Positions 1 through 64,000 of a stretch of 64,000 nt of DNA are shown here, piece after piece. Source of the stretch: Chloroflexota bacterium (lineage in GTDB: Bacteria > Chloroflexota > Limnocylindria > P2-11E); contig JBBPIQ010000002.1 in the NCBI GenBank assembly GCA_038040345.1, positions 189,747 through 253,746 of the forward strand, read 5' to 3'. The notes under the pieces were generated by a model. That model did not search any database. It was given only the letters and a program-made list of their open reading frames with translations, and was not told where the DNA came from. Numbering within the stretch: position 1 is the stretch's first letter; each line of letters begins with the position of its first letter. The translations under genes and the position numbers were made by a program.

Positions 1-145
1 GACCGGCCGCTCGTCTCGTATTTCACGGTCGACGAGCACGCACCATTCGCTGTCTCGACCGACGGACCCCTCGATCCGGCCGCGGCGGAGCGCGAACATC
101 TCGCCGCCGCGCGACGCGCTGGCGCCAGCCTCGTTATCTCCTCAG

Positions 146-997
146 GTGCCTGGAGCGTCACCGAGTGATGAGCAGGACGGACCGCTGACCCTCGCCGCGC
201 GCCTCGCCCTATACGCGATGCTCGCTGGCCTCGTCGTGGCCAGCTTCACCCTGACTCCCGCGCGCCGCGCGCAGGTGACCGCCGCGCCGACGATCGACGA
301 CGAGCCGGTGGCTGCGCGGATCGCGCCCATGTCGCGTGGTCTGGCCCGAGTGCTTCGCGATATCGACAACCTCGAGCTCACGGTTTCGCCGTCGCCGTCG
401 CCGACGCCCGAAGCAATCGCGGCAATCGAAGTAGTCCCTGAGGCTCTGCCCGAAGCGACGGTCGAGCCGACGCCTGAAGCGACGGTCGAGCCGGAGCCCG
501 AAGCGACCGCCGCACCCGAGCCTCAGCCGGTGGCGACACCCGATCCGACGCCGGAGCCGACGCCACGCCCGACCCCGCGTCCCGTCGCGGCGCTCACGAC
601 CTCCACAACCTTCGCGGCTGAGGTCCACATGCTCGAGCTCATCAACGCGTCGCGCGTGCGCGGAGGTTTGGTGCCGCTCGGGGCGGACATCGGCGTCGCC
701 GACACGGCACGCGCGCACAGCGCCGCCGAAGCGCAGGTCCGCTACGTCTATCACGACGGACCGGACGGGACCGCGAGCTCGCGCGACGTTCCGGCGTGCG
801 GCACCGGTTGGTACGGTGAGAACACGGGCAAGATCTGGAACAACAACGTCGACGCGCTGCACATTGAGTTCATGAATGAGCCCTGGGAGCCCATCAATCA
901 CCGCACCAACATCATGGATCCCGCCTTTCGACGCGTTGGCGTCGGCGCGGTGAACGGGCCGGACGCGATGTACATGACGATGGTGTTCTGCCGCTAG
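146..997 (+). CDS. membrane-anchored CAP (SCP/PR-1-like) domain protein with Pro/Glu/Thr-rich linker
   Basis: N-terminal hydrophobic helix (LALYAMLAGLVVASF), PEATVEP/PTPEPTP repeats, C-terminal CAP-like motifs (HDGPDG, GENTG, HRTNIMDPAFRRVGVG). Confidence 0.55.
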   Translation: MPGASPSDEQDGPLTLAARLALYAMLAGLVVASFTLTPARRAQVTAAPTIDDEPVAARIAPMSRGLARVLRDIDNLELTVSPSPSPTPEAIAAIEVVPEALPEATVEPTPEATVEPEPEATAAPEPQPVATPDPTPEPTPRPTPRPVAALTTSTTFAAEVHMLELINASRVRGGLVPLGADIGVADTARAHSAAEAQVRYVYHDGPDGTASSRDVPACGTGWYGENTGKIWNNNVDALHIEFMNEPWEPINHRTNIMDPAFRRVGVGAVNGPDAMYMTMVFCR

Positions 998-1029
998 CCG
1001 ACCGCGCCCTCTGATAGCGTTCGCACTCG

Positions 1030-2319
1030 ATGGAATACCGCAAGGTCACACTGCCGAACGGGCTTCGGATCCTCGTCGGCGAGATGCCTGAGACGCGCTC
1101 CGTTTCGCTTGCCGTGTATGTCGGCGTCGGATCGCGCATCGAGACGAAGGACGATGCCGGCACGAGCCATTTCCTCGAGCACATGGTCTTCAAGGGAAGC
1201 GCCAAGCGTCCGACCGCGGCCGACATCAGCCAGGTGATCGAGAGCAAAGGCGGCGTGGTCAACGCATCGACCGACAAAGAGGTCACCGTCTTCTGGTCGC
1301 GCGTTCCGGCGCGCCATTACCTCGTCGCGCTGGACGTCATCGCCGACTTGATCCGCGCGCCGATGCTCCGGGCGAAAGATGTCGACTCGGAGCGCAACGT
1401 GATCGTCGAAGAGCTGCGCATGTATCGGGACCAGCCCCAGGACCGCGTTCACACGTTGGTCGACGAGCTTCTCTACCCGCGGCACCCGCTCGGTTGGGAA
1501 GTGGCCGGACGCGAGGAGGTCGTGCTCGGGATGACGTCGGATCGCCTGCGCGAGTTCATGGAGCGCGGCTACGCGCCGTCGCGGACCGTGGTCGCGCTCG
1601 CGGGTCCGCTGCACGCGGATGAAGCGATCGCGGCCGTCGACGAGGCCCTTGGCGGTCTCGCTTCCCGTGAGGTCGTGAAGTCGAAGCCGGCCCCACGCGC
1701 CGGAAAGCCGCACCTGAAGCTGCTCGGAAAGCGGGCCGAGCAGACCAACCTGTGCGTGGGCTGGCGCGCCGTTCACACAACGCATCCCGACAAGTACAGC
1801 CTCGACATGCTCAACGCCGTCCTCGGCGAAGGGATGTCGAGCCGGCTCTTTCTCGAGCTGCGCGAGAAACGCGGCCTCGCGTACGACGTCCACAGCTACG
1901 GTGCGAACTACGCCGACGCGGGGCACCTCGTCGTGTACGCGGGCTTCGCGCCGCAGAACGCCGCCGAGGTCCTGAAGGCGATCATGCGAGAAGTGGAGCG
2001 CCTCCGCGACGAGATCGTGCCGGATGTCGAGATCGACCGCGTGCGCGACTTCGCGAAGGGCCGTCTCGAGCTCCGGCTCGAAGACACGCGCGGTGTATCA
2101 GGCTGGCTCGCGGGGCAAGAGCTCTTCCTCGGGCGTGTTCGTTCGGTCGAGGAGGTCTCCGCGATCATCGACGGCGTGACGACCGCGGACATGCTGCGCG
2201 TCGCGCGCGAGTACCTGCGTCCCGAGCTCGCTTACGTCGCCGCGATCGGCCCGCGCGCGTCGCTCGCCGCGATCGCGCCGCCTGTCGCCGACGAGACCCC
2301 GGTCGTGATGGCGTCGTGA
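1030..2319 (+). CDS. M16 family zinc peptidase (insulinase-like), catalytic
   Basis: HxxEH motif HFLEH near N-terminus, 429 aa, typical M16 length. Confidence 0.85.
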   Translation: MEYRKVTLPNGLRILVGEMPETRSVSLAVYVGVGSRIETKDDAGTSHFLEHMVFKGSAKRPTAADISQVIESKGGVVNASTDKEVTVFWSRVPARHYLVALDVIADLIRAPMLRAKDVDSERNVIVEELRMYRDQPQDRVHTLVDELLYPRHPLGWEVAGREEVVLGMTSDRLREFMERGYAPSRTVVALAGPLHADEAIAAVDEALGGLASREVVKSKPAPRAGKPHLKLLGKRAEQTNLCVGWRAVHTTHPDKYSLDMLNAVLGEGMSSRLFLELREKRGLAYDVHSYGANYADAGHLVVYAGFAPQNAAEVLKAIMREVERLRDEIVPDVEIDRVRDFAKGRLELRLEDTRGVSGWLAGQELFLGRVRSVEEVSAIIDGVTTADMLRVAREYLRPELAYVAAIGPRASLAAIAPPVADETPVVMAS

Positions 2320-2783
2320 GCGCCGAGCGCACGCTCGTCGTGCTCAAACCCGATGCGCTACAGCGTGGGATCGCTTTCGAGATCCTGTCGCGCTTCGAGA
2401 AGCGTGGACTGCGCTTCGCCGCGCTGCGGCTCTTGAAGGTGGACCGCGCGATGGCGGAGAAGCACTACGCCGTGCACAAGGGGAAGTTCTTCTACAACGA
2501 CCTCGTCGGAGTGATCACGGCCTCGCCGGTCGTGGCGGCCGTCGTCGAGGGTCCGAACGCGATCGCCGTGGTGCGTGCGATGGTCGGCTCGACTCGCCCT
2601 CACGAAGCGAGCGAAGGATCGATCCGCGGCGACTACGCGCTCGTCGGTCTCCGCAATCTGGTCCACGCATCCGACGCGCCTGCGACCGCCGAGGCCGAGA
2701 TCAAGCTGTGGTTCCCCGAGGGCATCGTCGAATACACCCGCGACATCGACCGCTGGATGACCGAGGACAAAGCTCCCTCCTAA
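2316..2783 (+). CDS. ndk: nucleoside diphosphate kinase
   Basis: GTG start overlapping the upstream stop (GTGA); TLVVLKPDALQRG...YNDLVGVITASPVVAAVVEGPNAI; the ORF-track 1752..2783 ORF is an upstream fusion artefact. Confidence 0.9.
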   Translation: MSAERTLVVLKPDALQRGIAFEILSRFEKRGLRFAALRLLKVDRAMAEKHYAVHKGKFFYNDLVGVITASPVVAAVVEGPNAIAVVRAMVGSTRPHEASEGSIRGDYALVGLRNLVHASDAPATAEAEIKLWFPEGIVEYTRDIDRWMTEDKAPS

Positions 2784-2973
2784 CCCCGGACGCACCCGCG
2801 AGCGGGTCCTGTCCAAGGGGTAGGGGCCCCTGTCGGCGTAGCCGCTACGCGGGTCCCTCCCTCAGCGCACCCTCCCCGCCTTGCAGCTCTCTGTCGTTCG
2901 CTGCGGGCGGGGCCCCGGGGCACCCGCGCTTCGTGAGAGACCCGCTGCGCCGTGCCACCCGCTCGCGGCTCCC

Positions 2974-4330
2974 CTAGAGAGGTCGCAATGCCCTCAGAAA
3001 CTCATCGGCGAAAGACGCGATAGGCCGAAGGAAGCCGTCCGGTTGTATTCCCCCAATCAACAGCGCCACGAAAATCACGCCGCCGATGATTCCCGCAATC
3101 GGCCGTGGCTCAAGTACCCAACGTTCGATACCGCTTCCGAAGAGGGCGAGCACGGCGCGGAGCTGGCCGACGATCAGAAGGAGCGTGGCGACCACGAGCG
3201 CCGCGCCAGTGAACGGAGCGAACTGGTAGGCGATGAGCTCCATGAAGAAGCGGCCCGGGAATCCGAGAAGCGGCGGCGCGCCGATCAGCGCGAAGCCACC
3301 GACGACGAACGCGAGTGCGGCGAGCGGCGCCTTCCGCGCGGTCGGGCGCTCGGGCGCGCTGCGGCGCTCGAGCGTGCCCGCAGCAAGGAGCTGACCTGAC
3401 GCGGATGCGCCGGTGACGATCACGCTCGCAAGCGCGCCGATGATGCCGGGGCCCGACAGTGTCGCGATGCCGACGAGCGCGGCGCCGAGATTCGAGATCA
3501 CCGAGTAGACGACGAGACGACGCAGATCCGGCGCGCCGCTCGCCAGGAACGCGCCGCCGATGGCCGAGGTCAGTCCGATGCCATGCAACAGGTCTTGCAC
3601 CTTCACGACCTGCACGATCGCGGGCAGCAGGCCGGAGAGCGTGAGGATCTCCACGAACGCGATGAACGTCGTCGGGACCAGGACGCCGAAATACAACGCG
3701 AGCGACGCCGGCGGTACCTCGCCCGCGAGGAGCGCCGCGTGCGTGTGGAACGGGATGGCTGCGAGGAGCAGCGCGAAGGCGACGACGAGCACCACAACGA
3801 GGAGCACGAACGTGTTCGCGGGCTGCTCGTGCGGAAGGCTGGCAGCGAGCGCAAGCGCGGCGATGCCAAGACATCCGCCTAGCGCGACGAAGCCGAAGTG
3901 GCGGGTCGCCGCCTCGACCGAGCGATTCCGATGCACCTGGAAGGTGAATGACCCGACCGGCACGAGAAGTCCGAGAACCAGGAGACCGAAGATGGCGAGT
4001 GGCGCGGTGAGGACGAGCACCCCGAGTGAGGTCGCGCCGACCGCGAGCGCCGTGGGGAAGAAGTTGTACGCGGGTTCGTCTAGCCACACGCCGAGCACGA
4101 GGAGGAAGAGGGTCGCGAGGATCACGCCCGACGCGAGACTGCCCAGTCCGGTCGCACGGAGCTCGAGGTCGAGAAGAGTGCCCGTGGTGTCGAGCGGAGT
4201 CAGGAGGACGAGCGCGAGGGCGACGACGATCGCGACGAGCGAGAAGGGACCGACGATGTTGAGCCGCTTCCGGAGCACGAACGCACCGCACGCCGCGACC
4301 GCGAGGACGAGTGGCGCCGCCGCGATGATC
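2974..4330 (-). CDS. divergent proton-antiporter-like membrane subunit (NuoN/MrpD, Proton_antipo_M-like)
   Basis: polytopic; IPFHTHAALLAGEVPPASLAL resembles the PFHxWLPDAxxGPTPVSAL motif, PDLRRLVVYSVISNLG resembles DLKRLLAYSSISHMG; Arg-rich N-terminal part of ORF 2974..4968 is probably not translated, start approximate. Confidence 0.4.
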
Positions 4331-4916
4331 AATTCTCGCGCACCACACGCTCGTTCACGATGAGGAATCCGCCCGCGAGCGCGATAACGACCTCGACCCA
4401 TCCGAGCAAGAGAGAGAGACCGAGCTGCGGCACGGTGAGAAGACGAACGAGAAGCTCCACACCGGTGATCATCAGGATCGCACCGAGCGATCCGCGGACC
4501 GGGGTCCGAGCGGTCACGAGGATCGCGACGCCCGAAGAGATGAGCCAGAAGGCCGCGACCTGCGCCGTGACCCCGCTCGGATCCTCGCCGATCAGCGGGA
4601 CGCTGACGGTCTCGCTCGACGCGGTGCGAAGCGTCGCGAAGCACGCCGCCGTCGCCGCGGCCGCGACGATCGTCGCGAGCCAGAGCCGCCATCCGGGATC
4701 CTCGCCATATGTCCGGTCGCGCGCCGCCACGTAAAGGATCCCGCACGCCACAAGCGCACCGCAGCCTTCGACGGCGAGTTGGCTCACGGTGAGCTGGCCC
4801 GCGGTCACGACGTTCGCGGCGAGCGACACGCCGAGGAGCGCGACCGCCGAGTAGCGGAGCTGCCGCGAACCGTTCGCGGCGAGGGTCGCGAGCGCGACGA
4901 TGCCGAGGGGGATCAC
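4329..4916 (-). CDS. hydrophobic membrane protein, 195 aa
   Basis: ORF between two antiporter-like genes, several predicted TM helices. Confidence 0.3.
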   Translation of the reverse strand: MIPLGIVALATLAANGSRQLRYSAVALLGVSLAANVVTAGQLTVSQLAVEGCGALVACGILYVAARDRTYGEDPGWRLWLATIVAAAATAACFATLRTASSETVSVPLIGEDPSGVTAQVAAFWLISSGVAILVTARTPVRGSLGAILMITGVELLVRLLTVPQLGLSLLLGWVEVVIALAGGFLIVNERVVREN

Positions 4917-6734
4917 CTAGCGGGTCGACCAGACCAACAGCGCGACGATGAGGACCGCGGCCAGCCACACGCCGGCCCGCTGCTCGAAGAGCGCGAACCC
5001 ACCGGTGGCGACGGTCACGGCGCGCTCGAGCGCTCTAAACGTGGCGACTCCGGTGGGCACCGGGTCGGCCGCCCACACGAACCGTTGCAGTCGCGCGGCG
5101 AAGACCTGGAGGCCGGGCAGAAGCGGCCGCAGCATGCGCGCGGCGATGACGAGGATCGTCGCCGCGACGACCGAACCGATCGCGATGACCGGGTCGATCG
5201 GATCGAGCGGCCGTCGCAGAAGGGTGAGCGCGTCGGGGATCGGCAGCGACAGCAGGCTCGCGAGGAGCGCCGTGCTGAAAAGCGCGGCGACCGCGGCCGC
5301 GATATCGAGACCCGCCGGCGCTTCGCCCTGCGCCAGGCGCCGGCCGGCGTGCGCGAGCTCGAGCACGAGAACGACCATGACGACGAGAACCGCCGCCACC
5401 GCTGTCGTGGGATCCGCGGCGCTCGCCGCGCCGGTCGCGAGGCCGATGACACCGGTCACCGTCCAGACGCTCGTTGCCATGGTCGCCATATAGGCGCGAT
5501 GTGGCGGCATCCACACGCTCTCGAGGAGAGCGGCGAACGCCGCGCCCACCAGGATGAACAGGCCGGACGCGAGCGCGATCGGCGTGCCGACCGCGAACGC
5601 GATCCATAGGGTCGCAAGGGTCACGTCGTGGCGCGCGACCTCCCACTGCTCGGGAAGGGCGAGCGAGACGGCGGCGGCGTAGAGAACGGTCAGCGCAGCT
5701 GCCGCGAGCACGAAGTAGCTCCAATGGAGATCGTCCCACCCAGCCAGCACCGCGGCCGCGACGATCGTCGTCACGATCCCGCGCCGCGACGCGCGACCGC
5801 GCGCGCGCGCCCGCAGCGCGAATGCGACGAGCACAAGCCCGAGCAGAACGAGCCGCGGCACGAGTCCGATGAGCGGAAGCCCAAGGGTCGAAAGGTCGAT
5901 GCTCGTCACCCCGAGAAGACGAAGCAGCACGATCGACGCGGCCACACCCGCTGGCATCGCAAGGAGCCCGCGCAGTGGTTCGCGTTCCGCGGCGAGCAGA
6001 GCCTGGGCGGGCTGATAGCGCCACGGCACGAACGGGTAGAGGCCCGCGAAGAGGCCGGCGCCCGCGGTCGCGGCGAGGATCGCGCCAGGACTGATGGCGC
6101 CTGGGGAGATCGCGTCAAAGGCGAGTGACGCGCCTCCCTGCCGCGCGATGAGCAGCGCCGCCACGACGAATCCCTGGATCCCGACCGCGAAATACCCCGC
6201 GATCCGCATCGCCGAAGGTGCCGGCGCCACGAGCAGCGTCGCGAAAGCGCTCACAGCGGCGAGGACCGCGATGGCGACCGCCGCCGCGACCAGGTCGACC
6301 GTGACCACCACGGCGATGAAGGCGAAGCCGATGGCCAGGGCGAGCGAAGGGAGGAAGCGCGGGGAGCTCGCCGACCGCGCGTTGGCGAGAAGTGCGGCCG
6401 CGACATACGCGAACCCTGCGGAGACGGCCACTGCGCCGAGGCCATCGAGTCGGTACGACGCTTGGATGGTCGGTCCTCCGGCGGCCGACCACTCCCACAA
6501 GGCTCGGCCCGCGGCGAGGGCCGGATCGGTGAGCTGATAGAGAAGAAGGGGCGATATAGCGCCCAAAGTGGCGACCAAGAGGGCGGTCGGCACGCGCCAT
6601 GCCTGTGCGATGCGTCGCGGGGCGACGAGCAGCGCGACCAGCGACAACGTGATCGCGGCCGCGAACAACGTGAATTCCGCTCGCACTATCACCCTGCGGT
6701 AAGGTAGCCGAGGTGGATTTGAGACTCCTCCCAC
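4917..6734 (-). CDS. large polytopic membrane protein, weakly NuoL/MrpA-like
   Basis: 605-aa hydrophobic ORF; SVWMPPHRAYMATMATSVWTV weakly resembles the WLPDA...SALIHAATMV motif; N-terminal boundary uncertain. Confidence 0.35.
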   Translation of the reverse strand: MGGVSNPPRLPYRRVIVRAEFTLFAAAITLSLVALLVAPRRIAQAWRVPTALLVATLGAISPLLLYQLTDPALAAGRALWEWSAAGGPTIQASYRLDGLGAVAVSAGFAYVAAALLANARSASSPRFLPSLALAIGFAFIAVVVTVDLVAAAVAIAVLAAVSAFATLLVAPAPSAMRIAGYFAVGIQGFVVAALLIARQGGASLAFDAISPGAISPGAILAATAGAGLFAGLYPFVPWRYQPAQALLAAEREPLRGLLAMPAGVAASIVLLRLLGVTSIDLSTLGLPLIGLVPRLVLLGLVLVAFALRARARGRASRRGIVTTIVAAAVLAGWDDLHWSYFVLAAAALTVLYAAAVSLALPEQWEVARHDVTLATLWIAFAVGTPIALASGLFILVGAAFAALLESVWMPPHRAYMATMATSVWTVTGVIGLATGAASAADPTTAVAAVLVVMVVLVLELAHAGRRLAQGEAPAGLDIAAAVAALFSTALLASLLSLPIPDALTLLRRPLDPIDPVIAIGSVVAATILVIAARMLRPLLPGLQVFAARLQRFVWAADPVPTGVATFRALERAVTVATGGFALFEQRAGVWLAAVLIVALLVWSTR

Positions 6735-8152
6735 AGCTGCAGCTCAAGGTCACGCCGAAACAGATCGCGGCGAACTACATCCTTCAACTTAGCTCGCTCG
6801 AGCTGCAGGACGTCATTAACCAGGAGCTCCAGGAAAATCCTGCCCTCGATCTCGAGGAGGTGCAGGCCTGCCCGCTCTGCGGTCAGCCCCTCGCCGGCCG
6901 GGTCTGCCTGAACTGCTTCGGCACCGGCAAAGGCCCGTACAAGGGCAGCGAGGACCTCGAGACCGAGCCCCTCGAGGGCACCAGCCTCATGCAGCGCGAC
7001 GAGGAGGAGGATGAGCTCGACCCGATCGTTCGCGCGGAGGCCGAGCAGACCCTCGCCGAGTACCTCTCGTGGAACACACGCGTGCTGCTGCCGAAGCGGC
7101 TGTACCCCGTCGCCGAGTACATCATCGGGAACCTGAACGACTTCGGGTACCTCGAGCTGCCGCTCGAGGAGATCGCGAAGACGCTCAAGGTGTCCGTCGC
7201 CGACGCTACCGAGGTTCTCAAGACCATCCAGGGCATCGAGCCGTGGGGCATCGGCGCTCGCGACACCCGCGAGTGCCTTCTTATCCAGATCGACCACCTG
7301 TCCGAGATCGGCGAGGAGGTGCCCGCGCACGTGCGGTCGATCATTGCCGACCATCTCCGCGAGCTGGGGGAGCACAAGTTCGGCGACATTGCGCAGGCCC
7401 TTCGCGTCTCGCGCGAGGAAGTCCAGCAGGGCTGGGACTGGGTGAAACAGAGCCTCAACCCGTACCCGGCGCACGCGTTCGCCGCTGGCCCTGACGGCAC
7501 CAGCATCGGCGGCCGCCAGGTCGCACTCCGCCCTGACGTGATCATCGTCCGTAACGAGAAGGGCGACTTCGAGGTCGAGGTCATCGAATCGCGGCGGTTC
7601 TCGCTCCGGGTGAACCCGGTCTACCGCCAGCTCGTCGGACAGCTCCAGGCCGCGCGGAGCGCGGGCGCGGCGGCACCGACGATGACCGACGACGAACGCC
7701 AGCACATCCGGCAGTACGTCACGCGCGCGAAGTTCTTCATCGACAACATCAACCAGCGGCGCCAGACGATCGGCCGCATTACCGACGTCATCGTCGAGTG
7801 CCAGAGGGATTTCCTGGACAAGGGCGTTCAGTCGCTCCGGCCGCTCACGCGCGCGGAGGTGGGGGAGCGCATCGGGATGCACGAGTCGACGGTGAGCCGC
7901 GCCACGGCCGGCAAGTTCGTGCTCCTGCCCGCCGGCGAGGTGATCCCGTTCTCCACCTTCTTCACGGCTTCGCTCGGCGTGAAGGACGTGATCAAGAACA
8001 TCATCGAGGCCGAGGACCGCTCGCGGCCCTACTCGGACCAAGAGATCGTCGAAAAGCTTCGCGAGGACAACGGCATCCGCCTCGCGCGCCGCACCGTCGC
8101 GAAATACCGCGAAGAGCTACAGATCCTCCCTGCGAGACTGAGGAAGCGCTAG
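6713..8152 (+). CDS. rpoN: RNA polymerase sigma-54 factor
   Basis: GTG start with upstream AAGG; Gln/Leu-rich region I; HTH ESTVSRA; RpoN box ARRTVAKYREEL at C-terminus. Confidence 0.85.
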   Translation: MDLRLLPQLQLKVTPKQIAANYILQLSSLELQDVINQELQENPALDLEEVQACPLCGQPLAGRVCLNCFGTGKGPYKGSEDLETEPLEGTSLMQRDEEEDELDPIVRAEAEQTLAEYLSWNTRVLLPKRLYPVAEYIIGNLNDFGYLELPLEEIAKTLKVSVADATEVLKTIQGIEPWGIGARDTRECLLIQIDHLSEIGEEVPAHVRSIIADHLRELGEHKFGDIAQALRVSREEVQQGWDWVKQSLNPYPAHAFAAGPDGTSIGGRQVALRPDVIIVRNEKGDFEVEVIESRRFSLRVNPVYRQLVGQLQAARSAGAAAPTMTDDERQHIRQYVTRAKFFIDNINQRRQTIGRITDVIVECQRDFLDKGVQSLRPLTRAEVGERIGMHESTVSRATAGKFVLLPAGEVIPFSTFFTASLGVKDVIKNIIEAEDRSRPYSDQEIVEKLREDNGIRLARRTVAKYREELQILPARLRKR

Positions 8153-8274
8153 CCAGTTAGCGCGACGGCCGCTACTCTCGCGTGCTCGCGGGTCCCTCCG
8201 GCGACCACGTAGGGTCGCCGGCCCCCACTGCGCCGCGAGACCATCGTCCGCCGCGCTGTGAGAGACCTCGACTC

Positions 8275-8553
8275 CTAAGCCCGGGTCTTCCTCTTCGGAG
8301 CGTTTCCCTTAGGAGGTGGGGCGCCCAGCGTCTTGGAGATTTCGTCGACCGAGGCCGACTCGATGTGGTAGCCGAAGGACGTCCGACGCACGCCGGGCAG
8401 GTCCTTGCCACGCATGGCGTCGCGAAGGGCGTGCTCGCGCCAGCCGATCTTCGTCGCGAGCTCGGCCGTCGTCAGCCAGTCGCGGTCCTTGCTCTTCGTC
8501 TTTTCCGATACGTCGGCCTTGGGCTGGGACTTCGATGCTTTTTGCGGTGGCAC
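8275..8553 (-). CDS. small Lys-rich DNA-binding protein, excisionase/MerR-like HTH
   Basis: 92 aa; WLTTAELATKIGWREHALRDAMRGKDLPGVRR resembles HTH_17; basic tails at both ends. Confidence 0.4.
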   Translation of the reverse strand: MPPQKASKSQPKADVSEKTKSKDRDWLTTAELATKIGWREHALRDAMRGKDLPGVRRTSFGYHIESASVDEISKTLGAPPPKGNAPKRKTRA

Positions 8554-8673
8554 AACTCGAACTCTAGCCGGTTTGCGCCTGTCGGCAGGCTGTCCTAAAA
8601 TGACGTCGAAGCGCTGCGGCCCCCTCCGTCGGGGCGGGCGCCTTTTTCTTGGCCTTTTCGCTTTGGGGGTCGC

Positions 8674-10800
8674 TTGAACGCATCGCCTCTTCTGTGGGTC
8701 GTGCCGATCTCTGGCGTCCTGGCACTGGCGGTCGCGGGCTACTTCGCGTACGACGTCCTGCGTTCGCCGACCGGCACTCCCGCGATGCAGAAGGTCGCCG
8801 CGGCGATTTACGTCGCGGCTGTGGCGTTCATGCAGCGCCAGTACCGGACCATCGCGCTCCTCGCCCTCGGCGGCATGGTCGTCATTGGTCTCGTCATCTA
8901 CTTCTTCGAATCGGCGCCCGGCGTTTCCCCGATGGAGCTCGCGATCAAGACATCGATCGCGTTCATCGTCGGTGCAGCGTGCTCGATGGCCGCGGGCATC
9001 GTCGGTATGTTCGTCGCGGTGAAGTCGAATCTACGAACCGCGGCCGCGGCGCAGCATTCGGTCGCAGACGCTCTTCGCATATCGCTTCGCGGCGGTGCGG
9101 TCTCCGGGATCCTCGTCGTCGGTCTGTCGTTGATAGGCGTGTTCGTCATGTTCATCGCGTACGGCGGATTCGAGCATCCCGACCAGGCCCCATTCACGAT
9201 CGTCGGCTTCGGTTTCGGCGCGTCGTTCGTCGCACTCTTCGCGCAGCTTGGCGGCGGGATCTACACGAAGGCCGCCGACCTCGGCGCCGACCTCGTGGGC
9301 AAAATCGAGGCCGGCATTCCCGAGGACGACCCGCGCAACGCGGCTGTGATCGCGGACCTCGTCGGCGACAACGTCGGCGACTGCGCCGGTCGTGGCGCGG
9401 ATCTCTTCGAGTCCACCGCCGCCGAGAACATCGGCGCGATGATCCTGGGCGTCGCGATCTACGCGGTCACCCAGAACCCGGCGTGGATCCTGTTCCCTCT
9501 CGTGGTCCGTGGCTTCGGCCTGATCGCGAGCATGATCGGCATCTTCACCGTGCGCGGCAGCGACACGAAGAGCCCGATGTCGTCGCTCAACCTTGGTTAC
9601 TACATCACGATCGCGCTCTCCATCGCCGGCATGTTCCTCGTCACGAACGTGATGCTCAACGAGAAAGGCGCCGGCATCTGGTTCTTCTATGCCGGCGTCG
9701 TCGGCATCCTCACGAGCCTCGCGTTCGTCTACATCACGCAGTACTACACATCGGGCGACTGGCGACCGGTGAAGGAGATCGCGGAGGCCGCGAAGACGGG
9801 TCCGGCCACGACGATCATCTCGGGGATCGCGGTCGGCTTCGAGACCACCGCCGCGTCGGTGATCACCATCTCCATCGCTCTTTTCCTCAGCCACTGGTTC
9901 GGCGACCAGTGGGCCGCCGCGACCGGTCTCCCGCACGGCGGTATCTACGGCACCGCCGTTGCGACGATGGGGATGCTCATGAGCGCCGCGTTCATCCTGG
10001 CCGAGGACACCTTCGGTCCCATCACGGACAACGCCGGTGGCGTCGCGTCGATGGCCCGCGCGTCGGAGGAGACCCGTGAACGTACGGACCGTCTCGATGC
10101 CGTCGGCAACACCACCAAGGCACTCACCAAGGGGTACGCCGTCGGTTCGGCCGCGCTCGCGGCCTTCCTGCTCTTCTCGGCGTATCTCGACAAGATCGCG
10201 CAACTCACCGGCAAGCCGTTCAACTCTGTCGACCTCGCGAAGGTCGACGTCTTCCTCGGCGGCTTCCTCGGGGCGATGCTCGTGTACCTCTTCTCCTCGC
10301 TCGCGATCCGCGCGGTCGGCCGCGCCGGCGCCGCGATCATCCAAGAGGTGCGGACACAGTTCCGCGAGCACCCCGGGATCATGGCCGGCACCGAGGAACC
10401 GAACTACGCGCGCGTTGTAGACATCACCACCGCTTCGGCGCTGCGCAACATGATCGCGCCAGGCCTCCTCGCCATCGCCGCCCCAATAGTCGTCGGCATT
10501 CTGCTCAAGGCCGAGGCCGAGGCGGCGATGCTGATGGTCGGCACGATGGCCGGCGTCATCCTCGCCACTGTTCTGAACAACGGCGGCGGCGCGTGGGACA
10601 ACGCGAAGAAGTACATCGAGTCCGGGATGCTCAAGGACGAAAACGGCAAGGTCCTCGGCAAAGGCACGCCGGCGCACGCCGCTGCGGTCGTCGGCGACAC
10701 CGTCGGAGATCCGTTCAAAGACACCGCCGGCCCGAGCCTGCACGTCCTCATCAAGCTCCTCGCGACGATCACGCTCGTTCTCGCTCCGCTCTTCGTCTAG
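8674..10800 (+). CDS. hppA: membrane-bound proton-translocating pyrophosphatase
   Basis: TTG start after GGGGGT; about 16 TM segments; signature GDNVGDCAGRGADLFES and DTVGDPFKDTAGPSL. Confidence 0.9.
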   Translation: MNASPLLWVVPISGVLALAVAGYFAYDVLRSPTGTPAMQKVAAAIYVAAVAFMQRQYRTIALLALGGMVVIGLVIYFFESAPGVSPMELAIKTSIAFIVGAACSMAAGIVGMFVAVKSNLRTAAAAQHSVADALRISLRGGAVSGILVVGLSLIGVFVMFIAYGGFEHPDQAPFTIVGFGFGASFVALFAQLGGGIYTKAADLGADLVGKIEAGIPEDDPRNAAVIADLVGDNVGDCAGRGADLFESTAAENIGAMILGVAIYAVTQNPAWILFPLVVRGFGLIASMIGIFTVRGSDTKSPMSSLNLGYYITIALSIAGMFLVTNVMLNEKGAGIWFFYAGVVGILTSLAFVYITQYYTSGDWRPVKEIAEAAKTGPATTIISGIAVGFETTAASVITISIALFLSHWFGDQWAAATGLPHGGIYGTAVATMGMLMSAAFILAEDTFGPITDNAGGVASMARASEETRERTDRLDAVGNTTKALTKGYAVGSAALAAFLLFSAYLDKIAQLTGKPFNSVDLAKVDVFLGGFLGAMLVYLFSSLAIRAVGRAGAAIIQEVRTQFREHPGIMAGTEEPNYARVVDITTASALRNMIAPGLLAIAAPIVVGILLKAEAEAAMLMVGTMAGVILATVLNNGGGAWDNAKKYIESGMLKDENGKVLGKGTPAHAAAVVGDTVGDPFKDTAGPSLHVLIKLLATITLVLAPLFV

Positions 10801-11028
10801 CGAGTCAGCGCGAGCGCGGGTCGTGTCCGGGCGACGGGGGCGAGCAGCGCCGGGGTCTTCTTCGCTCGGCCCCTCGTGGGATCGCGATGGACCGCCCGCC
10901 AGGGGCCGCTCGCTCAGAAGACCCCGACGCCGCTCAACCCGCTCCCCCGTGCCACCCGCGGCCCGCGATCGCCTGTCACCTATCGGGTGATACCGAGCGT
11001 GATGGTCGCTCGTTAATGTTCCGAGAGC

Positions 11029-11784
11029 GTGGCAGGCTCGATCGACTTCAATAGTGATTTGGGCGAGGGCGCCGGCACCGATATGGCCCTCATGCCTTTG
11101 ATAACGAGCGCGAACATCGCGTGCGGTGGGCACGCCGGAAACGAGAACACCATGCGCACCACCGTCGAGCTCGCGATGAAAAACAAAGTCGCGATCGGTG
11201 CGCATCCCGGTTACCCCGATCGCGAACGGTTCGGGCGCGTGGCGATGGACATCCCGGCCCGCGAGCTGATCGAGTCGATCCGTCGCCAGATCGACTCGCT
11301 CGTCGGGATCGCGTCGCGCGTGGGCGCACGCGTCACGCACGTCAAGGTTCACGGTGCGCTGTACAACCAAGGGGAGCGTGACGCGACGATCGCGCGGAAC
11401 ATCATCTTCGGCGTCCAGGCGGCGACCGGCGGGCACGAGCTCGTCATCGTCGCGCCACCCGGCTCGGCGATGCTGCAAGAGGCGAGCGGCATGGGAATGA
11501 AGGTCGCGCGAGAAGGCTTTGTGGATCGCGCGTACGAATCCGACGGCACGCTGCAGTCGCGCTCGGTCGCGGGCTCGGTGCTCACCGATCCAGCGGATGC
11601 GGTGCGGCAGGCCCTTTCGTTCGTGAAGAACGGCGGGGTGACCGCGGTCGACGGGACATTCGTAAAGCTCGCGGTCGACACGCTGTGCCTCCACGGCGAC
11701 ACGCCCGGCGCGCCCGACATCGCGCGTGCGGTCCGTGACGCGCTCGGCAAAGCCAAGGTGAAGGTCGCGCCGTTCCGGTCCTGA
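11029..11784 (+). CDS. pxpA: 5-oxoprolinase subunit A (LamB/YcsF family)
   Basis: IDFNSDLGEG...ANIACGGHAGN...GAHPGYPD motifs. Confidence 0.85.
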   Translation: MAGSIDFNSDLGEGAGTDMALMPLITSANIACGGHAGNENTMRTTVELAMKNKVAIGAHPGYPDRERFGRVAMDIPARELIESIRRQIDSLVGIASRVGARVTHVKVHGALYNQGERDATIARNIIFGVQAATGGHELVIVAPPGSAMLQEASGMGMKVAREGFVDRAYESDGTLQSRSVAGSVLTDPADAVRQALSFVKNGGVTAVDGTFVKLAVDTLCLHGDTPGAPDIARAVRDALGKAKVKVAPFRS

Positions 11785-12413
11785 GCGATCCACGGATCGC
11801 TCCCTTCGGCGACGGCGCGCTCCTCGTCGAGCTCGGCGACCACATCGATGAGGCTGTCGCGGACCGTGCTCGCGCGCTCGCGGACGCGTGGGACGCGCAA
11901 GGTCACGGGCGCGCGGTCCCGGCGTACGCCTCCGTCGTCGTGCGGTTCGACCCACTTCGCATCGCGCCGGCCGACGCTGAGCGCGAAGTCATGCGGCTAG
12001 CGAAGACCCCGGGTCGCGTGGCTATCGAAGGTGGTCGCGAGGTCGAGATCCCGACGCACTACGACGGACCGGATCTTCTCGAGACGGCCGAGCGGTCGAA
12101 GCTCTCCGTCGAGGAGCTCGTCGCGCTGCACTCGGGTCGCACATATCGCGCGTTCTTCCTCGGGTTCCTCCCCGGCTTCGCGTACTGCGGCGTTCTCGAG
12201 CCGCGGATCGTCGCGCCTCGTCTGGTGCGCCCGCGCGAGCGCGTCCCCGCGGGGTCCGTGGCGATCGCCGACGGCCAGACCTCGATCTATCCATTCGATT
12301 CGCCTGGCGGCTGGCGACTCATCGGACGGACCGACGCCCGCATCTTCGACAGTACGAGAGAGCCGCCCGCGCTCATTCGGCCAGGAGATCGCGTGCGGTT
12401 CGTCCCGCTGTGA
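11784..12413 (+). CDS. pxpB: 5-oxoprolinase subunit B (KipI-like)
   Basis: in-frame extension upstream of ORF 11940..12413 (DPRIAPFGDGALLVELGD...); start codon not resolved. Confidence 0.75.
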   Translation, partial: SDPRIAPFGDGALLVELGDHIDEAVADRARALADAWDAQGHGRAVPAYASVVVRFDPLRIAPADAEREVMRLAKTPGRVAIEGGREVEIPTHYDGPDLLETAERSKLSVEELVALHSGRTYRAFFLGFLPGFAYCGVLEPRIVAPRLVRPRERVPAGSVAIADGQTSIYPFDSPGGWRLIGRTDARIFDSTREPPALIRPGDRVRFVPL

Positions 12414-13309
12414 TTCGTATCGAGGCGATCGGGCTGCGCGCGACCGTTCAGGACCGCGGCCGCTTCGGTCATCTTCGCGAGGGCGTTCCGCCGTCCGGTC
12501 CCGCCGATCCCGCCGCGTTCGCCGCCGCGCAGGTCCTGGTCGGTAACGATGTCGCCGCCGCGGCGATCGAGATCGTCGGCGACGCATTCACTTTCCGCTG
12601 CGAGGACCGCCGGATCGTCGCGGTGACCGGGAGAGACGTCGCGCTGCGCGGGCGGGACCTCGTCCCCGGGTGGACCGCGACGTTCGCGCGTCCTGGTGAG
12701 ACGTTCACGGTGCTCTGCGGCGAGCGTTCGCGGTTCGCCTACCTCGCCGTGTCCGGTGGCATAGCGACCGAACCGATCCTTGGAAGCCGCTCTGCGTATC
12801 TGCCCGCCGGCCTCGGCCGCGCCCTGCGGACCGGAGAGGACCTGCCGCTCGGGATGTCTCGCGTGGACGTCGAGCGGGCTGGTCGTTTCGCGGTCAGTCC
12901 TGATTACGACACCGGACAGATACGCGCCATCACGGGTCCGCACGCGCAACGTTTCACCGATGAGGCCGATTCCCTGTTCTTCAGCTCCGAATTCCGGGTG
13001 GAACCCGCGAGCGACCGCATGGGCGCGCGCCTGAGCGGCCCCCGGATCGCAGCGCGCGAAGGCGAAATCCTCACCACCGGTGTCGTCGCCGGAGCTGTGC
13101 AGATCCCGTCAGGTGGCGCGCCGATCGTCCTGCTCGCGGAGCATCAAGCGACGGGCGGCTACCCGGTGATCGCGACAGTGGTCACCGCGGATGTCGGTCT
13201 CGTCGCTCAGCGCCTGCCAGGCGAACGCCTTGGCTTCACGCGGGTCGATCGAGGTTTCGCAGTCGCGGCACTTCGCGACGCGCGCGCGGCGCTCGAGGCC
13301 ATCGCATGA
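12410..13309 (+). CDS. pxpC: 5-oxoprolinase subunit C (KipA-like)
   Basis: GTG start overlapping pxpB stop; IRIEAIGLRATVQDRGRFG... Confidence 0.8.
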   Translation: MIRIEAIGLRATVQDRGRFGHLREGVPPSGPADPAAFAAAQVLVGNDVAAAAIEIVGDAFTFRCEDRRIVAVTGRDVALRGRDLVPGWTATFARPGETFTVLCGERSRFAYLAVSGGIATEPILGSRSAYLPAGLGRALRTGEDLPLGMSRVDVERAGRFAVSPDYDTGQIRAITGPHAQRFTDEADSLFFSSEFRVEPASDRMGARLSGPRIAAREGEILTTGVVAGAVQIPSGGAPIVLLAEHQATGGYPVIATVVTADVGLVAQRLPGERLGFTRVDRGFAVAALRDARAALEAIA

Positions 13310-13396
13310 CGAAGCGAGACCTGCTCGCAGTCTTCCCAGCGGTCCGCGCTTGCCGCAATCTAGCCAACGAATGAAGCGGCATCGCCGGGTGACCGG

Positions 13397-15055
13397 ATGA
13401 CCGACGAAGTCGATCCGCGGCTCGTCGCCCTCGGCCTCGTGCCGGGTCCCGCCGCAGCGCCCGCGCCGCCGGATTGGGAGACGGCCGCTCCGCCGAAGCC
13501 CACCGACTGGGTGATCCCGACGGCTCCGGCTGTTGCACCTCCGCCGCCGCCTCCGCCTCAGCCCTCGGCGACCCCATCGGTGAGCATGCCAGCACACAAA
13601 CCGCTCACCGTCGGCGATCTCTTCCCGGGGATGGGTAAGTTCAGCGGCACGCCCTCGCCGGACGCCCCCGCGGCGCAACCACCACCGCCGACTTTCACGC
13701 CGGCGCCGCAGTCGTTCGCACCGGCCGCACCACTCGCTCAGCCCGCAACGCCACCACCGCCGCAGACATTCGCGCCGGCGCCCGCGTACACGCCGCCTTC
13801 GTACACGGCGCCGGTCGCGCCGCCGGAGCCTGAAGCGCCGGTCCGCGAAGCGCCCCCGCCGCTGCCTCCACTCGCCGCCGCGATGCCGACGCCAGTCGCT
13901 AAAGCGGTCGAGGCGCCGGCGATCCCGACGAAGAAAGAGAAGGCGGCGAAGCCCAAGAAAGAGAAAGCCGCGAAGGCCGAGAAGGCCGCCAAGCCCGCGA
14001 AGCCCGAGGTCGTGAAGCCCGAGAAGGTGAAGGCGCCGCCAAAGCCGCGGTTCGTCCTTCCGCCGAGCGGCGTCCTTCTTCGCGGACCGATCGTCATGGG
14101 CTACCCGGAGCAGAAGCTGCAGATCACGCTCGAGCAGCTCGGCTTCCGTATCAACGCGAAGGAGCCGATCGACGTCGCCTGGACGGACGTTCGCGAGATC
14201 AAGTCGCGGCGCGGGCGAGTCGTCGTGCGCACGAAGGGCAGGCCCGTCGCGTTCGGCATTCCGGTCGAAGGCGTTGCCGAACCGACGCTCTCCGGTCCAC
14301 TCGCGCGCGTCGTCAAAGAGGCGAGCGGCGGCAGCCTCGACCTTGCCGGGAGCTCGTTCCTCGAGCTGCAGAACGCGACCGATTCGCTGCGCGACCACTT
14401 CCACGACGAAGACGACCCGCTCGTTCCGACCGTGGTCGGCCTCGTGTTCGGGCTCGCAGGTCTGACGTTCACCGCACTTCTGCCGGATGCGCTCGCCATC
14501 GCGACGCGCACACCTGTCGCCGTCGGCGCATACCTGCTCGACTATCCCCTCGCTGGATTCGACCCGCGCATCCTCGCTGCCGCGTTCGCGGCCGCTGCGA
14601 TGCTGGCCGCGGGGATCGTGCGCGTCGCGATGGGGAAGGCTGCCACCGCATGGGCGCGTGGCACGCTCCGCGGCTGGCACGAAGGCGCGCGCCGGCCGGT
14701 CGCTCTTCTCCGCCGCGGGCTCGCCGCGATCGTGCTGAACCCGTCGATCGCGGCGGCCGTCCTGCTTGCCGCGATCGTCATGTGCCTACCGAGCGCGCGC
14801 GCGCAGACGATCATCGACGAGAGCGGCTTCCACATCATGCGGGCGCTTCCATTCTTTGACGACAACCGCTCGTGGACGTCGGTGAAGGACATGAAGACCG
14901 TCCCGGCGCCCACGGTGCAGCACTTCGAGGGTGTCGCCGTAATCTTCACTTTCACCGACAACTCGCAGGTCTCGACGCTCGACGCGCACCTGCGCGGCGG
15001 GACCGATAAGCAGCTGCTCACGAGCGCCACCCAGTGGCAGCGCGAGGCGCAATAG
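13397..15055 (+). CDS. hypothetical Pro-rich / Lys-rich protein with C-terminal hydrophobic domain
   Basis: 552 aa; poly-Pro segment, KKEKAAKPKKEKAAKAEKAAKPAKPE repeat, later TM helices. Confidence 0.45.
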   Translation: MTDEVDPRLVALGLVPGPAAAPAPPDWETAAPPKPTDWVIPTAPAVAPPPPPPPQPSATPSVSMPAHKPLTVGDLFPGMGKFSGTPSPDAPAAQPPPPTFTPAPQSFAPAAPLAQPATPPPPQTFAPAPAYTPPSYTAPVAPPEPEAPVREAPPPLPPLAAAMPTPVAKAVEAPAIPTKKEKAAKPKKEKAAKAEKAAKPAKPEVVKPEKVKAPPKPRFVLPPSGVLLRGPIVMGYPEQKLQITLEQLGFRINAKEPIDVAWTDVREIKSRRGRVVVRTKGRPVAFGIPVEGVAEPTLSGPLARVVKEASGGSLDLAGSSFLELQNATDSLRDHFHDEDDPLVPTVVGLVFGLAGLTFTALLPDALAIATRTPVAVGAYLLDYPLAGFDPRILAAAFAAAAMLAAGIVRVAMGKAATAWARGTLRGWHEGARRPVALLRRGLAAIVLNPSIAAAVLLAAIVMCLPSARAQTIIDESGFHIMRALPFFDDNRSWTSVKDMKTVPAPTVQHFEGVAVIFTFTDNSQVSTLDAHLRGGTDKQLLTSATQWQREAQ

Positions 15056-15059
15056 CCGA

Positions 15060-15653
15060 TCAGGCCTTCTTGCCGAGACGCTCGACGTATTTCGCGAGCA
15101 CGTCCGTCTCGACGTTGACGAGGTCGCCCGGCGCTAACGAACCGAGTGTCGTGCGCTCGGCAGTATTGGGGATGAGCGCGATCTCGAAATAGGTTTTGCC
15201 GAGGGCCGCGATCGCAAGCGATACGCCGTCAAGCGTGATGAACCCCCTCACCACGATGTAGCGGGCGAGGCCCTTGGGCACCGCGAAACGCAGGCGCGCC
15301 GCCCCACCGCCCTGCTCGCGACGACCGACCAGCTTGGTCGTCGCGTCGACCTGCCCTTGCACGAAGTGGCCGCCAAGTGCCGTCGTCGGCGTCGCCGCAG
15401 GCTCGAGGTTCACGCGCGTTCCGCGGATCGCACGGCCGAGTGTCGTACGCGAGAGGGTCTCCGCGACGACGTCGACGGCGAACCCGTGGGTGTCCCGCTC
15501 CACGACGGTGAGGCACACGCCGGCGACGTTGACGTTCGCGTCGATGCCGAGGTCCTGGGCCACATGTGACGAAGCGATCTCGAGTCGGAGACCCGACGCC
15601 TTCGGAGCGGTGTGTCGGACTGCACCTATCTCCGCGACGGCCCCGGTGAACAT
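15060..15653 (-). CDS. ribE: riboflavin synthase
   Basis: MFTGAVAEIGAV...GVCLTVVE...GFITLDGVSLAIA, two lumazine-binding repeats. Confidence 0.85.
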   Translation of the reverse strand: MFTGAVAEIGAVRHTAPKASGLRLEIASSHVAQDLGIDANVNVAGVCLTVVERDTHGFAVDVVAETLSRTTLGRAIRGTRVNLEPAATPTTALGGHFVQGQVDATTKLVGRREQGGGAARLRFAVPKGLARYIVVRGFITLDGVSLAIAALGKTYFEIALIPNTAERTTLGSLAPGDLVNVETDVLAKYVERLGKKA

Positions 15654-16721
15654 CTAGTCGAGCGTTCCTTCCAGCGCCAGATCGGCGCCGAGCCTGCGCA
15701 CGCGCACGTCGTGAAGCTCGCTCGCCTTCGGGACACCTTCGAGCGCCGGCGGTCCGTCACCGCCCGCAACGGGCGACATGAGAAGGAGCACGCGATCGGC
15801 GAGACCGCCACGCACGAGCGCGCCGGCCACCTGCGGCCCGGCCTCGCTCATCACGGTATTCACGCCGTGCTCGCCGAGCCAGCGGAGCACAGCGCCGAGG
15901 TCGAGTCCACCGTCGGCGCGCGGAGCGGTGACCAGCAGCACTCCCGCCTCGCGAAGCTTGTTCGTGCGGCGCACGTCGGCATCGCGCGCGACGAAGATCA
16001 CGGTGCGCTGCGGATCCTTCGCCCGCACGATCTTCGCTGTGATCGGAGTGCGCGCGTCCGCGTCGACGATGACGCGCAGCGGATCCCGTCCTTTGACCTC
16101 GCGTACCGTGAGTGCGGGGTCGTCGGCGAGAACGCTATCGATCCCGGCGAGGACCGCATCCGTGCGGTCGCGCAGGCGATGCACCTCGCGAAGGGCGGGC
16201 TTCCCCGAAAGGTCGCGCCGCCCGGGGACTGCCGCGCGGCCGTCGACCGTGGTCGCGAGCTTCAGCAGCACGAATGGCCGCCCGCGCTTCAGACGAGACA
16301 CGAATCCCGCGTTGAGGCGCTCGGCTTCATCTCGGAGAAGGCCCTCCTCGACCTCGATCCCGGCGGCGCGGAGCCCGCGTATGCCCTTGCCGTCGGTGCG
16401 CGGATCCGGGTCGCGCATCGCGACGACGACCCGCGCGATGCCCGCCTCGCGAACCGCGTCGACGCACGGCGGCGTGCGGCCCTGGTGCGCGCACGGCTCG
16501 AGATTCGTGAAGAGCGTCGCGCCGCGCGCGGCCTCGCCGGCCTTGCGGAACGCGTTGACCTCCGCGTGCGCCTCGCCGGCCGCGTGGTAGTAACCCTCGC
16601 CGACCACCTTGCTATCGCGAACAACAACAGCGCCGACCAGAGGATCGGGGCTGGTCCTGCCGGCACCGCGCACGGCGAGTCGGAGCGCGCGGCGCATGTG
16701 GATGGTGTCCGTGTCGATCAC
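15654..16721 (-). CDS. ribD: bifunctional pyrimidine deaminase / 5-amino-6-(5-phosphoribosylamino)uracil reductase
   Basis: HAEVNA and EPCAHQGRTPPC deaminase motifs followed by a reductase domain. Confidence 0.85.
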   Translation of the reverse strand: MIDTDTIHMRRALRLAVRGAGRTSPDPLVGAVVVRDSKVVGEGYYHAAGEAHAEVNAFRKAGEAARGATLFTNLEPCAHQGRTPPCVDAVREAGIARVVVAMRDPDPRTDGKGIRGLRAAGIEVEEGLLRDEAERLNAGFVSRLKRGRPFVLLKLATTVDGRAAVPGRRDLSGKPALREVHRLRDRTDAVLAGIDSVLADDPALTVREVKGRDPLRVIVDADARTPITAKIVRAKDPQRTVIFVARDADVRRTNKLREAGVLLVTAPRADGGLDLGAVLRWLGEHGVNTVMSEAGPQVAGALVRGGLADRVLLLMSPVAGGDGPPALEGVPKASELHDVRVRRLGADLALEGTLD

Positions 16722-16936
16722 GGCTGCTAGTCTGCGGCCCTCGTGACCGTCGTGAAGAAGCCCGGCGCCACGAACCCCGGGGGACGAGCTCCTTCAGTCC
16801 GCTCTCGCGCAGCTTGACCGCGCCGCGAAGGCGATCAATCTCGACCCGAGGATGCACCGCTTCCTGCAGCAGCCCGAGGGGAGAACACTCGGCCCCGATT
16901 GCATAATTATCCACTCGACCGCATAATTCCCCGTCT

Positions 16937-17959
16937 ATGCCGACGAAGGTCGCGATCGTGGGCGTCACCGGTTATGCGGGCGGCGAGCTCGCGCGTCTTG
17001 TGCTGCGACACCCCGAGGCGAGGCTCGTCGCCGCCGTGGCGCGCTCGCATAAAGGCGAGTCGTTGCGTGCCGTGCAGCCGCACCTGCACGCCGCACCGGA
17101 TTCGCTCGTGGTCGGGACGGACGTAGACGACGCCGAGGTCGTCTTCACGGCGTTGCCGGCGGGCGAGGCCGCGAAGCAGGCTCGCGCATGGCTCGACGAC
17201 GGCCGCACCGTCATCGACATCGGGAGCGACTTCCGCCTCCGCGATCCGAAGCTCTACGAGCGCTGGTACGGCTACACGCATCCCGCACCCGAGCTGCTGA
17301 AGGAAGCGGTCTACGGCCTCACCGAGCTGACGCGCGATCGCGTGCGAACCGCGCGCCTCATCGCCAACCCCGGGTGCTATCCGACCGCGGCGCTGCTGGC
17401 GCTGCTTCCCGCGCTGAAGGCGGGACTCGTGACCGAGGACGTCATCGTCGACGCGAAGTCGGGCGTGAGCGGCGCCGGTCATGCCGTCGAAGACGCGTTC
17501 CTCTTCGGCACGATCGACGAGAGCGTTCGCCCATACGGCGTGCCGAAGCACCGGCACACGCCGGAGATCGCGCAGGAAGCCGCGGCGCTTCTCGGCAAGC
17601 CGCTCAAGCTCACGTTCACGCCGCACCTCATTCCAATGAACCGCGGCCTCATCGCGTCCTGTTATGCACCGCTTCGTTCCGGCAAGACCATCAAGGACGT
17701 TGCGGCTACGTACGCGAGGGAATACGCGGAGGAGCCCTTCGTACGCGTCCTCGATACCTATCCCTCGACAAAGGCGACCCTCGGCAGCAACTGGTGCCTC
17801 GTGCACGCCCTCGTCGACGAGGAGAACTCGCGTCTCGTCGCGTTCGCTGCGCTCGATAACCTGGTGAAAGGCGCTGCGGGCTCGGCCCTGCAGAACTTCA
17901 ACGCGCGGTTCGGCTATCCCGAAACGATGGGGCTCGAGGCGCTGCCGCTGTGGCCGTGA
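16937..17959 (+). CDS. argC: N-acetyl-gamma-glutamyl-phosphate reductase
   Basis: MPTKVAIVGVTGYAGGEL...ANPGCYPTA. Confidence 0.9.
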   Translation: MPTKVAIVGVTGYAGGELARLVLRHPEARLVAAVARSHKGESLRAVQPHLHAAPDSLVVGTDVDDAEVVFTALPAGEAAKQARAWLDDGRTVIDIGSDFRLRDPKLYERWYGYTHPAPELLKEAVYGLTELTRDRVRTARLIANPGCYPTAALLALLPALKAGLVTEDVIVDAKSGVSGAGHAVEDAFLFGTIDESVRPYGVPKHRHTPEIAQEAAALLGKPLKLTFTPHLIPMNRGLIASCYAPLRSGKTIKDVAATYAREYAEEPFVRVLDTYPSTKATLGSNWCLVHALVDEENSRLVAFAALDNLVKGAAGSALQNFNARFGYPETMGLEALPLWP

Positions 17960-19131
17960 TCAACGACGTCCTCGGATTCACGGTGGGCGTCGCGTCGGCG
18001 GGTGTAAAGGACGGGACGCGCCGGCGCACGGACGTCGCGCTCATCGTCTCGGACCGCGACTGCGCGGCGGCGGGTGTCTTCACCACGAACGAGGTGATCG
18101 CCGCACCGTGCGTCGTGACGCGGAAGCATCTCGAGCACGGAAGGCTTCGCGCGATCGTCGTGAACTCGGGCAACGCCAACGCCTGCACCGGAGAGGCGGG
18201 CGAGCGCAACGCGATTGCGATGGCGCAGGCGGCGGCCGACAAGATCGGTTGCGATCCGCACGAGGTCGCCGTGGCGAGCACGGGCGTCATCGGGGTCCCG
18301 CTGCCCGTCGAACGGATCGCGGCCGCCGTGTCCGCGATGAGCCTGCGCGCCGGTGACTGGAACGAGGTCGCGAAGGCGATCATGACGACCGACACCCGGC
18401 CCAAGCTGCAGAGCGTCGAGGTCCCCCTCGCTGGGGGGGTGGTGCACCTGCGCGGAGTCGCGAAGGGCGCCGGGATGATCCATCCCAACATGGCCACGCT
18501 GCTCGCGTTCGTGTTGACCGACGCGGAGGTCGCGGCCGAAGAGCTTCAGGAAATGCTCGAGGACGCCGCGGACGCGAGCTTCAACCTGATCAGCATCGAT
18601 GGCGACACGAGCACCAACGACACGCTCCTCATCCTCGCGAACGGCGCGTCGGGTATCGAGCCCCGTGGCGACGACCTGGGGAAGTTCGGCGCAGCGGTCC
18701 GCGGTCTTTGCGAGACCCTGGCCCGAGAGGTCCTCGCCGACGGCGAAGGGGTCACCAAGGTCTTCGAGGTCCAGGTTAGTGGCGCGGCGTCCGCCGAGGA
18801 CGCGCGACGCGCGGCGCGGACGATCACCACTTCGAATCTCGTGAAGACGGCCATCCACGGCGCGGATCCGAACTGGGGCCGCATCCTCGCGGCCGCGGGA
18901 CGCTCCGGCGCGAAGGTGGATCAGACCAAAGCCAGCGTGCACATCGCCGACGTCGCGGTGTTCGCGCAGGGCTCGCCGCGCGCGTTCGACAGTGACGCGG
19001 TGCGCCGGGTGTTCGAGCAACGGGACATCACCATCGGCGTGGACCTCGGCGTGGGTTCAGAGTCCGCGCACGCCTGGGGCACCGATCTCTCGGCGGACTA
19101 CGTGCGGATCAATGCCGAATACACCACGTAA
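17950..19131 (+). CDS. argJ: glutamate N-acetyltransferase / ornithine acetyltransferase
   Basis: GTG start overlapping argC stop; NSGNANACTGE...ATLLAFVLTDA. Confidence 0.9.
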   Translation: MAVINDVLGFTVGVASAGVKDGTRRRTDVALIVSDRDCAAAGVFTTNEVIAAPCVVTRKHLEHGRLRAIVVNSGNANACTGEAGERNAIAMAQAAADKIGCDPHEVAVASTGVIGVPLPVERIAAAVSAMSLRAGDWNEVAKAIMTTDTRPKLQSVEVPLAGGVVHLRGVAKGAGMIHPNMATLLAFVLTDAEVAAEELQEMLEDAADASFNLISIDGDTSTNDTLLILANGASGIEPRGDDLGKFGAAVRGLCETLAREVLADGEGVTKVFEVQVSGAASAEDARRAARTITTSNLVKTAIHGADPNWGRILAAAGRSGAKVDQTKASVHIADVAVFAQGSPRAFDSDAVRRVFEQRDITIGVDLGVGSESAHAWGTDLSADYVRINAEYTT

Positions 19132-19900
19132 GGACCTGCTCGTGTTGAAGATCGGCGGATCGGTGGGCGCCGAGAACGACGCCGCGCTCGACGCGGTCGT
19201 CGCTCTGAACGACGCGGGTCATCCGCTCGTCGTCGTGCACGGCGGCGGCCCGCTCGTGGGCGAGTGGGCGGAACGGATGGGCATGCAGACGCGCTTCGTG
19301 CGCGGGCTCCGCGTCAGCGACGCCGAAACGCGCGACGTCGCGCTCGCCGTGCTCGGCGGGCTCGCGAACGGGCGCGTCGTCGCCACGCTCATCGCGCGCG
19401 GCGTCCCTGCGGTCGGCCTCACCGGCATCGACGGCGGGATGCTCCGCGCCGAACGCGAGGACGCCGAGCTTGGTTTCGTGGGGCGCGTAACCCTCGTCGA
19501 CAGCGCGCTCCTTGAGGAGCTCATCGACGCGGGCCGCGTTCCGATCGTGGCGCCGGCCGCGCTCGATCGCACCTCCGGTGAAGTGCTCAACGTCAACGGC
19601 GACGCGGCCGCGGGCGCGATCGCTGCAAGCCTCAGCGCGCGACTTCTCGTGTTCGTCACCGACGTGCCCGGCGTTCGCGGCAAGGACGGTCGCGTGATCG
19701 CTCAGCTCGACGCGGACAAAGCCCGCGCGCTCGTCGACGATGGAACGATCGAGGGAGGCATGCTCCCCAAGGTCGAGGCGTGCCTCATCGCGGCCGCTGC
19801 GGGGTGCCGTGCGGCCATCGTGGCGACGCGCGGGGTCGATTCCGTCGAGCGGCTCCTCGCCGGCGAACAGGTCGGCACCGTCTTCGAGGCCGCGGCATGA
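19112..19900 (+). CDS. argB: acetylglutamate kinase
   Basis: LVLKIGGS...VVVHGGGP; ATG at 19112 or GTG at 19142; the ORF-track 18992 start is an upstream extension. Confidence 0.85.
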   Translation: MPNTPRKDLLVLKIGGSVGAENDAALDAVVALNDAGHPLVVVHGGGPLVGEWAERMGMQTRFVRGLRVSDAETRDVALAVLGGLANGRVVATLIARGVPAVGLTGIDGGMLRAEREDAELGFVGRVTLVDSALLEELIDAGRVPIVAPAALDRTSGEVLNVNGDAAAGAIAASLSARLLVFVTDVPGVRGKDGRVIAQLDADKARALVDDGTIEGGMLPKVEACLIAAAAGCRAAIVATRGVDSVERLLAGEQVGTVFEAAA

Positions 19901-20378
19901 GGGACGCGCTCGCGCGCAAGCATCACCGGCAGCAGGCGCTGCTTCGCGTCGTCTCCCGGCAGCGACTATCGACGCAGGCCGACCTCGTCCGCGCGCTCCG
20001 TGGCGCAGGGTTCGCCGCGACACAGGCGACGGTCTCGCGCGACATCGTCGAGCTCGGCCTCGTGAAGGTGGCGCGCGACGGGACGCACGCCTACGCTCCG
20101 CCCTCCGCGGCCGCGCCCGGCGGCGGGATTGAGCGGCTCCGCCGGTTCTGCGAGGACTACCCGGTGGAGGGAGCGCTGGCCACGAATCTCGTGGTCCTGC
20201 GATCGCTTCCCGGGACCGCGAATGCGCTCGCCGCGGCGCTCGATGCGTCGCGGTTGGAAGAGGCGGTCGGCACGCTTGCCGGAGACGACACGGTCTTCAT
20301 CGCGGCCACCAACGAACGCCATGCGCGGGCGCTCCTCGGCCGACTGGCGACGTTCGGCATCGCGCGGAAGGGGACGAG

Positions 20379-20382
<4 letters not shown>
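19897..20382 (+). CDS. argR: arginine repressor
   Basis: ATG overlapping argB stop; RQQALLRVVSRQRLSTQADLVRAL...ATVSRDIVELGLVKV. Confidence 0.8.
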
Positions 20383-21670
<1,288 letters not shown>

Positions 21671-21674
<4 letters not shown>

Positions 21675-23056
21675 GCGAAGAAAAGAAGCCACTCTGGTCC
21701 GGCCGCTTCACGACGGGGACCGACCGCTCGATGCTCTGGTTCACGAGCTCGCTGGAGCTCGACCATCGCATCCTGCGGTACGACGTCCGCGGCAGCCTCG
21801 CGCACGCCAGGATGCTCGGCCGCCAAGGGATCCTCGCGGCGGAGGACGTGAAGCGAATCGTCGGGGGACTCGAGCGGATCCTCGAGGAAGTCGATCAGAA
21901 GCGGTTCCCATGGCCGAGTGACCTCGAGGACGTGCATACCGTCGTGGAGCATCGTCTCCGGGATCTCGTCGGTGAGGTCGCGGGAAAGCTGCACACCGGC
22001 CGAAGCCGCAACGATCAGATCGCCCTGGATCTGCGACTCTTCACGATCGACGCACTAGAGCAGCTCGACTCGGCGATCCTCGATCTCGCGCGTGCCCTGG
22101 TGGAGCGCGCGGCCGACGAGACGACAACGCTGATGCCGGGCTATACGCATCTTCAGCGCGCGCAACCCGTTTCTCTAGCACACCACCTTCTCGCGCATGT
22201 CGAAGCATTGCGGCGGGACCGCTCGAGGGTTGCGGAAGCGCGGGAGCGCGCCGCGACGTCACCCCTCGGTGCGGGAGCCCTGGCTGGCGCGCCGTATCCA
22301 CTTGACCCTGGATCGGTCGCGAAGGAGCTCGGGCTCGGCCAGGTGTTCCGCAACAGCATCGACGCCGTTTCCGATCGCGACTTCGTCGTCGACTTCGTTT
22401 ACGTGTCCGCGCTAACGGCGATGCACGCATCGCGTCTCGCCGAGGAGCTCGTGCTCTGGACATCCAGCGAGTTCGGCTTCGCCGAGTTCGCCGACGCACA
22501 CGCGACCGGGTCGAGCATCATGCCGCAGAAGAAGAACCCCGATGTCGCCGAGCTGGTTCGCGGTCGTTCCGGTCGCCTGCTCGGAGATCTGGTGGCGGTC
22601 CTCACGACGATCAAGGGTCTGCCGCTCGCATACAACTCCGATCTTCAGGAGCAACGGGTGCCCCTGTACGACGCGACGCGTCTTCAGGCGGCGCTGCAGG
22701 CCCTAGCCGCGGTCATCCGAGGCGTCCGATTCGATCGCGATCAAATGCGGCGCGCGACCGATCGCGGGATGCTCGCCGCGACGGATCTTGCCGACCATCT
22801 CGCAAAGCGAGGTGTTCCGTTTCGTGAGGCTCACGAGGTAGTCGGAAGGATCGTTCGCGACCGGCTATCGCGGGGAGGCGACCTCGGCGACCTGACGCTC
22901 GAGGAGCTGCGCCACTATCACGAACGCTTTGAGGCGAGTGCGATCGAAGAATCACGACCAGAGAATTCGCTGGCCTCCCGCGCCTCACCGGGCGGCACCG
23001 CGCCCGACCGCGTGCGCGAGGCTCTCGCGGAAGTCACAGCGGCGCTGAAGCAATGA
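21671..23056 (+). CDS. argH: argininosuccinate lyase
   Basis: GTG start overlapping argG stop; WSGRFTTGTD...GSSIMPQKKNPD; the 975-aa ORF 20129..23056 is a fusion artefact. Confidence 0.9.
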
Positions 23057-23604
23057 GCGTGGCCATTCGTCCCGCGCGCGTCGAGGACGTCGACGACATG
23101 CAGACCCTCATCAACCGGTACGCAGCGGAAGACCGGATGCTCGAGCGGTCGCGCGATTTCCTGCTCGAGCATCTCCGCGACTTCCTCGTCGCCGAGGACG
23201 CGTCCGGGTTTCTCGGTTGTTGCTCCCTCGCGGTGCTGACGCCGGACCTCGCGGAGGTACGTTCGCTCGCCGTGCGCCCCGAGGCGTCCGGCCGCGGCAT
23301 CGGCCGCCAGCTCGTCCGCGCCTGCGTCGCCGAGGCGCGGCGACTCGGACTGCGCCGCGTGTTCGCGCTCACCCTGGTGCCCGACTTCTTCCAGCAGTGC
23401 GGGTTCGTTCTGACGAGCCTCGGCCGGCTGCCGGAGAAGAGCGCATCGGAGTGCCCGGTCTGCCCCAAGCGCTTCGCGTGCGACGAGCACGCGATGCTCC
23501 TGCACCTCGACGGGACCATTCCCGAGCCGCTCGCATCGAGCGAGCCGGTCGGCTACACGCGGCTCTTCCTCGGCGTCGAGCCGGGAGGGAAGTCGGCGCC
23601 GTGA
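23053..23604 (+). CDS. GNAT acetyltransferase, candidate short-form N-acetylglutamate synthase
   Basis: single GNAT domain (RGIGRQLVRACVAEARRLG) directly after argH with overlapping stop/start; C-terminal CPVCPKRFACDEH. Confidence 0.6.
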   Translation: MSVAIRPARVEDVDDMQTLINRYAAEDRMLERSRDFLLEHLRDFLVAEDASGFLGCCSLAVLTPDLAEVRSLAVRPEASGRGIGRQLVRACVAEARRLGLRRVFALTLVPDFFQQCGFVLTSLGRLPEKSASECPVCPKRFACDEHAMLLHLDGTIPEPLASSEPVGYTRLFLGVEPGGKSAP

Positions 23605-23609
23605 GCCGC

Positions 23610-23981
23610 ATGGGAAAGGCCGCACGGTTCTTCGCGGCCGGATTCGACACGGTCGCGATCGGCATTCTCGCTTTCAACGAGACCGGTGGGCGATTCGCGG
23701 CGAGCCTCGCCGAGTTCGTCCTCTGGGGTTCGGTGCTGGCGGCGGCGATCTGCGCGATCGTCATCCTCGTAGAGAGCCTCGCGCCGCTTGCCTGGATCGC
23801 CATCGGTTACATGCTCTTCGCCGGTCTTCTCACACAGGGAAGTCCGCATTTCGGTTTCGTTCTGCTCGCGCTCGCCCTCGCGCCGATGGTCCCGCGGCCG
23901 CGAGGCTCGCTGAGCCTCGGGATCGGCATCGCCGCGGTCTCAGCTCTGGTGTCGCGCGTCGCGATCACATTCGCCCCTTGA
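23610..23981 (+). CDS. small hydrophobic membrane protein
   Basis: in-frame ATG/GTG at 23601-23610; three predicted TM helices. Confidence 0.3.
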   Translation: MGKAARFFAAGFDTVAIGILAFNETGGRFAASLAEFVLWGSVLAAAICAIVILVESLAPLAWIAIGYMLFAGLLTQGSPHFGFVLLALALAPMVPRPRGSLSLGIGIAAVSALVSRVAITFAP

Positions 23982-23997
23982 GTACCATCGAGGGCTG

Positions 23998-25566
23998 TTG
24001 ACGACTCGCCCGACGGTCCGAGCCGCGAACGGTCTGGTCGCGAGCGGACATCACCTCGCGACGTCCGCTGGTCTCGCCGCTCTCCGCGAAGGTGGCAACG
24101 CCGCCGATGCCGCTGTCGCCGCGGCGGCGGTCTGCGCCGTCGTTATGCCGCATCGCACGTCGATCGGCGGCGACATGTTCGCGCTCTTCTACGACGCGCG
24201 GTCGCGCGAGGTCACCGCGTACAACGGTTCAGGCGCCGCTCCGCATGCTCTCGATCCCGAGAGCTTCGGCAAGGCTTTCCCGGCGCAGGGCGCCACCATC
24301 GCGACCGTCCCCGGCCTCATCGCGGGGCTCGCGGATCTTGTCGCCGACCACGGCCGTCTCGGCCTCGATCGAGCGCTCGCTCCGGCGATCGGCTATGCGG
24401 AGAACGGTTTTCCCGTGAGCGACGTCCTTGCCGAGGTGATCGCCGACGAGGGAGACCGGATCGCGCGCGACGAGCAGGCCGCACAGATCTTCGGTCCGCG
24501 CGGGCGCTGGCCCGGTGCGGGGGAGATGCTCCAGCAGCGGGACCTCGCGGCAGCACTGCAAGCCGTCGCCCGCGACGGCGCGGACGCGTTCTATCGCGGC
24601 GATCTCGGTGAGCGCTTCGCGACGGCGATCGCGTCGATCGGCGGTGCGATCGACCGCGCCGACCTGGCCGCGCATCGCACCGATCGCCCCGAGCCCCTTT
24701 CCATCAGCTATCGCGGTCTGCGAGTCTTCGGTCAGCCGCCGGTCTCGCAGGGACACATCCTTCTCGAGGAGCTCGCGATCGTCGAAGGCATCGACGTCCG
24801 TGCGCTCGAGTGGGGGAGTGCCGACCTCATACATCTCATGGTGGAGACCAAGAAGCTCGCGTTCGCCGATCGCGACGCGCACGCGGGCGATCCCGCACGC
24901 GTCGACTTCGATGCTCGCCGCTTGCTCGACGCCGAGTTCGTCGCGAGCCGCCGCCGCGCCGTGAACGCCAAAGCGAGCGAGCGCAGCGAGGCGGGCTCGC
25001 TCATGACGCCGGCCGACACCACATACCTCGCGATCGTGGACCGCGACGGCAACGCGGTCTCGCTCATCGAGAGCGTGTTCAGCGCGTTCGGCGCGGCCAC
25101 GGTGGTACCGGGTACCGGGATCCTCCTCAACAACCGACTCTCGGGCTTCTCGCTCGATCCAAGTTCGCCGAATGCGGTCGCGCCGGGCAAACGCCCCGTG
25201 CACACGTTGAACACGGTGATCGCGCTCGAAGGGTCGATGCCGCGATTCGTTTTCGGCACGCCCGGACGCCACGCCCAGGTGCAGACGAACTTCCAGCTCG
25301 CGGTGGGACTCATCGACTTCGGCATGGACGTGCAGCAGGCGATCGAAGAACCCCGTTGGTATCACGACTCGGGGCGCACACTGAAGATGGAGCGCCGTTA
25401 TCCCGAGGCCGTCCGTCGCGCGATGGCGGCGAAGGGGCACGAGGTCGCGGTGCTGGGAGATTGGGACGAGATCACCGGGGGCGCACAAGCGATCGCGATC
25501 GACCCGAACGGATCGTTCGCCGGTGGCGCGGATCCGCGCCGCGAGGGTCAGGCCGCTGGGTATTAA
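23998..25566 (+). CDS. ggt: gamma-glutamyltransferase family protein
   Basis: TTG start; TSIGGDMFALFYD...TTYLAIVDRDGNAVS; no obvious signal peptide. Confidence 0.85.
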   Translation: MTTRPTVRAANGLVASGHHLATSAGLAALREGGNAADAAVAAAAVCAVVMPHRTSIGGDMFALFYDARSREVTAYNGSGAAPHALDPESFGKAFPAQGATIATVPGLIAGLADLVADHGRLGLDRALAPAIGYAENGFPVSDVLAEVIADEGDRIARDEQAAQIFGPRGRWPGAGEMLQQRDLAAALQAVARDGADAFYRGDLGERFATAIASIGGAIDRADLAAHRTDRPEPLSISYRGLRVFGQPPVSQGHILLEELAIVEGIDVRALEWGSADLIHLMVETKKLAFADRDAHAGDPARVDFDARRLLDAEFVASRRRAVNAKASERSEAGSLMTPADTTYLAIVDRDGNAVSLIESVFSAFGAATVVPGTGILLNNRLSGFSLDPSSPNAVAPGKRPVHTLNTVIALEGSMPRFVFGTPGRHAQVQTNFQLAVGLIDFGMDVQQAIEEPRWYHDSGRTLKMERRYPEAVRRAMAAKGHEVAVLGDWDEITGGAQAIAIDPNGSFAGGADPRREGQAAGY

Positions 25567-27679
25567 CCGCGGCGTAGTTGCCGCGGTCGCGATCTTGTGC
25601 GCCTCGGTGCTGAGCGCCTGCGAGCCTGGACCTCCGCCGGCCGAGCCCATCGCGCGCCAGTACGCCGCCGCATGGCAGAAGTCCGATTACCAGTCGATGT
25701 GGGACCTGTTGACCGACGACGCGAAGCAGCAGGTCACGACCGCGGGCTTCATCGACCGGCTGCCGCGCATCGCGGAGGAGATGACGCTCCAATCGCTCGA
25801 CCCAAGGCCCGGTGTGGCGACGCACCCGGCGCTCCCGAACGGGTCGCCGGACCCGCGAAAGGCGAGCGTGCCGCTCGACGTCATCTTCCATACGCAGCGC
25901 GTCGGTGATTTCGCTCGCGCAATCACGCTCCAGCTCGTGATGGTCGGCGAGAAGGACAAAGCGGTCTGGCGGATCGCGTGGACCCCCGAAGCGATCCTTC
26001 CGCATCTCACCGCGGGCCGTCTGGTGCGCATGACGCGCCTGCCCACCTCGCGAGGCCGGATCGTCGCTCGCGACGGCACCGAGCTCGCCACATTCATCGA
26101 AGCGGGCGTGGTCGGCGTGATCACCGGACAGATCCGCTCAGAGGCGGGGCTGTTGTCGTCGCTGTCATCCGTGCTCGCGATGACGCCCGACCAGATCAAG
26201 GCGAAGTACACGCAGTCCTGGGTGAAGCCCGATCTCTTCGTGCCGATCAAGACCGTGCCCACGACGCAGCTCGACGCCCTTCGTACGCGGCTCTCTCTGA
26301 TCGAGGGAGTTCAGGTGCAGGCGACGCGCGTGCGCAGCTACCCGACCGGACTTGCGTCGCAGACCCTCGGCTACCTCGCTGAGGCGAGCGAGGACGAGGC
26401 AAAGGCGAAGACGGCGCGCGGCGTCGAGGCCGGTGACCTCATCGGCAAGAAGGACACCGGGCTCGAGGCGACCCTCGACGACGAGCTCGGCGGGAGTTAC
26501 GGATTCCGTCTCGGCATCGTCGAGTCTGATGAGCGACCCGTCGAAACGCTCTCCGAGACCGCGCCGGTGCCCGGACGCGACGTCGTCCTCTCGCTCGATC
26601 CCAAGCTGCAGCGCGCGGCCGAGAACGCGCTCGGGAATCAGAAGGGCGCGATCGTCGCCGAGGATCCGTGGTCGGGCGAGATCCTCGCTCTAGCGAGTCG
26701 GCCGACGTTCGACTTGAACGCGCTCGTGTCGGGCGACGCCGCCGCGATCGCGCGCTATTCGTCGGATCCGAACCGGCCGTTCTTCAACCGCGCGACGTTC
26801 GGCCAATACCCGACCGGGTCGTCGTTCAAACCGATCACCTCGGCCGCCGCGCTCCGGAACGGCGTCTACAACTGGGGCGACAAGATCGACTGCCCGGCAC
26901 GCTGGACCGGCTACGGCGAGCAATGGGCGCAGCTCAACCACGAAACAAAGGCGCTCGGGCCGATCGACCTCCGCACCGCGCTCGCGCGCAGCTGCAACAC
27001 GTTCTTTTACGAGATCGGCAAACGCCTCAACGATCGCGATCCGAACATCCTGCCGAACACCGCGAAGAGCTTCGGGCTCGGGAAGGCCACGGACATCGAC
27101 TTCGTCTATGAGGCGGAAGGGATAGTTCCGAGCCCGGACTGGAAGAAGACGTACTTCACCAACCCCGCCGACCAGGTATGGAACCCGGGGGACGCGACGA
27201 ACCTCGCGATCGGGCAGGGGTTTCTGCTCGCGACGCCGCTGCAGATGGCGAACTACACGTCGACGCTCGCCAACGACGGCATCCTTTGGAAGCCGCGCCT
27301 CGTGATCGAGCTCCGCGACCGAGACGGCAAGACCGTCAAGACTTATCCGAAAACGCAGATGGGCTCGGCGCTCTCGATCCCGACGGACCTTTCGCTCATC
27401 CGCGACGGTATGCACGCTGTGACGAACGATCCCGACGGCACGGTGTCCTTCGTTTTCCAGAACTACTCGCCCACCACGGCGGGAAAGAGCGGTACGGCCG
27501 AGTCGCCGACTCCCGGCAAGGTCGACGCGTGGTTCATCGGGTGGGCCTCGTTCGAGCAGCCTTCGATCGCGATAGCCGCGGTCCTCGACGAATACACGGA
27601 GAGACCGGGCGTGTTCGGCTCGGTCGACTCGGCCATCGCCGTGAAGGCCGTATTGACCGCGAAGTTCGCCACGCCGTAG
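25523..27679 (+). CDS. penicillin-binding protein (transpeptidase) lipoprotein
   Basis: lipobox LSAC, then SSFKP, SCN and KSGTAE motifs; start may lie downstream of 25523. Confidence 0.75.
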   Translation: MARIRAARVRPLGINRGVVAAVAILCASVLSACEPGPPPAEPIARQYAAAWQKSDYQSMWDLLTDDAKQQVTTAGFIDRLPRIAEEMTLQSLDPRPGVATHPALPNGSPDPRKASVPLDVIFHTQRVGDFARAITLQLVMVGEKDKAVWRIAWTPEAILPHLTAGRLVRMTRLPTSRGRIVARDGTELATFIEAGVVGVITGQIRSEAGLLSSLSSVLAMTPDQIKAKYTQSWVKPDLFVPIKTVPTTQLDALRTRLSLIEGVQVQATRVRSYPTGLASQTLGYLAEASEDEAKAKTARGVEAGDLIGKKDTGLEATLDDELGGSYGFRLGIVESDERPVETLSETAPVPGRDVVLSLDPKLQRAAENALGNQKGAIVAEDPWSGEILALASRPTFDLNALVSGDAAAIARYSSDPNRPFFNRATFGQYPTGSSFKPITSAAALRNGVYNWGDKIDCPARWTGYGEQWAQLNHETKALGPIDLRTALARSCNTFFYEIGKRLNDRDPNILPNTAKSFGLGKATDIDFVYEAEGIVPSPDWKKTYFTNPADQVWNPGDATNLAIGQGFLLATPLQMANYTSTLANDGILWKPRLVIELRDRDGKTVKTYPKTQMGSALSIPTDLSLIRDGMHAVTNDPDGTVSFVFQNYSPTTAGKSGTAESPTPGKVDAWFIGWASFEQPSIAIAAVLDEYTERPGVFGSVDSAIAVKAVLTAKFATP

Positions 27680-27715
27680 CCACCGGAGGCTCTGGACCTC
27701 GGTACTAGGCTCGGC

Positions 27716-28501
27716 GTGATGCGACGCGTGCTGACGTGCGCTCTGCTCGCGGTCCTGTTGTCCGCTTGCAGCGTTGAGGCTCCCGAATATCGACCGACGC
27801 CCACGCCGGTACCCTCGGCCACGGTCGTCGCGAAGCCGGACATTCTGCCGCTCACATACGAGGTGAATCCGCTCGAGCTGCCTGGCGGCACGGTGGCAGT
27901 AAAGAAGACGGCGATCTTCTTCTCGAACCCCAACACGTTCGTGCTGGACTGGTTCATGACGGTGCGCTTCAAGAGCGCGGACGGACTCGCCGTCACCGAC
28001 GAGCGCATCGGAAATGCGGGAGTGCCCCCTGATCGAGCCGACGCGAAGTTCCAGAACTGGTATTTCCCGATCCCGCCGGGCGACTCCTGGACGGTCGTCA
28101 GGTACGACAAGGCGTTCACCAAGAGCGACGTCCAGGAGTTCAAGGTCGCGAGGAGCCTCACCACGATCGGCGAGGTCGGCGGCGTTGGGATCGCTGACAA
28201 GACGTGCGCGAATGACGCCGCGGTCGGCGTGATCGGATGCGATCTCGGCATCTCCGCGACGGCGACCGTGCCGGGGTTCTCGAAGCTCCACCTGGTCGTT
28301 CTCGTGCGGAGCGCGGCATCCCCGCGGCAAGTGATCGGCGCTCTGCAGTGGCGTCCCGAGCTCGCAACAAGCGGAAAACCGTGGTTCAACCTCGAGGCAG
28401 GGGAGACGGTGAAGATCCAAATGCACGATGGCTACCCGACCCCGTCCGTCCCGTGGGAATACGAGGTCTTCGTGCACGCGTACCAGTTCTCAAGCCAGTA
28501 G
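27716..28501 (+). CDS. hypothetical lipoprotein
   Basis: signal peptide with lipobox LLSAC, 261 aa. Confidence 0.5.
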   Translation: MMRRVLTCALLAVLLSACSVEAPEYRPTPTPVPSATVVAKPDILPLTYEVNPLELPGGTVAVKKTAIFFSNPNTFVLDWFMTVRFKSADGLAVTDERIGNAGVPPDRADAKFQNWYFPIPPGDSWTVVRYDKAFTKSDVQEFKVARSLTTIGEVGGVGIADKTCANDAAVGVIGCDLGISATATVPGFSKLHLVVLVRSAASPRQVIGALQWRPELATSGKPWFNLEAGETVKIQMHDGYPTPSVPWEYEVFVHAYQFSSQ

Positions 28502-28576
28502 CCGACGCTCTAGACTTTTCGTATCCCCACGCTGACTGAAGCCCCTGCCTCGCGCCGCCTCGACAACGGGCTGGTC

Positions 28577-29806
28577 ATGCACGCGCTCGAGGCGCGGCAC
28601 GCGCCGGTCGTCTCGCTGTGGGTCTGGTACCAGGTCGGCGGCCGCAACGAGGTGCCCGGGACGACCGGGATGTCGCACTTCCTCGAGCACATGCTCTTCA
28701 AGGGCACGCCGAAGCATCCGAAGGGCGAGCTCGACAAGCTTCTCGCGCGATACGGCGCGCTGTGGAACGCCTTCACGAGCGAGGACGTGACCTGCTACTT
28801 CGAGACGGTGCCGGCCGAGCGCTACCCGGTCGCGCTCGAGCTCGAGGCAGACCGCATGCGGAACGCGCTCATCACTTTGGAAGAGACCGAGGCCGAGCGC
28901 AACGTCATCGTGAGCGAGCGCGAGGGGCTGGAGAACGACCCGTCGTTCCTACTCGGGGAGCAGCTGCAGGCCGTCGCGTTCGCGCGACATCCCTACGCGC
29001 AGGGCGTCATCGGCAGCAAAGAAGAGATCAAGCTCATGACGCGCGATGGTCTGTACGCGCATTACCGCCGTCACTACGCGCCGAACAACGCGTATTTCAT
29101 CGTCGCGGGCGACGCGCCCGCGGAGGAGCTGCTCGATCGCGCTGCGAACGCGTTCGGCTCGCTCGATGCGGAAGCACCGATCGAACCGCCGAAGGCACCG
29201 GAACCGCCGCAGTACGGCGAGAAGCGCGTCGTCGTTCGCCGCGCGGGCGGCGCGCTCCCGATCATCCAGATCGGCCACAAGGCCCCGCGAGCTTCGGACC
29301 CGCGCGCGGCCGCGCTTTCGGCGCTCGCGGTCGCGCTCGGTGGCGCGACCGCCGGCGGGGGAGAAGCGGCGTCGGGACGGTCGTCGCGTTTCTATCGCGC
29401 GCTCGTCGACACCGGGCTCGCCACTGAGGTAGACGCGTCGTTCTCGCTCATGAAAGATCCGTATCTCTTCATCGCGGAGGCGCATATGCGTCCGGGCGTG
29501 ACGCACGACAAAGTGGAACGGGTGATCCTCGAGGAGCTCGAGAAGGTCTCACGCTCGGCGCTCGACGACGAGGAGTTCGGCCGCGTCCGCAGGCAGATGC
29601 TGTCGGCGAGCGCGTTCATGACCGACACGGTGACCTGGCGTGCTTTCCGTTTCGGACAGCTCCTCGCGACCGGCGCCGCCACGTCGCTCGGCGAGTGGTA
29701 CGACCGTCTCGCCGCGGTCACCGCGGAGGACGTCCGCGCCGCCGCGGAGTCGGTGTTCCAGGAGAAGGGCCGTGTCGTGGGCTGGTTCGTGCCGGAGTCC
29801 TCGTAA
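28577..29806 (+). CDS. M16 peptidase, catalytic subunit
   Basis: HFLEH motif; frame is open from 28502 so the true start may be a non-canonical codon upstream. Confidence 0.8.
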   Translation: MHALEARHAPVVSLWVWYQVGGRNEVPGTTGMSHFLEHMLFKGTPKHPKGELDKLLARYGALWNAFTSEDVTCYFETVPAERYPVALELEADRMRNALITLEETEAERNVIVSEREGLENDPSFLLGEQLQAVAFARHPYAQGVIGSKEEIKLMTRDGLYAHYRRHYAPNNAYFIVAGDAPAEELLDRAANAFGSLDAEAPIEPPKAPEPPQYGEKRVVVRRAGGALPIIQIGHKAPRASDPRAAALSALAVALGGATAGGGEAASGRSSRFYRALVDTGLATEVDASFSLMKDPYLFIAEAHMRPGVTHDKVERVILEELEKVSRSALDDEEFGRVRRQMLSASAFMTDTVTWRAFRFGQLLATGAATSLGEWYDRLAAVTAEDVRAAAESVFQEKGRVVGWFVPESS

Positions 29807-31062
29807 TGGACGTCCGCCGGCACGGTCTCGATAACGGCCTGCGCGTCGCCGTCGTCCCTATCCCCGGGCTTCTCTCCGCCGCGGTGCTCCTCGCCATCGA
29901 GGCGGGGCAATGGTTCGAACCCGCCGGCCGTCCTGGCATCGGACGCCTTACGGCCCAGGCCATGCTGCGCGGCACCACCACGCGCGACGCGAAGACGTGG
30001 GCCGACGCGCTGGACGGCATCGGCGCCGCCGCGCGTCTCGACGTCGGCTCGCATGCCGCGACCTTCAGCGCGCAATCGCTCGGGAGCGATCTCGATGTTC
30101 TGCTCGAGCTGATGGCGGACGCGGTCGTGCGTCCGGCATTCGCCGACAAGGAAGTCGAGCTCGTTCGACAGCAGACCGTCGCGCAGATCGAGGAGGACGC
30201 GAAGAACACACGCGCGGTCGCCGAGAGCGCTTGGCGCGAGCTCGTCTATCCAAAGGGACATCCCTTCCGCGCGCGTCCGATCGGCGATCTCGGCGTGGTG
30301 CGCACCGCGACGGCCGACGATCTTCGAGACCATCACCGCCGCGCTATCCGACCGGATGGCGCGGTCCTCGTCGTCGCCGGCGGGGTCGACGCGAAGCAGG
30401 TCTTCGACGCCGCCGCGACGGCGTTCTCATCGTGGAAGGCCGCCGGGTCTCGCGAGGATCGCAAAGTCCCGGAGGCGCGTCTGACGACGGCCGTGCGAAA
30501 GCTCGACGTCGTGCCCGACAAGACCCAGAGCGACATCGTGCTCGGCTGGCCCGGACTGCCGCGGACCGATCCGCGGTTCGTCGCGGCGCGTGTCACCAAC
30601 ATGGTCTTCGCGGCGGACACGTTCGCAAGCCGCGCGGGCCACGTTGTCCGCGACGAGCTCGGGCTCGCGTACTACGTCTTCAGCACGATCGGCGGTTCGC
30701 GTGGCCAGTCGCCGTGGGTCGTGCGCATGGGCGTGAACCCGATCAACGTCGAGCGCGCGGTGAGCACGACGCTCGACGAGCTGCGCAAGATCGTCGACGG
30801 CAAAGTCGCTGAGGACGATCTCGAGCTCGCGCAGGACAAGCTCGTCGGCGAGCTGGATGTCGCACGCGAGAGTCCGGCCGGCGTCGCGTCGCTGCTTCTC
30901 GAAGGCGAGGTCTTCGAGCTGGGCGATGATTACGCCGAGCGCTATCCACGCGAGCTGCGCGCGGTCACGCTCGAGCAGGTCGTCGAGATGGCGCGCACCT
31001 TCCTCATGCCGGACCGCTACGCCCTCGCGATCGCCGGGCCGCCGCTTCCCGAACGAGATTGA
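29806..31062 (+). CDS. M16 peptidase-like, non-catalytic partner subunit
   Basis: TAATG overlap with upstream gene; M16 fold pattern but no HxxEH. Confidence 0.75.
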   Translation: MDVRRHGLDNGLRVAVVPIPGLLSAAVLLAIEAGQWFEPAGRPGIGRLTAQAMLRGTTTRDAKTWADALDGIGAAARLDVGSHAATFSAQSLGSDLDVLLELMADAVVRPAFADKEVELVRQQTVAQIEEDAKNTRAVAESAWRELVYPKGHPFRARPIGDLGVVRTATADDLRDHHRRAIRPDGAVLVVAGGVDAKQVFDAAATAFSSWKAAGSREDRKVPEARLTTAVRKLDVVPDKTQSDIVLGWPGLPRTDPRFVAARVTNMVFAADTFASRAGHVVRDELGLAYYVFSTIGGSRGQSPWVVRMGVNPINVERAVSTTLDELRKIVDGKVAEDDLELAQDKLVGELDVARESPAGVASLLLEGEVFELGDDYAERYPRELRAVTLEQVVEMARTFLMPDRYALAIAGPPLPERD

Positions 31063-31421
31063 GCTTTCCAAAGGCGACCCTCGCGCTGCTCGATCGCGCG
31101 GACGAGGTCGACATCGAGACGCGGTCGCCGAAAGGCACCACGCATTCCGTCCCGATCTGGATCGTGGCCGACGGAGACGATGTGTTCATACGCGCCGTTC
31201 GTGGGCCGACGTCGCGCTGGTACCGCGAGCTCGTGGCTGGTCCGGGGGCGCTCGTCGTGAACGGAAAGCGCATCCCGGTGCGCGCGATCGCGGCCGCGGA
31301 GAGCGCATCGGTGAAACGCGCCTCGGATGGCTACCGAAAGAAATATCGGAAGGGCAGCTCCCTCGATTCGATGCTGGTCCCGTCGGTGCTGCCGACTACG
31401 GTCCGGCTCGAGCCGGCTTGA
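31059..31421 (+). CDS. DUF2255-like small protein
   Basis: TTG start overlapping upstream stop; 120 aa. Confidence 0.4.
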   Translation: MSFPKATLALLDRADEVDIETRSPKGTTHSVPIWIVADGDDVFIRAVRGPTSRWYRELVAGPGALVVNGKRIPVRAIAAAESASVKRASDGYRKKYRKGSSLDSMLVPSVLPTTVRLEPA

Positions 31422-31434
31422 TCGCCGCCGCGCG

Positions 31435-32343
31435 CTAGGGAGCCGTGCCCTCCTGCGCCTGGAAGCGGTCCGATAGCGTCGCGGCCTCGTCGAGACGGTC
31501 ATTCCAGCGATTGTCGAGCGCCTCGAACGCGTTCGCGGGCGACGTAGCGGACAGAAGCGAGTAGTCGCGGGCGATCGCCGCGGCATCGCGGAAGTTCTTC
31601 GCCATGGCCGCGCGGTACCACTCCAGTCTCGTCGGCGCGGTCGAGTTCGCGACGGCGTCAGCGATGCCCGCATACACGACCGACGCGTTCGCCATGTCGG
31701 CGCTGTCTGTCGCATCCCACGGGCCGGGCCGGCTCGCGACGCCGTTCACGAGCGCGCTGGCTTTGGCGACGTCGAGACTGGTGGCGTCGATCATCGTGTT
31801 CCACTTGTCGCGATCGGCCGCTGCTTGTGCGGCTTGCGACTCGCCCAGACCGACGAAGCCGGCGGAGAGGACGCCCACCGCGATGAGGCCGCCGAGCACC
31901 GCGAGATGCGTCGCCTGACGCGCTCCGCTCGGCACCGTGAGATATCTGAGCAGGCCGCGCACGAGCTGGAAGCCGCCGAAAAGCAGCGGCCCCCAGGCCA
32001 GGAAATACGTGCCGTGCGAGAACGCGTAGGTCACGGCGGTGACGAGCGCGCCGCCGGCGAACCAGAGACCACCCCGCCGGGCGTAGCGGAACGCCGCACC
32101 CGCGTCATCAGCGGCGTCGGCAACGTTGTTCTGCGCCGCCGCCGCAAGCGCCTCGTCGTACGCGGAGCGCTTCGTGGGATCGACGAGGGTCGCGAAGGCC
32201 GCGTCGAGCGCCGCGCGAAACTGCGCGACCTTGCTGTCCGACGCCTGCTCCTGGAGACGAAGCACGTCGCGGCCGTACGCCGAGCGGATCTCCAATTCGC
32301 TCGCGTGGGGCGGAACTCCCAGGAGCTCGTAGTAGCTGTTCAC
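31435..32343 (-). CDS. J-domain-like membrane protein lacking HPD
   Basis: SYYELLGVPPHASELEIRSAY...KRSAYDE matches a J domain except the HPD tripeptide is replaced (LRLQEQ); followed by TM helices. Confidence 0.5.
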   Translation of the reverse strand: MNSYYELLGVPPHASELEIRSAYGRDVLRLQEQASDSKVAQFRAALDAAFATLVDPTKRSAYDEALAAAAQNNVADAADDAGAAFRYARRGGLWFAGGALVTAVTYAFSHGTYFLAWGPLLFGGFQLVRGLLRYLTVPSGARQATHLAVLGGLIAVGVLSAGFVGLGESQAAQAAADRDKWNTMIDATSLDVAKASALVNGVASRPGPWDATDSADMANASVVYAGIADAVANSTAPTRLEWYRAAMAKNFRDAAAIARDYSLLSATSPANAFEALDNRWNDRLDEAATLSDRFQAQEGTAP

Positions 32344-32366
32344 CGCGCGCGATCGTGACAGTCACG

Positions 32367-33179
32367 TCAGCGCGCCGGAAGGCGAACCGTCCCGGATGAG
32401 ACCTCCACGAGACCCTCGCGCGCGAGTACCCGAACGAGGCGCGGTACTCGCGCGTCGTTGATACCCCTTCGAAGCGCCTCGACCTTCACACCGCGAGTTG
32501 ACATTGCGAGCTGGCGCACGATCGCGCCGCGCACGCGGCGATCGCTCGCTCCGAACGGCGATTGCCTTCGCTGCGATGGTTCATCGATGCCGTCGTAATC
32601 GCAGATCGTCCGGATCGGACAAACCTCGCAATGCGGGCGCTTCGCGAGGCAGATCGTCGCGCCGATGTCCATGAGCGCGTGATGCCATCGCGCCGGCTCG
32701 CGCTTGGAGCCGAAGCGCGCGTCGAGTTCGACGCCTTCGCGATCGGTGGCGAGACGACCAAGGATCGCGCGGCCGAGCACGCGGCGGATGTTCGTATCGG
32801 CGAACGCCGTCGGCTCGTCAAGGGCGAAGCACGCCACCGCCGACGACGTGTACGCGCCGATGCCCGGGAGCGCGTCGAGGCCCGCGACCGTGCGCGGGAG
32901 CGACGAGCCCATCCGTGCGATGCGGTGCAGGTCTCGCGCGCGCCGGTTGTACCCGAGGCCCGACCACTCGCGCAGCACCTCACCGAGCGGCGCGCGCGAG
33001 AGCGCGCGAAGCGTCGGGAACCGCCGCAGGAAACGTCGATACGCGGGAAGGACACGCGAGACCTGCGTCTGTTGGAGCATCACTTCGCTCACCAGGACGC
33101 GGTATGGGTCGCGCGTGCGGCGCCACGGAAGGTCGCGGCCGGAGCGGCGGTACCAGGAGAGGACGCGGCTGCGGAACAT
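32367..33179 (-). CDS. mutY: A/G-specific adenine glycosylase-like (MutY/Nth HhH-GPD family), short form
   Basis: LSWYRRSGRDLPWRRTRDPYRVLVSEVMLQQTQV; HhH; Fe-S cluster CLAKRPHCEVCPIRTIC; start taken at MFRSRV. Confidence 0.7.
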   Translation of the reverse strand: MFRSRVLSWYRRSGRDLPWRRTRDPYRVLVSEVMLQQTQVSRVLPAYRRFLRRFPTLRALSRAPLGEVLREWSGLGYNRRARDLHRIARMGSSLPRTVAGLDALPGIGAYTSSAVACFALDEPTAFADTNIRRVLGRAILGRLATDREGVELDARFGSKREPARWHHALMDIGATICLAKRPHCEVCPIRTICDYDGIDEPSQRRQSPFGASDRRVRGAIVRQLAMSTRGVKVEALRRGINDARVPRLVRVLAREGLVEVSSGTVRLPAR

Positions 33180-33321
33180 CGCCGGAGAGGCCGGTGTGTC
33201 GTACAATTCCGGCACAGAAGAGTACGCCGGGTTGAGTGCTGAGGGCCTTCGGCCTTCAGCGCTTTTCATTACAAGGAACCGCACGGTGCAGAAGCCGTGC
33301 GCAGAGAGAGCGGAGGCTCCG

Positions 33322-33792
33322 ATGAACAATCTTGAGAAGCCTGTCTACGTCTCCGCGGATGGTCTGAAGAAGATCCAATCCGAGCTCGACGATCTGAAGG
33401 CCGCGGGCCGTCAGCGCGTGGCCGAGCGCATTCACGCCGCGATGGAGTTCGGGGACTTCAGCGAGAACTCCGAGCTCGAGCAGGCGAAGAACGATCAAGC
33501 GTTCCTCGAGGGACGGATCATGACGCTCGAGCAGCAGGTGAAGAACGCGCAGATCATCGACCAGAAGACGCACCACGATAAAGTCGAGATCGGCAGCCAC
33601 ATCGTCGTAGAGGCGCAAGGCTCGAAGGAGCAGTACGTCATCGTCGGCTCGGCCGAGGCCGCGCCCGCCGAAGGACGTATCTCGAACGAATCTCCGGTCG
33701 GCAAAGCATTGATGGGACACCGCGCGGGGGAGACGGTCCGGCTGGTCGTTCCGGCCGGCGCGGTGGAGATGAAGATCCTCACCGTCCGTTGA
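33322..33792 (+). CDS. greA: transcription elongation factor GreA
   Basis: MNNLEKPVYVSADGLKKIQSELDDLK...; the ORF-track 32704 start is an upstream extension. Confidence 0.85.
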   Translation: MNNLEKPVYVSADGLKKIQSELDDLKAAGRQRVAERIHAAMEFGDFSENSELEQAKNDQAFLEGRIMTLEQQVKNAQIIDQKTHHDKVEIGSHIVVEAQGSKEQYVIVGSAEAAPAEGRISNESPVGKALMGHRAGETVRLVVPAGAVEMKILTVR

Positions 33793-35378
33793 GCTCCGGG
33801 CACGAGGCGGCCTTCTGGGCCGACGAAGAGGTGGGACGCCTCGCACCCGGCCGGCCGCACGTCGTGCGCGATTCGAAAACTCCCTCGGGGCCCGTGCCGA
33901 TATCTGGCCTGCGCGGTCCGATCATCAGTGACGCGCTCTTTCGCACCTTCAAGTCGCACGCTCTCGACGTGCGCTTCGTCTACACGATCGACGACTACGA
34001 CCCCATGGACTCGCAGTCGATGAAGGAACGCGCCGGCATGGCGGAGCACATGGGCAAGCCGCTCTGCATGATCCCGAGCCCCGATCCTTCCGTCGGAACG
34101 GACTTCGCCGACTATCACGCGACCCGCTTCGTCGCGCTCTTCGCGGGCCTCGGGATCACGCCCGAATTCCACCGGATGCGCGATCTCTATCGGACGGGCG
34201 AGCTCGATCGGCAGATCGATCTCGTGCTGCGCAATGCCGAGACGATCCGTCAGGTCCACAAGCGCATCGCGAACGTCGACCACCCCGAGGGCTGGCTCCC
34301 CGTCGCGGTGATCTGCGAGAACTGTGGACGAATCGGCACGACGCTTGCGACCGACTACGACGGAAAGACCGTCGCTTACGAATGCAAGCGCGACTACGTG
34401 GAGTGGGCCCAAGGATGCGGGCACAAAGGGCGCATCTCTCCGTTCAAGGGAAACGCGAAGCTTCTGTGGAACGAGCAGTGGTGCGCGCAATGGGATCACT
34501 TCAACGTCACGTATGAGGAAGGCGGCAAGGATCTGCTGACCGCGGGCGGATCTCGCGAGCGCTCGAACGAGATCTACCGGGAGGTCTTCAAGAAGGAGCC
34601 TCCGCCTGGCTTGCAGCATGAGTTTTTTCTTCTCGGCGGCAAGAAGATGGCGAGCTCGAAAGGCATCGGCGCCGAGGCGCACGAGATCGTGGCGATCTAT
34701 CCGCCAGAGATCGTTCGCTTTCTGATGCTGCGGACGCCTCCAAAGCGCCACCTCGAGTTCGATCCGGCCGGCATGACCCTGCCCCGTCTGATGGATGAGT
34801 ACGACCGCGCCGCGGACGCGTACCGCGAGGACCCCGAGAGCGATCTCGCAAAGACCTGGCGTCTCTCGCAGGTCTCGCCGACGCCGGCCGCGCCCGGCTT
34901 CCGCGTGCGCTTCACGACTATCGCGGCTTGGCTGCAGATCCCGAGCATCAAGCCCGACGCCGAGGCCGAGAAAGAGAAGGGTGCGCTCCTGACCGACGCG
35001 GAGCTCCGGGAGCTGCACCGGCGTCTCGAGCTCGCCCGCGCCTGGCTCGAGCGATGGGCTCCCGACGAGGCGAAGTTCCAGGTGCAGGAGACGACCCCGC
35101 CGGTGGAACTCACGCCGGAGCAGCGCCGCTACCTGATTGAGATCAAGTCACTGATCGGCACGGTCCACGATGCGGCTGAGATGCAGAACCGGCTCTACGA
35201 GGTCGCGAAGAAGGTCGGCCTCGTGAAGGCGGACGGCAAGCCCTCTCAGGACGCGTTCGCGGCGATCTACCTCGCCTTTCTCGGCAAGCCGAACGGACCG
35301 CGAGCGGGGTGGCTGCTCCTCTCGATAGACCCCGACCGCGTGCGCCGCCGCCTCGACGACCTGGGTCGTGCCGCGTGA
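33789..35378 (+). CDS. lysK: class I lysyl-tRNA synthetase-like protein
   Basis: TTG start overlapping greA stop; TPSG...IDDYD and KMASSKG motifs; the expected HxGN signature reads PISG. Confidence 0.75.
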   Translation: MSSGHEAAFWADEEVGRLAPGRPHVVRDSKTPSGPVPISGLRGPIISDALFRTFKSHALDVRFVYTIDDYDPMDSQSMKERAGMAEHMGKPLCMIPSPDPSVGTDFADYHATRFVALFAGLGITPEFHRMRDLYRTGELDRQIDLVLRNAETIRQVHKRIANVDHPEGWLPVAVICENCGRIGTTLATDYDGKTVAYECKRDYVEWAQGCGHKGRISPFKGNAKLLWNEQWCAQWDHFNVTYEEGGKDLLTAGGSRERSNEIYREVFKKEPPPGLQHEFFLLGGKKMASSKGIGAEAHEIVAIYPPEIVRFLMLRTPPKRHLEFDPAGMTLPRLMDEYDRAADAYREDPESDLAKTWRLSQVSPTPAAPGFRVRFTTIAAWLQIPSIKPDAEAEKEKGALLTDAELRELHRRLELARAWLERWAPDEAKFQVQETTPPVELTPEQRRYLIEIKSLIGTVHDAAEMQNRLYEVAKKVGLVKADGKPSQDAFAAIYLAFLGKPNGPRAGWLLLSIDPDRVRRRLDDLGRAA

Positions 35379-37054
35379 ACGGCAAGCTTCCCGTCGCGAT
35401 CCTCTGGCACATGCACCAGCCCTACTACAAGCACCCGCAGACGAGCGAGTTCGTCCTGCCGTGGGTGCGCCTGCACGCGTCGAAGGACTACCTGCACATG
35501 GCGCGGCTGCTTCAGGAGTTCCCACGCGTGAAGGTGAACTTCACGATGGTGCCGAGCCTCCGCGATCAGCTCGAGGATTACGCGCGCGGCGCCGACGACG
35601 AGGACACGCGACTCACGATGCGCACGGTCGATGGCGTGCTCGCGGATGAGGAGCGCGCGCACATCCTGCGGCGGTTCTTCTCCATCCACCACGGCAACGT
35701 CATCCACCGCTATCAGGAGTACCGTCGGCTTCTGCAGCTGGCGATGGTGACCGGCGACCGACACGAGCTGCTCTCGGACGATTACTTCGTCGATCTCGCG
35801 CTCTGGTTCAACCTCGCGTGGATCGATCCTGACGACATCCGCGCCGATCAGCGTCTCGTCGAGCTCGCCGATAAAGGCGCGCGGTTCACGCGCGAGGACG
35901 TGCGCTACGTCATCGGGCGCCAGCGCTTCATGGCGTCAGGCGTACCGCACCTCTATCACCGGCTCGAGCGCGACGGCCAGGTCGAGATCCTTACCACGCC
36001 CTACTACCACCCGATCCTCCCGCTGATCATCGACGACCGATCGGCGTTGCGGTCCGATCCGTCCGCGCAGCTTTCCGAGACGCCGTTCAGGTATCCGGAT
36101 GACGCCGCGTTCCAGCTCGAGGAGGCGGTCGCGTCACACGAGCGCGCGTTCGGGCAGAAGCCCCGCGGCGTGTGGCCGTCGGAAGGCGCCGTCTCGCCGG
36201 AAGCCGCCGACGCGATCCGCAAGGCCGGGCTCTCGTGGTTCGCGTCGGATGAAGGTGTGCTCGCGCGATCGGTCGACGTCGAGCTGCGGCGCGACGAGGT
36301 CGGTGCGCTCCTCGAGCCCGCGCTTTTGTACCGCCCGTATCGGCTCGCGAACGGCGCGACGGTCATCTTCCGCGATCGCGAGCTCAGCGACCACATCGGC
36401 TTCGTGTACGGCGACATGAAGCCCGAGGACGCGGTCCGCGACATGATCGCGAAGCTCGAGCGCGCGCGTGACCGCCTGCCGAACGAGGGCGGGCCCTATA
36501 TCGCGTCGATCATCCTCGACGGCGAGAACGCCTGGGAGCAGTACCCCAACAACGGCAACGACTTCCTCCGCGCGCTGTACGGCAAGCTCGAGGCGGACGA
36601 TCGTTTCGAAACAGTGCGCATCTCCGACTTCTTGGAGAAATCGCCGGCAACGGTCGAGCTTCCGCGGCTCCACACCGGGTCGTGGATCGAGGCAAACCTT
36701 CGCGTGTGGACCGGCGAGCCCGCGCACGCTCGCGCGTGGAGCGCGCTCGAGCGCACGCGCCGCTTCGCGCAGGAGCAGTGGGGCTCGCTCCGCTTCATGC
36801 CCAAGAGCGTCCGGCAGCCGCTGATGGTCGCCGAAGGCAGCGACTGGTTCTGGTGGTACTCGAGCCGCAACTCGTCGCCGGAGGACGGGGTCTTCGACGC
36901 GCTATTCCGCGCGAACCTCGAGGTCGTGTGGTGGTTCGCGGGTGCGGAGCCGCCGGACGACCTCCGAAGCCCGCTCATGGATCCCCAACGCTTTGCCGCA
37001 CCGACTAACCGCATCGGTGCGATGCTTCCAGGCTCAGGTGAGCGATACGGCTAG
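35375..37054 (+). CDS. glycoside hydrolase family 57 protein (alpha-glucan branching/amylase-like)
   Basis: GTG start overlapping lysK stop; PVAILWHMHQPYYK...ASDEGV...ILDGENAWE. Confidence 0.8.
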   Translation: MNGKLPVAILWHMHQPYYKHPQTSEFVLPWVRLHASKDYLHMARLLQEFPRVKVNFTMVPSLRDQLEDYARGADDEDTRLTMRTVDGVLADEERAHILRRFFSIHHGNVIHRYQEYRRLLQLAMVTGDRHELLSDDYFVDLALWFNLAWIDPDDIRADQRLVELADKGARFTREDVRYVIGRQRFMASGVPHLYHRLERDGQVEILTTPYYHPILPLIIDDRSALRSDPSAQLSETPFRYPDDAAFQLEEAVASHERAFGQKPRGVWPSEGAVSPEAADAIRKAGLSWFASDEGVLARSVDVELRRDEVGALLEPALLYRPYRLANGATVIFRDRELSDHIGFVYGDMKPEDAVRDMIAKLERARDRLPNEGGPYIASIILDGENAWEQYPNNGNDFLRALYGKLEADDRFETVRISDFLEKSPATVELPRLHTGSWIEANLRVWTGEPAHARAWSALERTRRFAQEQWGSLRFMPKSVRQPLMVAEGSDWFWWYSSRNSSPEDGVFDALFRANLEVVWWFAGAEPPDDLRSPLMDPQRFAAPTNRIGAMLPGSGERYG

Positions 37055-37784
37055 CTCCGGGCGGATCCTCCCCGGCGGTCTCGGGTACCTCCGGCCGCCG
37101 GCCGAGATCGAGCTGAGCGCGTACGGCCTCGACCTCCGCGGCCTGCGCGTTGCCGACATCGGCTCCGGCGAGGGACGGCTCGCGCTCGGCGCCGCTCGCG
37201 ACGCGGCCTCTGTGCTCGCCGTCGACCCAGATCGCGGCGCGCTCGCGCGTGGGCGGGCCGAGGCCAAGCGGCAGGGCGTTTCAAATGTGACGTTTCGCGA
37301 GGGAGCCGCGCAGTCGCTTCGACTGCCGGACGCATCGTTCGACGTGGTGATCTTCTCGTGGACGCTCTGATGAGTTGCGCGCAAGGGCATGGTCGATGCC
37401 CTCCAGGAGACCCACCGGATCCTCGTCGAACGAGGCGTCTTCGTCGACGCGCGTCCTGATTCGCGCGTCGCGGTGCGGGTGCACGCCGGGAGCGCCCGCG
37501 GCCGCGTGATCGGGACCATCGGCACGCAGCGCCTCGCGAAGACCGACGATCAGCTGTCAGACAGAGCGGTCCGCGATGTCCTCCGCCGAAAGCTCTTCCG
37601 ATCGCGGCGGCGCGGCCGGCTCTTGCACGCGATCCCGTTCGAGGATTCCGACGAGCTCAACGACTACCTGAAGGACCACCTGCGCCTCTCGAAACGTGTC
37701 CGGTGGCTGGCGCCCGCGGCGCGCCGCGCGACGCCGCTCTTCGTCGAGCGCGCGGTGCGGTTCGAAATACTGGAGAAGCTCTAG
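37038..37784 (+). pseudogene. class I SAM-dependent methyltransferase interrupted by in-frame tandem TGA-TGA
   Basis: motif I VADIGSGEG, then FDVVIFSWTL, TGA TGA at 37368-37373, then the same frame continues VARKGMVDALQETHRILVERGVFV. Confidence 0.55.
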
Positions 37785-39034
37785 CTCGACGTGAGGGCGA
37801 ACGCCGTCTCCCAGATAGCCTCGTAGCCGTCGAGCACGCGCGGCCATGCGAACCGTTTCGCGGTCGCCTTGCCGTCGGCGCGGATCGTGCGCACCACCTC
37901 GGGGCGAGTGCCAAGGGTCGCGTACGTCGCGAGCAGCTCGCGCGGGTCGTCGCTCTGCATGACCACCGCGTTGCCGAACGGGACCGCGTAGTCCTCGCCG
38001 GTCCGGCCAACGTACGCGACGCCGCCGGAGGCCATGACCTCCAGACCGACGAGGCCGAATGGTTCCTTCTCGGAGTTCGCGAGAACGCCATCCGCGGCCT
38101 GGTACATCGCGCGGAGACTGCGCTCGGGGATGAAGTAGTCGAGAAAGAGCACGTCGGCCGAGCTCGCCGCGACCGCGGCGGCGAGGTCCTTCGTCACCCC
38201 CTCTGCCGGGAGGGCGATGCGCTCGATCGAGAGCCCGCGCGCGCGGATGCGCGCGCCGACGATGTCCGCGTACGGGCTGCGGCTTCCGCGCATGAGCAGC
38301 CGCGGCCGCGCGCCGGTGTCGCGCATGAAGGCGATCGCGTCGATCGCCCAGAGCCAGCGCTTGTCGGGATCGAAGCGCGCGACCTTCACGAACGTCGGAC
38401 GGTCGCCGAACGCCTCGCGCAGCGGGCGAGCCTCGGTCGGTGGAAGCGGCTTGAGCCAGCGCTCGGCGATGCCGTTCGGCAGCACGGCGGCGTCCACGTC
38501 GAGGGCCGACATCTCGGCGCGCATGAAGCGCGAGACCGTCGTTATCGAAGCGGCGCGGCGGAGCAGTGGGAATTCGATGCTGCCGAATCCGTAGGTGTTG
38601 TTCGCGTTCCAGAGGATCGCGGCCGCGCCCGGCATGCGAACGTTGAGGATCGCGGCGGTCCCGATCGCGGCGTTGGCGGTCTGCCAGTCCTCGAAGAGGA
38701 GCACGGTGCGCCGTCCTTCCGAGGCGGACGCGGCGACGAGGTCCGCCAGGTGCGGCGGAACCGTGCGCGAGAAGTCGCGCCACTTCCCGTCCTCGCCGTC
38801 ATACACGTCGCGCGGGTGATAGCCGCTGATCCACTGGGACCACCGCTCGAGAACGAGGCGCCCCTCGTCGCGTTCCTCGCGGGCCGGCAAAGTCGGATCG
38901 CCGACGAATAGCTGATGCACGAGGTACCCGCGATGCACGAGAGCCTCGGCAAGATCGATCATGCGCGTGGCGAGGCCGCCGACGAACGAATAGCGGTCGG
39001 GTCCTTCGAAGGCGACGAGCACCACGTCGTACAC
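37781..39034 (-). CDS. GT4 family glycosyltransferase
   Basis: EKEPFGLVGLEVMASGGVAY GT4 C-terminal motif; likely GTG start at 39034 (track start 39124). Confidence 0.75.
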   Translation of the reverse strand: MYDVVLVAFEGPDRYSFVGGLATRMIDLAEALVHRGYLVHQLFVGDPTLPAREERDEGRLVLERWSQWISGYHPRDVYDGEDGKWRDFSRTVPPHLADLVAASASEGRRTVLLFEDWQTANAAIGTAAILNVRMPGAAAILWNANNTYGFGSIEFPLLRRAASITTVSRFMRAEMSALDVDAAVLPNGIAERWLKPLPPTEARPLREAFGDRPTFVKVARFDPDKRWLWAIDAIAFMRDTGARPRLLMRGSRSPYADIVGARIRARGLSIERIALPAEGVTKDLAAAVAASSADVLFLDYFIPERSLRAMYQAADGVLANSEKEPFGLVGLEVMASGGVAYVGRTGEDYAVPFGNAVVMQSDDPRELLATYATLGTRPEVVRTIRADGKATAKRFAWPRVLDGYEAIWETAFALTSS

Positions 39035-39063
39035 GGGAGAGCACGGATAATGGCACGCGCTCC

Positions 39064-40326
39064 ATGACGCCTCTCCAGCGCATCCGCGAGGACCCCGAGG
39101 AAGTGCGCGACATGCTCGTCGCACGCGGCTTCGACGCGCCCCTAGACCGGATCCTCGAGCTCGACCGAAAGGCGCGCGATCTCCGGGCCCAGGTGGAGTC
39201 GCTCAACGCCGAGCGGAACAAGGCGAGCCGCGGCGGGCCGCCCAGCGACGAGGTCAAAGCCCGGATGCGCAAGGTGGGGGAGGAGATCAAGTCGCTCCAG
39301 GCCGAGCTCACCGCCCTCGAGGCCGAGCGCGACGAGAAGCTCCTGTGGATACCGAACGAGATCGACCAGCGCGTCCCGCGCGGCAAGGACGAGCACGACA
39401 ACAAGGTCGTCCGCCAGGACAAGCCGAAATCGCTCGAGCTCGCTCCGCGGCCGCACTGGGAGTTCGGCGAGTCGCTCGGGATCCTCGACATCCCGCGGGG
39501 GACGAAGCTTTCGGGCTCGCGCTTCTACGTGCTGCGCGGCGCCGGCGCGGCTCTGCAGCGCGCGCTCATCGCGTGGATGATCGATCTCAAGATCGCCGCC
39601 GGCTTCACCGAGATCTACCCCCCGTTCGTCACACGGCGCGAGACGCTCATCGGGAGCGCGCACCTTCCGCACTTCGACGAAAACCTCTACCGCGACGAGG
39701 ACGACGACGTGTGGCTCGTTCCCACCGCGGAGCCGCAGCTCGTGGGGCTGCATCGCGACGAGACGCTGGACGCGGCGACCTTGCCGCGGCGCTACGTCGC
39801 GTACACCGCGTGCTTCCGCCGCGAGCACATGAGTGCGGGCCGCGATGTCCGCGGGATCAAGCGCGGGCACCAATTCGACAAGGTCGAGATGGTGGTGCAC
39901 TGCGCGCCCGACGAATCGCCTGAATGGCTCGACAAGATGACCGCGCTCGCTGTCGAGGTGCTCGAGAAGCTCGAGCTGCCGGTGCGCGTGACGGAACGGT
40001 GCACCGGCGATCTCGGATTCACGGCGCTGCGCGGTTTCGACGTGGACGCGTGGGGCCCGGCCGCGAACGAATGGCTCGAGGTCTCATCGGCGTCGAACTG
40101 CGGCTCGTTCCAGTCCGAGCGCTCGAACATCCGCTTCCGCCGCGAGGCCGGCGGGAAGCTCGAGCACGTTCACATCCTCAACGCGTCGGGCCTCGCCCTG
40201 CCTCGACTGATGATCGCGATCATGGAGAACTACCAGCGCCCGGACGGTTCGCTCGAGATCCCGAAACCGGTTCGTTCCTATATGGGGGGCCGCGAGAAGA
40301 TCGCGCCGGGAGAGTTCTCCCTCTAA
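39064..40326 (+). CDS. serS: seryl-tRNA synthetase
   Basis: N-terminal coiled coil; class II motifs (FRRE, GLALPR). Confidence 0.9.
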   Translation: MTPLQRIREDPEEVRDMLVARGFDAPLDRILELDRKARDLRAQVESLNAERNKASRGGPPSDEVKARMRKVGEEIKSLQAELTALEAERDEKLLWIPNEIDQRVPRGKDEHDNKVVRQDKPKSLELAPRPHWEFGESLGILDIPRGTKLSGSRFYVLRGAGAALQRALIAWMIDLKIAAGFTEIYPPFVTRRETLIGSAHLPHFDENLYRDEDDDVWLVPTAEPQLVGLHRDETLDAATLPRRYVAYTACFRREHMSAGRDVRGIKRGHQFDKVEMVVHCAPDESPEWLDKMTALAVEVLEKLELPVRVTERCTGDLGFTALRGFDVDAWGPAANEWLEVSSASNCGSFQSERSNIRFRREAGGKLEHVHILNASGLALPRLMIAIMENYQRPDGSLEIPKPVRSYMGGREKIAPGEFSL

Positions 40327-43300
40327 GCGCTCTCTGCCTTGCCTTCGAGGTCGAGCTCGGCGATGCGGCGTCGCGTGCGCTCGGCCAGATAGGTCGGGCC
40401 GTTCTCTTCGAAGACAGCGAGGGCCTCGATACATTCGTTGCGCGCCCCGGCCACGTCGCCGTGCGCCGCGAGCAAGCGCGCCGAGGCTGCGCGGATCTCC
40501 GCGCTCGCCACGGGGAGCCCCAGGCGGAACGCGTGCTCCAGACCTTCGGTCCGGCGCGCGTCGGCCATCGCGAGGTCGTCGCTCGCGCACGCGACCTCGA
40601 TGAGGGTCGCCGCGATCCCGGCGCCGCAGCGGCGGCACTCGTGTTCGATCGCGGCGGCATGGGCGGCCGCGGCGTGCTGCCCGGCATCTTCAAGCGAGCC
40701 CTGATACAGAGCCAGGCGGGCCAGCTCCGCGGCGATCCGCGGCGCGAGGTGGGCCCTCGCCGGCGAGCGCTCGGCGACGGCGCGCGCCTCCGACAGGGTC
40801 GTCGCGGCGGAGATGAAGTCGCCGCGCTCGATGGCAAGCGAGCCCAGCACGAGCAAGGTGGACGCGGGATCGGCCGGCTGTGGGCCCTGCGCGAGCGGAT
40901 CCGCGAGGCCCAGCGCGCGCCCCAGGGTGGCCTCAGCCTCGGCGAAGCGACCGAGCCCGAAGAACGCCCGACCGAGAGCGCGGAGCGCCCCCGCTTCGCC
41001 GGAGACGTTGCCCAGTCGCGATTCGGCCCCGAGGAGCTGGTGCGCCAGATCTTCGGCCTTCGCGAGCTCCCCGCGATCGAGCGCCGCGTAGGTAAGGAGC
41101 GCGAGAGCTCGGGCCAGTCCGGAGAGGTCACCGATCGCCGTGGCGTGCTCGACGCATCGCTCGGTCGCGCGGAGCGCTTCGTCCGCGGCGCCCGAGTCGG
41201 CAGCGAAGATCGCGACGGCTTCCTCCGCGGCGAGCGCGAGACCGCGATCGTTCGCGGCGAGCGCCTCTTTCACGGCGGTACGCCCGACGGCGAGAGCCTC
41301 GGCCGGTCGCTCGTCTGAACGCGCGAGGTACGCCTTGGCGAGCGTGAGCTCCGCCCGTTCGCGTCCCTCTGCAGGGGTCAGGCGATCCGCCTCGGCGAGA
41401 TGCTCGGCCGATCGCTGCGTCTCATGCGCGCGCGCCGCGAGCTCGCCGGCGCGGCGCCGAAGTGCCGCGCGCACGACATCGTCGGAAAGCGGGCCGCTGA
41501 GCGCATCCTCGGCGATCGCGAGAGCGTCCTCGTGCCCGAGCGCGCGAGCCGCATCGCACGCCTCCACGAGTGCGCGGGCGCGCTCGGATTGGCCACCGCC
41601 GGGGAGCCGCTCGGCGAGACGCGCCGCCGCGCGATAGTGATGAAGGCCATCCGCGAGCGCGTACAACGCGACGGCGCGGTCGCCCGATCGCATCGTGTAG
41701 TCGATCGCGCGGGTGACGTGCGTGGACTCGGCGAAATGATTGGCGAGAAGCTCGGGCTGCTGGACCGCGACCTCGGGCATCACGCTCTCGATCACCTGGC
41801 CGATGCGGCCGTGCAAGTCCTCGCGGTTCCGCGGTGAGATCGAGTCGTACACGAGCTCGCGCAACAGCGATTGCCGGAACCGGTAGTCGCCGTGGCTCGC
41901 GAGCTCCAACAGGCCGCGAGCGCAGAGACTCGCGAGGGCCGAATCGACATCGAGGTCCTGGCCGAACAGCGCCCGCAGCAGGCCGGGCTCGCAGGCGCGC
42001 GCAGCGACCGCGGTCGCGTGAAGCACGCGCCTTTCCGGACCGACCGCGAGCTCCGCCCGCCGCAGCAGGAGCATCGGAAGCGCATCGGGTAGCTCGCGCA
42101 TCCGGCTGACGTCGGCGAGCGGCGATGCGTCCTCGCGCACGACCACGACGCCGGTCGCGACGAGCCACCGCGCCGTCTCCTCTATATAGGTGGGGCTGCC
42201 GGCGCTTCGGGAGACGACGTCGTCCACGGCCTCCTGCGGGAGCGCGCTCGCCGGGAGAAGGGCCTGAAGGAGAGCGGCGCTCGAACCGCGGTCGAGCGGT
42301 GTGAGCCGGATCTGCACGTGGCCGCGGCTCGTCGACCAGGGTGGATTCAGCTCCGGGCGATACGTCGTCACGAACAGCGCCGCGGTGCTTGCGAGCGCAG
42401 GCGCAAGCGCGGCCAGGAGCTCCTGCGACGCCGCGTCGGCCCACTGCACGTCGGACAGCGCGAGGATGACCGGCTGCGTGCGAGCGACGCGAAGGATGAG
42501 ATCGCGGATCGCGCGGTCAAGGAGCTTGCGGCGCGTCTCGCCAGAGAGCGGCGGCAGCGTGAGGCTGTAACCGAGAGCGGCGAGCACGAGCTTCGCGGCC
42601 TCGGGCTCCATGCTGGGGACCGTTTCGGTGAGCATGCGGTGCGCGATCTCTGTCGGCGCGTTCGTGCCGATCGCGAGCGCTCGCCTGAGGAGGTCGGAGA
42701 TCGCGCCGTATGCGCGGTGCGCGTCGTATGGCGAGCATCGTGCCCGAGCGACGCGCGCGCCAAGCGCACGCGGATCGGCGAGCAGCTCGTCAACCAGCCG
42801 CGTCTTCCCGAGCCCGGCCTCGCCCACGATCGAGACGATGTGGCCCTTTCCGGCGAGCGCCTCATCGAGTGCGCCCAAGAGCAGCCCCATCTCCTGATCG
42901 CGACCGATCAGCGGAGCGCGGCCGCGGTCGGTCGCGGCGGTCTCGACACGAAGGAGCCGCCACGCGACGAGGGGCGCGCTCTTGCCTTTGGCGGCGACGG
43001 GCGGGTGCGGCTCGTAGGCGAAGAGACCCGGAGCAAGACGGTATGTGGCATCGCCGACGAGGACCTCGCCCGGCTCCGCCGCCTGCTCGAGCCGCGCGGC
43101 GACGTTTACGGCGTCGCCGAGCACGCCGAACTCGCTCTCCTTGTCGCCGACCGCCCCCGCGACCGCGAGGCCGGTGTTTATCCCGATTCGCAGCGCGAGG
43201 TTGCGACCGGTGCGCTCGGCGATGCGCTCGTTCTCGCGATCCAGCGCGCCGAGGATCGCGAGGGCGGACCGTTGCGCGCGTGCCGGATGATCGACCTCGT

Positions 43301-43607
43301 TGTCTACCGCGCCGAACACCGCGACGACGGCGTCCCCGATGTACTTCTCGATGAGGCCGCCGGACGCCCTGATCTCCACGGCGATCGCGTCCCACGCGGC
43401 GCGCATGTTCTCGTGGAGCTCTTCCGGATCGAGGCGCTCCGCAAGCGCGGTGAACCCGGAGATGTCCGCGAAGAGGACCGTGACCTGCTTCGTCTCGCCC
43501 TCGACGGGCGCGCGCGCGAGAAGCCGCGCGCCGCATTTTCCACAGAAGCTGTACGCAACAGGCATCTCCGTCGCGCACTTCGGACAGGTGATCGTCGCTC
43601 CCCGCAT
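40323..43607 (-). CDS. zinc-ribbon / class III adenylate-guanylate cyclase / STAND-type ATPase / TPR protein
   Basis: CPKC...CGKC ribbon; VTVLFADISGFT...YIGDAVVAVFG cyclase motifs; Walker A GEAGLGKT; long alpha-helical repeat C-terminus. Confidence 0.75.
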   Translation of the reverse strand: MRGATITCPKCATEMPVAYSFCGKCGARLLARAPVEGETKQVTVLFADISGFTALAERLDPEELHENMRAAWDAIAVEIRASGGLIEKYIGDAVVAVFGAVDNEVDHPARAQRSALAILGALDRENERIAERTGRNLALRIGINTGLAVAGAVGDKESEFGVLGDAVNVAARLEQAAEPGEVLVGDATYRLAPGLFAYEPHPPVAAKGKSAPLVAWRLLRVETAATDRGRAPLIGRDQEMGLLLGALDEALAGKGHIVSIVGEAGLGKTRLVDELLADPRALGARVARARCSPYDAHRAYGAISDLLRRALAIGTNAPTEIAHRMLTETVPSMEPEAAKLVLAALGYSLTLPPLSGETRRKLLDRAIRDLILRVARTQPVILALSDVQWADAASQELLAALAPALASTAALFVTTYRPELNPPWSTSRGHVQIRLTPLDRGSSAALLQALLPASALPQEAVDDVVSRSAGSPTYIEETARWLVATGVVVVREDASPLADVSRMRELPDALPMLLLRRAELAVGPERRVLHATAVAARACEPGLLRALFGQDLDVDSALASLCARGLLELASHGDYRFRQSLLRELVYDSISPRNREDLHGRIGQVIESVMPEVAVQQPELLANHFAESTHVTRAIDYTMRSGDRAVALYALADGLHHYRAAARLAERLPGGGQSERARALVEACDAARALGHEDALAIAEDALSGPLSDDVVRAALRRRAGELAARAHETQRSAEHLAEADRLTPAEGRERAELTLAKAYLARSDERPAEALAVGRTAVKEALAANDRGLALAAEEAVAIFAADSGAADEALRATERCVEHATAIGDLSGLARALALLTYAALDRGELAKAEDLAHQLLGAESRLGNVSGEAGALRALGRAFFGLGRFAEAEATLGRALGLADPLAQGPQPADPASTLLVLGSLAIERGDFISAATTLSEARAVAERSPARAHLAPRIAAELARLALYQGSLEDAGQHAAAAHAAAIEHECRRCGAGIAATLIEVACASDDLAMADARRTEGLEHAFRLGLPVASAEIRAASARLLAAHGDVAGARNECIEALAVFEENGPTYLAERTRRRIAELDLEGKAESA

Positions 43608-43696
43608 CGGCCAACCGAGGTTACGTCGGGGGACCTGTCATCCGGGTGTCGGCGAGGTGTGTTAGCAAGTCACCCGTTCAGGTGACTTTCGGCCTA

Positions 43697-45037
43697 ATGG
43701 ACGAGCGCTGGCGCGGGCTCACCGTGGGCCTCGTTCTCAACGTGACGTTCGTCGCGTTCGAAGCGCTCGCGATCGCGACGATCATGCCGCTCGTCGCCGA
43801 CGACCTCGGCGGCATCGAGCTGTACGGATGGGTCTTCAGCGCTTTCCTTCTCGCGAATCTCGTCGGGATCGTTGTGGCCGGCGAATTCGCCGACCGCTTT
43901 GGTCCGGCGATTCCATTCGGCGCCGGCCTCGCTCTATTCGCGCTCGGCCTTCTCATCGGTGGCCTTGCGCCATCGATGCCTGTGCTCGTGGCGGCTCGTG
44001 CGGTGCAGGGACTCGGCGCCGGCGCGATACCCGCCGTCGCTTACCTGGTGATCGGCCGCACGTATCCAGATGCGCTCCGGCCGCGCATGTTCGCGATCCT
44101 CTCGACGGCCTGGGTCGTTCCCGGCATCGCCGGCCCGGCCCTCGCCGCGTTCGTCGCGGACCACATCGGCTGGCGCTCCGTGTTCCTTGGTCTCCTGCCA
44201 CTCGTGATCGTCGCCGGATCGCTCGCGCTGCGCGAGCTGCGCACCGTTCCGGGCAATCCCGATCGCGCGGCTCGGGGCGTGCTCGTCGATGCGGTCCGCG
44301 TCGCGTCAGGAGCGGGGCTCGCGCTCGCAGGCCTTCAGGCCCGCGACATCCTCATAACGCCCGCGCTCCTCGCGATCGGACTTCTGGCCGGTCTCCCAGC
44401 GCTGCGAAAACTCCTGCCGCGCGGCACGTTCACAGCGCAGGGCCCATTGCCCGCGGCGGTGCTTTTAAAGGGGATCCTCACATTCGCATTCTTCGCGGCG
44501 GATGTGTTCGTGCCGCTCACCGTGACAACCATCCGCGGCGAGAGCGTCGTCCTCTCGGGGCTCGCGCTCACCGGCGGCACGATCGCCTGGACCACGGGCG
44601 CGTGGATCCAGGAGCGGACGGTCTTGCGCGTTGGCGAGGCTCCGCTCGTGCGGAACGGCTTTCTCCTGATCGCGATCGGGATCGCCGGGATGGGTGTCGT
44701 GCTGGCGGGCGCGGTGCCCGCGTGGCTCTGCGTCCCGGTGTGGGGCATCGCCGGTCTCGGGATCGGGATGGCATACAGCTCGATCTCGCTCACCGTGTTG
44801 CGCCACGCCCCCTCGGGCAGCGAAGGCGCGAGCGCCGCGGCGATGCAGCTCGCGGACGTTCTCGGGAACGCGCTCGGCACCGGCATCGGCGCGGTCGCGG
44901 TCGCCGCCGCGGTCGCCGGACTGGGCAGCGCTGTCGTCGGAGTTGCGATCACCGACGCCATGGCCTGCGCCGTCGCGATCGCAGGCGTGTTCGTCGCTTC
45001 AAGGCTCCGTTCGCCCGACGCCGCGCCCTCGATGTAG
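43697..45037 (+). CDS. MFS transporter
   Basis: about 12 TM helices; GEFADRFGP and LGLLIGGLAP loops; start taken at MDERWRGL. Confidence 0.7.
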   Translation: MDERWRGLTVGLVLNVTFVAFEALAIATIMPLVADDLGGIELYGWVFSAFLLANLVGIVVAGEFADRFGPAIPFGAGLALFALGLLIGGLAPSMPVLVAARAVQGLGAGAIPAVAYLVIGRTYPDALRPRMFAILSTAWVVPGIAGPALAAFVADHIGWRSVFLGLLPLVIVAGSLALRELRTVPGNPDRAARGVLVDAVRVASGAGLALAGLQARDILITPALLAIGLLAGLPALRKLLPRGTFTAQGPLPAAVLLKGILTFAFFAADVFVPLTVTTIRGESVVLSGLALTGGTIAWTTGAWIQERTVLRVGEAPLVRNGFLLIAIGIAGMGVVLAGAVPAWLCVPVWGIAGLGIGMAYSSISLTVLRHAPSGSEGASAAAMQLADVLGNALGTGIGAVAVAAAVAGLGSAVVGVAITDAMACAVAIAGVFVASRLRSPDAAPSM

Positions 45038-45583
45038 AGCCCATCGGGTAGCGACCAGGAGCAGCGCGGTGTAGCCGACGGTCGCCACGACCAAGACCGC
45101 CTTTAGATCCGAGACGTCTGCGCCTGTTTGGTCCCGCATGAACCAGATGACGGCCTGGTAGTCCGTGTACGCGCTTTCTGCTCCGCGGGGCAGCGTCTCG
45201 GGCACTTTGGCCTGAAGACCTTGCACGAGCTGGAGGATGAGATCGCCTGACCACGCGATGCCGATCGCCGATAGGAGCATCCACCGCTTCAGCCCGGCCC
45301 GCTCGCCACTTGCGAGCAAAAGAATGGCAAACCAGCAAAGCAGTTGGGTGAAGACGACCCCGCCGAAGTTGACGAGTACGTTCGCAATGTCTCCCAGTCG
45401 GGATGAGTCGTACAAGTTGCAGCCCATACAGGCGCTTTGTCCCTGCGCCTGATAGAGCACGTAATGAGCGGAATCATCGCCAAGTAGCTTCGCGAATATG
45501 GTGTGTCCGATCTCGTGGACGTTGACCATGACGAAGAGGAACGCAAGCCCGAACACAAGCCACCGGAAAAATGCCGCGATCAC
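44999..45583 (-). CDS. membrane protein with HExxH motif (putative zinc metalloprotease)
   Basis: VNVHEIGHTIFAKLLGDD within a hydrophobic 194-aa protein; convergent overlap with the MFS gene. Confidence 0.45.
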   Translation of the reverse strand: MIAAFFRWLVFGLAFLFVMVNVHEIGHTIFAKLLGDDSAHYVLYQAQGQSACMGCNLYDSSRLGDIANVLVNFGGVVFTQLLCWFAILLLASGERAGLKRWMLLSAIGIAWSGDLILQLVQGLQAKVPETLPRGAESAYTDYQAVIWFMRDQTGADVSDLKAVLVVATVGYTALLLVATRWALHRGRGVGRTEP

Positions 45584-45607
45584 GACGGGAACCCTACTCT
45601 GTGAGTT

Positions 45608-46061
45608 ATGGCCGAGATTCGTATCGTGCGCGCCGGGCGCAACGAGCTCGATGACCTCGCTCCGCTCTTCGATGGCTACCGTCAGTTCTACGGACAGCGG
45701 TCGGACCTCGCCGCCACGCGCGCGTTCCTCGGCGATCGGATCGAGCGCGACGAGTCCGTGACCTATGTGGCGTACACGGGTTCACGAGAGCCGGTCGGGC
45801 TTCACCCAGCTCTACCCATCGTTCTCGTCCGTCTCACTCAAGCGCCTCTGGATCTTGAACGACCTCTTCGTTCGCTCCGACATTCGACGTGGCGGGGTCG
45901 GGCGAGCGTTGCTCGAGCGAGCGAGGCGCCACGCGGTCGACACGGGCGCCAAGGGCCTCGTTCTCAACACTGGGGTAACGAACACGCCCGCGCAGACCTT
46001 GTACGAATCTTGCGGCTGGAAGAAGGACGACGAATTCTTCCAGTACCACCTGTTCCTCTGA
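45608..46061 (+). pseudogene. GNAT acetyltransferase with +1 frameshift
   Basis: N-terminal part in ORF 45608..46069 and C-terminal GNAT core (GVGRALLERARRHAV...GW) in ORF 45765..46061 join if one G is removed from the GGG run at about 45797-45799. Confidence 0.55.
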
Positions 46062-46091
46062 GCCGATAGCTCTTCCTCGGCCCACGGGCGC

Positions 46092-46128
46092 ACTTGACAG
46101 CTGGCCTGTAAGCCTGTAGTAAACCAAG
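46092..46128 (+). promoter_or_regulatory. sigma-70-like promoter upstream of arsR-like gene
   Basis: TTGACA, 17-nt spacer, TAGTAA in an AT-rich island. Confidence 0.35.
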
Positions 46129-46159
46129 TAGTTATTTAACCGGAAGGTACAATAGATAG

Positions 46160-46510
46160 ATGGCGACCGACCACCTCAGCGCGACGTTCGCGGCCATCGC
46201 CGACCCGACGAGGCGGGCGATCCTCGCGCGCCTGGCGTCGGGAGAGGCCTCGGTCACGGAGCTCGCGAAGCCGTTCGACATGACGCTTCCCGCGGTCTCG
46301 AAGCATCTCAAGGTGCTCGAAAACGCGGAGCTGATCTCGCGCGGACGGGACGCCCAGTGGCGCCCGGCGCGGCTCGAGGCGGCGCGTCTGCATGAGGCCG
46401 CGAAATGGATGGAGCGCTACCGGATCTTCTGGGAGCAGAGCCTCGATCGCCTCGACCAGCATCTGCGTGAACTACAAGGGGAGGACAAGAAGCATGGCCG
46501 CAAGAAATAG
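46160..46510 (+). CDS. ArsR/SmtB family transcriptional regulator
   Basis: FAAIADPTRRAILARLASGEASVTELAKPFDMTLPAVSKHLKVLENAELI wHTH. Confidence 0.8.
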   Translation: MATDHLSATFAAIADPTRRAILARLASGEASVTELAKPFDMTLPAVSKHLKVLENAELISRGRDAQWRPARLEAARLHEAAKWMERYRIFWEQSLDRLDQHLRELQGEDKKHGRKK

Positions 46511-46994
46511 CGTGAGCGCGCCGGAGCGGACCGTCGTCACGACCCGGGTCTTCGATGCGCCGCGCGAGATGGTCTACAAAGCCTGGACCGATCCGAAGCA
46601 GCTCGCGCAGTGGTTCCCGCCAAAGGACTTCACCTCGCCGCGGTGCGAGGTCGACGCGCGGCCGGGTGGCATCTTCCGCGTCGACATGAAGGGACCGGAC
46701 GGGCCGCCGTTCAACGGCGAGGTACTTCCCGGCAAGGGCATCTTCCGCGAGGTCGTGCCGAACGAACGCCTGGTATTCACGTTCGGCGGCGAGGAAGGCG
46801 CGCCGCCCCCGCCGATCCTCGTCACCGTTCTCTTCGAGGCGCAGGGCAACAAGACCAAGCTGACTATCCACCAGACCGCCGAGACGGTCGCCGAGTACGA
46901 GTCGCTCATCAAGCTTGGCGTGACCGAGGGCCTGCGACAGAGCTTCGATAAGCTGGACGAGCTCCTCGCTCGCCGTAAAGGACAAGCGCGGTGA
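46494..46994 (+). CDS. SRPBCC (AHSA1-like) family protein
   Basis: RVFDAPREMVYKAWTDPKQLAQWF...; start at internal ATG of ORF 46392..46994. Confidence 0.7.
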   Translation: MAARNSVSAPERTVVTTRVFDAPREMVYKAWTDPKQLAQWFPPKDFTSPRCEVDARPGGIFRVDMKGPDGPPFNGEVLPGKGIFREVVPNERLVFTFGGEEGAPPPPILVTVLFEAQGNKTKLTIHQTAETVAEYESLIKLGVTEGLRQSFDKLDELLARRKGQAR

Positions 46995-47128
46995 GCACGA
47001 CGAATCGAATCCTCACTTTGACCCGCGTGTTCGACGCGCCGCGGGAACTTGTATGGAAGGCCTACACCGACCCAAAGCACATCGTGAAGTGGGCGTTCTC
47101 CAGGCGTAGTCGCGTAGAGTCCGCGTAG
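46991..47128 (+). pseudogene. truncated second SRPBCC gene (N-terminal about 36 codons only)
   Basis: VSTTNRILTLTRVFDAPRELVWKAYTDPKHIVKWA, then an unrelated tail and stop. Confidence 0.4.
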
Positions 47129-47147
47129 CACGTGGGGGAGCAGACGA

Positions 47148-47540
47148 ATGGCCGCACCGAAGACCGCCGCCAAGAAGCCCGCGGCAAAGAAGACCGGCGC
47201 GGGCGTGGACGATCGCTATTTCGCTGAGCAGCCCGCCGACAAGGCGGCGTTGCTCGAGAAGCTGCGCGCCCTCGTGAACAAGGGAGTGCCCGACGCGGAC
47301 GTCTCGATCAAGTGGGGCGTGCCGTTCTACCAAATGAATGGAAAGAACATCTGCGCGCTCGCCTCATTCAAGGACCACGTCGGCATCAACTTCTTCGCGC
47401 CGCCGAGCGCGTTCGTCGATCCAGGCAAGAAGCTCGAGGGCAGCGGCAAGGGCAATCGAATGCTCAAGGTCCGCACCGCCGCCGATGTCGACAGCGCCAG
47501 CATTCTTCGTTGGCTCAAGGCGGTCGTCGCTGCGAACTAG
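47148..47540 (+). CDS. DUF1801 (YdhG-like) domain protein
   Basis: Lys-rich N-terminus; WGVPFYQMNGKNICALASFKDHVGINFF. Confidence 0.6.
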   Translation: MAAPKTAAKKPAAKKTGAGVDDRYFAEQPADKAALLEKLRALVNKGVPDADVSIKWGVPFYQMNGKNICALASFKDHVGINFFAPPSAFVDPGKKLEGSGKGNRMLKVRTAADVDSASILRWLKAVVAAN

Positions 47541-47585
47541 GACTAGGCTTCACGTAGCGACCAAACCAACTCAGGGGGAGACAAC

Positions 47586-47996
47586 ATGAACCTCAATGGC
47601 CTACTCATCGGAACAGAGAACCCGGACCGACTCAGGGACTACTACACCAAGCTCTTCGGCAAGCCCAACTGGGACGAGGGCGGCTACTTCGGATGGCAGA
47701 TCGGTAGTGGCTCGATGACCGTCGGGCCGCACGACCAGGTCAAGGGAAAGAACACCACGCCAGGTCGGCTGATCTGGAACATCACCGCGGCCGACGTCAA
47801 GGCAGAGTTCGAAAAACTGAAGGCCGCGGGCGCCACCGTCGTGAAGGAGCCCTACCAGATGGATGAGGCTCCTGGGCAGCAGATGTGGATCTCGACGTTC
47901 GCCGACCCGGACAACAACTATTTCCAGCTCATGACCCCGATGGAGATGCCGACGGAGGCTGACCGACCGGTGGCCGATATCGGAGCGCGTTCCTAA
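47586..47996 (+). CDS. VOC (glyoxalase/bleomycin-resistance fold) family protein
   Basis: 136 aa, typical small VOC architecture. Confidence 0.55.
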   Translation: MNLNGLLIGTENPDRLRDYYTKLFGKPNWDEGGYFGWQIGSGSMTVGPHDQVKGKNTTPGRLIWNITAADVKAEFEKLKAAGATVVKEPYQMDEAPGQQMWISTFADPDNNYFQLMTPMEMPTEADRPVADIGARS

Positions 47997-48011
47997 GGCC
48001 GGGCTCTTCGC

Positions 48012-48392
48012 CTAGCGGGTCTTTTCGATCTCGGCGACGCGGGCTCTTACGATCTTCGTCACGAGCCCGTACGGAAGCGGCTTGTTTGCGGGAAACTGAA
48101 GTGTGCCTTTGCTCTGCACGTAGGCCGTGAGTTCGTCGGCGTGCGCGTCGATGAACTTGCGGCTGGTGCCGTACAGGGCGGTGTGAGCCTTCCAATAGGC
48201 GAAGTACGCAACTCGTTTCCCGTCTTGCTTGAACCCCGCCATCCCGTAGCTGACGATCTCGGTCGCCTTCGGCGCGGCTGCCTTGATCGTCTGGCGCAGC
48301 TTCGTCAGTGCGGCGCGCCTGTCCTTCGGTGCGGACGCGATGTAGTCATCGACGGTCTTCGAGGGTTTCGTGGTGACCTTCCGTATCGGCAT
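48012..48392 (-). CDS. DUF1801 domain protein
   Basis: VAYFAYWKAHTALYG; real start at internal ATG of ORF 48012..48677. Confidence 0.55.
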   Translation of the reverse strand: MPIRKVTTKPSKTVDDYIASAPKDRRAALTKLRQTIKAAAPKATEIVSYGMAGFKQDGKRVAYFAYWKAHTALYGTSRKFIDAHADELTAYVQSKGTLQFPANKPLPYGLVTKIVRARVAEIEKTR

Positions 48393-48394
48393 TT

Positions 48395-48736
48395 CTAGAC
48401 CGCCGGCCCCGAGTGCTCGATCCAATACACCATTGCGAACACAACGGCGGCCGCGAAAACCTGCAGCGCGAGCACTGGGAGCGCCGCTCGTGGCGCGCGC
48501 GGGAGCCAGGTCAGCGCGAAATACCCCATCACCGCCAGTTGCACCGGCATGAGGAGCTGGAAGAGGTGCGCCTCGGTGCCCTCGTCGGCCTGGCGGACCA
48601 GCCCATTCGTGGCGACGAATCGCACACCTAGGACCAGCAGCAAAACGGGAATCGCGATCGGCAGCCAACCGCTCCAATGCGTTAGCGGTGAGGTTCGTGG
48701 ACTCGTGGTGGTCGCCATTGGCGAAATGCTACCCAC
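48395..48736 (-). CDS. small membrane protein
   Basis: 113 aa with three hydrophobic helices. Confidence 0.3.
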   Translation of the reverse strand: MGSISPMATTTSPRTSPLTHWSGWLPIAIPVLLLVLGVRFVATNGLVRQADEGTEAHLFQLLMPVQLAVMGYFALTWLPRAPRAALPVLALQVFAAAVVFAMVYWIEHSGPAV

Positions 48737-48748
48737 GACGCGACGACT

Positions 48749-49120
48749 TCATGATCCTCTGAAGCGATCGAGCTCGCGGCGCTCGCGCTTTGTCGGACGG
48801 CCGCTGCCCGGCTCTCGTACGGCTACGCGTGGCTGTCGCTTGACCACCGGCGCAGGCGGGCTGTGGTCGACCATGCACTTCGCCGCCGCCGGCGCCCCAA
48901 CGCGCTTTTCGATGATGACCACGACCTCGAGAATGCGGGGACGCCCGACGAACGCGTCGATGCGGTCGCCGACCTTCACCTGCGTCGACGCCTTGGCCGC
49001 ACCGCTGTTCACGCGCACATGGCCGCCACGGCAGGCGGCCGTCGCTTCCGACCGAGACTTATAGATCCGGACGGCCCACAGCCAGATGTCTACCCGGGTT
49101 TTTTCTGTGCCTGTGACCAT
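48749..49120 (-). CDS. S4-domain RNA-binding protein (Hsp15/HslR-like)
   Basis: RVDIWLWAVRIYKSRSEATAACRGGHVRVNSGAAKASTQVKVGDRI; basic C-terminal tail. Confidence 0.55.
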   Translation of the reverse strand: MVTGTEKTRVDIWLWAVRIYKSRSEATAACRGGHVRVNSGAAKASTQVKVGDRIDAFVGRPRILEVVVIIEKRVGAPAAAKCMVDHSPPAPVVKRQPRVAVREPGSGRPTKRERRELDRFRGS

Positions 49121-49486
49121 CAAGGCTCCGAGAGCGAACGTTAACGACTGGCACAAGCCTCGGTGCATCGCGACCGTCCCGGGCGCGGGCGACCGATTTG
49201 TCTCCGATTTCGACACCGAAGACACCTAGGCTCGTTTAGCGGCACCTCTCAGCGCATCGGACCCAAAGATAGGCCCGGTTTGTTTCCTGGGTTACGAAAT
49301 CGTCATCGGGGTGTGGCTCCGATTCGCGCATGATTCGGTTCGTGGCGCGACGTTGGTCGGTGCCACCTGCACGGCGATCTGATCGCTGACGCCAGGGGGG
49401 GCGGCGCGATCGTCTACACGGCGCAAAGAGCGTCGGAGCGCGCGGATACGACAAGACGAAGAAGATTTGAAAGAAGGCACCTCTCA

Positions 49487-50452
49487 ATGACAACGAACAT
49501 TACCCACGCGCGTCCTCGAGTTCGCGGTCCAAAATTACTGCTGACAGCTGCGGTCGCGGTCATGCTCGCGATGAGCATGCTCACGTTGGGAGGACCCACC
49601 GCGAACGCGGCGGCTCCAGGACCATCCCTTGGAATCGCTGGCAACTTCGCGATCCTCAGCGCAGCCGACGGGGGTTTGGGAGCGGTGACCTGTGTTGGCC
49701 CCGCCACGATCATCGGAAACCTGGGCTCCTCTGGCGTCCCGGCCTCGATCACTCCAGGCACGTGCACGATTACGGGGTCGCAGACCGCGCCGGTCTCGGC
49801 TGGAGTTGTAGCGGCCTTTGACAAGGCGTATGCGGCGCTTGGGCTCGTGCCGTGCACCACGACCATCCTTACTGCGGCCTACACGACCACGACGCTCTCG
49901 CTCGGGTCCGGTGTCACCTGTTTCCCGAACGGGCTGACGTTCACAGACAGCACGTTGATCCTCACCGGGAGCGGGCCCTGGCTCATCGAGGTCGGGACTC
50001 TGGCCACCGGCAACAGCGGCGCTCTCACGGGCACCAATCTCCATATGGTCCTGCCCGCTGGCGCGAACCCGTGTGACGTGACGTGGTGGGTCCGCGCGGG
50101 TGCGTCCATGACCACTTCGAACGCCACCGGCACGCAGTTCTTCGGCACGGTTCTCGCCGGGGCGGCAATCACCGTGATCGGGACGACCGTTGGAACCTTC
50201 AACGGGCGGGCTCTCGCCAAAGCCGCGGTGTCGATCACCGGCGGCACCTTCACCGGCTGCACAGGCGGAAGCCTTGGCGGCGGAGGCAAGAACAAGGACA
50301 AACACGAGGCCTGCAACCAGGGCGTAGGCAACGGGCCCGAGGACTGTGATCCGGGCAACTCGAACCAGGGCGACGACGACCGTTCGAACGACGAGAACGG
50401 CGGGACGCCTGGGCACCCTGGCCGCCAAGGCGGCAACGACAAGGACGACTAG
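49487..50452 (+). CDS. secreted DUF3494 (ice-binding-like beta-helix) family protein
   Basis: signal peptide; LGIAGNFAILSAADGGLGAVTCVGPATIIGNLGSSG motif; Thr/Gly-rich repeats; acidic Gly/Asp/Asn-rich tail. Confidence 0.65.
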   Translation: MTTNITHARPRVRGPKLLLTAAVAVMLAMSMLTLGGPTANAAAPGPSLGIAGNFAILSAADGGLGAVTCVGPATIIGNLGSSGVPASITPGTCTITGSQTAPVSAGVVAAFDKAYAALGLVPCTTTILTAAYTTTTLSLGSGVTCFPNGLTFTDSTLILTGSGPWLIEVGTLATGNSGALTGTNLHMVLPAGANPCDVTWWVRAGASMTTSNATGTQFFGTVLAGAAITVIGTTVGTFNGRALAKAAVSITGGTFTGCTGGSLGGGGKNKDKHEACNQGVGNGPEDCDPGNSNQGDDDRSNDENGGTPGHPGRQGGNDKDD

Positions 50453-50473
50453 GGCCGCACTGGCCAAGAACGA

Positions 50474-50514
50474 GGCGGAGGGACCCCTTCGGGGCCCTTC
50501 CGCCTTTTTTCTTT
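50474..50514 (+). terminator. rho-independent terminator between convergent genes
   Basis: GGCGGAGGGACCCC-TTCG-GGGCCCTTCCGCC hairpin followed by TTTTTTCTTT. Confidence 0.6.
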
Positions 50515-50524
50515 AGCTCGACTT

Positions 50525-51595
50525 CTAGAGCTCGCGATCCAGGGCGAGCAAGATCCTGCACATGCGGTCGACGCGGCGGCGTGACCAGCCGGGCTCTCGC
50601 TCATGCGTGTCGAGTCCCGGTGCGGAGTTCACCTCTAATACGGTGCACCTCTTTGGCAGCGCATCGGATGGTTGACTGAGGACTAGGTCCAGGCTGGCGA
50701 GGCGCAGGCCCATGTCGCCAACCACTCGGATAGCGAGCGCTCCTAGCTTGGGGTGCAGCACTTCAGTCACCAGCCGAACGTCACCACCCACGCCGAGATT
50801 GCCGCATGGCAGAAGCTCGACGCGTTGACCTGCGGTAGGCACCGTTTCGAGCGCCTGGCGACTGTGGGCGAGGTGCCTGCCCACCCGGACATCGTCTACG
50901 CGCAGCCGGGTCGGGTGCCCTGCTGCGCGGCTGCGTCGCTGGCCAGTCGCGATGAGCTTGCGAATACTGGAGTGGCCATCACCGAGCACGTACGGCCGCG
51001 TCTTCTCGCTCGCCATCAGGACCTCGCCGTCGAGGACGACTATCGAGCAGTCGCTGCCGCGTGCGATGCGCTGCACCAGGAGCTTCTTGGAGGCGGCGAA
51101 GACCTCACGGGCGGCCGCGTAGAACTGCGCGCGGGTATAGACGACGCACACGTGCTGGTCGCCGGAGCTGTCGTTTGGTTTGAGTAGCACTGGCAACCCG
51201 AGCCTCTGCGCGTACGCGTAGGCGCCCCCGATGCCGCGCGCCTCGTGGAGCCGCCCGTAATACGAGAAGCTGCGTCCAGTCGGGACCGTGTGGCCCAACT
51301 GCTTGAGCACACGCGCGGTGGCGTCCTTATCGAGAGCGATCGCCGCCGCACCAAGGGTGTTGAGGTCCCATTGCAGTCGGTGGAAGTAGCGCACGCGACC
51401 TGACGGAAGGGTGATCCTGCCCGAGTTGTCCGCCTTGGGTATGACCTCCAGTTTGGCACCGACGAGGTCGCAGGCCTCCTTGAGACGCGAGAGGAACGGC
51501 GTCTTCACCTCGCGATCTATGGCCGCCTGAGGCGATCGAGTTCGCGGGGCTCTCGCTTGACCACGGGCACAGGCGGGCTGTGGTCGACCAGACAC
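50525..51595 (-). CDS. ATP-grasp family ligase (RimK/GshB-like fold)
   Basis: C-terminal VLEVNSAPGL motif; alternative start about 51508; N-terminus overlaps the S4 remnant. Confidence 0.55.
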   Translation of the reverse strand: MSGRPQPACARGQARAPRTRSPQAAIDREVKTPFLSRLKEACDLVGAKLEVIPKADNSGRITLPSGRVRYFHRLQWDLNTLGAAAIALDKDATARVLKQLGHTVPTGRSFSYYGRLHEARGIGGAYAYAQRLGLPVLLKPNDSSGDQHVCVVYTRAQFYAAAREVFAASKKLLVQRIARGSDCSIVVLDGEVLMASEKTRPYVLGDGHSSIRKLIATGQRRSRAAGHPTRLRVDDVRVGRHLAHSRQALETVPTAGQRVELLPCGNLGVGGDVRLVTEVLHPKLGALAIRVVGDMGLRLASLDLVLSQPSDALPKRCTVLEVNSAPGLDTHEREPGWSRRRVDRMCRILLALDREL

Positions 51596-51720
51596 TTCGC
51601 CGCCGCACTGTTCACGCGAACCCGGCCACGGCAGGCGGCCGTCGCCTCCGAACGGGTCTTATAGATCCGGACGGCCCACAGCCAGATGTCTACCCGGGCC
51701 CTCTCGATATGGGCGTGAAA
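51517..51720 (-). pseudogene. degenerate duplicate of the S4-domain gene at 48749-49120
   Basis: about 190 bp near-identical to 48749-49110 with two in-frame internal deletions (about 54 and 117 bp) that remove the S4 core. Confidence 0.5.
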
Positions 51721-51752
51721 GGCGACGGAGCGGATTTTGTGCTCCCGTGCAT

Positions 51753-52262
51753 TCAACCATGGGGAGAGTTCTCGGAAGGCGAGCGATTTGGACTGAGCAG
51801 TCGCATGAAGATCAGGAGGCTGCTGACCAATAGGGCTGGCACATAGATGGCCACAATGACCCAATTCACGCCCAGCGAATACGTGAACACATTGTCGCGG
51901 ACCGATTGAACGATCGCGTTGACCGTATCTAGCATTCCGACGATCACGCAAAGCCAGACCAATGGGATCGCGCCACTGAAACGGGCACGGAGGGCGATGA
52001 GTGCCAGTAGTGCCAAAAATGCCGTCGCCAGGTCGCCATATCCGATCATCACCCGGAACTCCATCGGTACTCCCGCGTCGACGGAGCCGGGAGCCAGGAT
52101 CGTCCCGCCAACAACGCGAAACGCGTGGATCCAGAGCAGTGGCGCGAGGGCTACCTCCCGCGGCAACTTGGACAGGCGAGGCGCTACGTACCAGAAGCCG
52201 ATGAGCGCATATGCCGCCAGGCTCAACGTGAATTGAATTCCGAAGAGCGCGATTGGGTCCAT
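51753..52262 (-). CDS. membrane protein, 169 aa
   Basis: 4-5 predicted TM helices. Confidence 0.35.
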   Translation of the reverse strand: MDPIALFGIQFTLSLAAYALIGFWYVAPRLSKLPREVALAPLLWIHAFRVVGGTILAPGSVDAGVPMEFRVMIGYGDLATAFLALLALIALRARFSGAIPLVWLCVIVGMLDTVNAIVQSVRDNVFTYSLGVNWVIVAIYVPALLVSSLLIFMRLLSPNRSPSENSPHG

Positions 52263-52334
52263 GAATCGTCCCTCCCGTGGTCATAGTCTTCCATTCATGA
52301 ACATCTGGGATGTCGTACGCCAGAGGGTCGGAGC

Positions 52335-53231
52335 GTGATCCTCGTGACTGGCGCCACCGGCCTAAATGGTGGGGAGCTGGTGCGGAGGCTGTCGGCCCGC
52401 GGCGTCGCCGTACGTGCGCTGGTTCGCAATGCCACTGGCGCCAATGCTCCAAAAGCGGCCGAGTTGTCGCGGCTGGCCGGCGTCGAGGTTGCTGAAGCCG
52501 ATATGGCCCGTCCGCAGACTCTGGCGTCTGCGCTCAAGGGAATCGATCGAGCGATGCTCATTTCTTCCTCAGACCCGACCATGGGGGAGGTCCAGTCGGC
52601 ATTCATCGACGCGGCAGCCCTTGCTGGTGTGCGTCATGTCGTGAAGCTCTCCGGAATAATCCCCGACCTCAACTCGCCTTTCAGGTTTGCTCGCATGCAC
52701 GGCGAGATCGAGCAGCACCTGGAGGCGTCGGGGATGGCCTTCACGCATCTCCGCGCGGGCGAGTTCATGCACGCGTACTTCCGCCAGGTGCCGTCGATCG
52801 TCAACAGAGGTGCCTTGTCCTTGCCAATGGCTGACGCGCGGATCGCAGCCATAGACATCGGCGACATCGCTGACGTGGCCGCGGACGTGCTCACCGGTTC
52901 GGGACACGAAGGCAAGACGTACCCGATCACGGGTCCGGATGCGCTCACGATGACCCAAGTCGCAGCTGCGCTCTCCGCTGCGACGGGCAAGCCGATCCGC
53001 TACGTCGACGTGCCGCCCGAAGACGCCAAGGCCGCCCAGCTCGCCGCGGGCATGCCTGCGTATCTCGCAGATGGACTGGCCGAGCTCTTCGCGGAGCGTC
53101 GTAAGGGAAAAGAGGCGACCGTGTCGCCGGTGATCCAGACGATCTTCAAGCGCCGACCCTTGAGCTTCGAAGACTTCGCTCGACGCCATGCGGCGGTCTT
53201 CCGCGGCGAACAGCCGGCGCCGAGGGTCTGA
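52335..53231 (+). CDS. NmrA-like NAD(P)-binding (atypical SDR) protein
   Basis: GTG start; ILVTGATGLNGGELVRRL Rossmann motif. Confidence 0.7.
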   Translation: MILVTGATGLNGGELVRRLSARGVAVRALVRNATGANAPKAAELSRLAGVEVAEADMARPQTLASALKGIDRAMLISSSDPTMGEVQSAFIDAAALAGVRHVVKLSGIIPDLNSPFRFARMHGEIEQHLEASGMAFTHLRAGEFMHAYFRQVPSIVNRGALSLPMADARIAAIDIGDIADVAADVLTGSGHEGKTYPITGPDALTMTQVAAALSAATGKPIRYVDVPPEDAKAAQLAAGMPAYLADGLAELFAERRKGKEATVSPVIQTIFKRRPLSFEDFARRHAAVFRGEQPAPRV

Positions 53232-53504
53232 CGAGTCTCCGCGATCGCGCCGGTCGATCTAAGAGCCGCGCGTTCTCCAGTTCGCACTCGGACTTAAGAC
53301 CAGGCTCGCGGCGCGACCGAGCGGTCGTCGGTCTCGACAGGGCATAGTCGGACTGCTAGTACTACCGAGTTCGGCGTACTGCGGTCATGGGCAAGGCCGC
53401 CCGGGGTGGGGAGGAGTCATTAGGACGAACCTTCCGCAGCGTCGTGGCGGCACGCCTGCAAGACCGAGCACCGCGCTCGAACAGAGATAGAGGGGAGACA
53501 CGGA

Positions 53505-54125
53505 ATGACCGAATCGCGTATTAGCCGACGTGGGATCTTGAAGACCGCTGGGGCGCTAGGCGTTATCGGAGCGCTTTCGTCATCGGCGACCGCGCTCGCG
53601 GATGACGGCGAAGGGGGAGAAGGGGCAAGATTCCGCTGGGACATCATCAGCATCGACTTTACGACCGGCACGGTGTCGGCGGGGGGCAGCGCGTCCGCCC
53701 GCGCAAACCTCGACACGGGGATCATCACGCTCACCGGCTCGGGGACCTTCCGACCTGGCCAGCGCAAAGCGGTGACTGGCGGGGGGACCTGGTCGACGAC
53801 CGGGACCGCGGGTGTCGGCCACGGCACCTACAGGGTGACTGAGCTCGTCGAGTGGCACCTGGCCCCGGGGACGTTCCCGCTGACGATCGACGCCATCGGC
53901 GACAAAGCCGACGCTCGCGCAGGACTGGCGGTCCTTCGCGTCCGGTACTCAGACCAGAGCGAGGGGATCCTCGTGGTGAGCTGCACGATCGCTGGGACCC
54001 CGTCTTCGGTGTTTGAGGGGATCAGGACGTCCAGGGGCTTTGTCTATTACTGGAACGGCGACATCGCGGCAGACAACGTGAACCACACGCTCTTCCACTT
54101 CCTGTCAAAGGCGGAAAAGGACTAA
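53505..54125 (+). CDS. Tat-signal secreted hypothetical protein
   Basis: twin-arginine motif SRRGILKTAGALGVIGAL...A; Thr/Gly-rich. Confidence 0.5.
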   Translation: MTESRISRRGILKTAGALGVIGALSSSATALADDGEGGEGARFRWDIISIDFTTGTVSAGGSASARANLDTGIITLTGSGTFRPGQRKAVTGGGTWSTTGTAGVGHGTYRVTELVEWHLAPGTFPLTIDAIGDKADARAGLAVLRVRYSDQSEGILVVSCTIAGTPSSVFEGIRTSRGFVYYWNGDIAADNVNHTLFHFLSKAEKD

Positions 54126-54214
54126 GACCGCTGAGAGCAGAGGAAGGCGGCGCAGCGGCCGCCGCCTTCCTGACCCCGCGAGCCCTCGACACTTCGGCTA
54201 TTCAGCGCTGCCGC

Positions 54215-54793
54215 TCAAGCGCTCGAACCAAAACCAGAGGAGTCGCTCGTGTCCGGCGGCACTGGCGCTCCGTCCTTCGTTCCCGTGGAGACGAAGTTCG
54301 CCTTCAGCTCGCGCAACGGGTCAGGGCCGTTCGAGTGCCTAGCGCTCGCACCGAGCGCTGTGCGGGGTACTGCGGGCAGCGGCAACTTCGATACCAACGT
54401 CATGTATGTCACCGGGACGATCACCTCGGCTGAGGTCAACGGGCAGACCGCGGTCTTGAAGGGGTGCGGCGGTCTTGAAATTGATCGTTGTGCGTGCAGG
54501 GAGCGGCAGGAGTAGGCGCGCTTCTGGTCGATGATGATCGGCGCGTTCAGGTGCTCGATCCGCTCGACGTCGGGCTGCCCGTAGTGCGGCATGAAGCCTT
54601 GGACGAAGAAGGTGAACGTCTCGTTGAGCTGCCGCTGCGCCTCGGCGGCGATCGTGTCGAACACGAGCGAGGACTTCCCCGAGCCGGAGATGCCGGTGAA
54701 GACTGTGATCTTCTGCTTCGGGATGGACAGCGAGACGTTCTTGAGGTTTTTCTCGCGGGCGCCGTGGACCTCGATGAACGGATGGTCGGTCAT
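54215..54793 (-). pseudogene. UvrA-like ABC ATPase, N-terminal fragment only
   Basis: first about 93 codons match the UvrA N-terminus (GAREKNLKNVSLSIP, Walker A GISGSGKSSL, FDTIAAEAQRQ, IIIDQK); the remainder of the ORF is unrelated. Confidence 0.5.
54441..54480 (+). other. tRNA-Ser(UGA)-derived 5' fragment
   Basis: exact 16-nt match TGCGGCGGTCTTGAAA to the D-stem/anticodon arm of the tRNA at 56651; partial repeat CCGCGGTCTTGAA just upstream. Confidence 0.4.
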
Positions 54794-54900
54794 GCGTCGA
54801 CCCTAGAGCGCCGCGAGCATCACTTCAGGCAGCGCCGGATGCTGGCGGCGTCGAGGTCCTTCTCGCACCGCCGCTTGAGCATCCGGCGTTCTTACTCGGG

Positions 54901-55374
54901 CTAGCGGGCGTGCGCGGCCACCCAAGTGGCGAGGCTGTCGAGAGACCCGCGGGCGCCCTCCGCGGCGTAGTACTTGGCGACCTTCTCGTCTCTCTCTTCC
55001 TTGCTGCCGAAGACCAAACGGAGTGTCGCCTCGGTCGTGGCGCCGCGCTCGGCGAGCGTCAGGACGGTCTTTACCTGGTTGGGGTCGTCCTTGCCCATCC
55101 CGTACATCCAGACGATACGTTCCGGTGGGGTGATCTCTTTCCAAACGAAGTGGTTCGGGTACTCGCTGCCGTCGGGGCCGTGGATCGTCGCGTCCCAGAC
55201 ACCGCCCGGCTTGAAGTCGAACGAGTGCGTGGTGATCTCGCCGCCCTTCGGCGCACACCACTCCTCGAGGTGGGCGGCGCTGGTGAACGCGTCGAACACG
55301 AGTCGTCGTGGCCCCTCGATGATCCGCGAGACTACGATCTCGCGCTCCGCCTCAGTGCTTGTTTCGGTTGCCAT
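54901..55374 (-). CDS. SRPBCC (AHSA1-like) family protein
   Basis: RIIEGPRRLVFDAFTSAAHLEEWCAPKG... Confidence 0.7.
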   Translation of the reverse strand: MATETSTEAEREIVVSRIIEGPRRLVFDAFTSAAHLEEWCAPKGGEITTHSFDFKPGGVWDATIHGPDGSEYPNHFVWKEITPPERIVWMYGMGKDDPNQVKTVLTLAERGATTEATLRLVFGSKEERDEKVAKYYAAEGARGSLDSLATWVAAHAR

Positions 55375-55741
55375 CTGTGTGCTCCTTCTGCTGCAATTTC
55401 TTCACGTATTCGTTTAGCCTCTCGAAGTTCTCGTTCCAGTACTGCTCGAATCCGACGACCCATTCGTGGACCGGCTCAAGGCCGCGCGCGTCGAGCGCGT
55501 AGAGCCGCTGCTGTCCCGACTCGCGAACGCGCACGAGGCCGACCTCGCGCAGCACACGAAGGTGCTTCGACGTCCGGGGCTGCGTGATCCGCAGCGCTCG
55601 GGCGAGCTCGTTCACCGGGCGCTCGCGCCCCTTCAGGAGCATGAGGATCCGGCGACGCTGCGGCTCGGCCACCGCGTTGAAGGCATCGGAGGTGGTCGCG
55701 GCTCGGGCCATGTCGCTTGAAATATATGTCCATATCGGCAT
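55352..55741 (-). CDS. ArsR/SmtB family transcriptional regulator
   Basis: FNAVAEPQRRRILMLLKGRERPVNELARALRITQPRTSKHLRVLREVGLV; start at 55741 or 55711. Confidence 0.7.
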   Translation of the reverse strand: MPIWTYISSDMARAATTSDAFNAVAEPQRRRILMLLKGRERPVNELARALRITQPRTSKHLRVLREVGLVRVRESGQQRLYALDARGLEPVHEWVVGFEQYWNENFERLNEYVKKLQQKEHTDGNRNKH

Positions 55742-55848
55742 ATGTCAAGAAGCGGTGCCGGAAGATTGGCTCGCAAACATTTGATCAGCCTCGTTGTTTC
55801 GCGAGAGAGCTCTTGGGGCGATTCAGATCACCATCGCAAGCTCGGTCC

Positions 55849-56328
55849 TCAGCGCACCGCTTTCTTTACGAACGCGCCGATCCTTGCCTCTTCGGCCGCA
55901 GCCAACTCCGTCAGCGCGTAGGCGACCGGCCACATAGCGCCTTCGTCGAGGTTCGCCGCGTCGCTGAAGCCGAGCGTCGCGTATCTCGTCTTGAACTTCT
56001 GCGCGTCTTGGAAGAAGCAGACGACCTTGCCGTCTTTGGCATACGCGGGCATCCCGTACCAGAGCTTCGGAGACAGGGCTGGCGCGCTGGCTTTGACGAT
56101 CGCGTGGAGCCGCTTGCCCAGGGCGCGATCCGGTTCCCGCATCTGGGCGATCTTCGCGAGCACCGCGCTCTCCCCGTCCGCCTTGTCCGCGGCCGCCTTC
56201 AGCTCTTGGGCGCGCTCCTTCATCGCGGCTCGTTCCTCCACGGTGAATCCCTTGGACGTCTTGCCGCTCGCGGTGGTGCTCTTGGCGGACTTCTGCGCGC
56301 CCTTCTTTGCAGGTTTCCTCTGAGCCAT
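55849..56328 (-). CDS. DUF1801 domain protein with Lys-rich N-terminus
   Basis: [19 protein letters not shown]. Confidence 0.6.
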
Positions 56329-56650
56329 GGTGTCTGCTGACCTCCTGCGCGTCTGCGGCGCTGAGCCGCGGCCCCAACATTACGGAGTCTGAGCCCCGCC
56401 TCGCACTTTAGTGGGTCGCCGTCCGCGAGGATGCGATGGGTGGCATGGGAGTCGCGATGCCGCTGGTAGCGGTCGCAGTCGCACCGCACCTTTCGCCTTA
56501 TCGTCCTGCACCACGCGTTAAGCAACGCTCTTCTCGCGAGGGCCCAAGCAGCCAACGCCCGTCGGCCTTGATGATGGGCATCAGAAATGGGCATCAGTTC
56601 TCCAACCCTGGTGTCCCAAGTCTGTTCAGGAGCCCCATCATTGTTGCCTC

Positions 56651-56737
56651 GGAGGGGTGGCAGAGCGGTCGAATGCGGCGGTCTTGAAAACCGCTACGTC
56701 CTTAGGGGCGTCGTGGGTTCGAATCCCACTCCCTCCG
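56651..56737 (+). tRNA. tRNA-Ser (anticodon UGA)
   Basis: acceptor GGAGGGG/TCCCTCC, anticodon stem GCGGT/ACCGC with loop CTTGAAA, long variable arm, T-loop GTGGGTTCGAATCCCAC, discriminator G; CCA not encoded. Confidence 0.8.
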
Positions 56738-56744
56738 CAGTGTG

Positions 56745-57020
56745 CAACTGACGATGTCAACTGACATCTGTGGTCTTGCTCTTTTTGGCGCAGCCGCTCG
56801 TACGGAGTCTGACCGCCCAGGGCGCCGAGGGGCCGGTCGAAAGTGTAGAAGTCCTCCCACTCTTGAAGTTTGGTCATGAACAGCTCGCTCTGGTCGACGA
56901 CGACGCCATTGAGCTCATCCCATCGCCGGGCATCCAGGAGCCTCTGTCGCCGGAGGGTTGAGGGAGCGAGGAGTTGGGCAGCACGTTCGCGTTGGCCTTG
57001 CCGCTCGCCGGATCGGACGG
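56745..57020 (-). mobile_element. DDE transposase/integrase C-terminal remnant
   Basis: minus-strand frame reads ...LQEWEDFYTFDRPLGALGGQTPYERL, resembling the rve-core YNxxRPHxxLGGxTP motif; no N-terminal catalytic region present. Confidence 0.4.
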
Positions 57021-57022
57021 GG

Positions 57023-57763
57023 TCAGTTCTTCTCGGCGTCGGAAGCGCTGACGAATCGGTAGCCGGCGCCCGGGACCGTCTCGATGTACCGGGGCTTGTG
57101 CCAGTCGTCCTGGAGCTTCGCCCGCAGCGCCCGCACGTGGCGGTCCACGACGTTGCTCTCGATCACGAAGTCGGTGCCCCAGAGCGCGTCGAGGATCTGC
57201 TCGCGCGTGAGGACGCTCCCGGCGTTGGCGGCGAGAAGGTACAGCAGTGCCTGCTCGAGCGAGGTGAGGTGCAGCTCGTGTTCGCCAGCGAGCACCTTTC
57301 GGTTGAGAACGTCGATCTCGAGGTCACCAATGCGCAGGCGCGGGACCAGCTCTACGGCGCTGCCGTGGGTCCGGCGGATCACCGCGTGGGCGCGGGCGAC
57401 CAGATCGTCCGGCACGAAGGGGATGCCGATGTAATCGTCCGCGCCGCGCTCGAAGGCGTCGAGCTTCCCGCGGAGGTCGCTGCGCCGGGTGAGGGCGATG
57501 ACCGCTGTCGACCCCTGGGCGCGCGCCTCGTTGATGAGCTGGATCCCCCGACCGGCCTCGATGTCTATGTTGACCAGAAGGAGATGGGGCTTCCACTCCA
57601 CGATCGCGCCCTTGGCCTGATTCACCGTTTCCGCGATCCGGCGGGCGTATCGCCCATGCCGCAGGGTGAGGTCGACGGTGTTCGCGAGCGCTTTGTCGCC
57701 GATGACCAAGAGCACGCGGACCGCGCGGTCGGATTCTCTTGCGGCCGGCTCGGCCTCTGCCAT
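57023..57763 (-). CDS. OmpR-family response regulator (orphan)
   Basis: receiver domain followed by winged helix (ETVPGAGYRFV); no histidine kinase gene adjacent. Confidence 0.75.
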   Translation of the reverse strand: MAEAEPAARESDRAVRVLLVIGDKALANTVDLTLRHGRYARRIAETVNQAKGAIVEWKPHLLLVNIDIEAGRGIQLINEARAQGSTAVIALTRRSDLRGKLDAFERGADDYIGIPFVPDDLVARAHAVIRRTHGSAVELVPRLRIGDLEIDVLNRKVLAGEHELHLTSLEQALLYLLAANAGSVLTREQILDALWGTDFVIESNVVDRHVRALRAKLQDDWHKPRYIETVPGAGYRFVSASDAEKN

Positions 57764-57772
57764 CGGCCCATT

Positions 57773-58342
57773 CTAGGCTTGGCTGTTCTCGTAAATACGC
57801 ACGCCGAGCTCGCGGCTCAGCGGAAGTGGCCAGCCGGAGGGACCGCGCCCAACCGATACCGGATCGTCATAGCTACCGAGGAGCACCAAGAGACCCGCGT
57901 GCGTCCCGACAGGCGCTCCGATCCAGACCAGACCTACCGCGTGGCTCGTCGTTCCGTCGCCGGCCGGCTCTTGGCTGAGGGTGACCGGAGGAGCGCCGCC
58001 GGTATTGATACCAGATTCGGTCACGGCGAGCCGGAAGTGCGAAGGCGGACTTTGCGAGCCCTCGGCGATCCTCGGCCCGTAGTGTTTCGGCACCGCCCAG
58101 CTCGAGACCAACGGTTCGAGAGCCGCGCGTTGTGCCGCGTCGGCCTCGGTCGACTCTCCCGCGTGGAGCGCTCTGAGCATCGCGACGTCGCGTCGGTCGT
58201 CGATGCTCGTCAATAGAGGTATGGCGGGTTCGATCCCGTGTGGCGACCCCGCCACGATTCGCGCGGCCGCGCCGTCCACATCTGCGACGCGCAGCCGGAA
58301 CTCTTCGAGCACGAGGACGCGGATGGGGTCAGCGATCGACAC
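57773..58342 (-). CDS. hypothetical protein upstream of the response regulator
   Basis: 189-aa ORF with normal composition, 10-nt gap to the regulator gene. Confidence 0.35.
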   Translation of the reverse strand: MSIADPIRVLVLEEFRLRVADVDGAAARIVAGSPHGIEPAIPLLTSIDDRRDVAMLRALHAGESTEADAAQRAALEPLVSSWAVPKHYGPRIAEGSQSPPSHFRLAVTESGINTGGAPPVTLSQEPAGDGTTSHAVGLVWIGAPVGTHAGLLVLLGSYDDPVSVGRGPSGWPLPLSRELGVRIYENSQA

Positions 58343-58463
58343 TGTCTTGAACCCTGACGCCTGGGGGTGTCCTTGTCATGACCTTGCCGTCATCTGCGCC
58401 GCATCTGCCGCATGACTGTTTGGTCATGACTCGAGCAAGCAACCAGCCCAAGATGCAGTCGAG

Positions 58464-59441
58464 GTGTCCGACATGAAGAACTCAAAGGCACTCGCTGCGA
58501 CGGTCGTCATCGCGCTCATCATTGCGATCGGCGCGATGGCAGGCACCGCTGCGAATGCGGCAACTTCCACTGTTCCCCTGGGAACGGCTGCCAGCTTCTC
58601 GGTCCTCGGCGGTCTGGCAGTGACCAACACAGGCCCGACCACCACCGACAAAGACGTAGGGGTTTGGCCCGGTACCTCGGTGGGCGCGTGGCCGCCCGGA
58701 ATAGCCGGCGGGGCAATCCACGCGGGTGACGCCGTCGCGCAGCAGGCCCAGAGCGACCTGACCACCGCGTATAACAACGCCGCAGGACGAACGCCGTTCA
58801 CGGTTGTGGGTGGCGATCTCGTCGGGCAGACCCTCGTTGGTGGCGTCTATAGAGGCGGCACGCTCGGTCTCACAGGAGTGCTGACCCTCGATGGGCAGAA
58901 CGATCCAGCGTCCGTCTGGATCTTCCAGACGCCGGCAACCCTCATCACCGGGTCGTCGAGTCTTGTGAGCTTCATCAACGGCGCGAGCCCGTGCAACGTC
59001 TTCTGGCAGGTCGGGAGCTCAGCGACTCTGGGAACGGGCTCCACCTTCGTCGGCACGATCATGGCTCTAACCAAGATCACGGTCACTACCGGCGTGACCG
59101 TCTATGGCAGAGCGCTGGCCCGGAATGATGCCGTGACATTGGACAACGACCGATTCCTAACGTCAGTGTGCGCATCTGCGCTAAACATTCCGCCGACGCG
59201 GCCACCGTTCACGGTTGCACCTTCGGCAACTCCGATAGCCGCGCCCACAGCGACCCCGATCGGTGCGGCCACTCCAACCGCAGCGCCGACAGTCGCTCCA
59301 ACCGCAGCGCCGACAGTTCATCTAACAGTCCTGCCATCAACGAGCACGGCGGAGTCGTGGGGTCCGCTCGCGCTGCTTGGCCTGGCCCTGGCCAGCTTCG
59401 GGGCGCTTCTGCTGCTTCGTAGACCACTTCGGAACTTCTAG
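58464..59441 (+). CDS. secreted DUF3494 (ice-binding-like) protein with Pro/Thr/Ala linker and C-terminal hydrophobic-basic tail
   Basis: signal peptide; LGTAASFSVLGGLAVTNTGPTT; PTAAPTVAPTAAPT linker; C-terminus LPSTSTAE + hydrophobic helix + RRPLRNF. Confidence 0.65.
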   Translation: MSDMKNSKALAATVVIALIIAIGAMAGTAANAATSTVPLGTAASFSVLGGLAVTNTGPTTTDKDVGVWPGTSVGAWPPGIAGGAIHAGDAVAQQAQSDLTTAYNNAAGRTPFTVVGGDLVGQTLVGGVYRGGTLGLTGVLTLDGQNDPASVWIFQTPATLITGSSSLVSFINGASPCNVFWQVGSSATLGTGSTFVGTIMALTKITVTTGVTVYGRALARNDAVTLDNDRFLTSVCASALNIPPTRPPFTVAPSATPIAAPTATPIGAATPTAAPTVAPTAAPTVHLTVLPSTSTAESWGPLALLGLALASFGALLLLRRPLRNF

Positions 59442-59763
59442 CGAGATCCTCGCGCAAGACCGCCAAGCCAGGTGAAGATCCAGCTCAGTGCACTTGGCTT
59501 GGCGGCGGCGTGTGCGAGCAACTTGTTCGCGGATTCTCAGCTCCCGGACGCAAGTCGATCCATTGTTCAGGATCCTTCTCATAGTTGCGCTCGTCGTCAT
59601 AGTTCCGCGTGTTGGTCGACGAGGCGATCCGCCTGCTACTACAGCAATTCCTGTAGCAGAGACGAGCGACGGCCGCGCACGATCGGGGACGACACCGGAC
59701 GGGCTGCGCGATTTTCTCGAATGAATCGACGTTAGCGGACGATCATGGACGGGCCGGGGCGCA

Positions 59764-59818
59764 CTTGAAAACCGCTGAGGGTGCAAGCTCTCCGTGGGTT
59801 CGAATCCCACCCCCTCCG
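59764..59818 (+). other. partial tRNA-Ser-like sequence (anticodon loop to 3' end), att-like
   Basis: CTTGAAAACCGCT ... GTGGGTTCGAATCCCAC CCCCTCC G shares anticodon loop, T-arm and acceptor 3' strand with tRNA-Ser but has a different variable arm and no D-arm. Confidence 0.5.
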
Positions 59819-59833
59819 CAGATCGTTAGGGAA

Positions 59834-60292
59834 TCAACGGCGGGCTTTTAGCGCGGCCTCGATCTCGTCGAGGTGCTCGCGGCGGTGATCGGCGCGTACC
59901 GGATTGATCGGGCTGTCGGGGTCGCCCGGCCAAAGCCGGTCCAGGGGCAGCTTCGCTACGCGCGCGTCCGTCTCGTCGGCGATCCGCAGGGCGAACTTCG
60001 CGGCCTCTCTCGGCGCGATCGCGTGGATCAGCGGACGGGTCGAGTCGTTGAGCCAGTCGCCGCCGGGCTCGGCGTCCGACGTCGCCCACGGTTCGCCGCG
60101 ATCGATCTTCTCGGCGAGGACCAGAACGCGGATGTCCCAGTACGCGATGTGACCGAGCACGCCGGCGACGGTCCAAAACTCGTTCACGGGAGCGGTGAGC
60201 GCGTCGTCGTCCAAGCTTTTGATGAGCGCGCGCAGACGCTCGCGTTCGCGGGTGTTCGCATCGATGTAGGAGCGATCGTCAGCCATCGTCGT
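59834..60292 (-). CDS. hypothetical protein, possibly DinB/YfiT-like
   Basis: start at MADDRSYID inside ORF 59834..60487; family assignment tentative. Confidence 0.4.
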   Translation of the reverse strand, partial: TTMADDRSYIDANTRERERLRALIKSLDDDALTAPVNEFWTVAGVLGHIAYWDIRVLVLAEKIDRGEPWATSDAEPGGDWLNDSTRPLIHAIAPREAAKFALRIADETDARVAKLPLDRLWPGDPDSPINPVRADHRREHLDEIEAALKARR

Positions 60293-60294
60293 AG

Positions 60295-61008
60295 CTAGGC
60301 GCGGCCGGCGTGAGCCTTCGCGACGTCGCCGATGATCTCGGCGAGCTCCTTTGGCCGCGACCACATCGGCCAGTGGCTCGTCGGCAGGTCGACCCAGGTG
60401 ACATTGCGTAGCTCGGCGAGACCCCCGAGCCACGCCTGGCCCTCCTTGACCGCGTCCTTGTATTGCGCGGACGTGTACCCCGTGCACACGACCGTGCTCG
60501 GCACGTCGAGGCGCGCGGCGTTCGTCAGCTTGGCCGCCCCGCGCAGCGCGGCGCCCGGCTCGGGAACGGCCCGGCGCCGGAACGTCTCGAGCTGCTCCTT
60601 GGAGAGCCCGTCGAGGTTCTCGTCTGCCGCGAGCTTCTCGAGCGAGGGCATCGGCTTCTCCGCCGCGTCGAAGCTCGCGTCGAGCGCGGCCGTCGCTGGG
60701 CCGGTGTCGACGTAGACAATCGCCGCGAGCTGCTTGGGGATGCGGTCGGTAACCGCATACCCGGGGGCCCCGGCACCACTATGCACCGCGAGCACGACAC
60801 GATCCCCCGCGGCCTTCACCGCGTTGCAGATCGCGTCGACGTGGTCGGCGAACGTGATCGCGGATCGATCGGCATCCGCCGACTCGAGACCGGGCAGCGT
60901 CACCGCCGTCACGCGGTGACCGTCGGCACGCAACGCGGCGGCGACCTCGTCCCACGCCCACGCGCCGAGCCAGAAACCGGGAACCAGGACGATCGGTGCA
61001 GTCGTCAT
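60295..61008 (-). CDS. alpha/beta hydrolase fold protein
   Basis: start MTTAPIVLVPGFWLGAWAW with upstream GAGGA; nucleophile-elbow-like LAVHSGAG. Confidence 0.6.
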   Translation of the reverse strand: MTTAPIVLVPGFWLGAWAWDEVAAALRADGHRVTAVTLPGLESADADRSAITFADHVDAICNAVKAAGDRVVLAVHSGAGAPGYAVTDRIPKQLAAIVYVDTGPATAALDASFDAAEKPMPSLEKLAADENLDGLSKEQLETFRRRAVPEPGAALRGAAKLTNAARLDVPSTVVCTGYTSAQYKDAVKEGQAWLGGLAELRNVTWVDLPTSHWPMWSRPKELAEIIGDVAKAHAGRA

Positions 61009-61086
61009 TCCTCGGACCCTAGCGCGGGCAACGACATCGCGCATCCGGGCGGCTAGAGTCCATCCAGAAATCCTCGGAGGTGCGTC

Positions 61087-61167
61087 ATGTCCTGCGCTTG
61101 TGGAGCGTGCTGCGGTAAATGCTGTTCCGGCGTGAGCACCGAGACCAAGCCCAAGCCGACCAAGTAG
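61087..61167 (+). CDS. 26-aa cysteine-rich micropeptide (metallothionein-like or leader peptide)
   Basis: GGAGG 6 nt upstream of ATG; MSCACGACCGKCCSGVSTETKPKPTK, 7 Cys in 13 residues. Confidence 0.4.
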   Translation: MSCACGACCGKCCSGVSTETKPKPTK

Positions 61168-61280
61168 CTTCGAATCCCGTCCGGGGTATGCTCCCCGCGG
61201 CCCGGGGGAGGATGCGCGCTTCCAGAGATCGCGACCCGGACCTTCGCGCGTCGGTGTGAGCGCGGCGGAGGAGGGACTGC

Positions 61281-62738
61281 ATGGCTGCACGGGCGGCACG
61301 AACGGCCAGAAGGCCGGAGGCGCCGGCGATTCTTGAGCGGTTATTCAAGCTTCGCGAGAACTCGACCACGGTAAGCACCGAGGTCATTGGCGGCATCACG
61401 ACGTTCTTCGTGATGGCCTACATCATCGCGTTGAACCCGATCATCCTGAACTATGTCGGGAACGCGGGCCTTCAGGACAAGAACCTCGGGCCCGGCTTCC
61501 CGCAAACGGTCGCGATGACCGCGCTCTGCGCCGGCGTCCTCACGATCGCGATGGGTCTTTACGCGAACAGGCCGTTCGCGATGGCCGCCGGCCTCGGTCT
61601 CAACGCGGTGGTCGCGTACCAGCTCGTTCTCGGCACTCCGCCGCTGCCGTGGCAGGCCGCCATGGGGATCATCCTCATGGAAGGCATCGTCATCACCGCG
61701 CTCGTCCTGAGCGGCCTGCGCGAGGCCATCCTCAATGCGATCCCGATGCAGCTCAAACAGGCGATCGGCGTGGGCATCGGCCTCTTCATTCTGCTGATTG
61801 GACTCGTGAATGCCGGTTTCGTGACCCGCGGCGTGGGCACAGTCGTCACGTTGTCGCCTCTTAACACAGGCCCAATCCTGACGTTCGTCATCGGTCTCAT
61901 CATCACGCTCGCGCTCTTCGCCCGCGGCGTGCGGGCGGCGCTACTGCTCGGCATCGTCGGGACGACGATCGTCGCGGGTCTCCTACACGCGGTCTTCTCG
62001 ACGTACGTGCCCTCGACGGCTCCAGGCACGGCGCAGCTTCCCACGTCATGGTTCGAATTCCCCAACTTCTCGAACGCGCTCAGCGGACTGAACTTCAGCG
62101 CGTTCGCGACCATCGGCGTCCTCGCGACGATCCTCGCGGTGTTCACGATCATGCTGTCGGACTTCTTCGACACGATGGGCACCGTCATCGGCATTGGCGG
62201 CCAAGCCGGGTGGCTCGACAGCAAGGGCCGGCTCCCTGGCATCCGCAAGATCCTTCTTGTCGACTCGGTCGGTGCGGCGTTCGGCGGCCTCATGGGCGCG
62301 TCGAGCAACACGACCTATATCGAGTCTGCCGCGGGCGTCTCGTCCGGCGCGCGGACGGGCCTCGCGAGCGTGGTCACCGGCATCCTGTTCCTCGCCGCGA
62401 TGTTCATCGCGCCGGTCGTGGCGGTCATCCCGCCTGAGGCGACCGCGCCCGCTCTGGTCATCGTCGGATTCCTCATGGCGGGCATCGCGTCGAAGATCGA
62501 CTTCACCGATCTCGAGCTGGGTCTCCCCGCCCTGCTCACGATCGTGATCATGCCGTTCACGTACTCGATCACGAACGGCATCGGCGCAGGGTTCATCACC
62601 TTCGTCTTCATCAAGCTCGCACGCGGCAAGGCGAACGAGGTCCATCCCCTCATGTGGGGCGTCGCGCTCGCCTTCCTCCTGTACTTCGCGCAAAACGTCT
62701 ACGCCAGCGCGTTCGGCGTGGGTGGGTACCGCGAGTAG
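61281..62738 (+). CDS. NCS2 family nucleobase permease (AzgA-like purine permease)
   Basis: GGITTFFVMAYIIALNP...; about 13 TM helices; true start may be slightly downstream. Confidence 0.8.
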   Translation: MAARAARTARRPEAPAILERLFKLRENSTTVSTEVIGGITTFFVMAYIIALNPIILNYVGNAGLQDKNLGPGFPQTVAMTALCAGVLTIAMGLYANRPFAMAAGLGLNAVVAYQLVLGTPPLPWQAAMGIILMEGIVITALVLSGLREAILNAIPMQLKQAIGVGIGLFILLIGLVNAGFVTRGVGTVVTLSPLNTGPILTFVIGLIITLALFARGVRAALLLGIVGTTIVAGLLHAVFSTYVPSTAPGTAQLPTSWFEFPNFSNALSGLNFSAFATIGVLATILAVFTIMLSDFFDTMGTVIGIGGQAGWLDSKGRLPGIRKILLVDSVGAAFGGLMGASSNTTYIESAAGVSSGARTGLASVVTGILFLAAMFIAPVVAVIPPEATAPALVIVGFLMAGIASKIDFTDLELGLPALLTIVIMPFTYSITNGIGAGFITFVFIKLARGKANEVHPLMWGVALAFLLYFAQNVYASAFGVGGYRE

Positions 62739-62804
62739 CGTTCGGTCCGGCACCTAAAGGAGAGGCCCTGCCGCGCTGGCAGGGCCTCTTTCTATGCTGA
62801 ACAC

Positions 62805-63575
62805 GTGGAGCCACGAGCAGCGGTCCGCGAAGCGCTCGAGCGCGGTGAGCGCGCGGCCCTCGTCACGGTGACGGCGCTCGAGGGAAGTCCGCCGTCGCGC
62901 GAAGGCATGGCGCTCGGCGTGCTCGAAAGCGGCGAACGGTTCGGCAGCCTGGGGTGCGACGGATTCGACGAGTCCGGCGAGCACGACGCGACGCGCGCGT
63001 TGCGCGAACGCGTTCGACTCGAGCGCACGTACGACTGGGACGATGCGTCGCGCATCCGCGTCGAGGTCCGTCCATTCGTGCCGGGCGAAACGGTCCCTGG
63101 ATCGACCGCGCGGCCCGAGCTGATCGTTATCGGAACAGGTCCGGTCGCGCGCGCGCTCGCGACCATCGGGAAGGTCCTCGGGTTCACGATCCGCGCGGTC
63201 TCCGTCGGTGCATCCGATGCGCCGGAGCCTGATGAGCGCATCGTCGTTCGTGACGCGACCGAGCTCACCAGGCTGCGCCTCGGACCGGAGACCTATGTCG
63301 TCATCGCCGGGCACGACCGCGAGTTCTCGCAGGCGGCATTGCGCATCCTTCTCCTTTCGGAGGCGCCGTATCTCGGGATGATGGGCAGCCGCCGGCACAC
63401 CGGCGGTCTTCTCGACGAGCTACGTGCCGCGGGAATCTCTGATCGATCGCTCGCGCGCGTGCACACGCCGGTCGGTCTTGACCTTGGAGCGCAGACGCCG
63501 GAAGAGATCGCGCTCGCTGCGATCGCGCACATCGTCGCCACACGTAGGGGGAGGAGCGGGTCGCCTCTCGCCTGA
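62805..63575 (+). CDS. XdhC/CoxI family molybdo-enzyme maturation protein
   Basis: GTG start; LVTVTALEGSPPSREG... and Rossmann-like LIVIGTGPVARALA. Confidence 0.7.
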   Translation: MEPRAAVREALERGERAALVTVTALEGSPPSREGMALGVLESGERFGSLGCDGFDESGEHDATRALRERVRLERTYDWDDASRIRVEVRPFVPGETVPGSTARPELIVIGTGPVARALATIGKVLGFTIRAVSVGASDAPEPDERIVVRDATELTRLRLGPETYVVIAGHDREFSQAALRILLLSEAPYLGMMGSRRHTGGLLDELRAAGISDRSLARVHTPVGLDLGAQTPEEIALAAIAHIVATRRGRSGSPLA

Positions 63576-63619
63576 CCGGGCCGGCACGGGTAGACTCGCT
63601 CTGGGTTTGGTGACCTCAC

Positions 63620-63712
63620 GGGGAGGTCGCATAGTTGGCCTAGTGCGCGGGTTTGCTAAACCCGTAAGGATGCCGTAAGGCGCCTTCGAGGGTTCGAATC
63701 CCTCCCTCCCCG
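63620..63712 (+). tRNA. tRNA-Ser (anticodon GCU)
   Basis: acceptor GGGGAGG/CCTCCCC, anticodon stem CGGGT/ACCCG with loop TTGCTAA, long variable arm, T-loop GAGGGTTCGAATCCCTC. Confidence 0.8.
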
Positions 63713-63725
63713 CAGTTGTGATGTC

Positions 63726-64000
63726 TCAGGACATCGAGGACACCTGTCTCACGACATTGTGGACAGGTGTCCGCGCGCCGAAATAGCGGCGGCTCGGATC
63801 GAGGGTGAGCTCGCGTAGCAGCTGACCGTCGTCGCGGACGATCCGGACGTTCGCGCCGGCGATGAGCAGACGGATCCGCTCACCCTTGTGCGCGCGTCCG
63901 ACGTAGATGTGCCGCAGCTGGCTCAGGTAGCGCAGCGTGACTCGACCGCAGCTATCCACCTTGTCATGGCGGACCCGGAAGTCGGTGACCGTCTCCGGCA
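63726..64000 (-). mobile_element. transposase/integrase gene, C-terminal part (continues beyond window)
   Basis: stop 13 nt downstream of the tRNA-Ser(GCU) 3' end on the opposite strand; C-terminus ...GERIRLLIAGANVRIVRDDGQLLRELTLDPSRRY; family assignment tentative. Confidence 0.45.

What the first reader, a model, noticed from the sequence alone, without database searches (positions are those of the whole stretch)
6713..8152. Sigma-54 with a Cys4 zinc-ribbon-like insertion, in a very high-GC genome
The RpoN assignment is firm (RpoN box ARRTVAKYRE). Between region I and the core-binding domain sits CPLCGQPLAGRVCLNCFG, a CxxC-N9-CxxC element not normally present in RpoN. Sigma-54 is generally absent from classical Actinobacteria, so the host may belong to another high-GC lineage. 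No enhancer-binding protein gene was recognised in this window.
Basis: partly seen in the sequence, partly recalled or inferred. Interest (0 to 1): 0.5.

Follow-up and report, generated by a model that had tools for sequence, protein, structure and literature searches.

The report
Sigma-54 with conserved zinc-ribbon motif
This gene encodes a normal sigma-54 transcription factor from a soil Chloroflexota bacterium that carries a strictly conserved four-cysteine (probably zinc-binding) mini-domain in its normally unstructured linker; the feature is shared by a large, mostly uncultured branch of sigma-54 proteins and I found no paper describing it.

Summary
Window 6713-8152 (+) encodes a 479-aa RpoN with all three sigma-54 domains, an RpoN box and a sigma-54 fold. 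Four of its five cysteines form C53-x2-C56-x8-C65-x2-C68; the spacer is 8 residues, not 9.

No enhancer-binding protein gene lies in the window.

The motif is not a private insertion:
- All 120 close homologues and all 78 N-terminally complete related loci keep the four Cys, with synonymous TGC/TGT variation.
- So do 89 of the 102 nearest full-length 50%-identity cluster representatives (33-56% identity).
- Labelled carriers include Ktedonobacterales and three separate Armatimonadota clusters.
- Spacing (8) and position (7 residues after NPAL[E/D]) are nearly fixed, while the intervening residues vary.

Best reading: a canonical enhancer-dependent sigma-54 whose region II.1 is a small Cys4 metal (probably zinc) ribbon held next to region I. 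Its role is inferred, not shown: most likely a structural plug or anchor in the polymerase cleft. A thiol/metal switch is the main rival.

I found no literature description. I class it as a new variant of a known kind, of moderate interest.

The parts
6713..8152 (+). rpoN coding sequence (479 aa plus stop), sigma-54
   Evidence: ORF. TIGR02395 scores 323 bits against a cutoff of 277. Pfam AID, CBD and DBD all match. PDB sigma-54 match at 5.7e-49. Foldseek top hits are E. coli sigmaN in RNAP.
6713..6859 (+). Region I (residues 1-49), the activator-interacting / inhibitory domain, ending in ENPALDLEE
   Evidence: Pfam PF00309 matches residues 8-47, E=3.5e-10. N42, P43 and A44 are invariant in the diverse alignments. 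AF2 helices at 15-25 and 28-41.
6869..6916 (+). Cys4 element C53-P-L-C56-(8 residues)-C65-L-N-C68, a predicted metal (zinc) ribbon at the start of region II
   Evidence: Sequence. The four Cys are invariant. P54, G57 and L60 are the only other conserved positions. Only sub-threshold Pfam zinc-ribbon matches. AF2 gives beta bridges and no helix, pLDDT 59-66.
6917..7033 (+). Rest of region II (residues 69-107): a variable linker followed by the acidic RDEEEDELDP motif (residues 95-104, nt 6995-7024)
   Evidence: Columns are variable and gap-rich, then conserved D/E x4-[FY]-D-P. AF2 pLDDT below 50 for 72-110. The motif corresponds to the acidic DDE motif of RII.3 described in PMC5095919.
7034..7624 (+). 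Core-binding domain (residues 108-304)
   Evidence: Pfam PF04963, E=5.1e-42. AF2 pLDDT 83-98.
7700..8149 (+). DNA-binding domain (residues 330-479), with the HTH at about 378-398 and the RpoN box ARRTVAKYRE (nt 8084-8113)
   Evidence: Pfam PF04552, E=2.2e-41. RpoN box located. A458, R459, R460, T461, V462, K464, Y465 and R466 are invariant.

Best explanation
Window 6713-8152 encodes the sigma-54 (RpoN) of a soil Chloroflexota bacterium of class Limnocylindria. It has the standard parts: region I, core-binding domain, HTH and RpoN box. It presumably works as sigma-54 does elsewhere: it binds core RNA polymerase, recognises -24/-12 promoters, and stays locked in a closed complex until an AAA+ enhancer-binding protein remodels region I.

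Its special feature is at the very start of the variable region II. Seven residues after the NPAL[E/D] end of region I there is a 16-residue CPxCG-x7-CxxC element. I infer that it binds one metal ion, most probably Zn2+, through four cysteines and folds into a minimal zinc ribbon (two knuckles on a beta-hairpin).

In solved proteobacterial holoenzymes this stretch (RII.1) lies in the downstream-DNA channel of RNA polymerase. It leads into the acidic RII.2/3 'finger' that passes the active site and the RNA exit path. The most likely role is therefore structural: a compact, rigid RII.1 module, fixed in register with region I, that helps plug or anchor sigma-54 in the polymerase cleft in the closed state and has to be displaced on activation.

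Shown: sigma-54 identity; presence, position and strict conservation of the Cys4 element across a large sigma-54 branch; co-occurrence of a Cys4-type rpoN with a canonical EBP.
Inferred: metal binding, the ribbon fold, the location in RNAP and the function.
For: Identity:
- All three Pfam sigma-54 domains match and TIGR02395 is above its cutoff.
- Full-length phmmer matches to PDB sigma-54 chains.
- Foldseek top 30 hits are all sigma-54.

Conservation of the Cys4 element:
- 120/120 homologues at 75% identity or more.
- 78/78 N-terminally complete loci keep all four Cys, using both TGC and TGT codons, while positions 58, 61 and 67 vary freely.
- Loci at 55-66% identity keep it.
- 89/102 of the nearest full-length 50%-cluster representatives have at least 4 Cys there.
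- 119/119 and 108/109 hits of two profile searches have it.
- The Cys are invariant in four independent alignments ([C70 about 90%], 53).

Geometry and knuckle signature:
- Spacer is 8 in 420/444 and offset from NPALx is 7 in 427/444.
- Pro after the first Cys (311/444; 36/53), Gly after the second Cys (41/53) and a hydrophobic residue at position 60 (Leu in 37/53).
- Weak hits only to zinc-ribbon families: DZR, DZR_2, L32p, Zn_Ribbon_1.

Structure and size:
- AF2 shows short beta bridges and no helix across 45-71, then a disordered acidic linker.
- RII is about 16 residues longer in Cys4 carriers than in Cys-less relatives: median 55 vs 38.5.

Context:
- An NtrC-type EBP lies directly upstream of a Cys4-type rpoN in L081.
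Against: - No direct evidence of metal binding.
- AF2 confidence for the ribbon is only moderate (pLDDT 59-66), and I could not inspect coordinates for Cys geometry.
- No Pfam zinc-ribbon model reaches its threshold.
- The placement in the downstream DNA channel is extrapolated from E. coli / K. pneumoniae structures whose RII has no sequence similarity here. The phmmer alignment across this stretch is low-confidence.
- Scattered Cys-less relatives show the element is dispensable for basic sigma-54 function.
- No EBP gene was found in the window or by the GAFTGA / Walker A / ELFGH motif scan of 1.02 Mb of related loci. That scan would miss variant loops such as the GAFTNA of the L081 EBP. In one search the L081 EBP matched the related loci only through its receiver domain, not its AAA+ domain. 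No -24/-12 promoter was found either: 28 matches against 45 expected. Enhancer dependence in this lineage therefore rests on the intact region I only.
Confidence: 0.55

Rival explanations
1. The Cys4 site is a regulatory thiol/metal switch. Oxidation of the cysteines, or loss or exchange of the metal, would unfold the ribbon and change how region I / region II block the polymerase cleft. Sigma-54 activity would then respond directly to redox or metal status. This is analogous to zinc-thiolate switches such as the ZAS anti-sigma RsrA, or the Cys-rich metal-sensing domain of CorE-type ECF sigma factors.
For: A four-Cys metal site sits at a fixed distance from the regulatory region I. There is precedent for sigma or anti-sigma factors regulated through Cys-rich metal sites (PMC8999054). 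Carriers are largely soil and aerobic-interface lineages. No other sensory input is visible in the window.
Against: Many Cys4 zinc ribbons are purely structural. There is no conserved His or extra Cys, and no flanking residues typical of redox-tuned sites. The motif is kept in very Cys-rich homologues (10-13 Cys), which I guess come from anaerobes, where an oxidative switch would have little use. No experimental data exist.
Confidence: 0.2
2. The ribbon is a docking or stability element. It would bind a partner protein, or shield the N-terminus from proteolysis, doing in cis what the zinc-ribbon protein FlgZ (HP0958, DUF164) does in trans for Helicobacter pylori RpoN.
For: The zinc-ribbon CXXC motifs of FlgZ are needed for RpoN accumulation, and DUF164 proteins often co-occur with RpoN (PMC3372290). 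Zinc ribbons are common protein-protein modules.
Against: There is no sequence relationship to DUF164. Surface positions of the ribbon are not conserved across the family, which argues against a conserved specific partner. I could not test whether DUF164 is present or absent in these genomes.
Confidence: 0.1
3. The site binds iron, either as a rubredoxin-like Fe(Cys)4 centre or as an Fe-S cluster, rather than zinc. That would give an electron-transfer or O2/NO-sensing centre.
For: CPxCG is also the rubredoxin knuckle signature (established knowledge). There are four invariant Cys.
Against: The 8-residue spacing and 16-residue size match mini zinc ribbons, not rubredoxin (about 30 residues between knuckles) or usual Fe-S motifs. 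The weak Pfam matches are to zinc ribbons only.
Confidence: 0.07
4. The cysteines are a neutral lineage-specific peculiarity of a variable linker, with no function.
For: Region II is poorly conserved and partly dispensable in model sigma-54 (PMC5095919). Some relatives lack the Cys.
Against: The four Cys are invariant across sequences down to about 31-33% identity, with synonymous codon turnover, while neighbouring residues vary. Spacing and register are fixed.
Confidence: 0.02

Closest known systems
Canonical sigma-54 (RpoN/SigN) of E. coli, K. pneumoniae and Aquifex aeolicus (PDB 5UI8, 5NWT, 7QWP, 9MSG, 5UI5)
   Same: Same domain order and fold: region I, region II with an acidic D/E motif, core-binding domain, ELH-HTH and RpoN box. 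About 27-29% identity over the full length.
   Different: In the model proteins region II is acidic, Cys-free and regarded as lacking predicted structure (alignment). Here its first 16 residues are a conserved Cys4 knuckle pair at a fixed register from region I.
Generic mini zinc ribbons (Pfam DZR PF12773, DZR_2 PF18912, Zn_Ribbon_1 PF13240, ribosomal protein L32p)
   Same: A CPxCG knuckle, a short hairpin and a second CxxC. Weak profile similarity, E from 0.003 to 0.35.
   Different: All matches fall below the gathering thresholds. The element is embedded in a sigma factor linker rather than being a free-standing or terminal domain.
H. pylori FlgZ (HP0958, DUF164), the zinc-ribbon protein that protects RpoN
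   Same: A CXXC...CXXC zinc ribbon functionally tied to sigma-54 (PMC3372290).
   Different: It is a separate protein acting in trans with a long coiled coil, has no sequence similarity, and its ribbon has a different spacing. The link is an analogy only.
CorE-like ECF sigma factors (Cys-rich C-terminal domain) and ZAS anti-sigma factors
   Same: Cys-based metal sites that regulate sigma activity (PMC8999054).
   Different: They belong to the sigma-70 family or are anti-sigma proteins. The site is at the C-terminus or has an HxxxCxxC signature. Here the site is in sigma-54 region II with a plain Cys4 pattern and no demonstrated sensing.
TFIIB/TFB N-terminal zinc ribbon followed by B-reader/B-linker
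   Same: A zinc ribbon adjacent to a flexible acidic segment that threads through the polymerase active-site / RNA exit region. Sigma-54 RII.3 is compared with the TFIIB linker in PMC5095919.
   Different: There is no homology. The ribbon would lie at the opposite (downstream-channel) end of the threaded segment, whereas the B-ribbon binds the dock at the RNA exit (the B-ribbon location is from my own knowledge). Foldseek matches to TFIIB are insignificant (E>0.08).

Membership tests
Sigma-54 (RpoN) family | N-terminal region I / activator-interacting domain (PF00309) | tested here: met
   Residues 8-47, E=3.5e-10, 40 bits against a cutoff of 23.8.
Sigma-54 (RpoN) family | Core-binding domain (PF04963) and DNA-binding domain (PF04552) with an RpoN box ARRTVAKYR | tested here: met
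   E=5.1e-42 and 2.2e-41. RpoN box at residues 458-467, invariant in homologues.
Sigma-54 (RpoN) family | Equivalog-level full-length model (TIGR02395) above its trusted cutoff | tested here: met
   323.4 bits against a cutoff of 277.35.
Sigma-54 (RpoN) family | Sigma-54 three-dimensional fold | tested here: met
   AF2 mean pLDDT 81.5. Foldseek PDB ranks 1-30 are sigma-54 chains, best E=1.1e-25.
Sigma-54 (RpoN) family | Dependence on AAA+ enhancer-binding proteins and GG-N10-GC promoters | not testable with these tools
   No EBP in the window. The -24/-12 pattern is not enriched. A Cys4-type rpoN in L081 has an adjacent NtrC-type EBP. The whole genome was not available.
Zinc ribbon (Cys4 mini-ribbon) | Two CxxC knuckles separated by a short hairpin, with a CPxCG-type first knuckle | tested here: met
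   C53-P-L-C56-G57 ... C65-L-N-C68. Consensus CPxCG-x7-CxxC.
Zinc ribbon (Cys4 mini-ribbon) | Significant match to a curated zinc-ribbon profile | tested here: not met
   Best is DZR at E=0.003-0.005, 17-18 bits against a cutoff of 27.3. All others are weaker.
Zinc ribbon (Cys4 mini-ribbon) | Beta-hairpin knuckle fold bringing the four Cys together | tested here: inconclusive
   AF2 gives beta bridges at 45-49, 52, 59, 64 and 71 with no helix, but pLDDT is only 59-66 and coordinates could not be inspected.
Zinc ribbon (Cys4 mini-ribbon) | Stoichiometric metal binding | not testable with these tools
   Needs purified protein and metal analysis.
ZAS-type zinc anti-sigma motif / CorE-type Cys-rich domain | HxxxCxxC signature (ZAS), or a C-terminal Cys-rich domain plus CXC linker (CorE) | tested here: not met
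   No His in or near the motif. The element is N-terminal in a sigma-54 protein. The CorE description is from PMC8999054.
DUF164 / FlgZ | Sequence match to the DUF164 zinc-ribbon domain | tested here: not met
   No such hit in Pfam scans of the whole protein or of the ribbon peptides.

The most novel reading that the evidence does not exclude
The Cys4 ribbon could be a built-in signal-sensing or gating module. By folding or unfolding with zinc or redox state, it would open or close the downstream-DNA channel, or change how tightly region I locks the closed complex. This branch of sigma-54 would then integrate an environmental signal itself, in addition to, or partly instead of, its ATPase activators. 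That would be the first sigma-54 with an intrinsic sensory element, and it would give region II.1 a defined structure and function.
Probability: 0.15. Interest if true: 0.75.

Novelty: new variant of a known kind. Interest (0 to 1): 0.45.

Why it matters
Reviews describe sigma-54 region II as a variable, acidic, largely dispensable linker without predicted structure. Yet holoenzyme structures show it threading through the downstream DNA channel, the template path and the RNA exit channel.

A strictly conserved metal-ribbon at a fixed register from region I, kept across a deep branch of sigma-54 (Chloroflexota, Armatimonadota and many unnamed lineages), would give region II.1 a folded module. 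It would be an obvious handle for experiments: Cys-to-Ser mutants, metal analysis, cryo-EM.

If it proves regulatory, it adds a new input to enhancer-dependent transcription. If it is only structural, it still shows that the polymerase-cleft plug of sigma-54 has been solved differently in Terrabacteria-type lineages than in Proteobacteria. It would also be a useful sequence marker for this sigma-54 subfamily.

Tried and rejected
- **Private insertion or sequencing oddity.** Rejected: the motif is present in every close homologue and locus.
- **Assignment to a named zinc-finger family.** Pfam scans of four ribbon peptides at E up to 10 gave only sub-threshold zinc-ribbon hits.
- **EBP in the window.** Six-frame regex for GAFTGA / Walker A / ELFGH found nothing. 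tblastn with the L081 EBP gave a best E of 0.5. Pfam on about 40 of the 52 candidate ORFs from the GC3-based call found none. The 1094-aa AAA_16 protein at 40323-43607 is a cyclase/STAND-type regulator, not a sigma-54 activator.
- **Sigma-54 promoters.** TGGCAC-N5-TTGC with up to 2 mismatches gave 28 hits against 45 expected, so there is no enrichment. The best hit (51837, 1 mismatch) lies inside overlapping ORFs.
- **Taxonomic breadth through cluster look-ups.** Three calls gave few names. The Dormibacteraeota label (P0460) is probably a mis-binned Limnocylindria contig, because its motif is nearly identical to that of P0487 and it groups with Limnocylindria in the tree.
- **Contig look-ups** of P0492 and P0504 gave no organism names.
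- **Structure.** Two AF2 runs gave only moderate confidence for the ribbon. Foldseek is uninformative for a 16-residue element.
- **Literature.** Six searches found no description of a Cys4 or zinc element in sigma-54.
- **tRNA and Rfam scans** found only two tRNA-Ser genes.
Full report

The window has an open reading frame at 6713-8152 on the + strand (GTG start, 479 codons). Its codon-position GC values (0.68/0.39/0.90) are those of a genuine gene in this 63-72% GC sequence. An AAGG lies about 9 nt upstream of the GTG. The N-terminus MDLRLLPQ lines up with the N-termini of homologues, several of which have an in-frame stop just upstream.

The peptide CPLCGQPLAGRVCLNCFG is at residues 53-70 (nt 6869-6922). 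ARRTVAKYRE is at residues 458-467. One detail of the finding is wrong: the two CxxC pairs are separated by 8 residues, not 9.

The protein has five cysteines. Four make up the motif, and the fifth is the invariant Cys of the RECLL motif in the core-binding domain.

**2. What is the protein?**

It is an unambiguous sigma-54.
- Pfam finds the activator-interacting domain (residues 8-47), the core-binding domain (108-304) and the DNA-binding domain (330-479), all above threshold.
- NCBIfam TIGR02395 scores 323 bits against a cutoff of 277.
- phmmer aligns it end to end with E. coli / K. pneumoniae sigma-54 chains in the PDB, at 5.7e-49.
- An AlphaFold2 model (mean pLDDT 81.5) has sigma-54 chains in RNA polymerase complexes as its 30 best Foldseek matches in the PDB, the best at 1.1e-25.

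**3. Who is the host?**

The closest proteins (75-93% identity) and loci (up to 97%) come from soil and groundwater metagenome-assembled genomes labelled Chloroflexota / Candidatus Limnocylindria. A few nearly identical contigs carry implausible labels (Udaeobacter, Bathyarchaeia, Saccharimonadales), which I read as binning errors.

Sigma-54 had already been noted in 'some Chloroflexi' (PMC3162934).

The window is ordinary chromosome. It holds M16 peptidases, a H+-pyrophosphatase, pxpA/B-like genes, riboflavin and arginine biosynthesis genes, tRNA synthetases and a PBP.

Gene order around rpoN is conserved across the class:
- two unannotatable membrane proteins, divergent and upstream;
- a small 92-aa protein, convergent and downstream;
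- then the H+-PPase.

**4. How widespread is the Cys4 element?**

This is the central result.
- All 120 listed homologues at 75% identity or more have CxxC-N8-CxxC.
- In 78 of 78 related genomic loci with a complete 5' end, the four cysteine codons are kept. Both TGC and TGT are used at each position, while residues 58, 61 and 67 vary widely.
- Loci at 55-66% identity keep it.
- An exhaustive HMMER search of 1.84 billion 50%-identity cluster representatives found 14,271 sigma-54 relatives, of which I could inspect the best 150. Of the 102 that are full length, 89 have at least four Cys within 45 residues after the NPAL motif.
- Two profile searches returned 119/119 and 108/109 carriers. The single exception (P0474, 428 aa) has lost the second knuckle.
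- The cysteines are invariant columns in alignments whose members share as little as about 31% identity with the window protein.
- Over all 467 full-length relatives gathered, 444 carry the motif. The spacer is 8 in 420 of them, and the first Cys is 7 residues after NPALx in 427.

Source labels for carriers are few, since most carriers are unnamed metagenomic sequences. They include Limnocylindria, Ktedonobacterales, unclassified Chloroflexota and three separate Armatimonadota clusters.

In a crude neighbour-joining tree built from the core-binding and DNA-binding domains only, the dozen Cys-less sequences are scattered among carriers. This suggests an old acquisition with repeated loss, but the tree is too star-like to be firm.

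The E. coli and K. pneumoniae proteins have no cysteine in the corresponding stretch.

So the element is absent from model sigma-54 but is the rule in this branch.

**5. What is the element?**

Apart from the four Cys, only three positions are conserved: Pro after the first Cys, Gly after the second, and a hydrophobic residue in the hairpin. This is the classic CPxCG knuckle pattern of small zinc ribbons (established knowledge).

Pfam scans of ribbon peptides give only sub-threshold hits, and all are to zinc-ribbon-type families: DZR, DZR_2, L32p and Zn_Ribbon_1. AlphaFold2 gives short beta bridges (45-49, 52, 59, 64, 71) and no helix, with moderate confidence (pLDDT 59-66). It then gives a disordered stretch at 72-110 that ends in the conserved acidic D/E-x-[FY]-DP motif.

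Region II is about 16 residues longer in carriers than in Cys-less relatives, with medians of 55 and 38.5. That difference matches the size of the element. Relative to its nearest Cys-less kin it behaves as an insertion, although region II here is no longer than in E. coli.

I conclude, by inference, that it is a single Cys4 metal site, most probably zinc, forming a minimal ribbon.

**6. How does it most likely work?**

In the solved holoenzymes, region I together with the ELH-HTH caps the cleft. RII.1 lies in the downstream-DNA channel, RII.2 on the template-strand path, and RII.3 (the DDE motif) in the RNA exit path leading to the core-binding domain (PMC5095919).

The Cys4 element occupies the RII.1 position in the sequence. 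It is held at a nearly invariant 7-residue distance from the end of region I. The acidic finger is retained.

The simplest reading is a compact, rigid RII.1 module. It would help plug or anchor sigma-54 in the cleft in the closed complex and move when an activator remodels region I.

Canonical activator dependence is supported by two observations: region I is intact, and an NtrC-type EBP lies immediately upstream of a Cys4-type rpoN in locus L081. It is not shown for this genome. There is no EBP in the window and no excess of -24/-12-like sites.

Rivals are:
- a thiol/metal switch, with precedents in CorE-type ECF sigmas and ZAS anti-sigmas;
- a stability or docking element, analogous to the trans-acting zinc-ribbon protein FlgZ that protects H. 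pylori RpoN;
- an iron site;
- a functionless relic, which the conservation pattern excludes.

**7. Comparison with what is known, and novelty**

The protein is a member of the sigma-54 family by every testable criterion. The Cys4 element meets the pattern definition of a zinc ribbon but no curated profile. It is not a ZAS, CorE or DUF164 domain.

Six full-text searches found no paper describing cysteines or a zinc site in sigma-54 region II. Recent reviews still describe region II as an acidic variable linker.

The library lacks many subscription papers, so absence of a report is not proof. The databases annotate these proteins simply as 'RNA polymerase factor sigma-54'.

I class it as a new variant of a known kind. 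The gene in this window is one ordinary member of a large group that shares the feature.

**8. Limits**

- Metal binding, fold, location in RNA polymerase and function are all inferred.
- Only the top 150 of about 14,000 representatives were inspected, and taxonomy is known for only a handful.
- The tree is crude.
- The genome outside the window was not available for counting EBPs or promoters.

Noticed in passing
window 8275-8553 (-): A 92-aa basic protein, convergent with rpoN, has no Pfam or NCBIfam family (only DUF3489 at E=0.007). It is still 80-94% identical and in the same position in 67 of 80 Limnocylindria rpoN loci, so it is better conserved than RpoN at comparable distance.
   Followed up: partly
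window 4329-4916 (-) and 4917-6734 (-): A 195-aa protein and a 605-aa polytopic membrane protein have no hit in Pfam or NCBIfam. They are syntenic divergent neighbours of rpoN in 62 and 72 of 80 loci. The longest-ORF start of the 605-aa gene (6734) overlaps the rpoN start (6713) by 22 nt, so its true start is probably further in and the shared promoter region is very short.
   Followed up: partly
L081 4152-5561 (+), next to Cys4-type rpoN at 6001-7401: An NtrC-type enhancer-binding protein (receiver + Sigma54_activat + HTH_8) lies directly upstream of a Cys4-type rpoN. Its signature loop reads GAFTNA instead of GAFTGA.
   Followed up: no
loci L001, L009, L028, L034, L071, L079; protein P0460: Contigs with 54-97% identity to Limnocylindria rpoN are deposited under unrelated bin names: Udaeobacter, Bathyarchaeia, Saccharimonadales, Acidiferrales, Binatia and Dormibacteraeota. 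These are probably mis-binned contigs in the SMAG catalogue, so taxon labels of such MAG proteins should be used with care.
   Followed up: partly
protein P0474 (428 aa): This sigma-54 relative keeps only the first CxxC knuckle (CPTCGQPIEGDPLTLV...) and lacks about 45 residues of region II. It could be a natural deletion variant or an assembly artefact.
   Followed up: no
window 40323-43607 (-): A 1094-aa protein combines an adenylate/guanylate cyclase domain, an AAA_16 ATPase and MalT-like TPR repeats (a STAND-type signalling protein). It is not a sigma-54 activator.
   Followed up: no
window about 46000-60000: GC content drops to 63-66%, against 67-72% elsewhere. The region holds an ArsR-family regulator, duplicated AHSA1/SRPBCC and DUF1801 genes, a glyoxalase, several ORFs without family hits, and tRNA-Ser(TGA) at 56651. 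It could be a variable or acquired segment.
   Followed up: no
window 8674-10800 (+); 11029-12413 (+); 15060-21674: The neighbours are housekeeping genes: a membrane H+-pyrophosphatase, LamB/YcsF plus carboxyltransferase (5-oxoprolinase-like) genes, riboflavin synthase/RibD, and an argC-argJ-argB...argG cluster. The sigma-54 gene is not next to the lptB/hpf/ptsN genes that flank rpoN in Proteobacteria; that last comparison is from my own knowledge.
   Followed up: partly

What the first reader, a model, noticed from the sequence alone, without database searches (positions are those of the whole stretch)
33789..35378. Class I lysyl-tRNA synthetase-like protein with the HIGH-type signature replaced
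The protein aligns to class I LysRS (TPSG...DDYD and KMASSKG), but where the ATP-binding HxGN signature is expected it reads PISG. It is translationally coupled between greA and the GH57 gene, so it may be a non-canonical or repurposed paralogue rather than the housekeeping enzyme.
Basis: partly seen in the sequence, partly recalled or inferred. Interest (0 to 1): 0.5.

Follow-up and report, generated by a model that had tools for sequence, protein, structure and literature searches.

The report
Lysyl-tRNA synthetase with remodelled HIGH motif
This is most likely the ordinary lysine-charging enzyme of a soil Chloroflexota lineage, but in the whole lineage the "HIGH" ATP-site signature of its enzyme class reads Pro-Ile-Ser-Gly, which makes it a natural test of how essential that signature is.

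Summary
ORF 33789-35378 encodes a full-length class I LysRS in which the HIGH signature (H-V-G-N in the solved P. horikoshii enzyme, H-V-G-S in the nearest relatives) reads P-I-S-G, with no gap in the alignment. The KMSKS-type loop, the zinc cysteines and the anticodon-binding domain are intact. It is not an error: the identical protein occurs in three sequencing runs, and about 90% of 211 relatives carry P and S at these positions.

The "repurposed paralogue" reading is not supported. The gene sits directly after greA. In 64 of 73 other bacterial greA loci that slot holds class II lysS, the housekeeping enzyme. A sister Chloroflexota lineage has a canonical HVGS class I gene in the same slot. 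The gene evolves at about the same rate as the neighbouring serS and greA (dN/dS 0.10-0.18). Some orthologues have regained HIGS, TIGS or PIGH.

The most likely reading is that this is the lineage's working LysRS with a remodelled ATP-site motif: H to P, and G-S swapped to S-G. The closest precedent is the G/AxHH motif of IleRS2.

I could not test whether these genomes also carry a class II lysS, and I could not test activity.

The parts
33322..33792 (+). greA (156 aa), the upstream partner; its stop overlaps the lysK start (TTGA)
   Evidence: Pfam GreA_GreB_N and GreA_GreB; sequence. greA followed by a LysRS gene is a conserved pair in 64 of 73 other loci.
33789..35378 (+). lysK: class I lysyl-tRNA synthetase orthologue, 529 aa, TTG start
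   Evidence: PF01921 3e-76; TIGR00467 287 bits; 1IRX 8e-54 over the full length; AF2 model pLDDT 88.2; Foldseek top hit 1IRX, TM 0.82/0.86.
33879..33890 (+). TPSG (aa 31-34), the conserved loop after strand beta1
   Evidence: S33 and G34 are invariant in both the clade and canonical LysRS1.
33897..33908 (+). P-I-S-G (aa 37-40; codons CCG ATA TCT GGC) at the position of the HIGH signature
   Evidence: Ungapped alignment to HVGN of 1IRX. The sister clade has HVGS = CAC GTC GGC AGC. The model places P37 at the N-cap of helix 38-56, directly after strand 24-30. P is in 93% and S in 90% of 211 clade members.
34101..34118 (+). DFADYH (aa 105-110): clade-specific D105 and H110 replace the canonical S/N and F/Y; candidate compensating positions
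   Evidence: Clade-versus-canonical column comparison. A functional role is inference only.
34314..34424 (+). Four conserved cysteines (C176, C179, C199, C210) of the zinc-binding insertion
   Evidence: All four are conserved in canonical LysRS1 and present in 112 of 112 clade members.
34524..34535 (+). GKDL (aa 246-249); the canonical form is GKDH (His240 of P. horikoshii)
   Evidence: L is present in 112 of 112 members. GKDL is already present in sister proteins that keep HVGS (P0172, L001), so it predates the HIGH change.
34617..34625 (+). HEF (aa 277-279); the canonical form is YEF (Tyr268 of P. horikoshii)
   Evidence: The L009-type subclade keeps YEF together with PISG, so this change is not coupled to the HIGH change.
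34644..34664 (+). KMASSKG (aa 286-292), the KMSKS-type loop, in short canonical LysRS1 form
   Evidence: The low-pLDDT segment 284-294 fits a mobile loop.
34776..35375 (+). C-terminal helical anticodon-binding domain (about aa 330-529)
   Evidence: Aligned to 1IRX up to residue 519; all-helical in the model. The canonical conserved residues Q383, W419, L441, F490, Y494, G503 and P504 are kept.
35375..37054 (+). GH57 glycoside hydrolase gene; its GTG start overlaps the lysK stop (GTGA)
   Evidence: Pfam PF03065 2.5e-60; sequence. The same arrangement occurs in L002, L009, L086, L087 and L088.
39064..40326 (+). serS (class II seryl-tRNA synthetase); part of the conserved neighbourhood shared with the sister lineage. 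The start coordinate is inferred from the 420-aa orthologue.
   Evidence: Pfam Seryl_tRNA_N and tRNA-synt_2b. Also present in L001 and L002.

Best explanation
This is the vertically inherited lysK of a Chloroflexota lineage. The lineage is labelled Candidatus Limnocylindria and includes a related subclade labelled Chloroflexi or Dormiibacterota. The gene most likely still works as the cell's lysyl-tRNA synthetase.

An ancestor of these bacteria replaced class II lysS with a class I gene in the conserved greA-lysS operon. That ancestral class I enzyme had a normal H-V-G-S signature. Later, on the stem of the present clade, His became Pro (CAC to CCN). The adjacent Gly-Ser pair became Ser-Gly (GGC AGC to AGC GGC), which moved the small residue one position down the first turn of helix alpha-A.

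Inferred mechanism: ATP is still held by the class I backbone contacts and by the intact KMSSS loop. The Ser hydroxyl and the helix N-terminus (Pro at the N-cap), or other clade-specific residues such as D105 and H110, take over the transition-state role of the lost His.

Shown here: homology, positional orthology, the housekeeping slot, purifying selection, and conservation of the new residues. Inferred only: catalytic activity, how the lost His is compensated, and the absence of a second LysRS.
For: Family and fold:
- The protein is a full-length member of the class I LysRS family with the expected fold.
- 50 of 54 columns that are at least 85% conserved in canonical LysRS1 are kept. These include TPSG, DDxD, four Cys, W227/W231/W235, E243, GKD, GGS, E278, KMS.S and the C-terminal domain residues.

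Locus:
- A GreA-anchored scan shows class II lysS immediately downstream of greA in 64 of 73 loci. These come from Bacillota, Spirochaetia and Chloroflexota (Anaerolineae, Dehalococcoidia).
- Eight loci have class I lysK in that slot and no class II gene in the flanks: L001-L004 and L006-L009.
- The sister protein P0137 (locus L001) is HVGS and lies in the same greA-lysK-serS context.

Selection and rate:
- dN/dS of lysK is 0.10-0.18, against 0.04-0.21 for greA, 0.10-0.12 for GH57 and 0.19-0.22 for serS.
- Its divergence tracks its neighbours. Against L001: lysK 48%, serS 50%, greA 57%. Against L002: 80%, 84%, 86%.
- P37 and S39 are conserved in 93% and 90% of 211 members. Codon 37 varies synonymously, and Ser39 uses both codon families: TCN in the window's subclade and AGC in L009.

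Reversions:
- Parsimony places P and S at the clade root. Gly39 was regained at least 5 times and His/Thr37 once, giving HIGS, TIGS, PIGH and PFGH.
- These forms lie in the same greA-lysK-GH57 locus.
- The site therefore still tolerates the residues used by active class I enzymes, and some lineages have returned to them.

Other support:
- Precedent: natural G/AxHH IleRS2 enzymes are fully active and also show natural reversion (PMC10485003).
- Adenosine-phosphate binding in class I is largely through the backbone (PMC5919687).
- No class II LysRS signature occurs in the 64-kb window.
Against: - No activity data exist.
- The first His of HIGH normally contributes about 1000-fold to amino acid activation, and the Gly makes room for adenine (PMC10485003). 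Losing both is a serious change.
- I could not examine whole genomes, so a class II lysS elsewhere in them is not excluded. A class II profile search gave no Limnocylindria-labelled hit, but only the best 120 of more than 8000 hits were visible.
- Two lysine-pocket residues differ from the canonical ones (H240 to L, Y268 to H). Both variants do occur in relatives that keep H-x-G.
- About a third of the clade, though not this protein, also has a 5-residue insertion in the KMSKS loop. This shows the ATP site is unusually plastic in this lineage.
Confidence: 0.7

Rival explanations
1. Repurposed or catalytically dead paralogue (pseudo-synthetase). The cell's Lys-tRNA is made by a class II LysRS encoded elsewhere. 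This protein binds tRNALys or lysine for another purpose, such as regulation, tRNA-dependent transfer or a chaperone role.
For: The two most conserved residues of the class-defining HIGH motif are replaced. The motif and the KMSKS loop are unusually variable inside the clade. [quoted passage not shown] Whole genomes could not be checked.
Against: The gene is the positional orthologue of a canonical lysK, and it sits in the slot that holds housekeeping lysS in other phyla. No domain has been lost. 50 of 54 canonical columns are kept, including the anticodon-binding domain. Its evolutionary rate is like that of serS and greA, with no burst. The new residues are themselves conserved rather than drifting. 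Canonical residues have reappeared in some orthologues. No Limnocylindria-labelled class II LysRS was seen, which is weak evidence.
Confidence: 0.12
2. The protein is a working but catalytically weakened LysRS, tolerated without compensation because these slow-growing oligotrophic soil bacteria need little aminoacylation capacity. On this view the motif is simply under relaxed constraint.
For: Many states are seen at the motif (PISG, PISA, PISS, LISN, AVSG, PIGH, TIGS, HIGS). The KMSKS loop is also variable. Canonical residues have returned in some lineages, as if they were mildly beneficial.
Against: P37 and S39 are more conserved (93% and 90%) than the average column (70% mean identity). Ser is maintained across both codon families. 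That pattern indicates selection for these particular residues, not drift. Position 40 is restricted to small residues (G, A or S), or to H or S when position 39 is Gly.
Confidence: 0.15
3. Sequencing or assembly artefact, or a decaying pseudogene.
For: None beyond the unusual motif.
Against: The identical 529-aa protein occurs in three independent runs. The reading frame is intact. More than 200 homologues share the state. dN/dS is 0.10-0.18.
Confidence: 0.01

Closest known systems
Canonical class I lysyl-tRNA synthetase (LysRS1; P. horikoshii 1IRX; Pfam PF01921 / TIGR00467)
   Same: Full-length homology and fold: Rossmann core, Zn-binding insertion and C-terminal helical anticodon-binding domain. 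TPSG, DDxD, GKD, the KMSSS loop, four Cys and 50 of 54 conserved columns are kept.
   Different: HIGH reads P-I-S-G instead of H-[VI]-G-[NSA]. GKDH is GKDL and YEF is HEF. Among 85 representative clusters of other LysRS1 proteins, 77 carry H..G, 2 carry T..G and 1 carries N..G.
Sister Chloroflexota LysRS1 (P0137 / L001 type, 'KTPSGTVHVGSLRGP', GKDL)
   Same: Same greA-lysK-serS neighbourhood. It shares the LRGP, WN..W.AQW and GKDL signatures and is 48% identical.
   Different: It keeps His and Gly (HVGS) and has no GH57 gene downstream.
IleRS2 with the non-canonical G/AxHH signature (Brkic et al. 2023, PMC10485003)
   Same: A natural, clade-wide rearrangement of the HIGH motif in a housekeeping class I aaRS. 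Neighbouring motif positions are exchanged, and some lineages have reverted to the canonical form.
   Different: In IleRS2 the His moves from position 1 to position 3 and the 4th His is kept. Here no His remains in the motif: position 1 is Pro, and the exchange is between positions 3 and 4 (G-S to S-G). The IleRS2 change is tied to mupirocin hyper-resistance. No inhibitor link is known here.
TrpRS 'TIGN' signature (B. stearothermophilus; recalled from my own knowledge, not checked here)
   Same: An active class I aaRS without His at motif position 1. The TIGS variants inside this clade resemble it.
   Different: TrpRS keeps the Gly at position 3 and Asn at position 4.
Second-copy class I LysRS of Bacillus cereus (lysK alongside class II lysS; PMC2916919)
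   Different: The B. cereus gene is an extra copy under T-box control. The window has no T-box or other Rfam element, and the gene sits in the housekeeping greA slot.

Membership tests
Class I lysyl-tRNA synthetase (LysRS1) | Sequence-profile membership above curated thresholds | tested here: met
   PF01921 257 bits (cut-off 27). TIGR00467 equivalog 286.7 bits (cut-off 147.55).
Class I lysyl-tRNA synthetase (LysRS1) | Full architecture: Rossmann catalytic core, Zn-binding insertion and C-terminal helical anticodon-binding domain | tested here: met
   Residues 5-522 align to residues 3-519 of 1IRX. AF2 pLDDT 88.2. Foldseek TM 0.82/0.86 to 1IRX. Four Cys are conserved.
Class I lysyl-tRNA synthetase (LysRS1) | HIGH signature (H-x-G-[N/S/A/H]) at the N-terminus of helix alpha-A | tested here: not met
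   P-I-S-G at aa 37-40. By descent the protein belongs to the family, but it fails the class-defining signature. I therefore file it as a variant, and its function as LysRS is inferred.
Class I lysyl-tRNA synthetase (LysRS1) | KMSKS-type mobile loop (KMSSS in LysRS1) | tested here: met
   KMASSKG at aa 286-292.
Class I lysyl-tRNA synthetase (LysRS1) | Lysine-pocket residues. The P. horikoshii W218, H240 and Y268 equivalents and their roles are recalled from Terada 2002 and Wang 2006, which could not be retrieved here. | tested here: inconclusive
   The W218 equivalent is kept, H240 is L and Y268 is H. Both substitutions also occur in relatives with an intact H-x-G.
Class I lysyl-tRNA synthetase (LysRS1) | Lysine activation and tRNALys aminoacylation | not testable with these tools
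   This needs ATP-PPi exchange and charging assays, or complementation.
Housekeeping (sole) LysRS of the genome | No other LysRS gene in the same genome | not testable with these tools
   Only 20-kb loci can be read. There is no class II signature in the 64-kb window or in the flanks of L001-L009. No Limnocylindria-labelled class II hit appeared among the 120 shown (weak evidence).
Housekeeping (sole) LysRS of the genome | Occupies the conserved housekeeping locus and evolves like other core translation genes | tested here: met
   greA-lysS pairing in 64 of 73 other loci, against greA-lysK here. dN/dS and divergence are like serS and greA.
aaRS-derived paralogue / pseudo-synthetase (GluQRS/YadB, EpmA/PoxA, HisZ type) | Extra copy beside the canonical enzyme, usually truncated (anticodon-binding domain lost) and at a separate locus | tested here: not met
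   The protein is full length with the C-terminal domain conserved. It is the positional orthologue of a canonical lysK. Coexistence with a canonical enzyme could not be tested.
Non-canonical-HIGH IleRS2-type (G/AxHH) | His relocated to motif position 3, with the 4th His retained | tested here: not met
   No His in P-I-S-G. This is analogous remodelling, not the same motif.

The most novel reading that the evidence does not exclude
This could be the only LysRS of these bacteria and a fully competent one. [quoted passage not shown] Transition-state stabilisation would be re-wired to other groups. As with the G/AxHH motif of IleRS2, the change might have been selected by a natural inhibitor aimed at the ATP or adenylate site. 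Close orthologues of about 80% identity that carry HIGS, TIGS or PIGH would provide a ready-made natural mutant series.
Probability: 0.35. Interest if true: 0.7.

Novelty: new variant of a known kind. Interest (0 to 1): 0.5.

Why it matters
HIGH is one of the two signatures that define class I aminoacyl-tRNA synthetases. Its first His is credited with about a 1000-fold effect on amino acid activation, and its Gly with making room for adenine. A clade-wide, selected replacement of both in what appears to be the housekeeping LysRS of an abundant soil lineage would be only the second documented natural re-design of this motif, after IleRS2 in 2023. It would be the first with no His in the motif. 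It also comes with natural revertants for direct comparison. On the practical side, motif-based checks would wrongly flag these enzymes as inactive.

Tried and rejected
1. Hidden HIGH or a frameshift upstream. Rejected: the ORF starts right after a stop, the alignment to 1IRX is ungapped, and homologues have the same N-terminal length.
2. Assembly error. Rejected.
3. His277 (Y to H) as the relocated catalytic His. Rejected as a general explanation: the L009-type subclade combines PISG with YEF or LEF.
4. GKDH to GKDL as part of the same event. Rejected: GKDL is already present in the HVGS sister proteins.
5. Accelerated evolution on the clade stem. Rejected: lysK divergence tracks serS, greA and H+-PPase.
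6. Direct search for class II lysS in Limnocylindria. A profile of four Chloroflexota class II LysRS returned only Dehalococcoidia, SAR202, Anaerolineae and Acidobacteriota labels among the 120 hits shown. This is uninformative beyond weak negative evidence. Whole genomes cannot be read with these tools.
7. Literature searches for a HIGH-less LysRS1, or for LysRS in Limnocylindria, found nothing.
8. T-box or other RNA control upstream. None was found in the window.
9. Atomic inspection of the active site. Not possible, because model coordinates are not exposed. Only secondary structure and pLDDT were usable.
Full report
**What is there.** The ORF at 33789-35378 (+) encodes 529 aa. It starts with a TTG that overlaps the greA stop codon (TTGA). 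It ends with a TGA that overlaps the GTG start of a GH57 gene (GTGA). GreA and GH57 are confirmed by Pfam. The protein matches Pfam PF01921 (3e-76) and the TIGR00467 lysine-tRNA ligase equivalog (287 bits, cut-off 148). It aligns end to end with the solved P. horikoshii class I LysRS 1IRX (8e-54). In that alignment ITPSGYVHVGNFRE pairs without a gap with KTPSGPVPISGLRG, so HVGN is replaced by PISG (aa 37-40, nt 33897-33908).

**It is real and clade-wide.**
- The identical protein is present in three independent sequencing runs.
- The best 120 homologues are 65-91% identical, and many are labelled Candidatus Limnocylindria (Chloroflexota). Almost all carry P-[IV]-S-[GAS].
- A second subclade is about 53% identical. 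It is labelled Chloroflexi, or Dormiibacterota in one GTDB representative (L009). It has the same P-I-S-[GSA] motif.
- Over 211 full-length members, P37 is present in 196 and S39 in 190.
- Outside the clade, 77 of 85 representative clusters of class I LysRS have H..G, two have T..G and one has N..G.

**What else changed.**
- Of 54 columns that are at least 85% conserved in canonical class I LysRS, 50 are kept. They include the four zinc cysteines, the W-rich segment, GKD, GGS, the KMS.S loop and the C-terminal anticodon-binding domain residues.
- The four changes are H37P, G39S, H249L (GKDH to GKDL; P. horikoshii His240) and Y277H (YEF to HEF; Tyr268).
- From memory of Terada 2002 and Wang 2006, His240 and Tyr268 line the lysine pocket. 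I could not retrieve those papers.
- GKDL already occurs in the sister proteins that keep HVGS, and HEF occurs in some canonical proteins. The second PISG subclade keeps YEF. These two changes are therefore not coupled to the loss of HIGH.
- Other clade-specific invariant positions are D105 and H110 (SYAxHF to DFAxYH), C232, D236, W381 and W423. They are candidates for compensation, which is inference only.
- An AlphaFold model is confident (pLDDT 88.2). It places P37 at the N-cap of helix 38-56, right after strand 24-30, which is the position of the canonical His. Its best structural match is 1IRX, with TM 0.82/0.86.

**Orthologue or paralogue.** This is the key result.
- A sister Chloroflexota protein (P0137, HVGS, 48% identical) lies in the same context: H+-PPase, greA, lysK, then a class II seryl-type synthetase gene. 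The window shows the same order: H+-PPase at 8.6 kb, greA, lysK and serS.
- I anchored a scan of GTDB species genomes on the window's GreA and classified the gene downstream.
- In 64 of 73 loci from other bacteria, the gene immediately after greA on the same strand is class II lysS (RNEG..HNPEF). These loci come from Paenibacillus, Alicyclobacillus, Peptococcia, Desulfitobacteriia, Veillonella, a spirochaete, and the Chloroflexota classes Anaerolineae and Dehalococcoidia. Several of the remaining nine loci stop shortly after greA.
- In L001-L004 and L006-L009 the same slot holds class I lysK, and no class II gene is in the flanks.
- This is in-situ non-orthologous displacement inside a conserved greA-LysRS operon. 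It happened before the HIGH motif changed.
- Translational coupling to greA is therefore what one expects of the housekeeping enzyme.

**Selection.**
- dN/dS of lysK against three relatives is 0.10-0.18. The neighbours give 0.04-0.21 for greA, 0.10-0.12 for GH57 and 0.19-0.22 for serS.
- Protein divergence tracks the neighbours at every depth. Against L001: lysK 48%, serS 50%, greA 57%, H+-PPase 64%. Against L006: lysK 67%, serS 73%, greA 77%. Against L002: lysK 80%, serS 84%, greA 86%.
- There was no burst of change, so the long stem in the tree reflects organismal distance.

**How the motif evolved.**
- The sister protein reads H-V-G-S with codons CAC GTC GGC AGC. L009 reads P-I-S-G with CCG ATC AGC GGC.
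- That is one transversion (His to Pro) and two transitions that exchange the neighbouring Gly and Ser. The glycine is shifted by one position rather than lost.
- Position 40 is G, A or S throughout the clade.
- In the window's subclade Ser39 is encoded by TCN, the other serine codon family, and codon 37 varies synonymously. Both point to long-term selection for these residues.
- Fitch parsimony on an NJ tree of 225 sequences puts P and S at the clade root. Gly39 was regained at least five times (PIGS, PIGH, PFGH, HIGS/TIGS). His or Thr at position 37 was regained once, always together with Gly39.
- The HIGS, TIGS and PIGH genes lie in the same greA-lysK-GH57 locus, so they are orthologues.
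- The residues that reappear (H, T, G, and His at position 4) are the ones used by active class I enzymes. This argues that the site is still a working ATP site.

**Comparison with what is known.**
- The closest precedent is IleRS2. A natural G/AxHH motif (positions 1 and 3 exchanged) is fully active, gives mupirocin hyper-resistance, and has reverted naturally in one clade. That paper also states that the first His contributes about 1000-fold to activation and that the Gly accommodates adenine (PMC10485003).
- In the window protein no His remains in the motif, so the change is more radical.
- Class I enzymes hold the adenosine phosphate largely through backbone hydrogen bonds (PMC5919687). 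This makes retained ATP binding plausible.
- Searches of the paper library found no description of a class I LysRS without HIGH, or of LysRS in Limnocylindria.

**What could not be settled.**
- I could not read whole genomes, so a class II lysS elsewhere in them is not excluded.
- The window has none.
- A profile search with four Chloroflexota class II LysRS returned no Limnocylindria-labelled protein, but only 120 of more than 8000 hits are shown. That is weak evidence.
- Activity is untested.

**Verdict.**
- Best explanation (0.7): it is the lineage's orthologous, housekeeping-slot LysRS with a selected, remodelled HIGH motif.
- Rival explanations: a pseudo-synthetase beside an unseen class II enzyme (0.12); a weakened enzyme tolerated without compensation (0.15); an artefact (0.01).
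- Novelty: a new variant of a known kind. Interest: 0.5.

Noticed in passing
Relatives P0284-P0308 and about one third of the window-type clade; not the window protein (window aa 286-292 has the short form): The KMSKS-type loop carries a 5-residue insertion and loses the trailing Lys, for example KMSTS-RPEEW-KALGA or KMSTS-HAEAW-RHLGA instead of KMSTSKGLGA. Both class I signature regions are therefore plastic in this lineage.
   Followed up: partly
L086 versus L087 (orthologues P0011 and P0021), the codons for aa 36-37: The HIGS and TIGS forms differ by GTC CAT (V-H) versus TCC ACG (S-T). This looks like a compensated -1/+1 frameshift across two codons rather than point substitutions.
   Followed up: no
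L010-L082 (greA loci of other phyla): greA followed directly by class II lysS is a strongly conserved gene pair across Bacillota, Spirochaetia, Anaerolineae and Dehalococcoidia (64 of 73 loci).
   Followed up: yes
window 35375-37054 (+): The GH57 glycoside hydrolase is translationally coupled to the end of lysK (GTGA overlap). This pairing is conserved in both PISG subclades (L002, L009, L086-L088) but absent from the HVGS sister locus L001. A sugar-metabolism gene has been inserted into a translation operon.
   Followed up: partly
L009 (DASQXO010000032.1): The record is titled Candidatus Dormiibacterota. Its greA-lysK-GH57 locus is syntenic with the Limnocylindria loci, with GreA 72% and GH57 65% identical to the window. 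Either the PISG clade spans both lineages, or the bin is mislabelled.
   Followed up: no
window 39064-40326 (+), 56651-56738 (+), 63620-63713 (+): serS lies 3.7 kb downstream of lysK. Two tRNA-Ser genes (anticodons TGA and GCT) are in the same window.
   Followed up: no
window about 46000-60000: G+C drops to 0.63-0.65 from 0.67-0.72 elsewhere. The stretch holds small accessory genes (AHSA1-like, DUF1801, glyoxalase, NmrA, response regulator) and ends near a tRNA-Ser gene. It may be a variable region or island.
   Followed up: partly
window 40323-43637 (-): A roughly 1100-aa ORF. Its syntenic counterpart in L002 carries guanylate cyclase, AAA_16 and TPR domains, so it is a large signalling ATPase next to serS.
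   Followed up: no
window 28514-29806 and 29803-31062 (+); also 1018-2319 (+): There is a tandem pair of M16 (insulinase-type) peptidase genes and a third copy at the start of the window. The pair is conserved upstream of greA in L002 and partly in L001.
   Followed up: no

What the first reader, a model, noticed from the sequence alone, without database searches (positions are those of the whole stretch)
48749..51720. DUF3494 plus ATP-grasp cassette flanked by direct repeats of an S4-domain gene
The 3' part of the S4 gene at 48749-49120 is repeated in the same orientation at about 51517-51700. The second copy carries two in-frame deletions bounded by short direct repeats and has lost the S4 core. 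Between the copies lie a secreted DUF3494 protein and a convergent ATP-grasp ligase separated by a strong terminator. This looks like insertion or duplication-mediated acquisition of a two-gene cassette.
Basis: seen in the sequence. Interest (0 to 1): 0.6.

Follow-up and report, generated by a model that had tools for sequence, protein, structure and literature searches.

The report
Decaying second copy of Hsp15-like gene
The short "repeat" is the decaying original copy of a small ribosome-associated (Hsp15-like, S4-domain) gene in front of its usual partner, an ATP-grasp ligase gene; a second, intact copy lies 2.4 kb away, so this is ordinary gene decay after a local rearrangement, not a two-gene cassette caught being acquired.

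Summary
The intact S4 gene (48749-49120, minus strand) and the segment 51517-51705 share three collinear blocks, separated by in-frame deletions of 117, 51 and 3 nt at short direct repeats.

The cassette interpretation fails. In 51 of 57 informative related loci from Candidatus Limnocylindria (Chloroflexota), an intact S4 gene sits 5-11 nt upstream of this same ATP-grasp gene, and DUF1801 usually follows. The ATP-grasp gene is therefore native, and the truncated copy is its original partner in decay.

The two copies are old lineages, not a recent duplicate (86% nt identity, dS 0.38). The remnant resembles S4 genes of other genomes as much as it resembles its neighbour.

A sister-strain contig (L163) has the same architecture. 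Its remnant carries only the 117-nt deletion, has no start codon before the S4-like part, and has a Trp-to-Ser change in a conserved motif. Decay was therefore stepwise.

Relative to the common gene order, the extra material is a DUF3494 gene module, a 105-nt fragment of a response-regulator gene, the second S4 gene and a small membrane-protein gene. None of 84 other ATP-grasp loci has a DUF3494 neighbour.

Interest is low. Two side points may merit follow-up: the conserved Hsp15-like/ATP-grasp operon, and a hypervariable DUF3494 gene body between near-identical flanks.

The parts
51753..52262 (-). 169-aa membrane protein gene (no Pfam family). It is the conserved upstream neighbour of the S4 -> ATP-grasp pair.
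   Evidence: The same gene lies directly upstream of an intact S4 gene in L102, L118, L120, L146 and L150 at 74-90% aa identity. Its TGA stop overlaps an in-frame TTG of the remnant ORF.
51517..51705 (-). Remnant of the native Hsp15-like S4 gene. It has in-frame deletions of 117, 51 and 3 nt and has lost the C-terminal third of the S4 domain. Most likely a pseudogene.
   Evidence: Repeat blocks and deletions. Pfam S4 score of 16.6 bits, below the cutoff. Flanks orthologous to L102 and L146. Sister strain L163 carries only the 117-nt deletion. Omega of 0.41 against 0.13 for the intact copy. The L163 remnant has no start codon before its S4-like part.
50525..51508 (-). Stand-alone ATP-grasp ligase gene (327 aa, GTG start). 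It resembles the G domain of cyanophycin synthetase and is the native downstream partner of S4.
   Evidence: NCBIfam cyanophycin synthetase 1.1e-36, matching model positions 208-454 of 871. PDB 7wac 1.8e-22, residues 213-462. Orthologues of 79-97% identity follow an S4 gene in 51 of 57 loci.
50466..50513 (+). Intrinsic terminator hairpin plus U-run, belonging to the DUF3494 module.
   Evidence: MFE -38.4 kcal/mol, z = -4.59, 0 of 200 shuffles as stable. Terminator scan hits. The segment is 98-100% identical in L163 and lies inside the homology to L160.
49329..50525 (+). DUF3494 / ice-binding-like gene module: upstream region, gene 49487-50452 with a signal-peptide-like N-terminus, and terminator. 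It sits next to the ATP-grasp gene only in the window, in L162 (a contig identical to the window) and in sister strain L163.
   Evidence: 81% nt identity to L160 6853-8019, which has an unrelated gene context. Homologues of 76-84% identity carry PF11999. BLASTP to the window's bona fide DUF3494 protein at 58464-59441 gives 39% identity over 82 aa, E = 3e-8. No hit in 84 other ATP-grasp loci.
49125..49229 (+). 3'-terminal fragment (about 32 codons plus stop) of an OmpR-type response-regulator gene, abutting the start of the intact S4 gene. It is a rearrangement scar.
   Evidence: 84% nt identity to the 3' end of the response-regulator gene at 57023-57763. That gene is Pfam Trans_reg_C plus Response_reg. 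L142 has a full response-regulator gene in the same divergent orientation upstream of S4.
48749..49120 (-). Intact Hsp15-like S4-domain gene (123 aa), from a different sequence lineage than the remnant (C-terminus ...ELDRFRGS).
   Evidence: Pfam S4 3.6e-11. PDB Hsp15 5z81 1e-13, aligned over residues 3-120 of 123. Closest to the L163 intact copy, L004 and L142-type genes.
48395..48736 (-). 113-aa membrane protein gene between the intact S4 gene and DUF1801. It is absent at this position in L004.
   Evidence: A 41% identical homologue lies next to DUF1801 and S4 in L010. Present in L163 at 88.6% nt. L004 goes from S4 directly to DUF1801.
48012..48380 (-). DUF1801 gene, the usual gene directly downstream of the ATP-grasp gene in relatives. 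It marks the far edge of the extra block.
   Evidence: Pfam DUF1801 6.2e-15. It follows the ATP-grasp gene in most loci. Homology to L102 stops at the ATP-grasp stop codon and resumes at DUF1801.

Best explanation
The segment 51517-51705 is the original Hsp15-like S4 gene of a conserved operon (membrane protein -> S4 -> ATP-grasp ligase) and it is now decaying as a pseudogene.

In an ancestor shared with strain L163, about 2.1 kb came to lie between the ATP-grasp gene and DUF1801. Read along the minus strand, this block holds a DUF3494 gene module on the opposite strand, a stub of a response-regulator gene, a second S4 gene of a different sequence lineage, and a small membrane-protein gene.

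With two S4 genes present, the upstream one became dispensable. It first lost 117 nt, including the beta-strand part of the S4 domain, by slippage between two GCGGCnAAG repeats. That deletion is shared with L163. In the window's lineage it then lost a further 51 nt and 3 nt, again at short direct repeats.

S4 function is supplied by the intact copy at 48749-49120. The ATP-grasp gene remains under constraint (omega 0.27, 97% aa identity to L163) and is presumably still transcribed from the old operon promoter.

Shown: the synteny, the orthology of each copy, the order of the deletions, and the relaxed constraint.
Inferred: that redundancy caused the decay, and how the second copy arrived. The likeliest route is recombination with a diverged version of the same locus. 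Ancient tandem duplication followed by reciprocal loss is the alternative.
For: 1. Synteny. S4 -> ATP-grasp -> DUF1801 is the common order in Limnocylindria loci. 51 of 57 loci with enough upstream sequence have an intact S4 gene 5-11 nt before the ATP-grasp start. The window's remnant keeps exactly this junction (TAG, 8 nt, GTG).
2. Upstream neighbour. The upstream membrane-protein gene is the same as in L102, L118, L120, L146 and L150.
3. Sequence type of the remnant. Its 3' end encodes ...ELDRLRRP*, like the ATP-grasp-linked S4 genes of L093, L101 and L133. The intact copy ends ...ELDRFRGS*, like L142 and L004 types.
4. Age of the copies. They are 86% identical over 182 nt with dS 0.38, equal to the distances between genomes.
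5. Sister strain L163. It shows the same gene order. Flanking genes are 98.6-99.5% identical. Its remnant has only the 117-nt deletion, plus a Trp-to-Ser change in the WLWA motif.
6. Pairing of copies. Nearest-neighbour bootstraps: remnant with remnant 187/200, intact with intact 178/200, the two window copies with each other 19/200.
7. Relaxed constraint between the strains. Omega is 0.41 for the remnant, against 0.13 for the intact S4 gene, 0.11 for the membrane-protein gene and 0.08 for DUF1801.
8. Start codon. The L163 remnant has no in-frame start codon before its S4-like part.
9. Domain loss. The remnant falls below the Pfam S4 threshold.
10. Not an artefact. An independent Logan contig is 100% identical across the remnant and both junctions.
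Against: All three deletions are multiples of three, and neither strain has a frameshift or a premature stop in the remnant. That is about 1 in 27 by chance if indel lengths were random, so some selection to keep the frame open cannot be excluded.

An omega of 0.41 rests on only 13 substitutions and is not clearly 1.

The two window copies share a perfectly identical 41-nt tract (49058-49098 = 51658-51698). This hints at gene conversion and complicates lineage assignment.

The direction of the rearrangement is inferred from the majority gene order, not from a rooted genome phylogeny.

Six loci, which may represent only about three genomes, have the ATP-grasp gene with no S4 gene upstream. The pairing is therefore not obligatory.
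Confidence: 0.75

Rival explanations
1. One reading: a two-gene DUF3494 + ATP-grasp cassette was inserted into, or acquired by duplication of, an S4 gene, leaving S4 sequence as flanking direct repeats.
For: The two genes do lie between two S4-derived sequences in direct orientation. The DUF3494 module does occur in unrelated contexts elsewhere, so that part is mobile in an evolutionary sense.
Against: - The ATP-grasp gene is linked to S4 in 51 of 57 related loci without any DUF3494 gene.
- There is no DUF3494 hit in 84 other ATP-grasp loci.
- The repeats are 14% diverged (dS 0.38), and each has its own orthologue in L163. They are therefore not a duplication made by the insertion.
- No integrase, transposase, inverted repeats or att-like sites bound the pair.
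- The ATP-grasp gene and the remnant are collinear with their orthologues in L102 and L146.
Confidence: 0.04
2. The truncated ORF is kept open on purpose. Either it makes a small functional protein (the N-terminal helices of S4 plus the basic C-terminal tail), or its translation up to the native stop is needed to couple translation into the ATP-grasp gene, whose start lies 8 nt downstream with no well-spaced Shine-Dalgarno sequence.
For: - All three deletions (117, 51, 3 nt) are in frame, and there is no internal stop in either strain.
- The gap from S4 stop to ATP-grasp start is 5-11 nt in 51 loci, typical of coupled genes.
- In the window, an in-frame TTG overlaps the stop codon of the upstream gene as TTGA.
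- Omega is 0.41, not 1.
Against: - In L163 a 1-nt difference puts that TTG out of frame, and no start codon precedes the S4-like part.
- L163 has a Trp-to-Ser change in the most conserved S4 motif.
- Omega is three to four times that of the intact copy.
- The closest ATP-grasp orthologues (L081-083, L091-092) work without any upstream S4 ORF.
- Long open frames are common by chance at 65% G+C.
Confidence: 0.15
3. Origin variant: the two S4 copies descend from an old tandem duplication of the whole S4 - ATP-grasp - DUF1801 unit within this lineage. Reciprocal losses followed (the first DUF1801, the second ATP-grasp, and now the first S4 gene). In this view nothing was imported from another lineage.
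For: - Permuted orders exist elsewhere: ATP-grasp -> S4 directly in L121, and ATP-grasp -> opposite-strand GGDEF gene -> S4 in L003.
- Some MAGs carry two S4 copies: L006/L007 at 94% identity and L010/L013 at 89%.
- DUF1801 genes are multi-copy in these loci.
Against: - No relic of a second ATP-grasp gene or a second DUF1801 gene is detectable in the block.
- The two copies belong to sequence types that are each ATP-grasp-linked single copies in other genomes. That fits mixing of alleles from different lineages better.
- The response-regulator stub and the DUF3494 module need extra events in either model.
Confidence: 0.3
4. Assembly artefact: the two S4 copies come from two co-assembled strains wrongly joined in a metagenome-assembled contig.
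For: The source is evidently a MAG, because the identical DUF3494 protein P0001 is annotated on a 374-kb MAG contig. Related MAG contigs also break at S4 genes (L004, L006, L007).
Against: - The Logan contig L162 reproduces 50120-51687 at 100% identity.
- JGI contig L163, from another sample, carries the whole architecture on one 4.8-kb contig with its own sequence differences.
- A chimeric join would switch strains at the repeat. It would not produce two copies 2.6 kb apart.
Confidence: 0.02

Closest known systems
Hsp15 / HslR (E. coli; PDB 1DM9, 5Z81) and its Gram-positive relative RqcP/YabO: small S4-domain proteins that bind the 50S ribosomal subunit
   Same: The intact copy aligns over residues 3-120 of its 123 residues with Hsp15 (5z81 1e-13; 1dm9 3.9e-9). 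It has the S4 domain (Pfam 43.1 bits) and the basic C-terminal tail.
   Different: It scores only 36 bits against a cutoff of 148 on the NCBIfam Hsp15 equivalog, so it is Hsp15-like rather than a demonstrated orthologue. Here it is the first gene of an operon with an ATP-grasp ligase. No paper in the searched library mentions both Hsp15 and ATP-grasp. The second copy is a truncated relic.
Cyanophycin synthetase CphA1, G (ATP-grasp) domain
   Same: Residues 51-302 align with CphA1 residues 213-462 (7wac 1.8e-22; NCBIfam PRK14016 1.1e-36).
   Different: [quoted passage not shown] Its score of 126 bits is far below the cutoff of 877. The CphA1 N domain is M16-peptidase-like, not S4-like (PMC9262961), so the S4 + ATP-grasp pair is not a split CphA1. 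The substrate is unknown.
DUF3494 / ice-binding-like family (Pfam PF11999)
   Same: Homologues of 76-84% identity, and the L163 allele, carry PF11999. There is local similarity to the window's own PF11999 protein at 58464-59441 (E = 3e-8). The N-terminus looks like a signal peptide.
   Different: The window protein itself gives no Pfam hit, even at E<=10. It has a Gly/Asp/Asn-rich C-terminal tail instead of the membrane anchor seen at 58464-59441. Its central domain is only 59% identical to the allele at the same site in the sister strain.
Pseudogene erosion by slipped-strand deletion between short direct repeats after gene redundancy, a general and well-described process in bacterial genomes (my own knowledge, no specific citation)
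   Same: The deletions lie at 9-16 nt imperfect direct repeats. One of two redundant copies is lost stepwise. Constraint on that copy is relaxed.
   Different: Nothing essential. The only unusual feature is that all three deletions preserve the reading frame.

Membership tests
S4 RNA-binding domain (Pfam PF01479), intact copy 48749-49120 | Score above the Pfam gathering threshold across the 48-position domain | tested here: met
   43.1 bits against a cutoff of 22.8, profile positions 2-48 of 48.
S4 RNA-binding domain (Pfam PF01479), remnant 51517-51756 | Score above the Pfam gathering threshold across the 48-position domain | tested here: not met
   16.6 bits against a cutoff of 22.8. Only profile positions 2-31 remain, because the 117-nt deletion removes the rest.
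Hsp15 / HslR equivalog (NCBIfam NF007673) | Whole-protein score above the curated cutoff | tested here: not met
   36 bits against a cutoff of 148. It is nevertheless homologous to Hsp15 structures over residues 3-120 of 123 (5z81 1e-13). It is therefore Hsp15-like and its function is not shown.
Cyanophycin synthetase (CphA1; NCBIfam PRK14016 / TIGR02068) | Three-domain N-G-M architecture of about 870 aa and a score above the cutoff | tested here: not met
   Only the G-domain region matches (model positions 208-454 of 871). The score is 126 bits against a cutoff of 877, and the protein is 327 aa.
RimK-type alpha-L-glutamate ligases | A match to TIGR00768 / PF08443 above the cutoff | tested here: not met
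   TIGR00768 scores 16.5 against 143.4. PF08443 scores 19.1 against 21 and matches only a C-terminal piece.
Graspetide (microviridin-type) ATP-grasp maturases | A match to the dedicated maturase models and an adjacent precursor-peptide gene | tested here: not met
   No such model is among the 21 NCBIfam hits at E<=0.01. The adjacent genes are S4 and DUF1801 in 51 loci, and no short precursor ORF is conserved. A dedicated graspetide HMM library was not available.
DUF3494 / ice-binding-like (PF11999) | A match to PF11999 above the gathering score | tested here: inconclusive
   The window protein has no hit, even at E<=10. Most of its 120 best homologues (from 84% identity down) carry PF11999, as does the L163 allele. 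BLASTP to the in-window PF11999 protein gives E = 3e-8. It is a member by homology but falls below the HMM's detection.
Mobile gene cassette, transposon or island flanked by a duplication made on insertion | Near-identical flanking repeats created by the event, a recombinase or att/IR ends, and the cargo moving together in other genomes | tested here: not met
   The flanking S4 copies are 86% identical with dS 0.38. No recombinase gene and no terminal repeats are present. DUF3494 and ATP-grasp never co-occur in 84 other loci.
Pseudogene (decaying redundant copy) | Loss of an essential domain, an intact orthologue in relatives, an intact paralogue in the same genome, relaxed constraint, and further lesions accumulating in sister lineages | tested here: met
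   Domain loss. Intact orthologues in 51 loci. Intact copy 2.4 kb away. Omega 0.41 against 0.13. Different lesion sets in the window and L163. Caveat: there is no frameshift or stop codon.

The most novel reading that the evidence does not exclude
The Hsp15-like S4 protein and the stand-alone CphA-G-domain-like ATP-grasp ligase may form a functional two-gene module in Limnocylindria, for example a ligase acting on a ribosome-associated or nascent-chain-related substrate, or one regulated by the S4 protein. Selection would then keep one S4 gene near the ligase through repeated rearrangements. The order is S4 -> ligase with a 5-11 nt gap in 51 of 57 loci, ligase -> S4 in L121 and L003, and in the window an intact S4 gene stays 1.4 kb from the ligase while the old copy decays. 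A weaker add-on is that the in-frame decay of the old copy reflects translational coupling into the ligase gene.
Probability: 0.15. Interest if true: 0.5.

Novelty: new member of a known kind. Interest (0 to 1): 0.22.

Why it matters
For genome annotation, the 79-codon ORF should be marked as an S4 pseudogene, and the 356-aa GTG-extended ORF should not be taken as the ATP-grasp gene. The DUF3494 and ATP-grasp genes should not be read as a functional pair.

More generally, the locus is a clean example of how a conserved operon is remodelled in uncultured soil Chloroflexota. A second gene copy arrives, and the original erodes stepwise by slippage deletions. Two natural strains have frozen successive stages of that erosion.

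The only parts with possible wider interest are by-products of this work. One is an uncharacterised, tightly spaced Hsp15-like/ATP-grasp operon that is widespread in Limnocylindria. The other is a secreted DUF3494 protein whose central domain is swapped between strains that are about 99% identical in the flanking DNA.

Tried and rejected
1. Recent duplication. Rejected: the copies are 86% identical with dS 0.38, and each pairs with its own L163 counterpart.

2. DUF3494/ATP-grasp co-occurrence. Rejected: 0 of 84 other ATP-grasp loci have a DUF3494 neighbour. DUF3494 homologues sit in unrelated contexts or in tandem DUF3494 pairs.

3. S4 + ATP-grasp as a split cyanophycin synthetase (S4 standing in for the CphA1 N domain). 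Rejected: the N domain is M16-peptidase-like (PMC9262961), and S4 does not hit CphA1 in the PDB search.

4. RNA element in the region. None found: Rfam reports only two tRNA-Ser genes in the whole window.

5. Diversity-generating retroelement as the cause of DUF3494 variability. No template-like repeat of the gene exists in the window's self-comparison. The variation includes many indels over the whole domain.

6. Sigma-70 promoter scan of 48300-52400. It gave 0 sites and was uninformative.

7. Exact-sequence look-ups that found nothing: the DUF3494 protein, P0004, and both possible S4 protein versions.

8. Literature search for Hsp15 together with ATP-grasp. It returned 0 papers.

9. First coordinate guesses. 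The range 51517-51757 had the wrong length. The ATP-grasp start I first used (51502) was two codons short and was corrected to the GTG at 51508.

Full report
**1. Observation**

The window is high-G+C DNA (67%). Its closest relatives are MAGs of Candidatus Limnocylindria, Chloroflexota.

On the minus strand, 48749-49120 encodes a 123-aa protein with an S4 domain (Pfam 43.1 bits). It is homologous to Hsp15 over residues 3-120 of its 123 residues (PDB 5z81 1e-13).

A second, shorter S4-like sequence lies at 51517-51705 in the same orientation. The repeat finder gives three collinear blocks:

| First copy | Second copy | Identity | Length |
|---|---|---|---|
| 49025-49098 | 51625-51698 | 95% | 74 nt |
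| 48826-48889 | 51543-51606 | 91% | 64 nt |
| 48759-48790 | 51527-51558 | 88% | 32 nt |

- The changing offsets (2600, 2717, 2768) mean deletions of 117 and 51 nt in the second copy. There is also a 3-nt deletion in a GGCGGC run.
- The match is far beyond chance: blastn E = 1.8e-26 and 5e-17, and a 36-nt core is found twice against 0 expected.
- Both large deletions are bounded by short imperfect direct repeats, GCGGC(C/G)AAG and AAGCGnnAGCnnCGCG.
- The remnant keeps only positions 2-31 of the 48-position S4 profile and falls below threshold (16.6 against 22.8 bits).
- Between the copies are a DUF3494-type gene (49487-50452, plus strand) and a convergent ATP-grasp gene. A strong hairpin separates them (-38.4 kcal/mol, z = -4.6, then a U-run).

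The description is therefore correct, with small corrections. The copy keeps 5', middle and 3' pieces. There are three in-frame deletions. The ATP-grasp gene starts at the GTG at 51508, 8 nt after the remnant's stop.

**2. What relatives show**

I fetched 80 genomic loci with the S4 protein and 79 metagenomic loci with the ATP-grasp protein, then mapped the window's neighbouring genes onto them.

- The dominant order is [variable upstream gene] S4 -> ATP-grasp -> DUF1801 -> opposite-strand glyoxalase-family gene (homologue of window 47586-47996).
- Of 57 loci with enough upstream sequence, 51 have an intact S4 gene whose stop lies 5-11 nt (mode 8-9) before the ATP-grasp start.
- In five of them (L102, L118, L120, L146, L150) the gene upstream of S4 is the same 169-aa membrane-protein gene that precedes the remnant in the window.
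- Nucleotide homology to L102 and L146 runs through the membrane-protein gene, the remnant and the ATP-grasp gene. It stops at the ATP-grasp stop codon and resumes at DUF1801.
- The remnant therefore occupies the native S4 position, and the ATP-grasp gene is its native partner.
- No DUF3494 gene is found in any of these 84 ATP-grasp loci.

Relative to the common order, the extra material is 48381-50524. It contains:
- a DUF3494 module, 49329-50525, which is 81% identical to L160, a locus with an unrelated context;
- 99 nt of unknown origin;
- a 105-nt 3' fragment of an OmpR-type response-regulator gene, 49125-49229, which is 84% identical to the end of the gene at 57023-57763;
- the intact S4 gene;
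- a 113-aa membrane-protein gene.

**3. The two copies are old, distinct lineages**

- Over the 182 alignable nt the two window copies are 86% identical. The remnant is 84-88% identical to S4 genes of other genomes.
- dS between the copies is 0.38, the same range as between genomes (0.30-0.54).
- The remnant ends ...ELDRLRRP*, like the ATP-grasp-linked S4 genes of L093, L101 and L133. The intact copy ends ...ELDRFRGS*, like L142 and L004 types. Both types are single, ATP-grasp-linked genes in other genomes.
- L142 has a complete response-regulator gene in the same divergent orientation upstream of that S4 type. This fits the response-regulator stub that abuts the intact copy.
- A 41-nt tract (49058-49098 = 51658-51698) is perfectly identical between the copies. 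It may be a small conversion patch.

**4. A sister strain fixes the order of events**

The closest ATP-grasp homologue (P0121, 97% aa) lies on JGI contig L163. That contig has the same architecture: membrane-protein gene, uncalled gap, ATP-grasp, opposite-strand Ice_binding gene, S4, 107-aa gene, DUF1801, opposite-strand glyoxalase gene.

- The two sequences align end to end. Flanking genes are 98.6-99.5% identical.
- The L163 remnant has the same 117-nt deletion but keeps the 51 nt and the 3 nt. It carries its own changes, including Trp-to-Ser in the conserved WLWA motif.
- It also has a 1-nt difference that leaves no in-frame start codon before the S4-like part.
- Nearest-neighbour bootstraps pair remnant with remnant (187/200) and intact with intact (178/200). 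The two window copies pair in only 19/200.
- Between the strains, omega is 0.41 for the remnant, against 0.13 for the intact S4 gene, 0.11 for the membrane-protein gene, 0.10 for the 113-aa gene and 0.08 for DUF1801.

The two-copy state therefore predates the strain split. The core-destroying deletion came first, and erosion continued independently afterwards.

An independent Logan contig (L162) is 100% identical to window 50120-51687. Together with L163, this rules out an assembly artefact.

**5. Mechanism**

The best-supported reading is redundancy followed by pseudogene decay through slipped-strand deletions. The intact copy supplies S4 function, and the ATP-grasp gene is still expressed from the old operon.

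How the second copy arrived is inferred.
- I favour recombination with a diverged version of the same locus, because the two copies belong to types that are alternative single copies elsewhere.
- An old tandem duplication of the unit with reciprocal loss remains possible. Permuted orders exist in L121 (ATP-grasp -> S4) and L003 (ATP-grasp, opposite-strand GGDEF gene, S4). Some MAGs also hold two S4 copies.

The one feature not fully explained by neutrality is that all three deletions are in frame and no stop has appeared. Given the 8-nt stop-to-start spacing, selection for translational coupling into the ATP-grasp gene is conceivable. L163's loss of the upstream start, and the S4-less ATP-grasp loci (L081-083, L091-092), argue against it.

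**6. Comparison with known families**

- The S4 protein is Hsp15-like but scores below the NCBIfam equivalog cutoff (36 against 148).
- The ligase matches only the G domain of cyanophycin synthetase (126 bits against 877; 7wac residues 213-462). It is not a RimK-type ligase, and no graspetide maturase model is among its NCBIfam hits at E<=0.01.
- The idea that S4 + ligase is a split CphA1 fails, because the CphA1 N domain is M16-peptidase-like (PMC9262961).
- The DUF3494 assignment holds through homologues, although the protein itself escapes the Pfam HMM.
- Nothing defines a mobile cassette. There is no recombinase, there are no terminal repeats, and the cargo does not travel together.

**7. 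Verdict**

This is a real feature with an ordinary explanation: a decaying native gene copy beside a second copy after a local rearrangement.

Novelty is a new example of a known process. Interest is low (0.22). The conserved Hsp15-like/ATP-grasp operon and the hypervariable DUF3494 allele are the leads worth keeping.

Noticed in passing
window 49487-50330 compared with L163 1800-2635: The body of the DUF3494 gene is only about 55-70% identical in nt (59% aa, many in-frame indels, omega 0.70) between the window and sister strain L163. The upstream 240 nt, the C-terminal tail and the terminator are 92-100% identical. The window allele is closer (84% aa) to proteins in unrelated contexts (P0002, P0005). 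This looks like replacement of the central beta-solenoid domain by recombination among alleles or paralogues, or like strong diversifying selection.
   Followed up: partly
window 56712-56740 and 59793-59821: A 29-nt direct repeat of the 3' end of tRNA-Ser(TGA) (28 of 29 identical) brackets about 3.1 kb. That stretch holds a transposase/integrase-like C-terminal fragment ORF (56638-56877, no Pfam hit), the full OmpR-type response-regulator gene (57023-57763), a 189-aa gene and a bona fide anchored DUF3494 gene (58464-59441, PF11999 1.5e-53). It looks like the relic of an element integrated at the tRNA. The response-regulator stub beside a DUF3494 gene at 49125-50452 may derive from a related unit.
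   Followed up: partly
51 related loci (L001, L002, L005, L084-L153); window junction 51508-51519: The gap from the S4 stop to the ATP-grasp start is only 5-11 nt (mode 8-9) in 51 of 57 informative Limnocylindria loci. This is an uncharacterised, tightly spaced Hsp15-like/ATP-grasp operon. No paper in the searched library mentions both terms.
   Followed up: partly
window 49058-49098 and 51658-51698: A 41-nt tract is perfectly identical between the two otherwise 14% diverged S4 copies. In L163 the two copies differ at about 5 positions in the same tract. It may be a short gene-conversion patch in the window's lineage.
   Followed up: partly
L163 2960-3010 compared with window 49100-49180: The junction between the response-regulator stub and the start of the intact S4 gene differs between the strains (50% identity over 60 nt). 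L163 has a shorter stub and an S4 5' leader that resembles the leader of the other S4 type (L146-like). The junction has therefore been remodelled again since the strains split.
   Followed up: no
window 63726-63959 (minus strand), next to tRNA-Ser(GCT) at 63620-63713: A 77-aa ORF next to the second tRNA-Ser gene looks like the C-terminus of an IS481-type transposase. That is my own reading of the sequence, and there is no Pfam hit.
   Followed up: no
window 44900-56900: This stretch has lower G+C (0.60-0.67) than the DNA just upstream of it (0.70 at 44000-45200). It is packed with small accessory genes that recur in several paralogous copies in related loci: ArsR, SRPBCC, DUF1801 at least twice, glyoxalase and NmrA. 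It appears to be a rearrangement-prone accessory region.
   Followed up: no
L004 (DASPWX010000206.1): The contig carrying the closest relative of the intact S4 gene (92% aa) is labelled Candidatus Bathyarchaeia, yet it is collinear with this Chloroflexota locus at 77-87% nt identity. It is probably mis-binned. The contig also starts inside the S4 gene.
   Followed up: no
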